A DNA stretch of 64,000 nt from Lytechinus pictus. Lineage: Eukaryota. Position 1 is the first letter of the stretch. Every line of letters starts with the position of its first letter. Both the position numbers and the translations under genes were made by a program. The stretch spans positions 19,470,001 to 19,534,000 of the forward strand of contig NC_087250.1 of assembly GCF_037042905.1 (NCBI RefSeq). The letters run 5' to 3'. The notes under the pieces are model-generated. The model worked only from the letters and a program-made list of their open reading frames with translations, was not told the DNA's origin and ran no database searches. This document shows positions 1 through 64,000 of the stretch, piece by piece.

Positions 1-3000
1 ATTTCATTTTAACAGGACCATGTTTAAAAACAGTGAATCTGAGCTTGTTATCCTGTATAAAGATATTTAAATAAATAAATAAATTTGTTATATTTGTTTA
101 TAGTCTTCATTCCTTATGGTGTATATTGCTTTATTACGTGTCTCTGTGTCTTTTTTTTCTTTTTTTCATCTGTTCATGATTTTATTTATTCATGAACTTT
201 CACTTTATGCTGTATTTTTATGTTGTTTCTCAATTTTCCTCCTTCGCAATATTGCTTTATTCCGTAATTGTTAAACTCTATATAGGGCATCTTATTATGT
301 CCAACATTTTTGCGTATCTTTTCTACTCTTCCATCGTCACCCTATCATAAATGGATTTTGTCAATGTTAGCTTATTTTTATTTTCCTCAAGAAAGAGCAA
401 GACGAACTTTTAATGGTACAGATGTATATTTCAAAGGTGATTAGCTGCAAATATACGGAATAAAGGAAAAACACATGTTAAAACGCAATTTGATTTTTTT
501 GATGGGCAAATTGATTAAGGTGCTAGTATAGTGACAAACTTCACTAAATACGGGATAAAGTTTATAGAGAAAACGGAAAACTTGGTGAGCATAGGGACGA
601 ATCAACCGAGATTCTAATAATTACTATTGACCGGAGGGCGGGAAAAGTGGTGTTCTGGGTTTGAAATGTCTGGCTGGGCGGGGGGTAGAGCGAAGAAAAA
701 GTATATAAGGCAACAAAAATGGTAGGCATATTCGGGTGTTAGTATAAAATCTTCAACAAAATACGTAAAAACCGATATAGTAAAGTTGAAACGCAATAAT
801 AGATTTTTTTTTTTTTTGGGGGGGGGGCATAATTATTTAGGTGCTAATAAAGAGTGACAATTAAGCTTCACCAAAATACGGAATAAAGTAATAAAGAAAA
901 GTTTGTGGGCATAAAGTACTAAGTGATGATCGAGCCAAGATTCTTAATTCTCTATTGCTTTAGTCCGTATCAATTTGATGCAGTATAGAGTGACTGCATA
1001 AAAAAATAAAATAAAGCAATACAGAAATGTTGGCATATTAAGGTGCTGGTATAAAGTGACAAACTTATCAAAATACGGAATAAAGCGATATAGAAAATTT
1101 TAACACAATTTAATATTCTGTGGGTATATTAAGGTGCTAGTATAGAGTGACAAACTTCATAAATATACGGAATAAAGCAATATAGAAAAGTTGGGCATAT
1201 TAAGTTGCTAGTATACATGCAGGCCCAAATTTCTTGAAATATGGAATAAAGCAAGAGAGAAATGTTCTCCTTTCATTGATTCCTCAAAAAATAAATATGT
1301 TATTTTTATACAATTGTTTTACTAGTGATGATTCTGATTTTAATGTTATTGATATCGAATTCATTCACTATTTGTATAGAACCTAAGTTACACCTTTATC
1401 TTTTTGTATATATTGTTATTTCATTTTAACAGGACCATGTTTAAAAACAGTGAATCTGAGCTTGTTATCCTGTATAAAGATATTTAAATAAATAAATAAA
1501 TTTGTTATATTTGTTTATAGTCTTCATTCCTTATGGTGTATATTGCTTTATTACGTGTCTCTGTGTCTTTTTTTTCTTTTTTTCATCTGTTCATGATTTT
1601 ATTTATTCATGAACTTTCACTTTATGCTGTATTTTTATGTTGTTTCTCAATTTTCTTCCTTCGCAATATTGCTTTATTCCGTAATTGTTAAACTCTATAT
1701 AGGGCATTTTATTATGTCCAACATTTTTGCGTATCTTTTCTACTCTTCCATCGTCACCCTATCATAAATGGATTTTGTCAATGTTAGCTTATTTTTATTT
1801 TCCTCAAGAAAGAGCAAGACGAACTTTTAATGGTACAGATGTATATTTCAAAGGTGATTAGCTGCAAATATACGGAATAAAGGAAAAACACATGTTAAAA
1901 CGCAATTTGATTTTTTTGATGGGCAAATTGATTAAGGTGCTAGTATAGTGACAAACTTCACTAAATACGGGATAAAGTTTATAGAGAAAACGGAAAACTT
2001 GGTGAGCATAGGGACGAATCAACCGAGATTCTAATAATTACTATTGACCGGAGGGTGGGAAAAGTGGTGTTCTGGGTTTGAAATGTCTGGCTGGGCGGGG
2101 GGTAGAGCGAAGAAAAAGTATATAAGGCAACAAAAATGGGAGGCATATTCGGGTGTTAGTATAAAATCTTCAACAAAATACGTAAAAACCGATATAGTAA
2201 AGTTGAAACGCAATAATAGATTTTTTTTTTTTTTTGGGGGGGGGCATAATTATTTAGGTGCTAATAAAGAGTGACAATTAAGCTTCACCAAAATACGGAA
2301 TAAAGTAATAAAGAAAAGTTTGTGGGCATAAAGTACTAAGTGATGATCGAGCCAAGATTCTTAATTCTCTATTGCTTTAGTCCGTATCAATTTGATGCAG
2401 TATAGAGTGACTGCATAAAAAAATAAAATAAAGCAATACAGAAATGTTGGCATATTAAGGTGCTGGTATAAAGTGACAAACTTATCAAAATACGGAATAA
2501 AGCGATATAGAAAATTTTAACACAATTTAATATTCTGTGGGTATATTAAGGTGCTAGTATAGAGTGACAAACTTCATAAATATACGGAATAAAGCAATAT
2601 AGAAAAGTTGGGCATATTAAGTTGCTAGTATACATGCAGGCCCAAATTTCTTGAAATATGGAATAAAGCAAGAGAAAAATGTTCTCCTTTCATTGATTCC
2701 TCAAAAAATAAATATGTTATTTTTATACAATTGTTTTACTAGTGATGATTCTGATTTTAATGTTATTGATATCGAATTCATTCACTATTTGTATAGAACC
2801 TAAGTTACACCTTTATCTTTTTGTATATATTGTTATTTCATTTTAACAGGACCATGTTTAAAAACAGTGAATCTGAGCTTGTTATCCTGTATAAAGATAT
2901 TTAAATAAATAAATAAATTTGTTATATTTGTTTATAGTCTTCATTCCTTATGGTGTATATTGCTTTATTACGTGTCTCTGTGTCTTTTTTTTCTTTTTTT

Positions 3001-5424
3001 CATCTGTTCATGATTTTATTTATTCATGAACTTTCACTTTATGCTGTATTTTTATGTTGTTTCTCAATTTTCCTCCTTCGCAATATTGCTTTATTCCGTA
3101 ATTGTTAAACTCTATATAGGGCATCTTATTATGTCCAACATTTTTGCGTATCTTTTCTACTCTTCCATCGTCACCCTATCATAAATGGATTTTGTCAATG
3201 TTAGCTTATTTTTATTTTCCTCAAGAAAGAGCAAGACGAACTTTTAATGGTACAGATGTATATTTCAAAGGTGATTAGCTGCAAATATACGGAATAAAGG
3301 AAAAACACATGTTAAAACGCAATTTGATTTTTTTGATGGGCAAATTGATTAAGGTGCTAGTATAGTGACAAACTTCACTAAATACGGGATAAAGTTTATA
3401 GAGAAAACGGAAAACTTGGTGAGCATAGGGACGAATCAACCGAGATTCTAATAATTACTATTGACCGGAGGGCGGGAAAAGTGGTGTTCTGGGTTTGAAA
3501 TGTCTGGCTGGGCGGGGGGTAGAGCGAAGAAAAAGTATATAAGGCAACAAAAATGGTAGGCATATTCGGGTGTTAGTATAAAATCTTCAACAAAATACGT
3601 AAAAACCGATATAGTAAAGTTGAAACGCAATAATAGATTTTTTTTTTTTTTGGGGGGGGGGCATAATTATTTAGGTGCTAATAAAGAGTGACAATTAAGC
3701 TTCACCAAAATACGGAATAAAGTAATAAAGAAAAGTTTGTGGGCATAAAGTACTAAGTGATGATCGAGCCAAGATTCTTAATTCTCTATTGCTTTAGTCC
3801 GTATCAATTTGATGCAGTATAGAGTGACTGCATAAAAAAATAAAATAAAGCAATACAGAAATGTTGGCATATTAAGGTGCTGGTATAAAGTGACAAACTT
3901 ATCAAAATACGGAATAGAGCGATATAGAAAATTTTGAACACAATTTAATATTCTGTGGGTATATTAAGGTGCTAGTATAGAGTGACAAATTTCATAAATA
4001 TACGGAATAAAGCAATATAGAAAAGTTGGGCATATTAAGTTGCTAGTATACATGCAGGCCCAAATTTCTTGAAATATGGAATAAAGCAAGAGAGAAATGT
4101 TCTCATTTCATTGATTCCTCAAAAAATAAATATGTTATTTTTATACAATTGTTTTACTAGTGATGATTCTGATTTTAATGTTATTGATATCGAATTCATT
4201 CACTATCTGTATAGAACCTAAGTTACACTTTTATCTTTTTGTATATATTGTTATTCCATTTTAACAGGACCATGTTTAAAAACAGTGAATCTGAGCTTGT
4301 TATCCTGTATAAAGATATTTAAATAAATAAATAAATTTGTTACGTTTGTTTATAGTCTTCATTCTTTATGGTGTATATTGCTTTATTACGTGTCTCTGTG
4401 TTTTTTTTTTCTTTTTTTCATCTGTTCATGATTTTATTTATTCATGAACTTTCACTTTATGCTGTATTTTTATGTTGTTTCTTAATTTTCCTCCTTCGCA
4501 ATATTGCTTTATTCCGTAATTGTTAAACTCTATATAGGGCATCTTATTATGTCCAACATTTTTGCGTATCTTTTCTACTCTTCCATCGTCACTCTATCAT
4601 AAATGGATTTTGTCAATGTTAGCTTATTTTTATTTTCCTCAAGAAAGAGCAAGACGAACTTTTAATGGTACAGATGTATATTCCAAAGGTGATTAGCTAC
4701 AAATACGGAATAAAGGAAAAACATATGTTAAAACGCAATTTGAATTTTTTGATGGGCAAATTGATTAAGGTGCTAGTATAGTGACAAACTTCACTAAATA
4801 CGGGATAAAGCTTATAAAGAAAACTTGGTGAGCATAAGGACGAATCAACCGAGATTCTAATAATTACTATTGACCGGAGGGCGGGAAAAGTGGTGTTCTG
4901 GGTTTGAAATGTCTGGCTGGGCGGGGGGTAGAGCGAAGGAAAAGTAAGGCAACAAAAATGGGAGGCATATTAGGGTGTTAGTATAAAAACTTCAACAAAA
5001 TACGTAAAAACCGATATAGTAAAGTTGAAACGCAATAATAGATTTTTTTTTTTTGGGGGGGGGGGGCATAATTATTTAGGTGCTAATAAAGAGTGACAAG
5101 CTTCACCAAAATACGGAATAAAGAAAAGTTTGTGGGCATAAAGTACTAAGTGATGATCGAGCCAAGATTCTTAATTCTCTATTGCTTTAGTCCGTATTAA
5201 TTTGATGCAGTATAGAGTGACTGCATACAAAATATACAGAATAAAGCAATACAGAAATGTTGGCATATTAAGGTGCTGGTATAAAGTGACAAACTTATCA
5301 AAATACAGAATAAAGCGATATAGAAAATTTTGAACACAATTTAATATTCTGTGGGTATATTAAGGTGCTAGTATAGAGTGACAAACTTCATAAATATACA
5401 GAATAAAGCAATATAGAAAAGTTG
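1..5424. repeat. Macrosatellite, 1417-bp unit, about 3.8 copies in the window (open at the left edge)
   Basis: atttcattttaacaggacc recurs at 1, 1418, 2835 and about 4253; near-identical spurious ORFs at 614/2031/3448. Copies 1-3 differ by a few SNPs; copy 4 has several small indels. Confidence 0.97.
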
Positions 5425-7915
5425 TTGGGCATATTAAGGTGATAGTATAGAGTGACAAGCTTCATGAAAATACGGAATAAAGCAATATTGAAGAGTTGTT
5501 GGGCATATTAAGGTGCTAGTAAAGAGTGATGAACAAGCAAAGATTATAATAATTCGTGTTGGCCCGGAGGGCGAGAAAAGGGGTTTTCTTTTGGGGGTAT
5601 ATAAGCAGCGGACAGGGGGATTGAAATGTCTAAGGGGGGATAGAGCGAAAATAGAAAAGTAGGAAAGCATATTTTAATCAAAATTCTTTTGGGCATATTA
5701 AGGTGCTAGTATAGAGTGACAAATTTCATGAAAATACGGAATAAAGCAATATATAAAAGTTGTTGGGCATATTAAGGTGCTAGTATAGAGTGACAAGCTT
5801 CATGAAATTACGGAATAAAGCAATATTGAAAAGTTGTTGGGCATATTAAGGTGCTAGTATAGAGTGATGAACAAGCCAAGATTCTAATAATTCGTGTTGG
5901 CCCGGAGGGCGAGAAAAGGGGTTTTCTTTTGGGGGTATATAAGCAGCGGACAGGGGGATTGAAATGTCTGAGGGGGGATAGAGCGAAAAGAGAAAAGTAG
6001 GAAAAGCAAATTTTATTCAAAATTCTTTTGGGCATATTAAGGTGCTAGTATAGAGTGACAAGCTTCATGAAAATACGGAATAAAGCAATATTGAAAGGTT
6101 GTTGGGCATATTAAGGTGCTAGTATAGAGTGATGAACAAGCCAAGATTCTAATAATTCGTGTTGGCCCGGAGGGCGAGAAAAGGGGTTTTCTTTTGGGGG
6201 TATATAAGCAGCGGACAGGGGGATTGAAATGTCTGAGGGGGGATAGAGCGAAAGAGAAAAGTAGGAAAAGCAAATTTTATTCAAAATTCTTTTGGGCATA
6301 TTAAGGTGCTAGTATAGAGTGACAAATTTCATGAAAATACGGAATAAAGCAATATATAAAAGTTGTTGGGCATATTAAGGTGCTAGTATAGAGTGACAAG
6401 CTTCATGAAAATACGGAATAAAGCAATATTGAAGAGTTGTTGGGCATATTAAGGTGCTAGTATAGAGTGATGAACAAGCCAATATTCTAATAATTCGTGT
6501 TGGCCCGGAGGGCGAGAAAAGGAGTTTTCTTTTGGGGGTATATAAGCAGCGGACAGGGGGATTGAAATGTCTGAGGGGGGATAGAGCGAAAAGAGAAAAG
6601 TAGGAAAGGCAAATTTTATTCAAAATTCTTTTGGGCATATTAAGGTGCTAGTATAGAGTGACAAGCTTCATGAAAATACGGAATAAAGCAATATATAAAA
6701 GTTGTTGGGCATATTAAGGTGCTAGTATAGAGTGATGAACAAGCCAAGATTCTAATAATTCGTGTTGGCCCGGAGGGCGAGAAAAGGGGCTTTCTTTTGG
6801 GGGTATATAAGCAGCGGACAGGGGGATTGAAATGTCTGAGGGGGGATAGAGCGAAAAGAGAAAAGTAGGAAAGGCATATTTTATTCAAAATTCTTTTGGG
6901 CATATTAAGGTGCTAGTATAGAGTGACAAGCTTCATGAAAATACGGAATAAAGCAATATTGAAGAGTTGTTGGGCATATTAAGGTGCTAGTATAGAGTGA
7001 TGAACAAGCCAAGATTCTAATAATTCGTGTTGGCCCGGAGGGCGAGAAAAGGGGTTTTCTTTTGGGGGTATATAAGCAGCGGACAGGGGGATTGAAATGT
7101 CTGAGGGGGGATAGAGCGAAAAGAGAAAAGTAGGAAAAGCAAATTTTATTCAAAATTCTTTTGGGCATATTAAGGTGCTAGTATAGAGTGACAAGATTCA
7201 TGAAAATACGGAATAAAGCAATATATAAAAGTTGTTGGGCATATTAAGGTGCTAGTATAGAGTGACAAGCTTCATGAAATTACGGAATAAAGCAATATTG
7301 AAAAGTTGTTGGGCATATTAAGGTGCTAGTATAGAGTGATGAACAAGCCAAGATTCTAATAATTCGTGTTGGCCCGGAGGGCGAGAAAAGGGGTTTTCTT
7401 TTGGGGGTATATAAGCAGCGGACAGGGGGATTGAAATGTCTGAGGGGGGATAGAGCGAAAAGAGAAAAGTAGGAAAAGCAAATTTTATTCAAAATTCTTT
7501 TGGGCATATTAAGGTGCTAGTATAGAGTGACAAGCTTCATGAAAATACAGAATAAAGCAATATATAAAAGTTGTTGGGCATATTAAGGTGCTAGTATAGA
7601 GTGACAAGCTTCATGAAAATACGGAATAAAGCAATATTGAAAAGTTGTTGGGCATATTAAGGTGCTAGTAAAGAGTGATGAACAAGCCAAGATTCTCATA
7701 ATTCGTGTTGGCCCGGAGGGCGAGAAAAGGGGGTTTCTTTTGGGGGTATATAAGCAGCGGACAGGGGGATTGAAATGTCTGAGGGGGGATAGAGCGAAAA
7801 GAGAAAAGTAGGAAAGGCATATTTTATTCAAAATTCTTTTGGGCATATTAAGGTGCTAGTATAGAGTGACAAATTTCCTGAAAATACGGATTTAAGCAAT
7901 ATAGAAAAGTTGTTG
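5425..7915. repeat. Higher-order satellite of 74-bp (A) and ~191-bp (B) monomers sharing a 29-bp head
   Basis: Head gggcatattaaggtgctagtatagagtga. B monomers start at about 5501, 5839, 6104, 6442, 6707, 6972, 7311, 7650 (spacings 265 = B+A, or 338-339 = B+A+A). Confidence 0.97.
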
Positions 7916-8135
7916 AAGTTCATGAAATACGCAATAAAAACGATCGAATGTCGACCTTTAGAAATAGCACCGAAATACTTCACATCCCCGATCCCCTAAA
8001 AAAAAAGAGCCATATTGAGGTTCGAACCACGAACGCTCAGATGCCTACGTATTATGCACTGCGCCACGCTCACCTATTCACTCGTAGCAGTGAAATCAAG
8101 ATTTATATATACCGCGTAAAGCTTTACCAACAAAA

Positions 8136-8264
8136 AAAAAATCCGGGACGGGCGCAAAACGCACACATATGAAAACACACAGTGCTTCGCTTCGCGAAGC
8201 ACTAGTGCACTGTACGTACCCGTGTGTTCATATGTGTGCGTTTTGCGCCCGTCCCGGATTTTTT
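8136..8264. mobile_element. Helitron-like 3' terminus (GC hairpin plus CTAG|T) inside a ~45-bp inverted repeat
   Basis: agtgcttcgc-ttc-gcgaagcact hairpin overlapping CTAGT at 8181-8206, flanked by aaaaatccgggacgggcgcaaaacgcacacatatgaa and its reverse complement. Confidence 0.5.
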
Positions 8265-8289
8265 ACTTAGATGAGCGGTATTAATGGCG

Positions 8290-8975
8290 GCTGGGCATAT
8301 TAGCTAATATGGCCCATGATGGTAGAGAATGACGTAATCTACGTAGTTGCATTGGTAAATTTCACTGAATTCATATTTTTTTATTTTATATGAATTAATT
8401 ATGCTAATTTATTCATGAAATCATACTTTTTGCTCTGATTCACTAAATAAAGCTAGAATGCTATTTTTTGGGTGAAAATATTCTTTATAGCATTCCTAAC
8501 AATTGTGAATGAAAAAAAATCTGGTACCAAGACCGATTTCTTATGTAGGCCTATTTTATTTATTTTTTAATCATGTACTGTAGGCTATTTCTTTGTTTTT
8601 TTACATTTTGTTTTTTATTGTATTTTCGATGGAAATCGTTCTAGACTTAATTCTAATCATAAACAAGGCAAAATTAATTAAGTTTAATCACTAAAAGTAG
8701 AAATAATGATAAATTTATGAATTTTGGCTAAATACACAATTTGCATTGGATTTGTACATGAAATCATGTTTATGAGCACTTTTGGGTCTGACATGTTGCG
8801 TAATGTCGTAACCGCGTACCCGGGCGTCACAAATTTGGTCTCAAAATTTGCGCGAGACTTGAAAGTAAAAAGTCAGTGAGCGGCGCGATCAAAATTTTTT
8901 GCGCGATAGCGTAGTGATGAAATTTGTTGAGGGGGGGGGGTCAAATTGACCCCCCCCCCCCCAGTTTAATAAGGG
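8290..8975. mobile_element. piggyBac-like MITE remnant (right end AGGG|TTAA)
   Basis: Subterminal ggggtcaaattgacccc palindrome, ending aaggg-ttaa; body homologous to 33040-33528. Left boundary approximate. Confidence 0.6.
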
Positions 8976-9073
8976 TTAAGGCCGTCACATGAAATGCCCT
9001 ATATTCATTATTTTTCTACCAAAAGCACCATTTTGAGTAAGATTTTTAATGAATAGATCTGTTTGACATTTCA

Positions 9074-9264
9074 GGAGAAAGAGAGGGAGACACAAAACCA
9101 CCTGTCTCGGTGTCACACATGAGGAGTTGAGGAGGAGATGAAGTCAGTGAATATGACCTGGCCTGGGGGAGTTTCCAGAAGAAGGCCCAGAATCGCTGGA
9201 TGCCAGGAGTGGAGATCCTTCGTTGCTGCCCTACATGATAGGAGGCATCGGGCAGTAGGTAAGT
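9074..9264 (+). mobile_element. RTE-clade LINE 3' end fragment
   Basis: Degenerate translation KRGRHKTT..VEEEMKSVNMTW...QEWRSFVAALH followed by a gtaggtaagt tail, typical of RTE ORF2 C-termini. Confidence 0.7.
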
Positions 9265-10434
9265 TAGAAGGCTATTTCAGATGTAAAGCCTTTTTTTGGG
9301 GGGGGATCATTGGGAATCTCTAATATTATCAGAATCACGCAGATTTGGGTGTGCACAAACTCGGGGCACCTTATAATCTGTTAATGGTCCTGACTGTACT
9401 TCGAGGACTCTGTGATATTTTTTCATTGTATTTTCATTCACGGAGCCTAGACAAGTCTCTGTTGCCTGTAGAACTTTGTACACTAAGATGGATTTCCCTA
9501 GAAAATCCACCCTTCCCACAATAATTTTGGGGCAAACATTTAATTTGTCCAATTTGTAAGCTTTTGTACTCTAAATGCATACAAAGGCTTAAAAAATGTT
9601 AATTGTTGGAAGGTAAAAATTTTGAAGGATCACTTTCTTACAATTCCCACGCTATATAACGCAATGACATGAACTTTAACTCGAGTGACGTACGTATGCA
9701 AGAAATACAGAATTGGTGCACATGCATAGCTGATTGATTCATTGTGCTAGTACTGGTACTAGATCGGTTTGGACGTTCTAATTTCAATGACAAGTTTAGA
9801 TGGTAAATTGGCGCTAATAAAATTTTGCATTGGTCGATCTCGCGATGCCAGAAAACTAATTCCACCTCAAAATTTGTCAGATTTTTTTTGCAAAATATAT
9901 ATTTAATTGATCCTTGACCTGAATTTAAGCCAAATCAGGCATAGGGAATGGCTGTATTTCAGCCTCGAAGTTCGAATTCTCGGTCCTGACAGTCCTGGTT
10001 ACCCCATAACCATTTAAAACACATAAAAAAGGCATGAATTAAAATTGTAATTATAAAAAAATAATATGTTTTATGTGTCAAATAAATTGATTCTAAAATT
10101 TCCTTTACTTATACAGAGATGGTTTAAGGTCTTGAGGGCATCATGCCCCCCCCCCCCGACTTGACTTAACATGTTAATATTTGAAGTATAAAATATGTAA
10201 CAAACCCCACATCGTTTTTTAATCATTTAAAATAAATTGGAAATTAATATTGAAACCATCTAGTTTTTAATGAAGATTAATAAATAGTTTATGTAGAAAA
10301 AGTTTTTATGTTTCTCCTCTTCTGTTATTTTTGCAGATGCTGTAATTTGAAACGGAAGGTGTCCTGCCAATAAATTTTCATCCCACCTGAACTGCCTTGC
10401 CTGCCTGCACCCAGTCATCTGTTCCTGAGCATTT

Positions 10435-11051
10435 TCATTTTCCTCTATTTTTCATCATCGTTTCTTTCGGCCTGTATGAAGTGAATTTCACATTGATTGG
10501 TGGAGCTGCTAAGTTGGCATTACAGGGCCACGCCGGGGTATGATCCTTTGGGTTGAACATCATGACTGCTAGTTGGTCGGCAAAGGTGATGGGATCGATC
10601 AATGTCACATGGAGTAAGATCGATACCAATCTGCTTTGCTACACTTCGAACAATCTCATACGGATACGGATATTATTGCGACAGGAGTACTGCTCGATGT
10701 GGTCAAGCCTATTTGACAAAGCATTATGGTGTTAGTCATGTTATCAGAAACCGATTTTTCAAAATCACGGAGTTGCTTCAATTTAGTATCGATAGATATT
10801 TCAAGAACGTGTAGACTAGTGAGCTTTTCATCAAGAATTTCACGCAATTTATTTTCGTGCTTATCCATGTCATCATTGAGTTTTTGTCTCTCGCGTTCCA
10901 TTGCCACGGCCACCGCTCTTTGAACGACTGTATCAATATGATCTAGGTATGCTGGGCTTTGTTTAGATCCAGTTAATGATGAAGCAGAGGATTGTGTACA
11001 TGCGTTAGCCGAGTGCAAGCGGCCTCTTGATCTGGTGGATATCTTAGACAT
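10435..11051 (-). pseudogene. Degenerate LINE ORF1 (L1-type coiled-coil plus RRM, as in CR1/L2/Crack-type elements)
   Basis: Coiled-coil ORF 10656-11051 continues through frameshifts into RLDHIEQYSCRNNIRIR, DIDRSH and PINVKFTSY...MMKNRGK motifs. Confidence 0.8.
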
Positions 11052-11842
11052 GTTAGAGATTATGTAATGATATAATTGAAAAGTGGGATGGGCTGTGCAT
11101 CTGTCAACTCACCAGTCAACCAATTAGAGACGGCCTTCCAAAGTGACACAGCACGAAAATATCAATATGGGACTGGTCTAGTCAACACATAGATCCTGAA
11201 AAAACCATGGAGACCGCAGATGCAAAATGACTTCCATACATAAAGATATGATGCACAATCTCCAGTGGGTTCAAAACACTGAACACATACTATGCTGATA
11301 CACAGACTATCATAAGAACTTTATCAAGCTAAGGAAATATGGTATGAAATCTCTCAGCTCACATAAAAAGCCTACGTAGCTACATGTAGGGAAGAAAATG
11401 CGTAATTGCTGAGAAATGAGCAAAATAAGCATGTAATTCTATCAAATGTCAGGTATTTTTCGAATCGATTATAATACACTGTCCCACATATGCTTTTCTG
11501 TGTTTACAGCGATCATCATAATTATCGATTTTAAGTTTAAAAATTCATGATTTTACAAAGATACAAGTTTACATTAATGTACCAGATGTAGATTATGTAC
11601 AATATATTGACAATTAACTTTGATTTTATAGATTTTCTCAAGAAATAATTGTTTGCTGCAACTACTGTCTTTTCCTTCTAAGTGATAGTGTAATACAACA
11701 GTTCCACAAACTATTTTCATCAGACTTATTGATGCATGATTCTTTCACCCAAATGCAAGCTTCCATAAATCCTGAAAACTTTGCAACTCAGGTATTTTTT
11801 TACATACAGTATATTTTTTCCTACATTACATAGTTGCCTTAA

Positions 11843-12437
11843 AGGGGAATCCAACCCAAATAAAAACTTGTTTTTATAAGAGAGAGAAAAATCAGACAAG
11901 TTGATAGGTGAAAGTTTGAACAATATTGGACAAACAACAAGAAAGTTATGAATTTTTAAAAGTTGTAAATATTAGTAATCACTATACCAATGGAGACTTC
12001 AAATTGGCCGCATATGGGATGTCATAGTGATGTAAGGCAAGGACTACTCTTCTATGTACTCCAATACATATTATGGCTAAAATGTCATTTTCCCCAAAAG
12101 TTTTATTTCAAATTATATTTTTCTTTCATGAGGACATAAAACAATATACTACCTGGGTTATATTTAGATTACTGCCCCAGGGGAATGGGTACTTAGGAGA
12201 AAACCACAAATCCCTGATAATAAAGTACATGGCATATGGGACATTTGTCCTTGCCCCTTGTCATAATTTACTTACCCAGTTGCCAATTTGAAATATACAT
12301 ACTATTAGTGATCTTAATTTTAAAGCAGCTATAACTTTCTTATTGCTTGTTCGATTTCTTTCAAACTTTCACCATTCTGTTTAATTTATGTTTCTCCTTC
12401 CCAACACAACATTTTATGGCCAAGGCTGGATTCCCCT
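11843..12437. mobile_element. Kolobok-like MITE
   Basis: TTAA|AGGGGAATCC...GGATTCCCCT|TTAA; inverted near-identical copy at 27792-28384. Confidence 0.85.
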
Positions 12438-12748
12438 TTAAGTTAATAGCGCACCTCTAGTAGTAACTATCTTAAAATGAGTTCTAACAGAATCCAACAG
12501 AATTACCAGCAAAGTGTATGTATATATAAAAGATGTGTGCCAAAAAGCTCGGGAAGAAAATGTGTATTAGCTGAGAAATGAGCAAAATAAGCATGTAATT
12601 CTATCAAACGTCTGGTATTTTTCAAATCAATCATAATACACTGTCCTGTCCCACATATGCTTTTCTGTGTTAGTGATCATCAGAATTATTGATTTTAAGA
12701 TCAAAATTCATGATTTTACAAAGATACAAGTTTACATTAATTTACCAG

Positions 12749-13019
12749 GGCCCCGTCTTACAAAGAGTTATGATTGATCCGATCAATCGCAACTATGGAC
12801 GGTCAGCAACGTTAACATCTATTAAGCATGTTTGTTCAAAATATTTTCTAGCTATGATGTATGTTCATGCATTCATTGTTTTCTCAAAAATTCGCTGCGT
12901 TTCTCTTTGCATACAAAGGACATTGTGCAAATTTTTCGTAGAAAAAAATTATGACACTGATGGATTTCCATAGAGTTATGATTGATCGGATCAATCGTAA
13001 CTCTTTGTAAGACAGGGCC
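12749..13019. mobile_element. PIF/Harbinger-like MITE, 271 bp
   Basis: TIR ggccccgtcttacaaagagtta / taactctttgtaagacagggcc, 3-bp TSD CAG; empty site taccagatgtagatt at about 11580; related copy at 57773-58010. Confidence 0.85.
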
Positions 13020-13824
13020 CAGATCTAGATTATGTACAATATTTTGACAATTAACCTTAATTTAAAAGACTTTCCGAAGAAATAATTGTTTGCTGCAACT
13101 ACTGTCTTTTACCCCTGGCCCTAAGTGATAGTGTAATACAACCCAAACATTTCATAAGAATTAATGTACATGTATGATTCTTTCACCCAAATGCGAGCTT
13201 CCATAAATCCTGAAACTATTCCAACTCGGGTATTTTTTTTTACATACAGTATATTTTTACCTACATTACATAGTTGTCTAAAGTTGAAGGTATATTTAAT
13301 TACAATTTCAACGAAAAAGCTTTATTCTTGGAGATCATTATGCCTCTGTTATGTATTAATGTGTACATGTATTTATACATGTACAATTGTATGTATTGGT
13401 ATAACAAACATTGTAATTTCATTCCTTTGACCCTAATACTGCATTTTCATAGAAAAGTGTTTTTTTTTTCAATCTATTTAGAGTTTTCAACATTTTGTAT
13501 TCCTTTTTTTTTTTGCTGGTAATATGTTATGCAACTTTTATTTATTAATAGAATATTTGCCACGATTTCATAATTGAAATGTATGTATTTGATTTTGTTT
13601 TCCATTTTTGTATATATTCTTTTTCGAGGGGGGGGGGTCATGTTCTTGAGACCGAGACAAGTTATGCAAGGCCCTGGCATGGAGGATCATTATATTGTTA
13701 CTGGGAATGCTGGACATTGTCAGACCACCTCAGTATTCACCAAATATAGATAATCCTCAATGACAAGGTCTTTGAAGTGATGTGTGTATGTACATTGCAT
13801 GTAGAATTTAATGTTTAGGTCATT

Positions 13825-14413
13825 ATCACGTCAGAATACGTTAAGATATCATAGTTGACTCCAAAAGACGTCATATTCATTTCAATATGCGACGTCAATA
13901 TGACGTCTATTACTAGTCAGCAATATGTTGCAAAGTCGTCATTCAGACGTCGTAGTTGACTTATAAAGACGTCATAATTACATCAATATGACGTCTGAAA
14001 CTGGTCAGGAATACGTCGCAAAGTTGTCATTAAGACGTCGTAGATGACTTTTAAAGACGTCATAATTACATCAATATGACGTCTAAAACCGGTCAGGAAC
14101 ACGTTGCACGGATGTCATTAAGACGTCGTTGTTGACTCTCGAAGACGTCATAATCACGTCAATACACGACGTCAATCTGACCCTTGATACTGGTCAGGAA
14201 AACGTTGTAAAAACGTTGCTAAGACGTCATTAAGACGTCGTAGTCACTCTTGGAGACGTCATAATGACGTCAATATACGACGTCATAATGACGTTATTCG
14301 CGGGTGCAAGATCCCGTCAATAAGACGTCATGTTACGACGTCAAAATGACGTGACACTCGTCGTTAAACTGACGTAATTATGACGTCATTTTTACCAGTT
14401 TCTGCTATCAGGG
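13825..14413. repeat. 88-bp GACGTC-rich minisatellite, probably the arm of a non-autonomous DNA transposon ending in ...ctatcaggg
   Basis: aagacgtcataat recurs at 13966, 14054, 14142; many GACGTC/TGACGTCA palindromes. Confidence 0.8.
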
Positions 14414-14464
14414 AATTCATTTAACGTCATGACATTAAATCGTTGGGCAGTAATTCAGAATTGC

Positions 14465-14581
14465 GTCGTGTAGTAATTCGAATTACTACACTACGTAATT
14501 ATTTACGTCGTGTAGTAATTCGAATTACTACACTACGTAATTATTTACGTCGTGTAGTAAATTGAATTACGACACGACGTA
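14465..14581. repeat. 42-bp tandem repeat, each unit containing a 24-bp perfect palindrome
   Basis: gtgtagtaattcgaattactacac twice, plus a diverged third unit. Confidence 0.9.
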
Positions 14582-15779
14582 TATCCGTGTTTTTGACGGT
14601 CTCCTGCTTCCATAGATATCTAGTCCCATACTGGTGTAAGGTGGTATTTTCCACGTACCTTTTCCCCTTGTAATGACCACTTCGCACTTTAATACTTAAT
14701 TTTGACACTTAATCTGTGAAATTAATGGTTTAACGATTTTGGAAAATGTTCGGAATATACCTAACACATAAATGATTTCATTTTCTAGAATTATTATTTC
14801 TTTCCTGAATTACCAAAAGGCAAATTTAGGTCAAGATTGCATATACTCACATTGACTGTTTAGCATAGCGCATATCTATTACAACTTCTATTATGTGTGT
14901 CTATATTAGATAAATTGTCCTGATGTAAATATATGTTATAGAATCATATTGGATACAAAAATCATGACGGGTGTCATGGTCTGAGTTTTCTTTGTGTATA
15001 ACAAACAAAATACTGCATGATTCCAATTTTATTTGAACATGTCATCGTATGCAACGGCAATTTCAATCAGTTTATAATTTTCTTTTGCTTAGTCAGCGTT
15101 TATTTTTCAATGTGCAGAATTGGTTTGCAAGCGGTTTTTACACCAAAGAGCTTGCCAAAGAGCTCATTCCTGGCACTTCGACTAAAGATGGATATGATTA
15201 TTTTGTTTCTCATGGTTATCCATTTTTAAAAACAATATTTATTTACTGCAGCCAACGAGTTCCTGACACAATTTATTTTTTTACTAAAAACTACATTATG
15301 AATGTCCCCCGAGCGGTCTTAAAATAAAAAAGAAATACCCTTTTTCGCAAATGAATCATAGTTGTAGCTGTAAAATTACTTTGTCTTAATTACTTTCCTC
15401 TTAATTTAATATTTTAGTATTTCATTTACATAACCTAAATGAAGGAGGATTCGGAACGATTATTGTTTGATGATTATGGGTGTGAAAGGACCCCTCCCCA
15501 AAAATAATAATGAGTAAGAATAAATAAATAAATGAATAAATAAATTAAATTAAATTAAATTAAAATAAAAGTCAGTAATCTTTAATAGGATAGTTCGAAA
15601 GCTTATTTTCAGTGGGGTCCTCAACACGTATAGAATTGTAATTATAAAAGGTAAAATCTGTTTACACTATAAATATGAATATGAACTACTATTAAAAATA
15701 AATAAGATCTTGAGATGGTATGTACAAGAAATATATAAAAAAGAGAACGAAGAAGAAAGTTGAAGGTATAATGTTGTCT

Positions 15780-17010
15780 CAAGCGGATCGGGAGAAGGGG
15801 GTGCTCCTTTCCCTCTCTTTTCCAATACACCGGGTGAGTTATGTATATCTCAATATTGATTTTATAACAAACTACTTAAAATCCCCATTTCATGACAGAT
15901 TATAAAAAAATTCGGCTTACGATTTGTGCTCGCATTGATTGTTGAAAATATATTAAATCGTGCATCATAATTACAAAAGTGCTTTAAATGTCCATTTTTC
16001 AAGCCATAATATTAACAGATTACGCGCTCTCATTAGGCTTATTAGACTAATAAATAAGATATTAATTTAGTAATCACTATGTCCTTGTTTTCAGAATGGA
16101 ATATCGACAAGTTCTATTTCGTGCTTAGGAAGAGAAATAGGAAGACAGTCATCATTTTCATTTGATGACATAATGTTCTTAGGATGTCCCGGTCCTAGGT
16201 CAAAACTCAAAGGAATAATATTGAAACATATCGGCTTTTTTAAAACTGTGATCCAAATCCACCTCACAATTGTCCTACAAAGTGCTTGAAATACAGAGAT
16301 TAAATTGTCCCTTTTTCAGATCGGAATATCAAATACTTTAAGCTCGCGCTTTTTGCGCTCGCTTTATTGATTTTCATGATGTAAAAGGTATTTAGAATGC
16401 CCAGATTCTATAGGTCGCGCATGTTTATTCAGATACGCAGCTTGTTCACTATTTAAATCATCCAAATATCAAACATTTTGTGCTCGCATTATAAGATTTC
16501 CAATTATCATTTTCATGATTTACACAAAATGATCAGAGTGTCCCATTTTTGGGTGTAAATCTCGATTTTTTTTCCGCACGCGCTTCGCGCTCGCATCAAT
16601 TGTTTAGTCATTTACTTATTATTATCACGATTACAAAAAGTGCTTAGAATTTCCGTACTTCGTCTAGAAATGTCAAAATTTTCAGCCCACGCTTTTCGCT
16701 CGCATTATTTGATTGTTGAAAAATGTAAGGTAGTTGCGGTGGATACACATCTGTCTTAGGATCACAAACATTGCCCAGAATATTTAGATTTTAGGACAAA
16801 ATACTTTGCACTCGCTTTAATCAAATAAGGCTTATGAGATTATTATATATTTATGTTGATTTATAAGAATAAAGCTTAGACTATTATAATAAAAGACTAC
16901 CCCTTCAAAGATACAAACAAAAATCAACTTCGAGTGGCCGATCGGGAAAATGTGGCTAAAAAATTCGGCTCCCCCCCCCCCCATATTGGCAAAGGCTGGA
17001 TCCGCCCCTG
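15780..17010. mobile_element. Old non-autonomous DNA transposon ending ctggatccgcccctg
   Basis: hAT-like CAGGGGCGGATCCAG terminus at 16996-17010; internal gctcgcgct..gcgctcgc motifs shared in reverse with 19370-19520. Left end approximate. Confidence 0.5.
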
Positions 17011-19048
17011 TCTACTGATAGCTCTTGACTCTTGAAGGGGGGGGGGATGAGTTACCCTTGAATATTATTGTTGAATATTCAGCTCAATATATTGCTTTGA
17101 CCCCCATCCCTTCACACACGTTTTGTATATCCCCGTCTACTAACAGCTCTGGGGGGGACCATTTTTTTTTTAACTCAACATAATTATTGCTCTCACACCC
17201 CCCCCCCCCCCCCCGATCAGATGAATTACGCCACTTGACGTGCGTGATTTCAATTGCAATATAGCCCCAAGATCCACTGACTATTTATTTAGCTTACACA
17301 TTAAAAAAAACTGGAGAGTTGTCAAACTCAACACAAATATACAATAAAATAACAACAAAATAACATACTATAGAAAGAAAGTATTAAAAAAATTGAGAAC
17401 TTAGTACAATAAAGATAATAAAATGTTGAAATTTTTTACCCCCGTCTCCCACACTCGATCTATTACGTATTAGACAATGATATGAAATTATGCTGATCTG
17501 CCTTTATTTGCGCACGATATTCTTAACTAAAGTCATGATATGACCATTGATATAATGGATTATAAATTTTCATAGTTTGATCACACCATATCCACTTTAA
17601 ATCCCTGGAAATTCCAGCAACAATACATGTTGTCATGGTACGACACACATTTTCTTTATTGAAAAGTATCACGACACCAACGTTGAAACTGTGCAAAGGC
17701 CTTTAATGGCGAACTCCACTGGGTTGATACATAGCCTATGGGTGATGAACATACGCGTCCGAGTCGTGTCGTGTCGAGACGTACCGGTAGCGCGTTTCCG
17801 TTTTACACCCTGGCGAAGGCATTTTCCGGAAAATTAGCCACAAAGCGACTAGTGAAGAGTCTACGTCTATGTTGGTTTGTTTACATAATCAGCTGGGCGC
17901 GCGATCCAAAAGTCTGCACCGAAGATAGCCGCAGAACATACGTGCAAATGCAGCTGAGCTTATAGACCAAAACAAAAGCTTCAGTCTCTGTATTTTGGTT
18001 GTTCCGCTGAACTACGTTGGCTCCATTACTTTTTTCTTTTTACTTTATCGCACATGATCGTTTATATGAATGAAAACGAATAAAAGCTAAAATATTGAAA
18101 AATAAAACACATAATTACTTTTTTTTTCATATTATATCTATCCTTATATCTATCATATCTGTCTATCCACTATCTATGTTATAAATCAATCTATGGAACT
18201 ACATGGTATATCTAGGCCCTATCTGTCAATTTGTCTATCTACTCCGTCTCTCTCATTCTCTATCTACCTATCTATCTTTCTATCTATCTATCCATCTAAC
18301 ATCTATCTCTCAAATTCTCTATCTATCCATCTGTCTCTCTTTTATTTCTCTCTATCCATCTATTAATCTACTCATGTGCAATATCAACACTGCTTCGACT
18401 TCCTTCGGGAGTCTATTTCCTCAGCTCTACTTTTCCCTTTTTTGTGCTCGATTCGATTCAATTACTACTTTATTTACTTGTTACCATCGTTAAGTGTCTT
18501 GTATTGCATAATGAGTTTTTTCTGAAGGTTGCATCGTATTTTCTTTCCAATTCCACCTCTTGCTTTCCCTTCTCTTTGTCTTATCCCAATTTCTTTCCCT
18601 TCTCTCACCTCTTTCCTCTTCTCTCTCCTCTTTCTTCTTAATCTTTCATACCGCTTTTTTCTTCTTTGGTGACACTTTGTAGTACTTTTGGCCTTTTGTA
18701 TTTATTTATGATACATGTCTTTTTCATCTGTATGAATTAGTATTCTATTTGATATTTATTTATAATGTTTACTTTATATTTTGTTATGATTCTATTTGTA
18801 TGTAAACATTCACTTATTTCAGTCTACTCTTTGACTGCTTGTGATTGTATTTTGATAGTTTTTATTGCAATAAAATCCAATATATATATATATTATATAA
18901 TAAACACAAGTTCACAAGGTTGACTGGAGGTTCATCAAATTTAATTGCAACTCTGAGTTTCACGCAACCTACGTGAGGTGCGATCTTCAGGCAACTGAAA
19001 AGTGCCTGAAGATCGCACCTCACGTAGGTTGCGTGAAACTCAGAGTTG

Positions 19049-19096
19049 TGCCTGAAGATCGCACCTCACGTAGGTTGCGTGAAACTCAGAGTTGCA
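19049..19096 (+). ncRNA. Minimal type I hammerhead ribozyme (tandem copy at 19003-19050; antisense copy at 18946-18993)
   Basis: UGC-CUGAAGA-[cgca/cct..agg/tgcg stem II]-GAAA-CUC-A-GA-GUU-GCA: complete core, stem I UGC/GCA, palindromic stem III aactc-a-gagtt, GUU cleavage triplet. Confidence 0.7.
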
Positions 19097-19136
19097 ATTA
19101 AATTTGATGAACCTCCAGTCAACCTTGTGAACTTGT

Positions 19137-20252
19137 CACTGGCGTAAATCCGTGTTAATGGGTGGGGGGGGGATGACTGAAATATTTTTGCAATTTTTTT
19201 GCAATCATGTTTTTAGATATGCAAGGAATTGTCAGTGATATGTCCACAGTGGCGCACCGTGGGTCACGGTATGGGGGGGGGGGGCACCAGCAAGATTTTT
19301 GAATCACTGAGTGAGCGCGCTGTAATAGAGACATTTTAGGGACAATTTAAAGATATTTGATCTCACTGATCATATAATGCGAGCGCGAAGTGCGAGCTGA
19401 AAATTTAGATAATTCAGACCTGAAGTGGGGCATTTAAGGTTTCTTTGTAGGAATTAACTAGGACATGCGTATTTCATTAACCAAATGATGCGAGCGCGAA
19501 GCGCGAGCTGAAAATTTTTGATATTCAGATCAGAAGGGACATTTTAAGGACTGATTTTAGGAATTCATGAAGAGCAGACATATCTCACCAATCCACTAAT
19601 GCGAACGTAATCACGGACAGAAAATGTTTCATATATACGAAGACCTTAACATGGGGCAATCACTTTTTGAGTCATGAAAAAGAAGCATATGTCACTACAT
19701 AAAACAATGATAACTCAAGTGCTAGGAAATATATTTGGTTTACATTGACTTGAAAACGGGATGTTTTAGTACAACAGGATTATATATCTCGTTAAACAGA
19801 CAATGCGAGAACCAGGAACAATGAAGACGTAGGCCCTGGGCAAATCATGTTTCATAAAGTTATATATGATAAAAATGTTCCTCATGTAATGTAACATAAC
19901 ATAATTATAATATAATATAACATTGTAATGAATAATATTTTCTTCTTTCCCACTACGGTTCTCTTCCTTTCTCCCTCTTTTCTCCTTTTCCCCGTTTTTT
20001 TGGGGGGTCAGCCGATTGGGGGGGGGGCACGTGCCTTTATTTGCATTTTATGATTCAATAATATTGTTTTATTTGTTAAGCGGTATTTCAGGAAGAATTT
20101 TCACCAATAAAACAATTATCTCCTGTGATTTTTTTTTTATTTCTTTCGTAAAAAGTGGGGGGGGGGGGGGATGTTTGTACAGGCTATCCCCCCTCCTCGA
20201 AAAGTGGGGGGGATATATCCCCCCATCCCCCCCCCCGGGATTTACGCCAGTG
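19137..20252. mobile_element. hAT-like MITE with a nested fragment of a second element
   Basis: TIR cactggcgtaaatcc / ggatttacgccagtg, 8-bp TSD gaacttgt; internal cagtggcgcaccg terminus at about 19247. Confidence 0.9.
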
Positions 20253-20327
20253 GAACTTGTGTTTATTATTCAAAGCTCTTCCTGTGAAGGACATCGAGCA
20301 CTCTATACAAGGATATAATTCCCGAAG

Positions 20328-20358
<31 letters not shown>

Positions 20359-21236
20359 CTCAAATTCTCTCTATCCATCTGTCTGTCTTTTTCTCTCTAT
20401 CCGTCTATATATCTATCTCTCAAATTCTATCTATCTATCTATCTATGTAACTACAGTATCTATCTATCTGTTAATCTTCTCTGTCTCTCTCATTCTTTAT
20501 CTATCTAACATCTATCTATATCTCAAATTATCTATCTCTCTCTCTCTATCTATCCATCTGTCTTTCTCTAGTGCTCTCTGTCTATCAATCTATTTATCTA
20601 TCTTCTATCTATCTATCTATCTATCTATATGTAACTGCAGTATCTATCTATCTGTTAATTTGTCGCTCTTCTCTGTCTCTCTCATTCTTTATCTATTAGA
20701 AAGTCAAAAAGGGGCCTAAGCTTTCGATCCTAGCAGAATCTTCGTCGGAGGCAAAATCTTTATCTATCTAACATCTATCTATCTCTCAAATTCTCTCTCT
20801 CTCTCTCTCCCCCTCTCTCTACCTATCTATATATCCATATTTCTGTCTTTCTCTCTCTCTACCTATCTATCTTCTATCTATCTATTTATTTATCTATCTC
20901 TCAAATTCTATCTCTATCTATCTATATGTAACTACAATCTTCTCTGTCTCTCTGATTCTTTATCTATCTAACATCTATCTCTCTCTCTCTCCCTCTATCT
21001 ATCCATCTGTCTTTCTCTAGTTCTCTCTCTCTATCAATCTATCTATCTATCTTCTATCTATCTATCTATATGCAACTGCAGTATCTATCTATCTGTTAAA
21101 TTGTCGCTCTTCTCCGTCTCTCTCATTCTTGATCTTTATCTATCTAACATATATCTATCTCTCAAATTCTCTATCTCTCTCCCCCCTCTCTATATCTATC
21201 TATCCATCTCTCTGACTTTCTCTCTCTCTCTCTACT

Positions 21237-21294
<58 letters not shown>

Positions 21295-21978
21295 CATCTG
21301 TCTTTCTCTAGTGCTCTCTGTCTATCAATCTATTTATCTATCTTCTATCTATCTATCTATATGTAACTGCAGTATCTATCTATCTGTTAATTTGTCGCTC
21401 TTCTCTGTCTCTCTCATTCTTTATCTATTAGAAAGTCAAAAAGGGGCCTAAGCTTTCGATCCTAGCAGAATCTTCGTCGGAGGCAAAATCTTTATCTATC
21501 TAACATCTATCTATCTCTCAAATTCTCTCTCTCTCTCTCTCCCCCTCTCTCTACCTATCTATATATCCATATTTCTGTCTTTCTCTCTCTCTATCTATCT
21601 ATCTTCTATCTATCTATTTATTTATCTATCTCTCAAATTCTATCTCTATCTATCTATATGTAACTACAATCTTCTCTGTCTCTCTGATTCTTTATCTATC
21701 TAACATCTATCTCTCTCTCTCTCCCTCTATCTATCCATCTGTCTTTCTCTAGTTCTCTCTCTCTATCAATCTATCTATCTATCTTCTATCTATCTATCTA
21801 TATGCAACTGCAGTATCTATCTATCTGTTAAATTGTCGCTCTTCTCCGTCTCTCATTCTTGATCTTTATCTATCTAACATATATCTATCTCTCAAATTCT
21901 CTATCTCTCTCCCCCCCCTCTCTATATCTATCTATCCATCTCTCTGACTTTCTCTCTCTCTCTCTCTCTCTCTCTACT

Positions 21979-22016
<38 letters not shown>

Positions 22017-22040
22017 CATCTATGTCTCTATCTATTTATC
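20328..22040. repeat. (TA)n/(TCTA)n/(TC)n microsatellite field with a 732-bp internal tandem duplication
   Basis: Unique 60-bp insert tagaaagtcaaaaaggggcc... at about 20697 and 21429 with duplicated flanks. Confidence 0.92.
20714..20752 (-). ncRNA. Atypical minimal hammerhead-like motif (Penelope-type); duplicate at 21446-21484
   Basis: Minus strand GCCU-CCGACGA-A-gauucu-gcu-aggauc-GAAAGCUU-AGGC; stems I and II pair, AAGCUU palindrome; core has C instead of U at position 4. Confidence 0.45.
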
Positions 22041-23310
22041 AGTCTTCTATATTTATCTTTCGGCATCTAAGTGTATCAATCCATCAAACTTAATCTTTCT
22101 AATATATGTATCTGTTTATTTTTATTTTGTCTGTCATTCTATTCATTTAGTTAATAATTTATATTAAAAAAAAAAAACTTTTTCATAACTTTTCATTTAA
22201 AAAAACGTAACTGCAAAAGCATATTCGGATTTCACTCATGTGACTGCTCTCTGTACATGAAGTGCCGAGGAACTCTATGCTCTGATCAGTAACTGTGCTG
22301 ATTGCATGCGGTGGTGTGGGACTCGCCTGTGTCGCACGCTGCAACCAGCGACGTGTGTAGACTCTTCACTAGTCGCTTTGTGGCTATTTTTGCGGGAAAT
22401 GCCTTCGCCAGGGTGTAAAACGGAAACGCGCGGGCTCGGGAGAGCAAGTCTCCTACATTTTGGCTATCAAAGAATACATAGCTTTGCTGGCTTAAAGTAA
22501 AATTAGAACAAAGTGACCAGCATGGGTGACGTACGTGATCGTGGGTCTGAGTTGAGGTGCGTGTATTTTATATTCATGAGATTAGCTATATTACAAACAC
22601 AAATGGATCCTAGTTGAAACCAATTGAAGATGATGGTCTAGTTATTGGTCCCGACATTGAATTCTAGTGGGGTCAGTTGGCCGAATGGACAATATAGGAC
22701 CTCAATATTGCATGGCGCGGTATCTAATTTGACGGTGGAGGGTGGACCCACATTGGTCCTTAGGTCCTATTAAACCCATTGATACCAATTGAAACCAATT
22801 AAAAATTCAATGAGTGTGCAATGGGTTTCAATAAAAAAAAATGGAATTTTGTCCTGGGTGGGGTGAGTGTAGAGAGGGTCGCATAGTATACCAGCACCGC
22901 TAGTTCACGAAAAAGCCCGTATACCATCCATCCTAGGTCCTATAGCTCGATCTTCATCGGCGTCTTCAAACATATGTCAAACATCATCGGCGGAGCTTTT
23001 TTCTTGGATCGAGACTGCAGGGAATTCCACCATCTAAGTCGAGCGTCGTTCATCCTCAGTCTACGAATCAGGAGGTAGTATACGTAATACGTGGCTATTT
23101 ATACTCAATCCTTCCTCGTCTTTTGGGTCGCGCATGGTACGGTATCCAATCGTAAGTGCCCCCCGGGTGTGGAATTAAAGAAGCATATCTTATATCTGCC
23201 CATCACCTTATATATATGATCAATGTCTGAATGGTATATATGAATATGTAAATACATCGGAATTTATGTGAATATGCAAATATTGTAGATATGCAACTAT
23301 AAAGGTCCAA

Positions 23311-23425
23311 GGTTGTGGCCGAGAAGTCTAAGGCGCCAGGCTATACTGGAAAGTCCGGGGTTCGATCCCCGCGGCCGTGGCATATATGCCCGTGAGCAAA
23401 GCATTTAATGTACAATTCTCTTAAT
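23311..23425 (+). mobile_element. tRNA-derived SINE fragment
   Basis: A box tggccgagaagt, B box ggttcgatccc, followed by SINE-body-like gcccgtgagcaaagcattta; no complete cloverleaf. Confidence 0.7.
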
Positions 23426-24220
23426 TATCCTGCTTTCAAATAAATGGAAATGCTATATGCATAATTGGTAACTTGGTGTGCACTTGTTTAAAAAAGTGTG
23501 GGTGCGCGCGTGTGTGTATGTGTGACGACATCACTGCAACTTTAGAATTAATATATAAAGAAATGAAGATATATATTTTTTGTTGGCCGGGAAGTTTGCA
23601 CTCATCTTATTTTAGGATGTTGGAAATTTAACTAGAGAAAGAGAAACAATTAGAAATAAGACAAATGATGGAGAGGGGATCGGGAGGAGGGGGGGGGGGT
23701 GCCGGGGCGGGCCAGGGCGGGCCAGGGGTAGATCAAGAGAGAGAAATTTAATTATAAGATCGAGCCAGCATTATGAGTAAACATTTTTAAAATGGTTGTC
23801 AAAATGTAATCGCGTAAAATGGCGCACTAATTAAAAAGCCAAAATAAATTATCGAATTCCTAGCTCTTATTAAAAATCCTTTAATGAATAAATATAAAAA
23901 TCAAATTAATGTACCGTATATTATTAAAATAAATTATTCAAAATCAATGTAATCAATGTAATCCATAATATTAGTCAGCCTCGCAGCAGCCCGGCCGGCC
24001 GGGGATATATTCACAAAAATTAATCATTTGCAGGATTGATCATTTGTCAATCACTCAACCTGCCAACATAAATAACAGAATAATATGACCAATGCACATT
24101 TGCAATTAAGCTTATTCATTTCAACTCATACATTTGAAAAGAAAAAAAAAGACAAATAGCCGATAAATTTCATAGGTCTAGACCTCCATTTGACCATTGA
24201 TTTATTATGTACAAAGATTG

Positions 24221-24289
24221 TCACAAGAGGGCAGCAAACTTAACCGCGCAGGACGACTCTGAGTCTGAGCGAGAGAGCTGATGGTAAGC
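24221..24289 (+). promoter_or_regulatory. CTCF-like motif followed by a candidate non-coding first exon and splice donor
   Basis: tcacaagagggcagca resembles the CTCF consensus CCASYAGRKGGCRS; CpG-containing stretch ends in atg|gtaagc at 24283/24284, 5.2 kb upstream of the KRAB exon acceptor. Confidence 0.35.
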
Positions 24290-24627
24290 TATTCGAATGT
24301 GGATGTAAAATTACACTTTTACGAGAGAATGTAAAAAAAAAATAGTGAGAGAGTGTTTAAAACTATTTTCTGCTTCACTTGAGGTATAATTTTCTTCATA
24401 TTTCGTAAATGATGTTTTGTAAATCTCTAGAATCATCAAAAAGTCCGCGAAGCGAAGTTTGGACACGTTGGTCACCGTAGTCCCTAGGGCTAGGCTAGCG
24501 TAGCCGTCTCGGGAGCCGTACCGTCCAAGCCGGCTGCCAGGAGGCTCCGCGGGCCGGAGCCAGGCCAGGATTCGTCCGTGTAACATTATGATTAGGCAGA
24601 GGAAACTCCAACAAACAAACAACAACA

Positions 24628-24712
24628 AAGGAAACTCCAAAAACTACAAACCAGTTTCCTTGACATCTATTGTCTGTAAAGTACTTGAATGCATCATTCA
24701 TGGACATATTAT
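24628..24712 (+). pseudogene. CR1/L2-type reverse transcriptase fragment (part 1)
   Basis: Translates KETPKNYKPVSLTSIVCKVLECIIHGHI, the NYRPVSLTS motif of non-LTR RTs. Confidence 0.8.
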
Positions 24713-24783
24713 CATTATTATAAAAAATTTTAAAATATGAAACACACCGTTTAGTTTGAAACCTACCCCCTCGACACTATAGT

Positions 24784-25464
24784 AGGGTGTCTGAAGCCAC
24801 ACTGAAAAGTGTCAGCATAAAACAGGCTAATTTAGGGGAAAATATGGCACATTTTTTCGGGGAAGTTCAGGCTACTAGAAAAATGTGATCTGAATTGAAT
24901 ATTAACTTGTGTTTGGCATGTATGGAAAGAGAAAATTCAGGGGCTTCTTTTGACAGTAAGGACAAGTTTATATGATCATTTTAAATAAGGATTTAGAGAT
25001 AAATTGCAAACCCTTATTTTTGTGTGTGTTGAGAATGCCATTTCTCCATGCGTTTTCTATGGGAAAATGAAATTTCTGTTTTGCACAATTTTTTTCACTT
25101 TGTCGCAATTTTTCATTGTGATCTGGTTTCCAAATCTTTATAAAAATCATACCATCAGATAGAGCATAAAAAATCCTATTGGACTCTTTATGGACAAGTT
25201 TTTGGCATTAATAATAAATTTATAACAGCTCTCGGAAGCTAAAAATTTGGATTTGTGTGTGTCCATTTCTTAACTACACAGTCTATGGCAGAGAAATGCT
25301 GAAAATTTACCTAATTTCATTCTTCTTTTTTGCAGCCAATAATTGGATTTTTTTCAAAAATTTTGCATTTCTGTCAGTCTGCAAGGTCATTTCTCTCCAA
25401 ATTCACAAAGAAAATGTGATATTTTCTTGAAATAAGAAAAATAATTTTTTTCTCCAGACACCCT
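24784..25464. mobile_element. MITE with short TIR and 8-9-bp TSD
   Basis: agggtgtct...agacaccct flanked by (c)actatagt / (a)actatagt. Confidence 0.75.
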
Positions 25465-25470
25465 AACTAT

Positions 25471-25542
25471 AGTAGAGGCGCACGGCCAATATTGGAGACT
25501 GTCTATGGAGAGAGTCTCCCATATTGGCCGTGCGCCTCTACT
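25471..25542. repeat. 30-bp-arm hairpin
   Basis: agtagaggcgcacggccaatattggagact ... agtctcccatattggccgtgcgcctctact (one mismatch). Confidence 0.9.
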
Positions 25543-26929
25543 GCTCGAGAGCCATTATAAAATTGTTAATGTAAAATGCTGCTTTTAGTACACGTGTACC
25601 CTCCCCCCTTTTATTGGTGGCGGAAGCCAAAAAAAATTGGGGGGGGGGTCCACCTGGAAAAAAAAAGGTTATCAACTAAAATTTTAGGGGGACCCAGGAA
25701 AAAAATTGACAAGGAAAAAAAAAGGGTTATCAAAAGAAAATTTAGGGGGGTCCATTTTTTTTTTACTCCTCCCCCTTCATGCAGATATATCCTGGACCCG
25801 CCTCTACTGCACTCTGCAGCCTTTGAACAAAAAAACTTACACAGCTTGTAATACACAGTCATAGTACAAATTCAAATGTTTCAAATTCAAGTTTATTGAT
25901 AAAAATAAAATCCTGACATTGAAGGATCATCAAAAACAAAGAAACATAAGAACAAAAAAATAATATAGCATAAGCATAACATAGTAACAACGAGGTACAC
26001 ACAACATACACAAAACCATATTTCATATTTTGCTCCGCCCCTTGGCTCTCCTCACGCATAAGCCTGAATCTCCCCACTTTGTACTTGCAGCAATTCAGCC
26101 ACTCTCGTGATCACATGACACATGCACACACAGCATATCCACATATCATTCAGCATTGCTGGAGTCATCAAAGTACATCTACAGTGCAACATGCAAATGA
26201 GTGTTGGCAGCCAAAAACACTAATCTCATGAATAAATTAGCATGAATATGCTCCCCCTTTTCTCTGCAAAAGATCATATGGCAACAAAAATTTAAAAGAT
26301 TGTAGAAAAATGACATTAACTACTTGATTGTAGAGCTAAACGTTACTGAATATATATATTTACATGTATATACTTCATTCTATATGAACTAATTATATGC
26401 TAATTTATTCATAAAATCATATATTCTGTTCTAATTCAGTAATTAAAGCTTGTAAAGTGCTAATTTTTGCTATACATATTCATCATGGCTTTTTTAACAA
26501 TTTTTTTAAAAAACAACTGATACCAAAGACATATTTCTTACATATTTTTTCGCTTTTGAAAATTAAATCACGTATTTCAGTATTTTGGGGGCTGACATAT
26601 ACTACTAAATGTTGCGTAATTTTAAAACCGCATACCCGAGCATCATAAATTTGGACTCAAAAGTTGCGCAAGACTTGAGGAAAAAATATTCTTGGAATGA
26701 CAAGCAATTTTCAAACATGAAATTTTTATTGCAAAAAATATTGAGGCATCACATTATGCGGCAGAATGGGTTTTAAAAATTTGATCTTTAATTACCCATA
26801 ACTACTTAACGAATGGCTGAATTTTCTTAATTTCTTTTTTGTTGCATTTCTTATGCAAAGACCTCTCATTTGATGTATCATTCGCCAATATCTTAATTTT
26901 TGGGTAATATAGCTTACATGGACATCGAC

Positions 26930-27160
26930 CGTTTCCGAAAAAGGCAGATCATGCAAAACTCAAGTTGTAGGCACTCATTCAATGAACAACAAGGTTATGA
27001 TTGTAGGCTTAATTGACAACATGCAAAAAGTTTGGACAATAGAATTAAAATCAATCTTGTTATCATGGATTTCAAGCCAGGACTTCGATGTAGTCCCTCA
27101 GTGCCTCATGATTGACTGCTTCGTAAGCTCGACTGTCTTGTACTTGGAGTTGGTGGGATG
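26930..27160 (+). pseudogene. CR1/L2-type reverse transcriptase fragment (part 2)
   Basis: Frameshifted FRK.GRSCKTQ...SLDNRIKINLVIMDF..DFDVVP...LLRKLD, the motifs that follow NYRPVSLTS in RT. Confidence 0.7.
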
Positions 27161-27180
27161 CATAATACAACTTACACGTA

Positions 27181-29015
27181 TGTTACAAGCATTGATTTCG
27201 GAAAGATTTTTCATTGAACAATTTAAATAAAAGTGAAAGTTTTAATCTCATTTCATATAGTTTCTTTTGAAATAGAAATCAAAGAGGCTTACTTTCTTTT
27301 ATAAAGAACATATAATACTCCACCCTAGATGTTATTGAAACCCTTTTTGGGAGGTCTTCATAATTAGGTCAACTATTGGCTTAGAAGACGATCTTCCCAA
27401 TGAACAATCGAATGATTCAATTTTTTTTTTGGAGGAAATAATCCAATGGTAAAATTGACATTCGTCCCAGGCCTAATATAGACATTCCTGATTCCGGCAA
27501 TGACATCAAGCCGTGGAAACTCTAAGCGATTGATTGTTATATTTGTTTTGTGAATGTATTCAATGTGTTATGTTGAAATTAGTATTGATGAAGAATAAGT
27601 TTAATCCTATTTGTGTAAATAATGAGTATGAGAGCAAAAGTGAAAGTACAGTGGACAATCAAGATACACTATTCTGGTTTCACTCAATTTTCAGAATGAC
27701 CTTTGTAATGTATTTGTAAAGTCCTTTTTCCAAATGAGGAGAGGAGACTCATTTTCCAGAGAAAGGGGATGTTTGGTAGTTATGTATTTAAAGGGGAATC
27801 CAGCCTTGGCAATAAAATGTTGTGTTGGGAAGGAGAAAAATAAATCAAACAGAATGGTGAAAGTTTGAAAGAAATCGAACAAGCAATTAGAAAGTTATAG
27901 CTGCTTTAAAATTGAGATCACTAATACTATGTAGATTTCAAATTGGCAACTGTGTAAGTAAATTATGACAAGGGGCAAGGACAACTTTCCCATAGGCCAT
28001 GTACTTTATTATCAGGGATTTGTGGTTTTCTCCAAAGTACCCATTCCCCTGGGGTATTAATCTAAATATAACCCAGGTAGTATATTTTCTTATGTCCTCA
28101 TGATAGAAAAATATAATTTGAAATAAAACTTGGGAAAAATGACATTTTAGCCATAATATGTATTGGAGTACATGGAAGAGTAGTCCTTGCCTTACATCAC
28201 TATGACATCCCATATGCAGCCAATTTGAAGTCCCCATGGGTATAGTGATTACCAATATTTACAACTTTTAAAAATTCATTAATTTCTTGTTGTTTGTCCA
28301 ATAATTTTCAAACTTTCACCCATCAACTTATCTGATTTTTCTTTTCCTTATAAAAACAAGTTTTTATTTGGGTTGGATTCCCCTTTAACTTCCTGTTATC
28401 CTTTCAGTCATTCACCTTCACTTGTTAACAAACTCCTCCAATGTCATCTAAGAATTCCACAACCCCCAATACCATTTAACTCCTAAACCCTGACCATGAA
28501 ACACCAACCCTTAGTGACGTCAGCTAACTTCAAGGAACAAAAGTTCTAAGAAGTATGACTCACACTTCCAGCCCCAGTCACTTGCACAGAGCATCACCAC
28601 ACCCCTTATGACAGAGAAAGTTTGATAGACAGTTACCTGTAGACCAATCAGACCAAGTTTAGAGATTACTCCCACCTTAAATTGTTACACCCCAAAAACT
28701 AATGACATAAATAAGACTTCTTGATTATTAGAGAGAGGATAATAGACCCACGCTCATCCATATAGACTGACTGACTTCAAGAATTAATCGTCCATCCAAT
28801 ATTAATGTAACCTCAGAATTTTAATCTTATACTTCGGAATTATAATTTATTAATTGTCTCCTGTTTTATCTGAATCTTCATTGATATCTTCATGTAATTC
28901 ATTGTAAACTGTAGCTGATTATTACGTGGTTTAGAGCTGCAATACTTTCTTCAGAGTTCATCACTTATATTCATTTAAGCTTCCCTATGTATATTTACTG
29001 ATCCCGAACACGACA
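27181..29015. mobile_element. Possible solo LTR
   Basis: Begins TGTTACA and ends CACGACA (TG..CA with short imperfect inverted ends); no TSD, PBS or PPT found. Confidence 0.3.
27792..28384. mobile_element. Kolobok-like MITE (second copy, opposite orientation)
   Basis: Same TIRs and TTAA TSD; ORF 27938-28255(-) mirrors ORF 12073-12291(+). Confidence 0.85.
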
Positions 29016-29498
29016 AAAGTATGTATCGAAAAATATATGGAGCTGGAAGAAAACTTGCAGAGCTATTTGCTGCAATGTTTTTCCTATTGAAATTATACTT
29101 TGTTACATTATCACGAATTGACCAATCAGTCATCTAGAATACTCATGAATATACCGTATATATTAAAGAGGAATATAATCACAATTGTGTCTACTTTTTG
29201 GTGCAAACTTTCTTCACAATTATTTCTCTGATTTGGTGCCTACTATTGGATGCAAACTTCCTAGTTTCACAACCATGTACTATTTGATGAAACTTTTACA
29301 ATTATTTCTAATATTTAATGCAAAGTTACATAATTATTTTTACTATTTTTTGCAAACTTTCACATAATAACTAAGTACTATTTGGTGCAAACTTTCACAG
29401 TTATTTCTACTTTTCGATGCAAACTTCCACAACTATTTGTAATATTTGACGCATATCACAGGAAAGTCTTTGTGCCATTGGGTTGGAAGTTAATCACA

Positions 29499-29634
29499 AT
29501 GTCCCTTCCAGAGATGGATCAATATTCAGATGTCCAGGTTTACTTCACAGCCAAGGAATGGGCAAAGATCAGCGTTTATGAGAGAACATGTATCAAGAAT
29601 GTCAAAGAAAACTATGAGATGATGATAAATCTTG
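29499..29634 (+). CDS. KRAB-A exon (first coding exon) of the KRAB-ZNF gene
   Basis: MSLPEMDQYSDVQVYFTAKEWAKISVYERTCIKNVKENYEMMINL(G). Matches the YF(T/S)xxEWxxxxxxExxxYxNVxxNYxxMxxLG ancestral KRAB pattern. Upstream acceptor cacag at 29461; donor G|gtaggt. Confidence 0.9.
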
Positions 29635-32600
29635 GTAGGTACATTCATTTTTTTTATTTGTTGAAGGATGATTCTATCCTGGTATTAAACCTGTAACTAT
29701 TTCACAGAGCAAACTTTCTTTTCAAAAAAAATTCTCCAAACTAAGGGGACTCCAACCCCAAAGAAATGAAGAAACAGAGGAGGTCTAGACTAAAGTTCGA
29801 ACAAAATTGTACAAATTGCAATATAATAAAAAATTGTTTTTAAAAGTTATTATCTCAACTTGACTGGCCTAAAAGATAGTAACTTGGAGAGACTCTAAAT
29901 GTAAATTGAATTTTTGATCAAAGTCTTTCAGGCCGCACAGACAATAGCATTTCCTCCAGTACCTTGTTTATTTGATCAACGTTCAAGCCGCTCAGAAAAA
30001 AAATCGCGTAGATAACTTGTTTCATCGATGAATTATCTGTTCAAATTTGTGAACTTTTTTGTGACAATTTGTTCTGTTTGTACACACAGGATTACAGGTA
30101 AATCAACCAAAGTTCATGCAACGTGTGCAAGTTATAAAGAAAGAGATCAAAGAGGAAAGTGATGGAGGGGAGGAGGAAATAGAGTCAAGAGGTTTGTGAA
30201 TGTCGCTGGCGTAATGTCATATGTCATGATGACATCTAACAGTATGTGTATCTGTAATGTACTATGTCAGAAACCTGTAACTATTTTACAGAGCAGCCTT
30301 TTTTTTCGAAGAAAATTCTCCAAACTAAGGGGACTCCAACCCCAAAGAAATCATGAAACAAACATCAGAGGAGGTCTAGACTAAAGTTTGAACAAAATTG
30401 AACAAATTTCAATTTAAAAAAATATATTTTTAACGTTAAAAGTTATAATCTCAACTTGACTGGCATGCATGTGATGTATAAGCTGGTAACTTGGAAAGAT
30501 GCTAAATGTAAGTTGAATTTTTGATCAAACTCTTTCAGGCTGAGCAGACAATATTATATGCTACCAGTACGTTGTTTATTTGATCTGTTTGTACACACAG
30601 GATTACAGGTAAATCAACCAAAGTTCATGCAATGTGTGCAAGTTATAAAGGAAGAGATCAAAGAGGAAAGTGATGGAGGGGAGGAGGAAAGAAAGTCAAG
30701 AGGTTTGTGAATGTTGCTGGCATAATGTCATATTTCATGATGGCTTCTAAAAGTATGTATATCAGTAATGTATTGTGTTAAATAGAAACCTGCAACTATT
30801 TCACAGAGCAAACTTTCTTTTAAAAAAAAATTCTCCAAACTAAGGGGACTCCAACCCCAAAGAAATCATGAAAAAACAGAGGTCTAGACTTAAGTTTGAA
30901 CAAAATTGTACAAATAGCTATATAATAAAAAATTGTTTTTAAAAGATATAATCTCAACTTGACTGGCCTAAAAGATAGTAACTTGGAGAGACAGTAAATG
31001 TAAATTGAATTTTTGATCAAAGTCATTCAGGCCGCACAGACAATAGCATTTCCTCCAGTACTTTGTTTATTTGATCAACGTTGTTCAAGCCGCTCAGAAA
31101 AAAAATCGCTTAGGAAACTTGTTTCATTGATTAAACATCTGTTCAAATTTGTGAATTTTTTTAGTGACAATATGTTGTTCTGTTTGTACACACAGGATTA
31201 CAGGTAAATCAACCAAAGTTCATGCCACGTGTGCAAGTTATAAAGAAAGAGATCAAAGAGGAAAGTGATGGAGGGGAGGAGGAAATAAAGTCAAGAGGTT
31301 TGTGAATGTAGCTGGCGTAATGTCATGTTTCATGATGGATTCTAAAAGTATGTGTTTCTGCAATGTATTGTGTCCAAAACCTGCAACTATTTCACAGAGC
31401 AAACTTTTTTTCCACGCAATTTCCCCAAACTAAGTGGACTCCAACCCCAAAAGAAATGAAAAAACATCAGAGGAGGTTTAGACCAAGGTTTGAACAAAAT
31501 TGTACAAATTTAAATATAAAAATATTATTTTTAACGTTAAAAGTTAGAATCTCAACTTGACTGGCATATAAGCTGGTAACTTGGAAAGACACTAAATGTA
31601 AATTGAATTTTTGATCAAAGTTATTCAGGCCGCACAGACAATATATACTCCCAGTAGGGGAGACCGGGGTTAGTTGGAACATTTTTGACAAAAATGACTG
31701 TAAAATCCAAATAGATTTTATTCAAGAAACAATCAATATATCAGCTCGAAGCATATATCTAAGGGCTTCAAATGTACCCCATAAAATTTTAAACTATTAT
31801 GGTTACTGACAAAAATCCACCTTGAACAAGACCATCGCAAACGTTCCAACTTACCTAATACGGGGTAAGTTGGAACATGGTATGGGGTAAGTTGGAACAC
31901 TGCATGGTCAATTATGAATTATACTAAAACTACTTAAAACTGTAATATTACATGGTTTTAGCCTATTTGCTTTATTTTTTCAAGTTCAAAATATTTGAAG
32001 TTTGGATTTGTTGAACTTTATGTTTCTATTATACAGCCACTCATGCAAGCAGACTGTGTAGTAGAATTCTGCATATTTGGGGGCGTTTGATTTTACATGC
32101 AATTAAGTGTACTATCAGCAATTTTATGTACTTCTGCATCAAATTTACAAGACAAAAATTAATTGTTTATATTTTTCACATTAATTAATTATGCAAATAA
32201 GCATATGAAATTTGCCCTAAATTTGTTTTTTGTATGTTTTTGCCTTTAACTCTATTTATTAACTCTAAACAGGCCAGGGGGGTTGAATCAACCCCCCCTC
32301 AACATTTTCTGCGATCATTCCGCCGCGCGAAATTTTTTGACCGCGCCACTCGCAGAGTTTATAATTTTAAGTCTCGCGCATCTTTTGAGACCATATTTAC
32401 GACGCCCGCGTACGCGGTTCCAAAATTATGCAACATTTTTGTAAGTGCATGTCAGACCAAAAATTGTTCCAAAACATTATTTTGTGTACAAAGTCAATGC
32501 AAATTGAGTTTTCTCATCTTATTCATAAAGATATGATTATTTTTACTTTAAACAGCTGAAATCAATTGATTTTAGCATAATTATGCTTCAAAAAGGTTGT

Positions 32601-35600
32601 GCAATAAATCTGGTGAAAAAAAACAAAGAAAAACAAAAGGTTGAAAAACAGAGAAATACATAAGAAATTCATAAAACAATAAAATACATAAGAAATTGAT
32701 TTCCAAACCAAAGTTTTTTTCAATTGCAATTGTTGAGAATGCTACAAAGAATATTTTTACCCAAAATTAGCATTCTAGGAGCCTTTTTTAATGAATTAGA
32801 GCAAAAAGTATGATTTATGCATAAATTAGCATAATTAATTCATGTAAAATAAAATCTCATTATTTTGGAAAATTTTACCATACTGCCTTATAGATTACAT
32901 CGCACACTACCAGCGTGCAAATTTTTGCGGCGCTCGCGCGATCGGCGGCTGAGATTCCAGGGGGGGGTTGAATCAACCCCCCCCCCCCCCCCCCCCCGGC
33001 CACAGAACAGCCAAAAAAGCCCGGCCTAGTAAGGGTTAAGCTAGTAGATAGCTAATTTTTGGTAAGTGTATCAATTTTCACATTTATAACAAATATCCAC
33101 CCAACATTGCAAAAGACATAATTATGTATTTTTTTATTTGTATTTCTTTGTTTTTTCAAACCTTTGTTTTTCCGATGAACTTTGTTGGGACTCTTTTGCG
33201 ATCATAAATAGCATAAAATAAATCTATTTGAACCAACAAAAGTAAAAAATAATACATTTATGACTTTTGGTTGAAAAACACAATTTGCATTGACCTTGTA
33301 CAGTACACGGAATAACGTTTTTGAGCAATTTTGGGTCCGACTTGCACGTACAAAATGTTGCGTAATTTCGAAAGCGGGCACACAGGCATCGTAAATTTGG
33401 TCTCAATTGATGCACAAGACTTGAAAGTAAAAAGTCAGCGAGCAGTGTAGTCAAAAAATTTCGCGCAACGGCGTAGTGACCAAACTTCTCAAGGGGGGCT
33501 CAAATTGACCCCCCCAGTTTGAAATGGGTTAATATTGCATTAGGGGCCTACGATAGGCCTTAAATGCACACTCAGACCTAACTGATGAACAAAACAAGCA
33601 TGGTATACAATACATGTTCAGAAGAGTGTGAAATACTTTATATATTTTTATTCATAATTATGTTTGGGGTAAGTTGGAACATGTTCCAACTAGCCCCTTC
33701 AATTTTGTTCAAACTAACCCCGGAGGCCCATTTGACGTTTATAAGCTTACAGCACAAAAAAGGGACTTCACCATGGCATATTAATAACCTCATTTTGTAG
33801 ATTGGTACAAGCGTCTATCATACCCCCAAACTGGCCAACTTGATCTATAAACTTCTCTGAAATAATAAAACATTTCTGAAAGAGAAAAAAATTACTCAGA
33901 AGGTCAAAAAACACAAATTCCTTTCTAATTTCACCAGGCTTGTTGCACATGTGTTGTCTGTAAAATGGTGGATGGCTGTTGATAATGACAAGAAATTGAG
34001 GGCAGTATTGCAGAAATTTATTTAAAGACGTTAAAGAAAATTACAATGTTTCAACTTACCCCGCGTTCCAACTAACCCCGGGCTCCCCTGCCTTGTTTAT
34101 TTGATCTGTTTGTACTCACAGGATTACAGGTAAATCAACCAAAGTTCATGCAACATGTGCAAGTTATAAAGAAAGAGATCAAAGAGGAAAGTGATGGAGG
34201 GGAGGAGGAAAGAAAGTCAAGAGGTTTGTGAATGTCGCTGGCGTAATGTTATATTTCATGATGATTTCTAAAAGTTTGTGTATCAGTAATGTATTATATC
34301 AGAAATATTTTAAAGATGTCCTAAATTATATCAAAGTATATAAGGCATTAACTCTTTCTACAGTGCGTCCCACAAAAAACAAAACTGTGATTTAGCAATG
34401 ATTTATCATAACTTAATCATAAATATAATAGACAAATGACCTACCAATGTAAAGGTTAGAATCTCCTCTTTCATGTGATATTACTGAGATTATTCCTCAT
34501 TCACGCATGAGTGAGCAAAGAAATTTGAAGAAAGGATAGCAAAAACTCTTTTTGCGGGGTGTATCTGAATTTCAAAGAGAAAATTGCATGCCTAAAAAGT
34601 TCAATATCTGCTCTTTTATTTGATACCTTAATCACAGAACATGGTCAAGAACTAAAAATGTTATGTTCCCTCGAAACAATGCTTGTATTTCCATAATTTC
34701 ATTAAATGTGTTTTCACCGGTTTCCCACAGAAGCTATTGCACGGTTAACAAAAGACTTAATGCATGGCTGATCGTCAACAAAGCAGAGTGTCGAGTGAGT
34801 TTTAAAGCTAGCCTGTAAAACTGCTTCATTTCATGAAATTATTGAAATTCAAGCCTTATTTCAAATAACCAGAACTTTGTTATTTCTTGACCATTTTCTG
34901 TAATTGAGGTATCAAATTAAAGAGCAGATATTGACCTTTTTAAAAATGTGGTTTTCTTTTTGAAACCCAGATACAGCCTGCCAAGTGACTTTTTGGTATC
35001 CCCTCTTCAAATTGTTTTTGCTCACTCATGCGTAAATGAGAAATAATAGAATATTTGTCTTCCATGAAAACACTGTCTTCTGGGAAGTTGGTGCACGGCG
35101 TAACTTGGCATTAGAATTTGGTCTGATAAGTTGTGCGAAACTTGAAAGAAGAATGTCATTAAATGTCGAATCTCACTGAGTTAACTTTTTGCTCTCCCAG
35201 GCATAAATGGTAGTACTAATAAATGGCATCAAACCACCTATTAAAGGTCAAGTCCACCCCAGAAAAATGTCTATTTGAATAAATAGAGAAAATCAAACTA
35301 GCATAATGCTGAAAATTTCATCAAAATTGGATGTAAATAAGAAAGTTATATTTTAAAGTTTTGCTTTTTTTCACAAAACATTGATATGCACAACTCAGTG
35401 TCATGCAAATGAGACAGCCAATGATGTCCCTCACTCACTTTTTCTTTTGTTTTTGTCTCACCTGCATAGCAGAGTGAGACTATAGGTGCCGCTTTTCCGA
35501 CGGCGGCGGCGGCGTCAACACCAAATCTTAACCTGAGGTTAAGTTTTTGAAATGACAGCATAACTTAGAAAGTATATGGACCTAGTTCATGAAACTTGGC

Positions 35601-38600
35601 CATAAGGTTAATCAAGTATTACTGAACATCCTGCCTGAGTTTCATGTCACATGACTAAGGTCAAAGGTCATTTAGGGTCAATGAACTTAGACCATGTTGG
35701 GGGAATCAACATAAAAATCTTAACCTAAGGTTAAGTTTTTGAAATGTCATCATAACTTAGAAAATATATGGACCTAGTTCATGAAACTTATACATAAGGT
35801 TAATCAAGTATCACTGAACATCCTGCATGAGTTTCACGTCACATGACCAAGGTCAAAGGTCATTTAGGGTCAATGAACTTTGGCCGAATTGGGGGTATCT
35901 GTTGAATTACCATCATAACTTTGAAAATTTATGGATCTGATTCATGAAACTTGGACATAATAGTAATCAAGTATTACTGAACATCCTGTGCAAGTTTCAG
36001 GTCACATGATCAAGGTCAAAGGTCATTTAGGGTCAATGAACTTTGGCCAAATTGGGGTATTTGTTGAATTACAGCCATAAATTTGAAAGTGTGTTGGTCT
36101 AGTTCATAAAACTTGGACATAATAGTAATCAAGTATCACTGAACATCCTGTGCGAGTTTCATGTCACATGATCAAGGTCAAAGGTCATGTAAGGTCAAAG
36201 AACTTTGGCCACGTTGGGGGTATTTTTTGAATTGCCATCATATCTCTATAAGTGTATTGGTCTAGTTCATAAAACGTGGAAATAAGAGTAACCAAGTATC
36301 ACTGAACATCTTGTGCGAGTTATAGTAGTTTTCAAAATCAGCACTGCTGCTATATTGAATCGCGTGATGCAGGTGAGACGGCCAGAGGCATTCCACTTGT
36401 TTATTGTTTGAATCATACAATATTTCATTTTTACAGATTTGACAATAAGGACCTACTTGACTGAACCATATAGTTTTAAACAATGCTACTTCCACATGTT
36501 CATGGAGGAATTAATCGTTGTTTCGCTTGACAATGAGGAGAAAATTAGAATATTACATATTTCTCACAATAAAATACAAAAGAAATAGTGAGTGGATGAC
36601 ATCATCAGTCTCCTCATTTGCATATCAACCAGGATGTGCATATAACTGTTTTGTGAATTTAAGCAAAACTTTAAAATGCCATAACTTATTTTACATCCGA
36701 TTTTATTAAAATTTTCAGTGTTGTGCGTGTTAGATTTTTCTTTATATATTCAAATCAACTTTTCGTTGGCGTGGACTTGTCCTTTAATAATGATCAGGAT
36801 GTTATTACTATCATATACTATGTACTACGTAAAGAAAAAAAATAAACTAAAAGTGCCCAGTCATGTAATTCTCGCAAGCATTGCGGGTGATTGCCCTTGC
36901 CCCCAACCCACCTGCAAAAAGGTTTTGAGCATGTTAAAATAATTTCAACCTGCCAATCAGACTTGCATGTGCTTCTGCTGGCAACTACATGTGAGGTGCA
37001 TGCTAGAGACTGTCAATGTAGGCAACCTGCAGGTAGCAAAAATAGTTACCTTCAAGATCCTTCTTTTTTTTTCTTTTACTGAAAAGTTCTTGAGATATCT
37101 TCCAACCTTGCCTCTGCTTTTGAAAATAGGATTAGATGTCCGTTCATCAGAGCTTTTGCAGCCTCAGCAAAGTGAAAAGAAACCGATCCTCAAGGACTTG
37201 GGAAATGGTGATCTCCTTGAATCAACAGACTTTGATAAATCCGTCCCATCACACACCAATCCAACATCATCAGGTGATCAGGGTAGTCAATCAGGTGATC
37301 TCAACACCCAGTCATGTGATCAGAAGAAAAAACAAATAGAGGGAGCTCAAGGAACTGACCAAACCCCCAAGCAGTCCCAGGGAACTTCATTGGAAGACAA
37401 TGGACAAGGAACTGGACAGGGTGGAAATCTTTCAGGTAAAGATGATTTTAAATGAAATGGAGCTGTATGATAGGAAGGACTTTGAATACTGGATGGAGTG
37501 TGTAATTATCCTTGCTGTGCCGGTCCGCCGTGAAGTATTTATATACAATTCGACCTCGTCTTATCCGGCCTCCCTTTATCTGGATCTCTATATTTTCCGG
37601 ACGCACAGTTGCAGAGATTTTTTTTATTTTTGTTTTAATCTAGTACGTGGGGAAATGGGATTTCAATCTAAAATTTCTACGGAAACTCACTTTGATTACA
37701 CACTTTTTCCAATATAGTCTATCTCTCCAATCTCATTATTTTTTATGTAAATATCTTGCCCAAATCACAGAAAGAATACAAGCATTTTATTATTTCATCA
37801 CATGCTCTTTTTATCATTAAAAAAAAAAGCCTGTCTTACTAGCACGCCCAGGCCCACAGAAATTTCTGTCCATGCCCCTGACTAGTCTTTCATTAGGATG
37901 CGGACAGCGCCATCTATCGTGTTTGAGCATACAGTTAGTATAACAATGGCTGACTTTGCTACGATGGGATGCCCAATAGGATGATCCAATTTTTCACGTT
38001 AGCCTATTAGTTTTATCAAGTCATTTTCTTTTTTTCACGATATGCTTGATGTATTCCTCAATCATTTCAGCAGGTAAATTATCCAAGAGTTTTGGCAACC
38101 AATTGAAAACATTTCCATAAAAAAAAGCCTATTATTTGTACTGACAGCATTGAAATACTGTCTGTAGGTCCACTGCAATAGATTACGTGTAGCTACCATT
38201 TGTGAGGCAGCTGCGCGTATTTGATTTTGGGTCTCCCAGATCCGGATAAATCCCTTATCCGGATCGGTGCTGGTCCCAATGTGTCCGGATAAGAGAGGTC
38301 TGACTGTACATTTATTGAGGTAAATTTTGCTAAAAACTTTCGATAGGGTTATTATACTAACGTGTATGTAGGGGCGGAGCGGATACAGGATTTTCCTAAG
38401 GGGGCGGGGGTCTTTTTTTTCAGAAAATTTTGACAAATAAAATGTTTTCACAACCAAATTGAGGTAATTTCTTCCATGAACAATGTGACCCCCCCCCAAA
38501 AAAAAAAAAGAGGGTTTCACTGCCAAATTGAGGTCATTTGTTCCAGGAAAATTTTGACAAGCAAAAAAAAAAGGGTTTTCACCACCAAATCAATGTAATT

Positions 38601-40144
38601 TTGTCCAAAGAAAAAATTGACAAGCAAAAAAATTGAAGGGTTCACACTGCATGAAATATTCCACTAACAAAAATATTTTTGTGCCTCTCAAACATTAATT
38701 CCAATTAGCAATGGTGACAGTACAGAACCTTGAGGTACACCTACCTTCACCTCAAACTCGTCTGGCAGCTCAGACACTGTACTTAGTCTTCTCTTGGTCA
38801 ATATCCTTAATTTGCTCTTGAGGCCCCCCTAACACAAATCTCTGGAATTTATTTTAGACTTCCACATTACTTTTCAGTTTCACCAACTCCAATATTTATA
38901 ACCCTAGATATATCTTTGTTTCTTTAACATAAGGTTCTGGGATCTGCAGATGCAAGTACTGTGGATCTCCCTATGCTATTCCTCTCATCTTAGCAAGGCA
39001 TCTCAAGTACAAACATGGTCATAATGGTGGTATTATGGTACCAGATTCATCCCATTCACGTTTTCTGCAGATCATCAGTGGAGAAATACAAAACCCTCTT
39101 GATAAACCCAAAGAGCCTTCACATGATGAAACAGGAAGTGCAATGAAGACTAAATATGTAATGTATCTTAGGAAATCGAGTGAAAAGCAAAATCAGAATT
39201 CTTACTTCTCCACACAATGTGAGAAGGTAATTAATCATCAAGTTGGGGATGCCGTAGCAGGTGAAAGAATTCATACAGGTGATCAGCGCTATGTTTGTTA
39301 TTATTGTGACAAAGCATTCTATGATGCAAGTGCTCTCAAAGCCCATGCACAAATCCATTATGAAGTGCATGTTTGTGATTATTGTGATAAGACTTTCCAT
39401 TTTGCTTCCGCTCTTAAAGCACATAGATGTAAAAGAATTCATACAGGTGAGAAACCCTTTCATACAGGTGAGAAACCCTATGTATGTGATCATTGTGGTA
39501 AGGCATTTATTCTACCAGGTCTTCTCCGCGCACATAAACGATACCATACTAGTGATAAGGCCTTTGTTTGTGATTATTGTAATAAGGCCTTCTATAGTTC
39601 CTCTTCTCTCAAAGTACATAAACGGATCCATACAGGTGAGAAGCCCTATGTATGTGATCAGTGTGGTAAGGCATTTAATGGGAAAGGTAATCTTGCAAAG
39701 CATAAACGAATCCATACAGGTGAGAAACCCTATGTATGTGATCGATGTGGTAGGGCATTTAATGAAGAAACTACTTTCAGTAGACATAAACAAGCTCATG
39801 CAAATGAGAAGCGCTTTGTATGTGTTCACTGCGGTAAGGCATTTAATCAAATGCTAAATCTAAGTATACATGAACGAATCCATACAGGAGAGAGAAATTA
39901 TCTCTGTGATCAATGTGGTAAGGCATTTTATAGAGCTGATCATCTCAAAGCACATAAAAGAATTCATGATTCTGACAAACCCTATGTATGTATTTATTGT
40001 GGTAAGTCATTTAATTATGCTTGTGGTCTAAAATCGCATAAACGAATCCATACCGGTGAAAAGCCCTATGAATGTGATTTTTGTGATGAGGCATTTCGTC
40101 GAAGTAGTTATCTCAAAAAACACATTACAAGTAAGCACAAGTGA
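29499..40144 (+). CDS. Ancestral-KRAB (PRDM9/SSX-type) C2H2 zinc-finger protein, spliced gene model (584 aa with one KRAB-B-like exon, 686 aa with all four)
   Basis: Exons 29499-29634, 30090-30191, 30601-30702, 31196-31297, 34122-34223, 37130-37435, 38934-40144. All introns are GT..AG and phase 1, and the frame stays open from ATG 29499 to TGA 40144. N-terminus DVQVYFTAKEWAKISVYERTCIKNVKENYEMMINLG-LQVNQPKFM resembles the PRDM9 KRAB motif; the C-terminus has TGEKP-linked C2H2 fingers. Confidence 0.85.
30090..30191 (+). CDS. KRAB-B-like exon copy 1 (GLQVNQPKFMQRVQVIKKEIKEESDGGEEEIESR)
   Basis: Acceptor tacacacag|, donor |gtttgt, 102 bp, phase 1-1. GLxxxxPxFM matches the second KRAB exon of PRDM9. 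Confidence 0.85.
30601..30702 (+). CDS. KRAB-B-like exon copy 2 (GLQVNQPKFMQCVQVIKEEIKEESDGGEEERKSR)
   Basis: Tandem duplicate with intact AG/GT sites and open frame; inclusion in mRNA is not demonstrable from DNA. Confidence 0.65.
31196..31297 (+). CDS. KRAB-B-like exon copy 3 (GLQVNQPKFMPRVQVIKKEIKEESDGGEEEIKSR)
   Basis: Tandem duplicate with intact AG/GT sites and open frame. Confidence 0.65.
31657..34088. mobile_element. Non-autonomous pogo/Tc1-mariner-like DNA transposon with nested MITEs
   Basis: TIR ggggagaccggggttagttggaac / gttccaactaaccccgggctcccc; TA target (TA left, TG right); empty site ccagtaccttgtttatttgatc at about 29956 in the paralogous repeat unit; internal ggggtaagttggaaca repeats. 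Confidence 0.88.
32263..33035. mobile_element. piggyBac-like MITE
   Basis: TTAA|ctctaaacaggcc ... ggcctagtaaggg|TTAA with ggggttgaatcaacccc palindromes at both ends; followed by a second related end at 33040-33528. Confidence 0.8.
34122..34223 (+). CDS. KRAB-B-like exon copy 4 (GLQVNQPKFMQHVQVIKKEIKEESDGGEEERKSR)
   Basis: Tandem duplicate displaced by a 2.4-kb transposon insertion just upstream; acceptor ctcacag| and donor |gtttgt intact. Confidence 0.65.
34360..35050. mobile_element. Truncated Tc1/mariner-like foldback MITE
   Basis: TA|cagtgcgtccca left end; about 34490-34660 is inverted at about 34875-35047; right TIR not found. Confidence 0.55.
35245..36783. mobile_element. Kolobok-like MITE hosting a Helentron-like insertion
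   Basis: TTAA|aggtcaagtccac...gtggacttgtcct|TTAA; uninterrupted relative at about 47925-48502. Confidence 0.85.
35451..36400 (+). mobile_element. Non-autonomous Helentron-like (HINE/DINE-1/Tsp-type) element with central tandem repeats
   Basis: Subterminal IR gtctcacctgc / gcaggtgagac, (GGC)n microsatellite, ~163-193-bp tandem units (ggtcaaaggtcatttagggtcaatgaac); inserted in a T-run with no TSD (empty site at about 48133). Confidence 0.8.
37130..37435 (+). CDS. Low-complexity Q/S/G/D linker exon of the KRAB-ZNF gene
   Basis: Within ORF 36967-37455; acceptor aaatag|, donor tcag|gtaaag; 306 bp, phase 1-1 (GLDVRSSELLQPQQ...GGNLSG). Confidence 0.8.
37546..38306. mobile_element. Tigger/pogo-like MITE
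   Basis: TA|caattcgacctcgtcttatccgg ... ccggataagagaggtctgactg|TA. Confidence 0.65.
38934..40144 (+). CDS. Terminal exon: one isolated C2H2 finger, spacer, then 10 tandem C2H2 fingers
   Basis: Pyrimidine tract plus acceptor cataag| at 38933 extends ORF 39035-40144 upstream in frame (GSGICRCKYCGSPYAIPLILARHLKYKH). Ten CxxC-x12-HxxxH units with HTGEKPY-type linkers (finger 2 has a 2-residue insertion; finger 10 is HxxxxH). Confidence 0.93.
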
Positions 40145-40310
40145 GAAGCCCATTGCATGTGAGTAGTGCGGTGAAGCTTTTGTTTCTTGAAAGCAATCTC
40201 AGAAGACGTATGCAATTTCATAAAGTTGAGAAGCCCTAACAGTAACAATATGGCAGGGCATTTTGTCATCAGTAAAAACATGAACAAATCCATTCAGTGG
40301 AGAAACCCAA
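40145..40310 (+). pseudogene. Decayed zinc-finger repeats downstream of the stop codon
   Basis: gagaagccc/gagaaaccc (EKP) linkers at about 40143, 40228 and 40300, with interrupted IACE*CGEAF and YGRAF...HEQIH remnants in shifted frames. Confidence 0.7.
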
Positions 40311-40419
40311 TGGTTCGAATTCACAAAGGTAGTTTTGAAAACCATAGGTTAATGGTTTATGCAGATTTCCTGTATAAATTACACATTTACTTGCAAAACA
40401 CAAATTTTCAATGCTGATG

Positions 40420-40855
40420 CAGGGTCCTACAGAATATTTTAGAAGCACTTGCCCAGTCGGGCAAGTAAATTTTTAAATAGTTGGAATATACTTGCCCAAA
40501 AATCTATTACAGTTTCCTGGAAAAATCATTGAAAAGAAAAGGTCTTACCACTTCAAAAGAAAATTTTGCAGTTTTATAAACCATTGACCTTTTTCTCTCT
40601 TTGGACATGAACTGATCTATTTTGTTATTGCATTTCTTTATCTAAGGTGATTTTATTTTGCCTGCCATGACCAAAATTAAGGTCAATATTTCATATCAAC
40701 CCTAATTTGGTCATTCTACTCTCATTCTACATTCTACTAATAGAATTTTGCTTGCCCAATTCGGACAATTATTTTGGTCTGTACTTCAAAACACTTGCCG
40801 GACTTTAACTTTTACTTGCCCTGGGCAATTGGGCAAGTGCTTTTGTAGCACCCTG
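40420..40855. mobile_element. MITE with CAGGG termini and 7-bp TSD (P-element/hAT-like) downstream of the ZNF stop codon
   Basis: gctgatg|cagggtcctaca...tgtagcaccctg|gctgatg; internal acttgccc/gggcaagt palindromes. Confidence 0.85.
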
Positions 40856-41211
40856 GCTGATGTGTGCTTTTCAGTGCACCAAATTTACGCCTGTTGGCAT
40901 GGTTGAGTACGCTTGACTCCACTGATTTAACAACAGACTCATTGATTCATAACAGTTGACTCCTGAATAAAGTAGTGTATGTATGTCATCAATGTCAGAA
41001 ATTAGATGCTCATCTTTCCTCACAAAACATATTCACAGACGTTTCTGATGAATACAGTTTGAACATTTTTTAATTTACACGACATCAGATAGAAGTGCAT
41101 CCTGTGGAATAGTTTTTTGTGAATCAGAAAAAAGAAAAAAGCTCTTGCATGCTTTGTGGTTGAGAAGCAATATGCATGTGATCAGCATTGGGAGACAGAC
41201 CAATTTGTAAA

Positions 41212-41485
41212 CCGGTGTGTTGGCTCAGTTGGTAGAGCGTCCGTTTCAAAACCGGGAGGTCGGGGGTTCAAACCCCAGCCGCGTCAGACCAAAAGATGTT
41301 AAAACATGGGAGTTGCTGCTACCCTGTTTGCATTCAACAATTAAAGGGATAGAGCCTCGTCGATCTGGCGCTGTACAGGGGCTGCCGGGCCCACGATCAA
41401 TTGGGCAAAGCAAATTTTCAGAGTATTTCATTTCATGTCAATCTCGAATAATAAATTATGGATTTCTCATTTTCATCATTTTTCA
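41212..41485 (+). mobile_element. tRNA-derived SINE (Meta-domain-like body)
   Basis: tggctcagttggtagagc (A box), ggttcaaaccc (B box), then gtcagaccaaaagatgttaaaacatgggagttgctgctaccctg and a cattt-repeat tail. Confidence 0.8.
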
Positions 41486-44208
41486 GATGTTAGAATAATT
41501 GTTTGTTTTAAATTCGTATTTAAAAAAAAGTTTGTAAAAAAATCATGTAAAAATTAAAAAAAATAGAAAAACAATTATACAAATGCTGTTAAAATAACTA
41601 AAAAATAAAATGCAATGAAAGAAAATATGTCAGTGGCAACACGAAAATCATAAACAACATTCTTAGTATGAAAAATGATTAATATAATTAAATATGATTT
41701 TTGGTTATCGGATGGAAAATCTATAAAAGACAACATTATTATTTTTTTTATCACCATTGGAAAGAATCTTAACACCAGGTCAAGAAAGTGATTCTTATTT
41801 ACGTCATTTAGGGAAACCAATTACAGGATCTGTTTCTTTCCCCTCATTTCTGCCAAAATACTGTTTTGTCATCTAAAAATGGAAAATCCCCATGATATGA
41901 CTGTATTGATAATAGTAGGCCTATATTAAAACAGTGATTAATGTATTATGTAAACCTTCATGCAATACATATAATTTTTGTTTTTAGATGCCTCATGAAC
42001 TTTAATAGTGCAAATTACTTAGAATTTTTAAATCTTGGATGATATCCTATATCTCTTAAGAAATTATCTAAATTCAATTTAATCACACATTTGCTTTTTC
42101 TATTTTTTTTCTATTTTATTTGTACATATCTTTTATGTCACTGTATTTTCTCCCACTTTAATTTGCTAAAATTAGGGTCAATCTTTTAAGTTTCTAATTT
42201 ACTTCTTTTGACCCTCCACATTTTTATAATGTATTTTGTATTATCTATGGTTATGCTCTGTGTATACGTTATATTTGCTATGAATTGATGTGCTTATAGT
42301 GTAAATGTTTCTTTTTTCAAACATTTTTATAGGAATGTGAAAAATAAACTGAACTTTAATTTTGTGATAAGACATATCTCACATTCAATAATATATCAAT
42401 ACGTAATTGATGTCAGTTTGCAGAGTTTATCCTACCTTCATCTTGAGAGTTAAGTCATCAATATAGTTACTCCTGCGCTTTTGTTATCTGTCATCAAGTT
42501 ATCATCATCTTCAATAAATATATATAATATGAACTTGACATGTGTTGCTTTGTATTTATTGAAGTTGGTTGAAAGTTAAAGTGCAATCGATCCAGCAGCA
42601 TCAATTCAACTCTTTAAATTTTTCTGTATGATTTCTATGTTTGCGTTTTTACCTCTCCCATTCCAAAAAATTGTCGACACTACACTACACTACTTGAGAT
42701 TTAATCCTTATAATCCTTATAAAACATTTTTTTGCGATAAATCACATTTTTTAACACATCAGTCAATGACTTTACTTTCAAGTCTCATGCAACATTTGAG
42801 ATCAAAATCGCTAGCCCTAGCAGTTCTGAAATTAAGCAAGGTACATTTTGTAAGTGAACGCAGACCCAAAATTGCTCAAAAACATGAATTTGTGTACACA
42901 TCCGATACAAATTAGCAAAAATGTATAAATATATCATTATTTTTTGTTTCACTCATTAAAATCAATTAATTTAATCTTGTGTGTAGTCAAAATGAAGTCC
43001 CCGACAATTTCCATTGAAAAAACAAGAATTAAAAACAGAAATACACAAGAAAAAAACAATAAGAATACACAAGTTTTCATCAGGTTCCTATAAAGAGTCT
43101 CTGAACCAAAAATTTGCATTTAAGGGCATTATTTAGTTAGATAGAGCATACTAATGATTTTACGCATAAATAAATAAGCAGTTTTGATTAATTGGATTTT
43201 TGAAGAGTTTGATCTTATTCTATAATATTAGGCTAGGGACTACTAGTTTTGTAGATTATGCCATGGCATGGGTAACGTACGTGCCAATTTTTGTCGCGTT
43301 TGCATGATCGATAGCCGAGATCATACTCAGCCCCCCCCCCCCCATTCAGTCTCCTAATTAGGCTAAAGATATTTGTTCGACCCAATTAACCCATTCAAAT
43401 TTTATATTGTTGATTGACATAAGTATATGAATATAATCGAAAATCTAACACTGATTCTAGAAATGGTAACTACTGAACTTCATTTCCCCAAATTGGGAAG
43501 ATATATCAATGAATTTGGAACTATTTTTTGACTGGCGGAAGAATTAGGGCCGTTTTACTGTTTCAGCTCTTAAATTTGATTCTATCATAGTTATCTTCAT
43601 AAATGGCGATTTATTATTAAAATGAGCTGGCTACGATACTCTTCTCTGGTCAGATATGGAATGTCAGATATATATCCTATCCAACAGTAGTAGGCATTCG
43701 ACCCTCTAATTTCACGTTTATTTTTTTATTTTTCAGAAGTGCCATTTTAACACACAAGTCTATGGATATGGGGAATGTTTTACGCGCGTGACACCTTATG
43801 ATAATTTTTTTCTTGGACAAATTGCTTTCCATACATTTCATGTTACCGTATGCTCGATCGATATATTCAACTCAGCCTTTTTGACAGTCTAATACTACTT
43901 TACAGTTATGAGATTTGGGGCTTCTGAAAAGCTTCATTTGAAATTCTGTAAGATAGCTCCTCGAGCTGTACTTATCAACCGACCCCTGCACTTACATGGT
44001 CTATGAACTTGGGCGCTTCGATCCCATAAAAAATCACATTAAGTGCAGAATGGTTAATTTCTGCCTAAACTCATACAAAAACGGTGAGAATAATATTGCT
44101 CTTTATCTTGTATATTATGGTCTCATTTTGCGGATGGAAAGCACTCAAGGCTACTGTGAGAGGAATTATTATAGATTTTGGTTTTGATGGTATGGTCATC
44201 ATGTGACC

Positions 44209-45027
44209 CAGTGGCGTAGACAGGTTCGTACACGTGGGGGGGATGACTGGGCTGCCAACGCTAGTGAGGGCGCGAAGTGCCCGAGCGAGGGAGCGAAGCG
44301 ACCGAGCGGGGGGAGGGTGTGGGAGGGGGGTGTGCCCCCTCCCACGGTAGGGAGCTTTTGCAATTTTGAACTTGAAATCGTGCAATCTGATGCATACTTA
44401 ATGAGGTAAAATAACACACACAAGCGCGCACGCACACACACACATACTCACACACACACACACACACACACGGGTGCGCGCATCACACACATACTACGCC
44501 TTGAATGGACAGACATGCATCGACAAGATCTACACACCGTGGCATACGAATACAGAATGGACTGACACATATTATTGCATATTGAACCACACTACGTATT
44601 TATTTATCTCTGTGAATTTTGCTGTTACACCTCTTCAGAAAAAAAAAAATGTCAACTGTGTACACGCAGGTATAGTCTTTGTTGTCTTGATATGGGTATG
44701 TGGTTATGAATGAAAACAGCCTCTGTGGCCATTTTTTAATAGAACACATAAACAACAAACAAATAACAATATGTCTGTTCATTATAAAGCATCATGAATA
44801 CGTACATACTATGCTTTTTTTTACCTCAAAGAAACAGGCATAGTATCCATAGATGGATATTGGCTGGCGGCTCATTAACATACAGATACAAAAAACATAA
44901 ACAGTATCACTATGATCCATGGAGTAACAATACTGCTTTGTAAGTTTGTGAAGAAATCGGAACCATTACGGCATTGCATCGTTTCAAATTAGGGCATTAT
45001 TTACTTCTATTTGATCTCAGTCTTATA

Positions 45028-45067
<40 letters not shown>

Positions 45068-47889
45068 AAATAAAAAATAATACTAATACAAATAATAATG
45101 CTAATACTAATAGGTTCCTTTTATCTCGCATTTCAAGACAGGGTAAATTCACACTGCGCTTGACATGAAACAAACTTCTTTAAACATTTCAAACTTATGT
45201 CTTCATGCATCAATCAACATACTTTAAATGAATACAAAACAAAGTGCATTTTAAATAAAACAAAACTAAATAAATAGTTAACAATACAGAAAAGATGTAG
45301 CTGCTGCAAGCTTAACAACAAACTAATGTATACCAGTCAGTCCTGATATCAGTATTAGTGTAACAATAGTCATATAGTGGGAGCATGAAGTTGAACAATT
45401 CATGATTATACATAATTATATATGTTTGTTTGAATAATACTTGTTATAAAGATAGTAGTATGGTACTCTCTGTCACGAATTATTATGTATACTGTTGTAT
45501 CACATTCATTTTCTATTCTGTTTTAGATTGCGCTGATGCATTTTGCACACAATGTATAATGCCTATAACACGAGTGGGCCAGACCACACATGTATTTCAA
45601 TAAAAACCGACTTGAGAAAATAACGTGTATATAAATATATAAATAAATAAATAAATAAATGCATATAATGTATATATATATGTATAAATATCATATACCT
45701 GTAATATAATCTGATATAAACTAATAACCCAGGACCAAAATCCAGTTAAAACCAATTAGGGCAAAACCAATTGAAACCAGTTGGCCAACTGGTTTCAATA
45801 GGGAAATTGGAACAACTGGTTCCAATTGAAAACCAGTTGCCAATTGGTTCCAGTTAAAAACCAATTGAAAACCAGTTGCCAATTGGTTCCAGTTAAAACC
45901 AATTGGGCAACTGGAACCAGTTGGCAATTGTTGTCAATTGGTTCCAGTTGTTCCAATTTCCCTATTAAAACCAATTGAATCCAATTGGAGGCAACTGGTT
46001 TCAATTGGTTCCAGTTGAAACCAATTGGAGGCAACTGGTTTCAACTGGAACCAGTTGAAACCAATTGGTTTCCAACTGGATCCAATTGGAACTTCCAGTT
46101 GGAACGAACTTAATTAGTTACAAATTAATTAGCATTTGCAGTAACTATTTCTCATGCCAACACAGAAGCAGCGTTATGTCTATTAATACCAATGTAAAGG
46201 GCATTGATAAAATACAGACTTTCATGTATATATATTTATATGGAAGATCTTCAAATATATGTACTTTTATTTGATGTAATTTGGTAACAGTTAGTGGTGT
46301 ACTAATTATCCTTTAATCTGTTTTAATTATAATCTATAACATTTATGAACATGGTTTTCACTGCTAAGTATTCTAAATACTAATCTTTAAAAAGTGTGGT
46401 ACTTGAAATTGTAAAGAATTAAATAGATACATTGTTAATGATGATTAATCTCATAAAACATTAATCTGTGCACACTGGCAAATAATATGCAAATTAACTG
46501 GTTTCAATTGGATCCAGTTGGGTAACTGGAAAATTTCCAATTGGAAACCAATTGGAAATAATTTCCAGTTACCCAACTGGTTCCAATTAGAATTCATTTC
46601 CAGTTACCCATCTTTCCAGTTAGAAGTCATCTCAGTTACCCAATTGGTACCAGTTAGGATTTCCAGTTACACAACTGAATGGTTCAAGTTAGGATTTCCA
46701 GTTACCAACTGGTTCCAGTTAGAAATCATTTCCAGTTGGAAGTCATTTCCAGTTACCCAACTGGTTCCAGTTAGGATTTCCAGTTGCCCAACTGGTTCCA
46801 GTTAGAAATCATTTCCAATTGGAAGTCATTTCCAGTTACCCAAATGGTTTCAGTTAGGATTTCCAGTTGCCCAACTGGTTCCAGTTGGGATTTCCAGTTA
46901 CTCAACTGGTTCCAGTAAGAAATCATTTCCAATTGGAAGTCATTTCCAGTTACCCAACTGGTTCCAGTTAGGATTTCCAGTTGCCCAACTGGTTCCAGTT
47001 GGGATTTCCAGTTACTCAACTGGTTCCAGTTAGAAATCATTTCCAGTTGGAAGTCATTTCCAGTTACCCAACTGGTTCCAGTTAGGATTTCCAGTTGCCC
47101 AACTGGTTCCAGTTAGAAATCATTTCCAATTGGAAGTCATTTCCAGTTACCCAACTGGTTCCAGTTAGGATTTCCAGTTGCCCAACTGGTTCCAGTTGGG
47201 ATTTCCAGTTACTCAACTGGTTCCAGTAAGAAATCATTTCCAATTGGAAGTCATTTCCAGTAACCCAACTGGTTCCAGTTAGGATTTCCAGTTGCCCAAC
47301 TGGTTCCAGTTGGGATTTCCAGTTACTCAACTGGTTCCAGTTAGAAATCATTCCCAATTGGAAGTCATTTCCAGTTACCCAACTGGTTCCAGTTAGGATT
47401 TCCAGTTGCCCAACTGGTTTCAATTGGTTTCAACTGGAAATTGTTAAATTCCAGTTAAAACCAATTGAAACCAGTTGAAACCAATTGAAACCAATTGAAA
47501 CCAGTTGGAAATCCAACTGGTTTCAATTGGATTTTGGTCCTGGGAAATAAATAAATAAATATAATACATATCATATATGAGAAGGTATTGCTAGTACTCG
47601 GTTCGTGCCTGAAAAGTAGTCTCGATGAAAAGAAAAAAGTGAATGCGGCTAATAACAATAAACACAATTACAATAATGATGAGGATTATTATTATCATCA
47701 TCATAATTATTATTAATATTATAATTGTTATCATTATTATTATTACTATTATTATCATCATTATGACTTATTAAGTAACCAAATATAATTCCCCAAAACC
47801 TGGGGGGGATGATTGTACATGCCATCCCCCCCACCTTGTGAGGTGGGGGGGATGCATCCCCCTCATCCCCCCCGTTGTCTACGCCCCTG
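44209..47889. mobile_element. hAT-like non-autonomous element, copy 1 (with nested insertion)
   Basis: TIR cagtggcgtagaca / tgtctacgcccctg; 8-bp TSD atgtgacc (44201-44208, 47890-47897). Confidence 0.93.
45728..47544. mobile_element. EnSpm/CACTA(CMC)-like non-autonomous element, 1817 bp, made largely of ccagtt/aactgg satellite
   Basis: TIR cccaggaccaaaatcca / tggattttggtcctggg; 2-bp TSD (AA) deduced from the empty site at about 50896; related end at 22600-22858. Confidence 0.88.
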
Positions 47890-47924
47890 ATGTGACCCTT
47901 TCTGGCTGAAAGCTAGTGTTATAA

Positions 47925-48502
47925 AGGTCAAGTCCACCCCGTAAAATATTGATTTGAATAAAATAAAATCAAATTAGCATAATACTGAAAATGTCATCAA
48001 AATCGGAGGTAAAATCAGAAAGTTATGGCATTTTAAAGTTTCACTTATTTTTCACAGAACAGTGATATGCGCAACTCTGTGACATGCAAATGAGTCAGTC
48101 GATGATGTCCATCACTCACTATTTCTTTTGGGTTTTTTATTGTTTGAATTATACAATATTTCATTTTTTACAGATTTGACCAAAGGGACCGACTTGACTG
48201 AATCATATAGTATTAAACAATGCTAAATGAACATGTTCAGGGACGAATTAATCGCTATTTCACTTGACATTGAGGAGAAAATTATAATATTTCATATTTC
48301 ATATAATAAAATACAAAAGAAATAATGAGTGGATGACGTCATCAGTCTTCTCATTTGCATACCAACCAGGATGTGCATATAACTGTTTTGTGAATTTAAG
48401 TGAAACTTTACTATTTTACACCCGATTTTGATAACATTTTCAGCCTAGATTGTTGGATTTTTATCTTTTTATTCAAATCAATTTTTTGTTGGGGTGGACT
48501 TG
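47925..48502. mobile_element. Kolobok-like MITE (same family as 35245-36783)
   Basis: aggtcaagtccacccc ... ggggtggacttg with collinear body. Confidence 0.8.
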
Positions 48503-48636
48503 AAGATAAGATGACCAGTTTATTGAAAGTTGTTACATCCAGTGCTTATAATTTGTGTCAATTATAGAATCTACAAAAAAGGGTTCATTTTCGAAAAAAA
48601 ATATTTGTTAATCCTGCCAGGAAATGAATGCCATTA

Positions 48637-48874
48637 CACTGCAAAATCTCCGGTGTTGATTTAACACCAGCTCGGAATCTATATGTCCACACCAGAGAAA
48701 TATTAGAAACAATACCAGTTTGGAATCAAACCGATATGCTGTTTTGATAATTGGTACTGTTACACCTATCTGGTGTTTGACCAAAACGAAACTGGTGTTG
48801 TTTAACACTTCTCTGGTGTGGACATAATATAGATTCCGGGCTGGTGTTAAATCAACACCAGAGTTTTTGCAGTG
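48637..48874. mobile_element. EnSpm-like MITE, 238 bp
   Basis: TA|cactgcaaaa..ggtgttgatttaacaccagc ... gctggtgttaaatcaacacc..ttttgcagtg|TA; long imperfect palindrome. Confidence 0.85.
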
Positions 48875-49377
48875 TAACTTGAGTAGATTTAGACTAGGTA
48901 TAATACTCATCTTCCAGTAGTAGTAGGAAGATTCAATAGCACATGCTATGATGAATTCCATGCTGTCTTTGAATGCAGCTTCGTAAAGAATATAGGTCCA
49001 ACTTATATTGCCAAGATAATATTGTAACAAACCAAATACTTTCAGAATGGAAAAGCTAGCTGTTTACTGTAACTATTAGAAAACTTTTAATCAGGTTCGC
49101 TAAGTTTGCTTATACTATATTATGGTGGAATTTAAGTCCTCTAATTTAAACCATCGATAACTCCCCCTCCCCGCCCCCCATATGCTCCTTAAAGGTATAA
49201 TTTTTTTTTTTAAGAACACGATTAACATAGTTACATAAAGGAAACAACTCCTTGTAATTAGGATTTTAAACATTCACATTCAGTTTTTATATTCTGTACC
49301 CGTTTAGGAAAAAATGCTTTTATCTCAGTAAATGGCATTCCCCATCTTTGCCAGCTGATACATTTATAAATCACTGC

Positions 49378-50196
49378 CAGTGGCGTAGACAGGTTCGTAC
49401 ACGTGGGGGGGATGACTGGGCTGCCAACGCTAGTGAGGGCGCGAAGTGCCCGAGCGAGGGAGCGAAGCGACCGAGCGGGGGGAGGGTGTGGGAGGGGGGT
49501 GTGCCCCCTCCCACGGTAGGGAGCTTTTGCAATTTTGAACTTGAAATCGTGCAATCTGATGCATACTTAATGAGGTAAAATAACACACACAAGCGCGCAC
49601 GCACACACACACATACTCACACACACACACACACACACACGGGTGCGCGCATCACACACATACTACGCCTTGAATGGACAGACATGCATCGACAAGATCT
49701 ACACACCGTGGCATACGAATACAGAATGGACTGACACATATTATTGCATATTGAACCACACTACGTATTTATTTATCTCTGTGAATTTTGCTGTTACACC
49801 TCTTCAGAAAAAAAAAAATGTCAACTGTGTACACGCAGGTATAGTCTTTGTTGTCTTGATATGGGTATGTGGTTATGAATGAAAACAGCCTCTGTGGCCA
49901 TTTTTTAATAGAACACATAAACAACAAACAAATAACAATATGTCTGTTCATTATAAAGCATCATGAATACGTACATACTATGCTTTTTTTTACCTCAAAG
50001 AAACAGGCATAGTATCCATAGATGGATATTGGCTGGCGGCTCATTAACATACAGATACAAAAAACATAAACAGTATCACTATGATCCATGGAGTAACAAT
50101 ACTGCTTTGTAAGTTTGTGAAGAAATCGGAACCATTACGGCATTGCATCGTTTCAAATTAGGGCATTATTTACTTCTATTTGATCTCAGTCTTATA

Positions 50197-50236
<40 letters not shown>

Positions 50237-51239
50237 AAATAAAAAATAATACTAATACAAATAATAATGCTAATACTAATAGGTTCCTTTTATCTCGCAT
50301 TTCAAGACAGGGTAAATTCACACTGCGCTTGACATGAAACAAACTTCTTTAAACATTTCAAACTTATGTCTTCATGCATCAATCAACATACTTTAAATGA
50401 ATACAAAACAAAGTGCATTTTAAATAAAACAAAACTAAATAAATAGTTAACAATACAGAAAAGATGTAGCTGCTGCAAGCTTAACAACAAACTAATGTAT
50501 ACCAGTCAGTCCTGATATCAGTATTAGTGTAACAATAGTCATATAGTGGGAGCATGAAGTTGAACAATTCATGATTATACATAATTATATATGTTTGTTT
50601 GAATAATACTTGTTATAAAGATAGTAGTATGGTACTCTCTGTCACGAATTATTATGTATACTGTTGTATCACATTCATTTTCTATTCTGTTTTAGATTGC
50701 GCTGATGCATTTTGCACACAATGTATAATGCCTATAACACGAGTGGGCCAGACCACACATGTATTTCAATAAAAACCGACTTGAGAAAATAACGTGTATA
50801 TAAATATATAAATAAATAAATAAATAAATGCATATAATGTATATATATATGTATAAATATCATATACCTGTAATATAATCTGATATAAACTAATAAATAA
50901 ATAAATAAATATAATACATATCATATATGAGAAGGTATTGCTAGTACTCGGTTCGTGCCTGAAAAGTAGTCTCGATGAAAAGAAAAAAGTGAATGCGGCT
51001 AATAACAATAAACACAATTACAATAATGATGAGGATTATTATTATCATCATCATAATTATTATTAATATTATAATTGTTATCATTATTATTATTACTATT
51101 ATTATCATCATTATGACTTATTAAGTAACCAAATATAATTCCCCAAAACCTGGGGGGGATGATTGTACATGCCATCCCCCCCACCTTGTGAGGTGGGGGG
51201 GATGCATCCCCCTCATCCCCCCCGTTGTCTACGCCCCTG
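49378..51239. mobile_element. hAT-like non-autonomous element, copy 2 (1862 bp)
   Basis: Same TIRs as copy 1, different 8-bp TSD atcactgc (49370-49377, 51240-51247); body appears identical to copy 1. Confidence 0.93.
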
Positions 51240-52010
51240 ATCACTGCCCTCGCAATATGGCACCTGTATATATGTTATATCCTGTATAATAATTGTAAAT
51301 ATGTCATAAACCTTTATACATGTACATGTAATATGTTTTAGCCTTCATTTGCCCCCACGTACGGGGACAAAAGGCGTTCTTTCAATTGAAAGTTCTAAGT
51401 TCCGTAATTCTTTCTTTCTCTCTCCGTAAATTCATTTTTGATTATGGAGGATAGCGCTAGGATACCATTACCGTTCCACACCATGTACCAGTACCAGCGA
51501 CCAGCGCAGAACCATCACCAACGCTAAACTTTCGGTAATTATTCGATAATTTGATGATATCATGGTTATTTTTCTAGATTTTCTCAAAAAAGCATAAATA
51601 TGGTAAATTATCATGATTAACTTTCATAAATTGCAATTAGAATTAATTTATGTACGTTTTTGTGTCGCATTTTGACCTCTTCATGCTCAGTTTGGTTTGG
51701 CCTTTCTTTTGCCATGGGTTCGGCCTCGGCTACCTCGGGCGTAACCCAGGGAGCTCCTGCCCGCGCAGCGGGCAGGAGCCAAGGGGCTTACCGTGTATTT
51801 GACCATACTCACGGGACTAGGGTGATTTATGGTCTAAATATTTCTCCCTGGGGTTACCTCGGGCGATGTTCGTGCAGGCTCCACTTCACTACCGCTACAC
51901 TACGCTCCACCTACCCGAATATATTACTAACCTCGCGCAAAGAACCTCGTTTGGCAGTACAGTGCCAGTGGATTCCTAACTAGTCACTAGTAATACTACT
52001 ACTACTCACT

Positions 52011-52126
52011 TAGACCAAAAGCTTCAGTCTCTGTATTTTGGTTGTTCCGCTGAACTGCGTTGGCTCACTAGACCAAAAGCTTCAGTCTCTGTATTTTGGT
52101 TGTTCCGCTGAACTGCGTTGGCTCAC
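52011..52126. repeat. 58-bp tandem doublet, third copy at about 17963-18023
   Basis: tagaccaaaagcttcagtctctgtattttggttgttccgctgaactgcgttggctcac twice. Confidence 0.9.
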
Positions 52127-52484
52127 TCACCATACATAATGGTTAATGGGGATTACAGTAAAATGTCAGAAATTGTTGAATAAATCCCCAGAAACGACGG
52201 TTATTCCTGTCTACTACTCACTATACTACTACTAGTAGTACTACTAGTACTAGTGGCAGTGCCTGGGTTGCGCATGCTGCGACGCAACTTCTGGCCTCCA
52301 GCTACACAACACACAACTTCTCTAATTGGCTTGATTTTTCTGTGCGCAGCGGCATGTAATGAACCCTTGAATTGAGTGTTCTTTGACAAACTTGGGGAAA
52401 GTAAAAAAACGCAGTAGATCTATTCTAGGCCTATGAAAGATGAAAGAGATTTCCATTCAGTTTTATCATCACTTACTCAGTCTG

Positions 52485-53680
52485 ATGGTGGGCCCCAAGT
52501 CTGCGCACCTAACAATTTGAGTTAAGATTTAACATGAATTTCTTCTTTTTTCACAAAATCTTTTGGTTAATAGTGTTTCTTATATTTATTATTAAGAGTA
52601 AGTGTAGGCCTACCAAATTTCTCATTAAAAAATGAAAGAAAATATAAGATTTTCTTGAAAAAACCTTTGGGCAGTCATTTTCAGATCGAAAAAAAAATGG
52701 TACCCCATGTCTGCGCACTCATTCACTTTGCACACGATTCAGGGATTTTGTTGTTGTTGTTGTTCGTTTTGGGCCTGTTTCACGCCCTAGTAGTCTCCTC
52801 GGTAGACACTTACTGTTGAGAACTCAAAGGTAGAAAAACTGAGCCTAGGTAATTGTTTTGTTGGCTAGTTTGGCTAGATGTTAGCGCTGGTGGATGAGAC
52901 AAATGCTACCACCGATGCTCTAATTATAGATTGCATTTGCTTGGTCATTGCAGGGTTGAAGCCCAGGAGGGTGACCACCGAGATCTCTCTGAGATGGTAT
53001 GGAGTGTTAGTTTTGCTGTATCCTATCTCTATGGTCTGTATCATCTTCAGTCTACTGGACTCATAGAGTGAACAGTGGAGAAGGACATGCTCTATAGTTT
53101 CCCTGTCTCTGTTGCAACTGCAGTTAGGTGAAGGGTGGTTGTGAGGGAAAATTCTGTGCATATTGTCATTGAGTTTGGTATGTCCTGTGAGCATCCTCAT
53201 CAGCTTCACTTCTGTGGATCTTGGAAGAGAGCTGTGTGCATTCTTCCTGGCAACTGTGGGCTGGAGTTGGTATGTCCATCTTCCTTTTGTAGATCTGTCC
53301 CATCGTCGTTGCCACATCTTCTCAGTGTTCTTACGGATAATCTTGGCACTTTCCTTGTGCAGAGTAATTTCAGAAGCTAATGATGATGAGCTTGCAGCTT
53401 CCAAAGCAGCATCCTTGGCTAGTTGGTCAGCAAGTTCATTTCCCATGATATTTGCATGCCCAGCGATTTTGATGACAAAGGCTGCATTTTGAGGCCGTCA
53501 CATGAAAGGCCCTGAATTCATTATTTTTCCACCACTTTGAGTCGGATTTTTAAATGAATACCTGTCTATGTATTGCATGTGTAAAGTTCATGCTCGTTGC
53601 GTATTTACTTTTACTAGAATCGCGCAGATACCCGGGTGCGCAGACTTGGGAGACCGCGCAGACTTGGGGGAACTGACCAT
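52485..53680. mobile_element. MITE (ccaagtctgcgc / gcgcagacttgg ends) interrupted by a LINE
   Basis: Imperfect terminal inverted repeats; right half homologous to 8980-9372. Confidence 0.55.
52751..53464 (-). mobile_element. 5'-truncated RNase H-bearing LINE (I/Nimb/Ingi group)
   Basis: ORF 52874-53446: IAGHANIMGNELADQLAK (RNase H C-terminus), WQRRW, RMLTGH, CSC-x6-TIEHVLLHC zinc finger; (CAA)n tail; TSD gattttg at 52744-52750 and 53465-53471. Confidence 0.9.
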
Positions 53681-54499
53681 ATATTGCTTCATTACCATGA
53701 AATAATGTATCATTGTGTAATTCAATAGAATAATAATAGATTAGAAACACGGAGGGTGCCCTCTATGGTGAAGTCCCCTCAAAATAATAAAAATTGTCGA
53801 AAAATTACACAAAAAATTGAGCTTGTAAAATTTTGTAATCAACAAGTCTCTTTAGTTGTTATGTGTATCTTTTTTTTACATCTTTAAGTTTGTAGATTTT
53901 GATGTAGGCCGTATACTATTATTACTAGCAAAACACTGGGGTGCCCGCTACACACTATGGCCCCCTCTTTAGTAAAATTCCAGCCTTCTTGAGACAAATC
54001 CTGTGAAGTTTGGGATTTTACCATTGAGGGAGCCCTCCTTTCTAAGCTATCAATTTCCTCTTGACTTACATTATTTCTTAATAGTGAGGCAATGTCGACT
54101 GAGTAAGTTATGATAAAAATGAATTTAACATGTTCTTCATCTGTAGATACTGCGATTTTCCAAGGGCAAATAGAGCATTCGCTTCAAATCTACATTTACG
54201 TCAATATCTCAAAAGACAACAACATAAATGTTTGGTTTTTGCCTGAAATAGGCACATATCTACAATTTGATCATAAAGAATACTTGCGAAATGGAATAGT
54301 TCCGAGTGGCTTGGAAAGAATGAAATAAATGCTTATTATCTCAACTTGTGCAAAATGTAGATGCTGCGTTTTTCTATGGGGAAAACCCTAAGTTCAGTGT
54401 ACATGTAGATACTGCGTTTTGCAATATTAACTGAAAAATTTCATTCCTAAAGAAATTCAGAAATCTTGATATGTCATGTGGAAAAAGGTGGTTTACTAA

Positions 54500-54646
54500 C
54501 TTATGAAAAAAAGTGAAAATTAAAAAAATGTCAAAAAGGGCAGTTCCCCGGTTACTTTTATGAAAAAAAGTGAAAATTGAAAAATGTCGAAAAGGGCAGT
54601 TCCCTGACTACTTTTATGAAAAAAAGTGAAAATTTAAAAAATGTCA
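54500..54646. repeat. ~57-bp tandem repeat, about 2.5 copies
   Basis: ttatgaaaaaaagtgaaaatt..aaaatgtc..aaagggcagttccc repeated. Confidence 0.85.
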
Positions 54647-55401
54647 GATACTTTGTTTTTCTGTAAGTGTGCAGAAATAGCGTGTGCAGTGTTAATTTTT
54701 TATCACATATTTTGTGCTAATGGTAATGTGCGACATATGGACAATTCCACGTTATTCACTTTACACAATTTAGTTAACAGAGCATATTGTAACTGCAATA
54801 TTTTGGTTATTGGGTAGTTTGACAATCTCTCTTTCTGTATAAGGTTTATGATATATCTTAATCCACCTTGGTATGTAATAATAATTCAATTCAATAATTC
54901 TATCCAGAAAATATAAACAAGCAAACGATTGTTACGTTACATTTTTTAAGTCAAGAACATGACTTTGTTAAAAAAGTGTCCTCATACTGGGTGGAATAAC
55001 CAGTAGTGGGTTTATGATTTTTATAACTGGCATAGAGGTTCACAAATGTAGATGCTCAGAATTTTTGAAAAATTACACATGTTTGACAAATTTACCAAAA
55101 TTAGCATTACTCACATTACTCACGTTACATATTTTTAACGTAAATCCTTGTCATGCTCCTGACCATGAAAATTTGCTTGAAACTTTGTATTTAGATGTAA
55201 TTTGCTATTGAAATTATTTTAGGCATAAAAAGAGAGATTCTCACCTGAATATTGTGTAGTGTATATATATATGCTGTTCATTGTTTTGTTAATTTGTTAT
55301 ATTGTTCATTTGTTAAATTTGTTCATTTCACTTGTTCATTTGTTATATTTTTTTAACAAGGTTCCGGCCCCGGACCGCGCCAATTCACTGTATATCTCCT
55401 G

Positions 55402-55580
55402 GTGGGTGTTTCATAAAGCTGTTCGTAAGTTAAGAGCGACTTTGAGAACGACTGGTGATCCTTTCTTGTGGTAAATGGTATATTCATTGGCGACGGTTTA
55501 GCGCATAAGAAAATAAGAAAGGATCGCCAGTCGTTCTTAAAGTCGCTCTTATCTTACGATCAGCTTTATGAAACAGCCGC
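55402..55580. mobile_element. Harbinger-like palindromic MITE
   Basis: tgtttcataaagctg..cgtaag.taagagcgactt / aagtcgctctta.cttacga.cagctttatgaaaca, CWG flanks. Confidence 0.75.
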
Positions 55581-55749
55581 CAGGAGCTAGGAGCTGGACA
55601 TAGAGGAACAGAAGATCCTGCGTTCATGACTAAACCTTATGTAACCTTATGTAGACCCTGTATATCGTAATTCACATGGATAATTTGTGAATTATTCTTC
55701 TTCATGCAGAACTCTGACTGAGCCAGAGGTTTCAAGAATCTGTTTCACT

Positions 55750-57215
55750 ATGAGCTACCCACCACCAGGAGGAGGAGGGGGTTACCCCTACCCACCCGAT
55801 GGTGGAGGGGGTTACCCCCCTCAGCCACCCCTCAATCAGGCCTACCCACCCCCGGGACCAGGAGCGGGCTATCCACAACCACAGACGGGCGGAGCTGCCG
55901 GGGCGTATCCACCCCCACAGACAGGTGGAGCTGCTGGAGCATATCCACCCCAGCCTTACCCTGGAGGAGCCGGAGGGGTAAGTTCCTTACCAACCTCTTC
56001 ACCTCTTTGCTGTTTAGGCCTCGGCCTTGGCCCAATTCACGGTGTACAAAGTCTATTTGAGATGGGTTTTCTCTAGTGGTTTTGAAATTAATACCAATGA
56101 AATTAACAGCCTCGACTACATTTACATTCCTGCTTGTTCAGATCCTCATGATATTTTCATTGTATACATTACAGGTGCCACCACCTGCCTCTTACAACCC
56201 CCCACCCCCAGGGGGAATCCAACCCCAGGGATACCCAGGACAACCACTATCTTACCCCACCCAGGGACAAGTACAGGTAGGAATATTTGGATGTTTGTGC
56301 CATCTTTAATGTGTATTAAACAGATATATAACACTATCATTAAGTTCATTTATTCACTCTAATCGCGGCTTTGGTATTTAGATCAGTTTTGTTTACAATA
56401 TTGATGCTTATGTTGTCATCCATTTCCATTTGACCTTCACCTTACTTCCTACTTCTCTAGTCATTCCTCCCGTATACAGATGTTTTTTAATAATTCCTTA
56501 CATTCTCACATTTGATTCTTTTTAATCATTCCAATGTCAGTATAATAGTAATACATGTAATAATAATGTAATATCTCACTCAGGGTAGCCACTTCAGTTC
56601 CGAAAACTATTCTCCCAGCGGGCCCTGCTTAACATGATTATGTTATTATTACCCTGGCTTTAGCATGGCTACTTTGAACGGGTGCTCAAGCATTCAAGAA
56701 ATTTCTTCCTACCGGGTACCAATTCACCTCACCTGGGTCGAGTGCAGCACAATGTGGGTAAATTTCTTGCTGGCGGAAAACATGCCATGGCTTGGAATAG
56801 AACCCACGCCCCTCAGATTGAGAGACGAGAGTCATAACCACTAGACCACGACGCCCCCACATTTAATCATTGAAGTGGTGAAGTTTATAGACCACGTGGC
56901 ATTTTACTTTTATGTAACTTTCTATTGTCTAATTCCTAGTACCCACAAGCACCGGGCACTTACCCTGGTATGGCTCCAACGGGCTATCCAGCCTCTGGCT
57001 CCGTCGGGGTAGTTGTGCATGGCAAGAAGAAGAAGCAGAAGAAGCTGAAGAAACACAAGCAAAAGCGTCACTCATCATCTAGTTCTTCCAGCTCCTCATC
57101 ATCATCGTCGTCATCGTCGAGTTCATCGAGCAGTGACTCTGATTGCAAAGGCCATGGTCATAAGGTGAAGGTGAAAAAACATAAGAAGAAGAAGAAACAC
57201 AAGGATATGTGGTGA
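55750..57215 (+). CDS. PRR13: PRR13-like proline-rich protein, 201 aa, three coding exons (55750-55977, 56175-56276, 56940-57215)
   Basis: GT..AG phase-0 introns join an open frame: YPPP/GYPP/GGA repeats, then GVVVHGKKKKQKKLKKHKQKRH, poly-Ser, DSD and a second K/H-rich tail. The order Pro-rich, short hydrophobic stretch, K/H-rich, (S)nDSD is that of vertebrate PRR13/TXR1. The gene model is solid; orthology is less certain because of low complexity. Confidence 0.75.
56575..56858 (-). mobile_element. tRNA-derived SINE in the last intron of the PRR13-like gene
   Basis: Minus strand ggggcgtcgtggtctagtggtt (A box), gggttctattcc (B box), body tgctgcactcgacccaggtgaggtgaattggtacccgg. Confidence 0.8.
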
Positions 57216-57228
57216 ATTCAAAGAACTG

Positions 57229-58010
57229 GGGGGTGTTTCACAAAGATGTAAGTATGACTTAGAGTCGCAGTTAAATACTGAGTTGTGTACGGTATAAATG
57301 CTTGACCGCATTGTTCAGATCATGTCATGACGACGCACACTACTGCGTATCTATCAATAAGATCGCGCGTTGCATATGATGTACACGTCAGCATTTAAGT
57401 GCGACTTAAGTCATACTTAAATCTTGGTGAAACACCCCCCTGGGCCCCGTAACATAAAGGTAAGTGAGTAATCGCAAATTGTAAGAGCAATTTTGATTGG
57501 TTCCTCATTACTGAGTACAATGCATATACTTACAACAATATTGTAATATAGACAGGCTATTTTTAAATAGCGATTAATCGCTAACCTTTGTGTAATGCAA
57601 TCTCTAACCTTTGTGTAATGGAGCCTGGCCTGGGGAGCTTTTCATGAAACATATTGTAGTGATATTTGCTGACTGATTTGTTCTTAGCCAATCAGATGCT
57701 AGAAATTTCTGTAGCTTATGACTATTTTCAGTGAAAATCACTGAATAATTTTGATCAAGAAATGCTCTCCAGGGGCCAGTCTTACAAAGAGTTACTATTG
57801 ATCCAACCGATCGCAACTAAGCCAGCAAAGTCAACATTTGAAATGCATGTTTGCTCAAAAATTTATCTACATATGAATGTATATCCATAAATTCATTGAT
57901 TACTTGACAAGTTAGTGTGTTCTCCTTTGTTTACAAAAGACATTTTGCAAATTTCCTGTAGAAAAATTGACACTGATGGATTTCCTTAGAGTTACAATTG
58001 ATTGGATCAA
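57229..58010. mobile_element. Chain of four abutting Harbinger-like MITEs
   Basis: ggggtgtttcac..gtgaaacacccc (57229-57440), ggccccgtaacataaagg..cctttgtgtaatggagcc (57443-57626), ggagcttttc..gaaatgctctcc (57633-57770), gggccagtcttacaaagag.. (57773-58010), joined at CTG/CAG. Confidence 0.75.
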
Positions 58011-58869
58011 TGTATCATGGGACTGGTAAACACTTTAGTAACATGAATATCAGTATATGGGACTAGAGTGAAATTTCAGATCAGATAATTGGTATCTTTG
58101 GAAGTTTTAAAAGGTGAAGAAATTAAATATCTAACATATTTTGTCAATATCATACTTATAATTAACATACACAAAAATCAAGTTAAAAATTATTTGTCCG
58201 GGGGTCAAACTCAAGGTCAAATTAAAGGTCAAAGTTCATGACCTTATAAATCGCTCCAATACATTATTTGATGCATGTTTTGGATTCCTCTCTGAATTTC
58301 CTTTTGAATAGTACCAGTTTTGTGAAAATTGGTCAACACGTTACAAGGCAATGGCCATTGAAAGTTGAAGGTCACGCCCATTTTTGTCAAAACAAGGAGA
58401 AAAGGCCGGGCCATAGCACGAAAACAGACGGACCGATTGGACTAATTTTTTTCGTTTTGTGCTTTGGCCATGGGTGATTTTATGTGTACCAATTTATAAC
58501 AAAACTGAGAGGCTTGGGTGCAACCACTGGATGAATCCAGATGGAATGACCCAAATGTGTTATTACAACAAGTTTTATGAAACAGGGCCCTGGTATTTGA
58601 TATCATGGGATTGCACTTATCTTTTTGAAACATTGTGCATGGTGTAGGAAAATGACATGTAGTTAAAGATTTACATGTAGTAGGAAGACAAAAATAAGTT
58701 TGCATCTGTCCCCTTTTGTAAGGAAAATACTCATTATGAAGAAAAGCAAGAGAAGGATAGTATGGATCTTATGCACAAATCAAAAGACAAGAAACAAAGA
58801 ATTAAAATTAAAAAAGGTGAAGAGTAGGAGAAGAATTGAAATGAAGGATTGAAGTGAGAATCAAAGTGA

Positions 58870-59116
58870 TTAAGAAGGAGAAGAGGAGGAGAAGAGGAGG
58901 AGGAGAAGAGGAGGAGAAGAAGGAGGAGGAGAAGGAGGAGGAGAAGAAGAAGAAGAAGACAAAGAAGAAGGGGAAGGAGAAGAAGAAGAAGTGGAGGAGG
59001 AGAAGAAGAAGAAGAAGAAGAAAAAGAAGAGGAGAAGAAGAAGAATGAGGAGAAGAAGAAGAGGACGACAAGAAGAAGAGGACGACAAGGGAGAAGGAGG
59101 AGAGGGAGAAGAAGGA
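58870..59116. repeat. Polypurine (GAA/GGA)n microsatellite
   Basis: About 250 bp almost purely A/G. Confidence 0.95.
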
Positions 59117-60034
59117 TGAATTATCTTCTATGACACAGAGGCAGTATTCTTTGTGGCTGTATAGTATTTGTTTTTTCTCTATGCTTCCATGATATAGTTA
59201 AGCAGTACTTTGTATTTTGTAATATTACAAATCTTTATCATGAATATCAATATCAGACTCTGAATAATGTTGGTAATAAAGTGTGCTTTTTTATTGCTAT
59301 GAATCGCATTACATACAATTTCTATTCATTGACAATAGTATTTTTTTCCTGTTCAGCTGTTCATTATTTGAATTGTTAGTTGCCTTGGACATTCATTGGA
59401 TTAGATATGTGTGCATTAGAAATTGACTTATTATTATTCTGAATATTATTATTATTATTATGAATTAATTGATAAAAACTTCATGACTATTTAGAGTCTT
59501 GTTGTTTCATGTACATTGTTTTGTGAATACCCATGAGCATACAATTTACAAACTTCTTCCTCAATTTAATTAGATTTTTTTTTTTCAGACAGAGCATGTC
59601 ACCTTCTTTTGGGTGTAAACCAAAAGACATGTTATTATAACAAATGAAGCATTCTGTAACAAATTTACCATCAGCCAATCTGATGGAAGGATTTCAGTAG
59701 CTTATAACTGCTATTGCAGATTTGTTATTTTAACAAGTTTTATGAAACAGGCCTCAGTCTTTCCATCTAATTTCTTTATTAGCTCATGATCTTGGATTGG
59801 TGTTTTCATGTATATTATATAGTCTTTCATTTTCAAATATTATTTAACCACACTCAGTCATACACACAGTACGACAGTAATATACTGGTACATATATATA
59901 TTTTTTTTTTAATCAACTTATCTATCAACTTTAATGCTGTAGAAGTTTTGATGTTTGATTTAGAATGTATAATATTAATTCATCAAGGGTTTGACTGCAT
60001 TTATAATTAAATGAATGGTGGAGGTGTTGATTTT

Positions 60035-60203
60035 AAGAAAGCATGAATGCTACAAGCAAGCAACCAGAGGACCTCTCTGAGGGACCTGGTAATGAGGATA
60101 AATGCCTTACCAAAGGGGCACTAGCGCATTGAGTGGGAATCGAACCTGGGTCACAGGAATTTGAAAGCCGCCCCGCTCTGTACCGACTGAGCTATCGCGC
60201 CTC
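60035..60203 (-). mobile_element. tRNA-derived SINE
   Basis: Minus strand gaggcgcgatagctcagtcggt (A box), ggttcgattccc (B box), then gtgcccctttggtaaggcatttatcctc. Confidence 0.75.
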
Positions 60204-60789
60204 CTCTATGAATGATGTATGGAAGTTCTTTATTGAGCAAGAATGATATATTTTTTTAAAGTAGTACTAGTTCAAGGAAGATCGTGCAGAGAAACACATT
60301 TAAGTATGAATATAAGAATGACCCAATTAAGTACATGAGAGCTCATTTCAAGTTAACCAAGAAAAACAACCTCCCCCCCCCCAAAAAAAAAAAAATGAGT
60401 GTGAAGAAAGAAAATGATAAAGTAAAGTAAACCTTACTTGAAGTGCCATTTATTTTCATGACAATACAAATGTCTGCAAAAATATTTAAATTTCAAAAAC
60501 TCAGATGCCAGTAAACTCATATGCAATAAAGCAGCAATACCTAATGTGCCAATTATAAAAAAAACTTTGTATTGTGGTCCTGAGAGACTGTCTGTTTTTT
60601 TTTCTTCAATATAATTATGATGAAAATATGATTTTTTAAAGGTATTATGTCACTGGTTGTTTCCTCTTGTGCATACCACAGTGTACAAAAAAGTTTATAA
60701 AAAAAGCTGTACCTACATGTATGTATCAAATGTCTTCATTTCACACATTATTCATACTTGCCTCTCTATATTGGTACTTTGCCTATTAA

Positions 60790-61277
60790 AGGGGCAGTTC
60801 ACACTGACAAAAGTTTATTTTTAGGAAAAAAGCTGTAAAAATAATTGAAAATATTAGTGAAGGTTCAAGGAAAATCTATCAAGGATGAAAAGCTTTAATT
60901 AGATATATTTTTTTTATTGTGACATCATTAGCGAGCAGCTTTCTCATGTATTTCATGTAGAAAAGAAATCAATAAAAAATGTAAATTTTTGACAAAAGTG
61001 AAAATGTTTTTTATTGTATCTTCAGTACATCACAGACAAATCATTTCACCCCTGCTCCAGAAAGACAGTTTTTTCAGTCATCATGGACCATTATAAAAAA
61101 AAAAAAATTTATGCATTTTAGAATTACATAACATTTTGGGTAGCTGCACCCAAGTAAAGTCACAGATAAAAAATAGAAATAAAGATTTTCTTAATCCTTG
61201 ATGGATTTTTCTCAAACCAGGCTTAATCAATATTTTTTCAATACATTTTTCTGGTATTTTTACAAGAAACTATCCCT
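60790..61277. mobile_element. Old Kolobok-like MITE
   Basis: TTAA|aggggcagtt...aactatccct|TTAA. Confidence 0.55.
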
Positions 61278-64000
61278 TTAAGTCAGATCTATAGGGACCC
61301 CCGGTTGTTGTTTTTTGTTTATTTTTGATGAGAAGAAATTCAACTTGTTTTTCATATTTTAGCCTAGAAAAATTGCGACCACTTTGGCAAATATTTCACT
61401 TATGGGAGGTTGACTTTTGCAAGTTTATTATATACTTGATTCATCAATATGTGTACTGAATATGGATTATTTATGGATTTTTAGTGCACATCGATGCAGG
61501 AGATATTGTAGAACAATATAAATATTTTCATTACTTTCATCATTTCTATATATATTTTTTTTTCTTTTTTCAAAGAACCAACTCAGATTTACATTATGAT
61601 TAATCAACAATAGTATCAATTACTCATGCAAAGTGCTATAATGAATATATAAATATATATATATAATATATATATATATATAATGTTACTTAGTATTATG
61701 CTGTAATTACTGTACTTCTTCTATTGTGCAAGTCCTTGGAGCTATAATTCATATTTAGGATTTTGATAATACTACAATTAATATGGCAACCATAATAAGT
61801 TTTTGAAAGTGTACATTTATCTTACATTTTATCATGTGATTTACTTTTGGAAGAAAGTATGACCCTTTGAAAACGTATTTACTGTTAAGTTTCTTTTCTA
61901 TGTGGTCTAAACTCTAATACATGTTGTATCAGAAAAATTATATAGAATTTATTCAGAAAGATATTGATAATTTTGTTGGTGATAATATTTATGCAGATTT
62001 CCTTTAAAAAGAACTCGAATTTGTTGTGTACATTCTCTCTCTTTTGTGTGTTTTATCTTTGTGAAAATGATATACAGAAGTATAGGAAGCGAGAAAGAGA
62101 TACAAGAGAGGGAGGGAGAGAGGGGGGGGGGGTGCAATGAGCAGTACCGAGAGTTCTGGGGAGGGGATGACGCAAATGCCGAGACAATCGGTGATTGAGA
62201 TAAAGATCGAGCGGGGGGGGGGGGGGGGAGTTAGCACGGGCCAAGGTTATTGATTGTGAAAGAGCCGATATGACAGAGTCCATATTAAACAGGACACGTA
62301 CGTACGATTAATTTTTCATATTGATTAACTTTTTTACTCCCATTCGATCATTATAGAACGCAAACATTCTTATTTCTGTCGGATTTCTTTTATTTAAAAC
62401 ATCGTTTTACAATGTAGGACTGATGAATGAAATGCAAGACTACATAATGCCCATAAATATCCGAGCTATATTCGGCCCCCTTCCGCAAGGTTTTAGAAGG
62501 GGAAAATATAATGAAGAAATATCCATATCCTTCTATATAATATGCATGGCTTTTTATAAACGGGATTGAATAATGACGAAAAATTGAGAAAGAGAGAAAA
62601 GAACAAGGGGCAAGGGAATCAAAGAGAGATTGGGGGAGGATTATACATGTATTTTTTTGTAATACCCGCAATGCGAATGGAACGATCCATGGGGAGGGCG
62701 TCCAAAGATTAAACAAAGACCTTTTTGGGGTCTGAAAAAGCAAGACCATTTTCTCGCATTCGTCTCCTTCCGGTGCGTATCACGCAATTTTTTTTAGGGC
62801 ACTTTCATCAAAATTTCCACGATTTGGGTGAGTATTTTCAATTATTTTTCGGTACATCGTTTCAAGAATGTTTTAGTGATTGCTTAGTTGAATTGATGGT
62901 GTTGTTTTTAGCCGTGATAAGTGTGTAATTTTGTGTTATACTTTTTTTGCGAGGCTTTATGACGCCCCGCGGCCCCCGCACGTTTATATTGATAACATAT
63001 TGCATGCATGCTGTATCTTAGACCTTCGTACACGTACACGAACGTGCATAGGGCACCGCGTGTATTGCAATTGCATGCATTCAATTCATACATAAAATTT
63101 AGGGCACTCGGCAATGGTATAAAGGCAAGGGGCTTGTGTGTGTCGTGTGTGTGCGTGTGTTATCGAATATATCCCAATGCTATGTAATAATACAGCGTCG
63201 TGTGCTAGTGTTTTGACATTGCGTGTGTGTGTGGGTTTTTTTCCTGGTTGACCCGATTAAAATATGTTGTTTTATACATTACCACAAGTATTTTGATGTG
63301 ACATTTTGCACATGGAGTGGTATGTGTATAAAATAACTTCCAGAATTGACATATTTGGTTGATTTTCTAGAACAAGGTCTGACTGAATTCTGTTTTCCAA
63401 AGACTAACTTTTAGTAACCCTGCATGGGGCCATCTTTCGCTTTTTAATTTGGGGCCAACCATGGCAAGGCATGAATCAATTTAGCTGCTGCAGTGCTGAT
63501 ATTGTAGAGGACCCCCCCCCCCCTTCTTGTCATTTCAATCAGTGAAACGAGGGAGTTCACCATCAGAAAATTGAAATTGATTCCTGGGTTTTGTGGGACT
63601 TGTTTTGACTTGTGTAATTTTAGCTTGTTTGACATTGGGGCCAGCATGGGCAGGGTAACTTGATCAGGGGGGGGGGGATGACATGCCTAATTTATTACCC
63701 TTTGCTTTGGCTTTGTGGGGTTAGCAGGGGTGGATCTTTGCAGGAATAATTTGACAAGCAAAAAAAAAAGTAGACTATATATGAATTATGATAAGTACTA
63801 CAAAATGGAAGTGACTTAATTTGTTCCAATTTAAAAAGCGTAAAAATAACCCCCCAATAAAAGTCCTCAATTCTAAATGGCAAATTTCCATTAAAAAAAA
63901 TATATTTTATGGCTCTCGAAGGGGGGGTCCATGGGACGGACACCCCCCCCCCCCCACCTGATCGCCAGTGGGTACTGTTTATATTTTTTTAAAATCTCAT

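What the first reader, a model, noticed from the sequence alone, without database searches (positions are those of the whole stretch)
29499..40144. PRDM9-like KRAB-zinc-finger gene with no PR/SET: an invertebrate parallel to tetrapod KZFPs, set in transposon-dense DNA
Seen: KRAB of the PRDM9/SSX type split over two exons, and a last exon starting with a lone finger (CKYC...ARHLKYKH), then a spacer and a finger array. Established: this is the PRDM9 layout (KRAB, SSXRD, zinc knuckle, PR/SET, early finger, array), and KRAB-only ZNF expansions are mainly known from tetrapods, where they target transposons. I find no SSXRD, zinc-knuckle or PR/SET exon between 34224 and 38933; those introns are mostly accounted for by MITEs. 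The fingers differ from each other, unlike the homogenised PRDM9 minisatellite. Inference: a PRDM9 derivative that lost its methyltransferase and may belong to an independently evolved sequence-specific repressor family.
Basis: partly seen in the sequence, partly recalled or inferred. Interest (0 to 1): 0.75.

Follow-up and report, generated by a model that had tools for sequence, protein, structure and literature searches.

The report
Sea-urchin KRAB zinc-finger family from PRDM9
This intact, spliced sea-urchin gene is one of 25 copies of the recombination gene PRDM9 that kept its KRAB-type head and zinc-finger tail but lost the enzyme part, so an invertebrate has separately reached the layout of the vertebrate KRAB zinc-finger genes, and the protein likely works as a sequence-specific silencer.

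Summary
The gene is KRAB-A, one to four tandem KRAB-B exons, linker, early finger and ten-finger array (584-686 aa, open frame). RNA reads span every junction and join linker directly to the finger exon. Database names place the genome in Lytechinus pictus. It holds 28 KRAB-A exons: 3 in complete PRDM9 genes and 25 in genes lacking the SSXRD-position, knuckle and PR/SET exons. The 25, plus 3 L. variegatus proteins, form one clade (100/99) inside sea-urchin PRDM9. KRAB is conserved, DNA-contact residues change fast, and all 25 carry Cys where PRDM9 has Arg at KRAB position 27; the MLE motif needed for TRIM28 binding is absent. Origin and architecture are shown. Repression and transposon targeting are inferred only. 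Nine literature searches listed no paper on this family; this scan had already noted it on other DNA of the same genome. New variant of a known kind.

The parts
29499..29634 (+). Coding exon 1: ancestral-type KRAB-A (phase-1 donor)
   Evidence: Pfam KRAB 22.7 bits; 64% identity to the genome's PRDM9 exon 1; junction to 30090 in 7/11/21 reads
30090..30191 (+). Ancestral KRAB-B exon, copy 1 (102 nt, phase 1-1, PxxFM motif)
   Evidence: spliced from exon 1
30601..30702 (+). Ancestral KRAB-B exon, copy 2
   Evidence: copy-to-copy junction reads cannot be assigned to a given pair
31196..31297 (+). Ancestral KRAB-B exon, copy 3
31657..34088 (.). Non-coding terminal-inverted-repeat element with a nested second element (arms 32257-32439 / 33352-33534)
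   Evidence: ends read from the sequence; inverted arms; 0.80 repeat cover
34122..34223 (+). Ancestral KRAB-B exon, copy 4
   Evidence: junction to 37130 in 11/16/16 reads, GT..AG
34356..35047 (.). MITE-like insertion
   Evidence: inverted arms 34517-34708 / 34827-35018; matches in up to 3 other loci
35238..36818 (.). MITE-like insertion holding a 163-192-nt tandem-repeat element (about 35450-36400)
   Evidence: read depth 1300-2100 from repeat copies
37130..37435 (+).
   Evidence: 52% identity over 77 aa, E 7e-22; junction to 38934 in 11/44/27 reads
38934..40144 (+). Last exon: PRDM9-type early finger (from 38951), spacer, ten-finger C2H2 array (39296-40141), stop
   Evidence: 65% identity over 54 aa to the start of the PRDM9 last exon; stranded RNA cover

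Best explanation
The gene is an intact, spliced member of a 25-copy sea-urchin family that descends from PRDM9 and lacks its three SSXRD, knuckle and PR/SET exons, and its protein likely binds DNA through the finger array and likely silences the bound site through partners of its KRAB head. Shown: exon-by-exon homology to the genome's own PRDM9, in-frame absence of a phase-1 to phase-1 block of 633 coding nt, one clade, tandem spread on C6, C17 and C21, conserved KRAB, fast-changing contact residues. Inferred: one deletion in one PRDM9 copy; DNA binding; recruitment of a repressive partner, either the PRDM9-KRAB partners EHMT2/CDYL known from mouse, now unopposed by an H3K4 writer, or the urchin's TIF1 protein; targets among repeats. 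Confidence is about 0.95 for origin and architecture and about 0.45 for silencing as the function.
For: Three complete 8-exon PRDM9 genes with open frames of 797, 921 and 952 aa give a same-genome reference. 25 of the other 25 KRAB loci lack the three exons and 25 of 25 have the PRDM9 early finger and an array of 6-42 fingers downstream on the same strand. RNA joins the linker exon straight to the finger exon (82 reads in 3 runs). Tree of shared exons only: 28 SET-less rows form one side of a 100/99 branch inside echinoid PRDM9, in 100% of 200 bootstrap trees. KRAB-A (36 codons) among the 7 local copies: dN 0, dS 0.08; among 8 subfamily representatives dN/dS 0.42. Contact positions -1, 2, 3, 6: 15 amino-acid changes in 36 codons against 11 in 153 others among 5 paralogues, and 15 of 40 against 10 of 130 versus the L. 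variegatus orthologue P0005 (p 2e-5). KRAB position 27 is Arg in 3 of 3 local PRDM9 and in 34 of 34 PR-bearing proteins that the pattern could read (16 of 50 unread), Cys in 25 of 25 SET-less genes; position 7 Ala to Asp and position 20 Thr to Ile/Phe in 25 of 25. Positions 20 and 27 are two of those that had to turn hydrophobic to make human PRDM9 KRAB repress (PMC8835667, passages). Mouse PRDM9 KRAB binds EHMT2 and CDYL (PMC5341731, passages). A TIF1-type gene is present at C9:1.62-1.64 Mb.
Against: No binding site, target or partner was tested. The MLE insertion is absent, and reverting it abolished repression in the human assay (PMC8835667). Position 9 stays Gln, and Ile at 20 also occurs in an S. 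purpuratus PRDM9 (P0015), so that change is not diagnostic. Human PRDM9 KRAB neither silences nor binds TRIM28, and in SSX most repression lies in SSXRD, which is lost here (same paper). KRAB constraint between subfamilies (0.42) is weaker than among the PRDM9 copies (0.02). The excess of replacement over silent change at contact sites rests on small counts without a tree (p about 0.02). Reads can come from any of the 7 close copies, and the tissue is unknown. Repeat cover of the introns is not shown to be unusual.
Confidence: 0.45

Rival explanations
1. Catalytically dead PRDM9 competitors: in meiotic cells they would occupy sites or KRAB partners and so block or shift PRDM9-directed recombination hotspots.
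For: KRAB and the early finger are kept under constraint; three intact PRDM9 genes with homogenised arrays coexist; two CW-finger exons, as expected of ZCWPW-type readers, are present though not identified further; some SET-less arrays are as homogenised as PRDM9's (0.93, contact share of diversity 0.48).
Against: All 25 changed the PRDM9-invariant Arg27 and lost net positive charge in KRAB-B (mean +2.3 to -0.4), which suggests changed partners. This gene's array matches the L. variegatus array finger by finger, unlike a turning-over minisatellite.
Confidence: 0.2
2. Lineage-specific transcription factors for ordinary genes (activating or neutral adaptors), with no link to transposons.
For: No MLE motif; mouse PRDM9 KRAB also binds CXXC1 of the COMPASS H3K4 complex (PMC5688218, abstract); one member gained a PHD finger in both Lytechinus species; steady exon depth of about 10-55 reads in 6% of each of 3 runs.
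Against: Tandem amplification with change concentrated at contact residues is the pattern of vertebrate KRAB zinc-finger genes, and predicted sea-urchin finger motifs were tested against transposon libraries in PMC10547256 (passages; this family not singled out).
Confidence: 0.22
3. Near-neutral birth-and-death debris of a duplication-prone PRDM9 region; most copies have no selected function.
For: Partial copies without a detected KRAB-A exist at C10:28.93 and C6:13.83 Mb; truncated PRDM9 copies are common in cnidarians (bioRxiv 10.64898/2026.09.07.749791, passages); full frames were not checked for all 25 genes; two C21 pairs may be uncollapsed haplotypes.
Against: Last-exon frames of 314-1395 codons stay open in 25 of 25; KRAB-A and early finger have dN 0 with dS 0.08-0.12 among 7 copies whose last introns are 83-98% alike; orthologues persist in L. 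variegatus; accurate splicing.
Confidence: 0.1

Closest known systems
PRDM9 / Meisetz (three complete copies in this genome at C6:8.19, 15.07 and 20.17 Mb; RefSeq-named P0019, P0020, P0023)
   Same: KRAB-A exon, KRAB-B exon, linker exon, early finger and array, same order and intron phases.
   Different: No SSXRD-position, knuckle or PR/SET exons, so no methyltransferase; small exon 2b not detected; KRAB-B repeated; Arg27Cys; array not homogenised in this gene.
Coelacanth ancestral-KRAB zinc-finger genes (PMC8835667)
   Same: Ancestral KRAB-A without the MLE insertion, joined to C2H2 fingers, no SSXRD, no SET, multiplied by duplication.
   Different: Separate origin inside echinoid PRDM9; multi-exon where the coelacanth genes are mostly single-exon; 25 rather than over 200 copies; keeps the PRDM9 early finger; no PKPDFM motif; no TRIM28 partner known. 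That paper says this group had been found only in coelacanth.
Tetrapod KRAB zinc-finger proteins (KZFPs)
   Same: KRAB head exons plus one finger exon, clustered duplicates, fast change at contact residues.
   Different: No MLE motif, no modern KRAB-B, different ancestry; repression through TRIM28 and transposon binding untested.
Truncated PRDM9 paralogues of cnidarians and vertebrates (bioRxiv 10.64898/2026.09.07.749791; PMC5519329)
   Same: Arise by loss of whole exons from duplicated PRDM9.
   Different: Those keep SET and lose ends (the cnidarian survey defines them by SET); here the middle is lost and both ends kept.
SSX proteins
   Same: Ancestral KRAB without SET.
   Different: SSX keeps SSXRD and has no finger array; the reverse holds here.

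Membership tests
Full-length PRDM9 | Ancestral KRAB-A and KRAB-B at the N-terminus | tested here: met
Full-length PRDM9 | SSXRD exon | tested here: not met
   No match to the genome's own SSXRD-position exon. Pfam SSXRD is blind here: it misses the true PRDM9 exon too, so that exon is named by position and recalled motif likeness.
Full-length PRDM9 | Zinc knuckle and PR/SET domain | tested here: not met
   RNA skips from linker to finger exon
Full-length PRDM9 | Homogenised finger array with diversity focused on contact residues | tested here: not met
   identity 0.75 and contact share 0.34 against 0.89-0.92 and 0.51-0.59
Full-length PRDM9 | Meiosis-specific expression | not testable with these tools
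   tissue of the RNA runs is not given
Tetrapod KZFP | KRAB plus C-terminal C2H2 array, no SET | tested here: met
Tetrapod KZFP | Modern KRAB-A with MLE at positions 32-34 | tested here: not met
   one-residue gap against ZNF93; same length in 25 of 25
Tetrapod KZFP | Descent from the lobe-finned-fish/tetrapod KZFP ancestor | tested here: not met
   nested in echinoid PRDM9; vertebrate KZFPs were not in the tree, so this rests on the nesting and on shared urchin-specific exons
Tetrapod KZFP | Clustered duplication and fast change at contact residues | tested here: met
Tetrapod KZFP | TRIM28 binding and repression | not tested
   A TIF1-type gene was found; its coiled coil is split over two exons and no whole protein record was at hand, so no complex was modelled
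Tetrapod KZFP | Binding to transposons | not testable with these tools
   no motif predictor or repeat library
Coelacanth aKRAB-ZNF | Ancestral KRAB-A plus fingers, neither SSXRD nor SET | tested here: met
Coelacanth aKRAB-ZNF | Mostly single-exon; PKPDFM in KRAB-B | tested here: not met
   4-7 coding exons; only PxxFM
SSX | KRAB plus SSXRD, no finger array | tested here: not met

The most novel reading that the evidence does not exclude
Lytechinus sea urchins re-ran the birth of the KRAB zinc-finger system: one PRDM9 copy lost its writer, its KRAB shifted at a position that matters for the vertebrate repressor switch (Arg27 to Cys), it began recruiting the urchin's TIF1 or G9a machinery, and the family now expands in an arms race with transposons, with one member already adding a PHD reader.
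Probability: 0.3. Interest if true: 0.88.

Novelty: new variant of a known kind. Interest (0 to 1): 0.66.

Why it matters
The step from PRDM9 to KRAB zinc-finger repressors is assumed to have happened once, over 400 million years ago, and cannot be watched in vertebrates (PMC4592553, PMC6745500). Here parent and derivatives sit in one genome, still alignable exon by exon, in a laboratory urchin with genetics and cell lines (listed). That makes testable whether losing SET is enough to turn a hotspot writer into a silencer, whether the co-repressor link comes first or later, and whether the route is repeatable. The family is hidden from routine annotation: full-length members score under the Pfam KRAB cut-off (14-18 bits against 20.4) and carry generic 'zinc finger protein-like' names.

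Tried and rejected
Pfam SSXRD over the genome: 0 matches, uninformative because it also misses the true PRDM9 exon; BLAST of that exon against a marsupial PRDM9 gave E 2.2. Pfam KRAB over the genome found only the 7 local copies; protein queries found 28. The PR locus at C4:11.78 Mb was fetched as a possible fourth PRDM9 and dropped: no KRAB, linker or early finger; it looks like PRDM1/Blimp1 (recalled). A first exon table had frame slips in three query exons and was replaced. Assembly artefact for the 7 local copies rejected: last introns 83-98% alike. AU test on whether the loss came before or after the split from Strongylocentrotus: p 0.29, unresolved. No RNA holder was on record among indexed runs; raw-read runs of the same species label were laid instead. 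TRIM66 B-box profile did not find TIF1; a short recalled motif did. No structure or complex job was run. Searches in other species found SET-less KRAB plus early finger plus array only in the two Lytechinus species; S. purpuratus gave four early-finger proteins with SET and one short isoform without (P0024, keeps the SSXRD-position exon, groups with its PRDM9). These read gene models only, so absence elsewhere is weak.

Full report
Observation. All internal exons are phase 1-1, so one to four KRAB-B copies give open frames of 584-686 aa. About 6% of each of three stranded RNA runs was laid on the gene. Junction reads per run: exon 1 to KRAB-B 7/11/21, KRAB-B to KRAB-B 6/19/2, linker to last exon 11/44/27, KRAB-B to linker 11/16/16, all from one strand. 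The three runs are one study, the tissue is not given, and reads may come from any of seven close copies. RefSeq models of paralogues show the same chain (P0002-P0005).

Organism and family. Database names give Lytechinus pictus, with a contig length equal to C6. Two different KRAB queries return the same 28 exons (28 of 28 and 28 of 30 candidates); counts are lower bounds. Three lie upstream of PR exons and are complete 8-exon PRDM9 genes. Their exons, used as queries on 18.5-50 kb downstream of each other KRAB exon, show that 25 of 25 lack the SSXRD-position, knuckle/PR-N and PR-C exons (best stray hit E 0.6) and 25 of 25 reach a PRDM9-type early finger and an array of 6-42 fingers. The linker was found in 24 of 25. 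Seven copies lie at C6:19.2-19.5 Mb, others at C6:8.3-8.5 and 13.8-14.4 Mb, C17 and C21. Two C21 pairs may be haplotypes, so 23-25 genes. Whole frames were not checked for every gene.

Origin. The missing block begins and ends in phase 1 (633 coding nt), so a single deletion keeps the frame. A tree of 173 columns from the shared exons only, 40 rows, puts 25 L. pictus and 3 L. variegatus SET-less rows on one 100/99 branch inside sea-urchin PRDM9, with Diadema, a sea star and two hemichordates outside (outgroup rows are one-third filled; two unnamed rows and the C4 locus were left out; no vertebrate KZFP was included). Whether the loss predates the split from Strongylocentrotus is unresolved (p-AU 0.29). 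Protein searches found this architecture only in the two Lytechinus species.

Selection. KRAB-A has dN 0 and dS 0.08 among the seven local copies, 0.42 as dN/dS among eight subfamily representatives and 0.02 among the PRDM9 copies. Contact residues change about five times as often as other finger positions, both among five paralogues (15 of 36 against 11 of 153) and against the L. variegatus orthologue (15 of 40 against 10 of 130). An excess over silent change is suggestive only (p about 0.02 on minimal counts). This gene's array is not homogenised (0.75; contact share 0.34, statistic as in PMC5519329), but SET-less members range up to 0.93 and 0.48.

KRAB head. Numbered by the ZNF93 alignment, the head lacks the MLE insertion. 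All 25 have Cys at 27, Asp at 7 and Ile/Phe at 20 where the local PRDM9s have Arg, Ala and Thr; Arg27 held in 34 of 34 readable PR-bearing proteins, 16 of 50 unread. PMC8835667 found that hydrophobic residues at 9, 20 and 27 plus MLE convert human PRDM9 KRAB into a TRIM28-binding repressor, and that MLE is essential. The urchin family has thus moved part of the way at most, and binding to a human-type TRIM28 is unlikely. The genome has a TIF1-type gene with RING, two B-boxes, coiled coil, PHD and bromodomain pieces (pieces read by eye); only one was found, by a single motif search. Mouse PRDM9 KRAB binds both repressive (EHMT2, CDYL) and activating (CXXC1) partners (PMC5341731, PMC5688218).

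Mechanism. Most likely the array binds DNA and the head recruits a silencing partner, with no H3K4/K36 writer to oppose it (0.45). Rivals: ordinary lineage-specific factor (0.22), meiotic competitor of PRDM9 (0.2), neutral debris (0.1). Nothing here shows a target or a partner.

What is known. [quoted passage not shown] Abstract only: PMC5688218. Listing only: PMC10672805 on Drosophila Bonus. Nine searches listed no paper on this family; (Lytechinus pictus + KRAB + zinc finger + genome) returned 0. Subscription papers such as Birtle and Ponting 2006 and Imbeault 2017 were not seen. Earlier notes of this scan report the same family on other DNA of this genome; I consulted them after my own tests and they are not independent support.

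Verdict. Real, intact and expressed; not a PRDM9 and not a member of the vertebrate KZFP family, but a separately arisen gene family with the same layout. New variant of a known kind, interest 0.66.

Noticed in passing
G000:C17:0.83-0.88 Mb (L084, L085, L094-L096): One SET-less member carries a PHD-finger exon between linker and finger exon, in both L. pictus (P0025) and L. variegatus (P0013), and is followed by four tandem last exons each opening with the early finger: an enzyme lost and a likely histone reader gained. Rests on gene models and DNA homology, not on reads.
   Followed up: partly
P0007-P0009; L008, L009 (C21): Gene models fuse a THAP domain in front of the KRAB of C21 members; part of one leader lies about 1.2 kb upstream in the genome. 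May be real fusions or model artefacts.
   Followed up: partly
G000:C8:7.4-39.1 Mb: About 40 of the 60 PR-domain matches lie in clusters on C8 with no KRAB exon found on that contig: a separate large PRDM expansion, partly in mirrored pairs that may be haplotypes.
   Followed up: no
G000:C10:28.93 Mb and C6:13.83 Mb (L111-L114): Partial family copies with KRAB-B, linker and a damaged early finger but no KRAB-A in the stretch fetched.
   Followed up: partly
window 35450-36400: Interspersed element built of 163-192-nt tandem units; read depth 1300-2100, almost all one strand, far above the gene's exons, most likely from copies elsewhere.
   Followed up: no
window 29640-31650: The KRAB-B exon was multiplied as 510-595-nt units with flanking intron; copy number varies from 1 to 4 among the seven local genes.
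   Followed up: yes
window 55750-57215 (+): Probable small multi-exon gene for a Pro/Gly/Tyr/Gln-rich protein ending in Ser- and Lys/His-rich runs; no Pfam match for the first frame.
   Followed up: partly
window 44071-45660 and 49258-50850: Near-identical local duplication of about 1.6 kb (same ORFs and microsatellites).
   Followed up: no
window 52874-53497 (-): LINE-type fragment with RNase H and zf-RVT matches below cut-off.
   Followed up: partly
window 5350-7915, 20360-22040, 45810-47510: Tandem-repeat blocks: 74/265/338-nt units, a TATC-type microsatellite, and 31/83/114-nt units.
   Followed up: no
G000:C6:8.19, 15.07, 20.17 Mb: Three intact full-length PRDM9 genes in one echinoderm genome, each with a homogenised array.
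   Followed up: yes

Follow-up and report, generated by a model that had tools for sequence, protein, structure and literature searches.

How zinc-finger protein families silence their targets in animals without TRIM28 is an open question, stated as such for zebrafish (PMC10547256). A window of 64,000 nt from the sea urchin Lytechinus pictus (contig NC_087250.1, positions 19,470,001 to 19,534,000) contains a transcribed PRDM9-type KRAB zinc-finger gene that has no SET domain and carries its KRAB-B exon four times in tandem. What could a protein of this kind gain from a repeated KRAB-B? In this family, which belongs to a sea urchin genus used in the laboratory, PRDM9 ancestry is still legible from one exon to the next, and members with the same KRAB-A differ naturally in carrying 0, 2, 4, 6 or 8 predicted SUMO sites, so that the question of silencing without TRIM28 becomes directly testable.

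Gene structure and relation to PRDM9

The gene lies on the + strand (window positions throughout). Exon A (29462..29634) comprises a short 5' UTR, an ATG at 29499, an ancestral KRAB-A of 45 codons scoring 22.7 bits against Pfam KRAB (cut-off 20.4) and a phase 1 donor. RNA reads start at 29462 joined to a further-upstream exon, and the upstream untranslated sequence taken from these reads has no match within the window at 3 mismatches. The four B exons are followed by exon C (37130..37435), a phase 1-1 linker of 306 nt which also occurs in full PRDM9-like genes and has a weak match to the B exon profile in its first 67 nt, and by the last exon, Z (38934..40144), with a PRDM9-type lone first finger, a linker and a C2H2 array. 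The whole model has 11 fingers by pattern and 10 stretches matching Pfam zf-C2H2.

It is likely that the gene descended from PRDM9 and lost the enzyme part. KRAB-A, B, C and the lone finger stand in the same order as in PRDM9/Meisetz (SET genes P0033, P0035 and P0038; S. purpuratus P0034), exon A is 62-64% identical to exon A of three SET genes, and the B exons share their 1-1 phase, a PxxFM motif and an acidic patch. Unlike PRDM9, the window gene has no PR/SET exons, has four B exons and bears psi-K-x-E sites in them; the conserved W that follows the acidic patch in the PRDM9 B exon is absent. Of the 65 PR matches among 89 scored candidates, none falls within C6:19.2-19.5 Mb, a SET search in the paralogue proteins P0016 and P0021 gave no match, and RNA joints connect exon C directly to the finger exon without PR/SET exons. 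SSXRD (PF09514) stayed below cut-off genome-wide in a search that missed SET-bearing control proteins too. The exon described as KRAB-B-like in the original prediction proves to be an ancestral KRAB-B (aKRAB-B) by the PxxFM motif, the conserved mark of this type (PMC8835667), which reads QPKFM in 20 of 22 copies and PKLM or PKFI in one each.

Coelacanth aKRAB ZNFs and tetrapod KRAB-ZNFs resemble the window gene in combining KRAB with a C2H2 array without SET, in clustering and in changing fast, and exon A with the start of B aligns to the KRAB of ZNF93 (E 9e-5). The window gene differs from them in its echinoderm lineage, its repeated B exon and a PRDM9-type one-residue gap at the VMLE motif (NVK-ENY against NVMLENY in ZNF93). 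Cyprinid FiNZ-ZNFs and fish KRAB-like ZNFs are also lineage-specific, have a short acidic N-terminal module and occur in hosts without TRIM28 (PMC10547256, PMC11603059). However, FiNZ consists of one exon of 28 residues that resembles no known domain (PMC10547256), whereas the window family still displays its PRDM9 descent. No report of tandem KRAB-B arrays was found in the literature.

The tandem array and its transcripts

The four B copies lie at 30090..30191 (residues QR, ending IESR, long-type unit), 30601..30702 (QC, RKSR, short-type intron), 31196..31297 (PR, IKSR, long-type unit) and 34122..34223 (QH, RKSR, short-type intron). As had been predicted, each is 102 nt long, phase 1-1, preceded by AG and followed by GT, with no stop and no indel, and the diagnostic residues read as claimed. 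The 2.4-kb transposon placed before copy 4 was also found, as a non-coding DNA transposon insertion of 2432 nt (31657..34088) whose 24-nt terminal inverted repeats pair at 23 of 24 positions, with TA and TG at its flanks and a second inverted-repeat element nested within it at about 32257-33534. A first look for its left end gave 950 candidates in the genome, of which the 39 other scored ones are 92-95% identical.

The window gene is one of seven near-identical neighbours with 2, 4, 4, 3, 3, 2 and 4 B copies (mean 3.1). Across them all 22 B exons are intact (open, 102 or 105 nt, AG/GT), the finger exon of paralogue P4 being seen in part at the end of the examined stretch. The long (L) and short (S) units are ordered LS, LSSL, LSSL, LSL, LSL, LL and LSLS.

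A history from A to AB to ABAB had been proposed for the window array. In its favour, the predicted 1106-bp period matches the spacing of the B1 and B3 starts, and units 2 and 4 have lost the same intron stretch of about 104 nt. However, copies 2 and 4 are ungrouped in the tree, and they differ at 32 of 257 intron sites while copies 1 and 3 differ at 17 of 260 (p=0.024). Being twice as different as copies 1 and 3 and apart in the tree, copies 2 and 4 indicate that a single clean step from AB to ABAB is insufficient alone. Gene conversion among units is a likely part of the array's history. Copies 2 and 4 of the window combine short-type introns with a 102-nt exon start, whereas the other seven short units have the 105-nt start; this is the pattern that conversion would give.

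Transcripts were followed in three raw, rRNA-depleted runs (X19, X20 and X21), with joints mapped over exon A to B3 for the B counts. Since the reads derive from other individuals and mix all seven paralogues, a joint is not attributable to one gene. On the sense strand there are 109 B-to-B and 49 A-to-B joints, and 85 C-to-Z joints among those listed. From these numbers the copies are chained, at about 2.3-3.2 per mRNA, and not chosen singly. Joints use GT..AG at A-to-B1 (39) and B2-to-B3 (14); that different copies are joined is evident from the 14 forward B2-to-B3 joints and from nine joints leading into the 105-nt paralogue variant. Joints that go back may include circular RNA, the libraries being rRNA-depleted. 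The private CCA codon of copy 3 (at 31226) is present in 20 of 55 reads. Sense reads cover the bin containing copy 4, and no listed joint enters or leaves this copy. An internal CAG/GTAAAT at exon position 8 resembles a second donor and is used by no joint among those listed. A contig set from a second organism (X5) likewise contains B-to-B joints.

Constraint and predicted SUMO sites

The proposed explanation, for which the case stands evenly balanced, is that co-spliced tandem aKRAB-B copies in this SET-less, PRDM9-derived gene form a chain of predicted SUMO acceptors that recruits silencing by number. The exon is symmetric (phase 1-1), hence any copy number preserves the frame. Unequal crossing-over would gain and lose units, gene conversion would blend them, and, since each copy would be translated, selection would purge frameshifts along with some amino-acid changes. 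Three substitutions relative to the PRDM9 exon may have set two psi-K-x-E sites before the old acidic patch, and these predicted sites could provide a SUMO-based handle for a KRAB type for which human tests showed no TRIM28 binding. With two predicted SUMO sites in each acidic repeat, the chain would then attract silencing factors in proportion to site number, a number that would be set mainly by gene copy structure, with exon skipping probably added.

The less probable but strongest alternative is a tolerated expansion, in which a symmetric exon multiplied in an unstable young cluster and was kept by conversion and selection on the frame, serving as an acidic linker with incidental motifs. 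The differing unit orders of the seven paralogues and the conversion-like combination of short-type intron and 102-nt start in copies 2 and 4 are consistent with such a history, and repeats of exon C have also expanded in other family members. Between window units the exons differ by 2.0-3.9%, the upstream introns by 5.7-12.8% and the downstream introns by 10.9-14.1%. By parsimony there are 33 changes in 93 exon sites and 244 in 346 intron sites (P 7e-6), so that exons are constrained relative to introns and about half as variable, in line with the comparison that had been suggested. The many intron indels that had been pointed out were also observed: in 19 of the 22 units (three with large insertions left out), 27 gap events fall in 463 nt of intron, and 21 of these are not a multiple of three, whereas exons have one 3-nt gap event against about 6 expected and no frameshift. 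Conversion by itself could hold exons alike. Within the exon, silent sites (4 changes in 16.7) and replacement sites (20 in 76.3) change at equal rates, as expected of a tolerated expansion; however, amino-acid-changing exon sites evolve below the intron rate (P 0.002), which argues against it.

The motifs themselves are present as predicted, with two psi-K-x-E sites in every copy (8/8 in the window). Across the seven genes, 41 of 44 sites are kept and three lost. Both predicted sites fit the NDSM pattern, the first being followed by EESD and the second by GGEE. In 20,000 shuffles of this K/E/I-rich peptide, at least two sites arise in 1.4% and one site in 20%. Among the 22 recent copies there is no sparing of motif codons, which make up 6 of the 31 codons and received 4 of the 20 amino-acid changes. 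In 18 more diverged units, the K and E columns of the motifs (two of each) together show three changes, against four at the x of site 1 and 4.3 in each of the other columns; the comparison is partly circular, since the alignment was anchored on the motif and excluded lineages lacking it. The persistence of the motif K and E in such diverged units while x varies speaks against incidental motifs.

In favour of the proposed explanation, the motif is absent from the B exon of all three SET-bearing genes of this genome and from that of the SET proteins in L. variegatus and S. purpuratus, and it is present in 19 of the 27 first-listed B exons of SET-less loci. Against it, eight SET-less genes are entirely motif-less. 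The base of the SET-less genes has no resolved branching in the family tree, and one or several motif gains both fit. Repeated B units also occur at C6:13.82 Mb (2) and in L. variegatus P0006 (2), P0011 (3) and P0032 (3). All repeated B exons found belong to motif-bearing lineages and none occurs in the stretches examined at 11 motif-less loci, a contrast unfavourable to tolerated expansion that stems from few independent events. In a wide profile search, repeated motif-bearing B units were found only in Lytechinus proteins among the 150 of 170 matches listed.

As a precedent, Drosophila Panoramix silences fully only when several SUMO sites are present in its disordered acidic region (10.1101/2021.07.27.453956). 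This region and NDSM substrates such as Elk1 resemble the B chain in having several psi-K-x-E motifs in acidic sequence; the likeness is a functional analogy, without homology, to the predicted sites of the B chain. The human PRDM9 aKRAB shows neither TRIM28 binding nor repression (PMC8835667), but coelacanth aKRABs bind coelacanth KAP1 (PMC6745500), so that the aKRAB type alone does not settle TRIM28 binding. A broader and tentative proposal is that sea urchins, lacking TRIM28, built KRAB ZNF repressors from PRDM9 and turned KRAB-B into a SUMO module, that lineages multiplied the exon independently, and that copy number and skipping act as a silencing dial from 2 to 8 sites. If the motifs are inert, the locus would still show clearly how a symmetric exon can expand into a co-spliced protein repeat within a young gene cluster, which would be of modest interest.

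Variation in copy number and remaining readings

Copy number was expected to vary, and it does so between paralogues (2-4), between annotated isoforms and between RNA runs. Some exon skipping is likely, since the ratio of B-to-B joints to A-to-B plus C-to-Z joints differs among the three runs (28/22, 59/57 and 22/55; chi-square p=0.002) and annotated paralogue isoforms contain 1, 2 or 3 B copies. The stronger form of this idea in the original prediction, namely that alternative splicing is regulated by tissue or stage to include 1-4 copies, thereby tuning repression, is unlikely. It could draw on the same two observations and on run X21, in which exon C is joined to a B1 end in 16 reads and none of the last copies of the assembly has a B1-like end. 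However, genotype, paralogue mix and tissue are inseparable across the runs, annotated isoforms of near-identical genes can come from cross-mapping, and in X19 and X20 most B1-type ends go on into another B.

It is rather improbable that the multiplied part is the N-terminal PxxFM of aKRAB-B, as a surface that contacts a TIF1-family protein or another partner, with the lysine motifs hitchhiking. As a conserved aKRAB-B mark, PxxFM changes little across the 18 diverged units, KRAB-B strengthens repression in modern KRAB (PMC8835667), and fish KRAB-like domains are reported to co-precipitate with TRIM33 (PMC11603059). However, KRAB-B acts with one KRAB-A and there is a single A exon here, and the later repeats of L. 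variegatus P0011 drop PxxFM while retaining the K-x-E motifs.

The prediction had also allowed for one copy being picked. Inclusion of several copies per mRNA stood, whereas mutually exclusive choice is very improbable. Such choice is a known fate of duplicated exons (PMC9013439), mutually exclusive tandem exons are likewise near-identical neighbours with intact splice sites, and 10 reads join A with copy 2 or 3. However, the B-to-B joints contradict it as the main mode, introns of about 400-490 nt impose no steric bar, the exon is symmetric, and the window copies, unlike mutually exclusive exons, are co-included and vary in number between paralogues. Seven near-identical genes make assembly errors conceivable, but an artefact or silent pseudogene is the least probable reading of all, as the introns of the units differ by 6-13%, the reading frame is open across 686 codons, and a private base at 29498 occurs in 17 of 86 reads in addition to the private codon of copy 3.

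The B-exon array and its history

The symmetric B exon, which encodes the ancestral KRAB-B, lies in four copies at 30090-30191, 30601-30702, 31196-31297 and 34122-34223, each of 102 nt, bounded by AG and GT and open in frame, and in all of these respects, as in the diagnostic residues, the original prediction was accurate. The intron deletion reported for units 2 and 4 (a unit being an intron plus its B exon) is present in both and spans ~104 nt, while the transposon placed among the flanking introns is a 2432-nt insertion 5' of copy 4, with 24-nt terminal inverted repeats, that belongs to a dispersed repeat. Overall, the observation is confirmed and the interpretation put on it is partly supported.

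Pairwise divergence among these copies is 2.0-3.9% for B exons and 5.7-14.1% for flanking introns. A single step from AB to ABAB did not hold up, as copies 2 and 4 diverge more than copies 1 and 3 (32/257 against 17/260 intron sites; p=0.024) and are not sisters in the unit tree. There, copies 1 and 3 pair as sisters (83/84), copy 2 falls with the third copy of each of two paralogues (92/87), and copy 4 branches apart from them. In copies 2 and 4 a short intron goes with the 102-nt exon start, unlike in the other seven short units (7/7). Seven near-identical genes at 19.20-19.50 Mb of contig C6 carry 2, 4, 4, 3, 3, 2 and 4 B copies, all 22 of which are open with AG/GT; 15 are of 102 nt and seven of 105 nt, the longer form reflecting one in-frame insertion. 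Long (L) and short (S) introns follow one another as LS, LSSL, LSSL, LSL, LSL and LL in the paralogues and as LSLS in the window gene. Since the types are shared and their orders unlike, the L/S split is old and common to these genes, with later gains made gene by gene, and a history of unequal crossing-over and conversion fits better than one ABAB step.

The comparison of exon with intron divergence that had been proposed reveals constraint on the exon. Parsimony over 22 units gives 33 changes at 93 exon sites versus 244 at 346 intron sites (P 7e-6), or 24/94 versus 167/347 when distinct changes are counted. Replacement sites are slower than introns (20 changes seen, ~37 expected, P 0.002), and silent sites show 4 changes with 8 expected (P 0.10). 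Gap events number 27 over 463 nt of intron, a count raised by homopolymer runs, and 21 are of a length that would break the frame; the exon has a single 3-nt event (19/22 units). This constraint fits translation of every copy, and conversion may contribute to it.

The predicted SUMO motif across the family

Both psi-K-x-E sites (the SUMO acceptor consensus) predicted ahead of the acidic patch satisfy the NDSM pattern as defined in PMC5727262. In SET-bearing genes the B exon has the acidic patch but not psi-K-x-E (3/3 here; models P0037 of L. variegatus and P0034 of S. purpuratus), their KKQIVEE being three substitutions from IKKEIKEE. VQVI, ahead of the patch in the window exons, also fits a SUMO-interacting motif pattern and is confined to the subfamily of this gene. 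Among the B exons listed for SET-less loci, the motif is present in 19/27 and absent in 8/27. Elsewhere in the genome, C6:13.82 Mb holds two full copies of the exon and C6:13.97 Mb a partial repeat; in L. variegatus, copy number in other species having been a suggested check, the exon is repeated in P0006, P0011 and P0032. No repeated B exon was found in 11 motif-less loci, over stretches reaching ~9 kb or further past exon A, a contrast that involves few independent events.

Sea urchins are not known to have TRIM28. The reading we favour, with moderate confidence, is silencing through a SUMO array with a graded effect of copy number. Unequal crossing-over and conversion would generate the array, Ubc9 would conjugate SUMO onto the repeated lysines of the predicted sites, and SIM-bearing silencing factors would be recruited to SUMO, on the model of Panoramix, in which mutation of the SUMO sites weakens silencing (10.1101/2021.07.27.453956); silencing would then be graded by the number of B copies. 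In 18 diverged motif-bearing units, changes number 0, 1, 1 and 1 in the K and E columns, four in the x of site 1 and a mean of 4.3 in other columns; as the motif itself guided both the choice and the alignment of these units, the pattern is no more than suggestive. Motif codons (6/31) take 4/20 replacement changes and 3/44 psi-K-x-E sites are lost among the 22 recent copies, which gives no sign that the motif had a special role over this short time and tells against one. A tolerated acidic repeat is possible, if clearly less probable than graded SUMO-array silencing.

Splicing of the copies

Three raw stranded RNA runs were used, about 6% of each being read, at a likeness of 92% for joints of linker exon C to the finger exon and 88% for the region from exon A to copy 3 (B3), over which coverage is exonic and on the sense strand. 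Per run, there are 10, 13 and 26 A-to-B joints (49), 28, 59 and 22 B-to-B joints (109) and 12, 44 and 29 C-to-finger joints (85). B-to-B joints comprise 14 forward from B2 to B3 at GT..AG, seven forward from B1 to B3, nine into the 105-nt variant and 79 that go back, as expected when tandem copies of paralogues or alleles map onto one gene; circular RNA may contribute. From the pooled ratios, an mRNA holds ~2.3 copies when reckoned on C-to-finger joints and ~3.2 when reckoned on A-to-B joints, the genomic mean being 3.1. The copies are thus included in tandem, and of the predicted splicing of one to four copies, or of just one, the chaining stands and one-copy choice as the main mode does not. 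Mapping by private bases, among them a diagnostic codon as had been proposed, recovered transcripts of the window gene: 17/86 reads carry its private base at 29498 and 20/55 the codon peculiar to copy 3, so the gene itself is expressed, provided that in the sampled animals, too, these bases belong to this gene alone; copy-specific signal covers copies 1 to 3. A contig set from a second organism, RNA by guess only, holds B-to-B and B-to-C joints.

The B-to-B joint ratio is unequal across the runs (p=0.002), which are not separable by tissue, stage or genotype. In run X21, 16 reads join the B1 end to exon C and just 15/35 reads there carry a non-B1 base, which makes some exon skipping, or a shorter haplotype, likely. 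Annotated paralogue isoforms hold 1, 2 or 3 B copies, and two have an alternative first exon in place of KRAB-A, cross-mapping being possible in both cases. Tuning of copy inclusion by regulated splicing would accommodate the unequal ratio and the isoforms, but with runs of this kind and chaining prevalent it is unlikely. The intron 5' of exon C contains, at 35450-36400, a repeat of 163-192-nt units with a sense read depth of 2000-3000, mostly from copies elsewhere.

Probable PRDM9 ancestry and related genes

Exon A (ATG 29499, donor after 29634; Pfam KRAB, 22.7 bits) lies upstream of the array, and exon C (306 nt, 37130-37435) and the finger exon (38934-40144) downstream. Spliced with all four B copies, the model keeps an open frame of 686 residues, in which a pattern search counts 11 fingers; among the seven paralogues, finger count and DNA-contact residues vary and exon A is 98.5-99.3% identical. 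The PRDM9/SSX-type KRAB that had been claimed is borne out by the one-residue gap at VMLE in exon A and by PxxFM in the repeated exon, which respectively mark ancestral KRAB-A and define ancestral KRAB-B according to PMC8835667. That the multiplied unit serves as a PxxFM partner surface is, despite the presence of this motif in the exon, very doubtful.

PR/SET matches lie directly downstream of three of the at least 28 KRAB-A matches in the genome, and in these three genes A is followed by B, C, SET and the lone finger. Except for SET, the window gene shares all of these exons, with C joined to the finger exon in 85 reads, and a midpoint-rooted tree of 27 A+B rows, lacking resolution at the base of the SET-less genes, splits 24 SET-less from three SET genes at 100/100. 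Exon order, reads and tree together point to probable descent from PRDM9 through SET loss. The gene resembles modern KRAB zinc-finger factors in layout but lacks the modern KRAB motif, and without SET it is not a full PRDM9. The groups listed in the catalogue of ancestral KRABs are PRDM9, SSX and coelacanth ZNF, and its supplement has 'Lytechinus' in 0 and 'Strongylocentrotus' in 6 places, both of two examined being PRDM9 orthologues (PMC8835667). Truncated PRDM9 in a cnidarian survey keeps SET by definition (10.64898/2026.09.07.749791). A literature search, with subscription journals mostly outside its reach, found no description of tandem KRAB-B exons or of echinoderm KRAB zinc-finger genes that lack SET.

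The start of exon C (37130-37196), which in 7/7 paralogues gives a weak match to the profile of the B exon (E 2e-5 to 1e-3), is perhaps an older, decayed B copy. In L064 and other loci of contig C21, exon C has a 37-residue repeat whose number is highly variable among family members. L. pictus models P0007, P0008 and P0009 have an annotated THAP domain 5' of ancestral KRAB-A and B, a putative fusion; SET-less P0013 and P0039 have a PHD finger (PF00628) between linker and lone finger, the position of SET in PRDM9; P0040 and P0043 lack fingers and are built of four to five complete A+B repeats of the ancestral KRAB. Dozens of PR/SET matches cluster on contig C8, away from every KRAB-A match. Elsewhere in the window, one simple-repeat run occurs twice, ~5.2 kb apart (44266-47773 and 49435-51123), with a long satellite within one copy; an open frame on the minus strand at 52874-53497 has weak RNase H and zf-RVT matches, as a retroelement fragment; and a proline/glycine-rich frame at 55684-56076, with no Pfam match, may be the first exon of a neighbouring gene.
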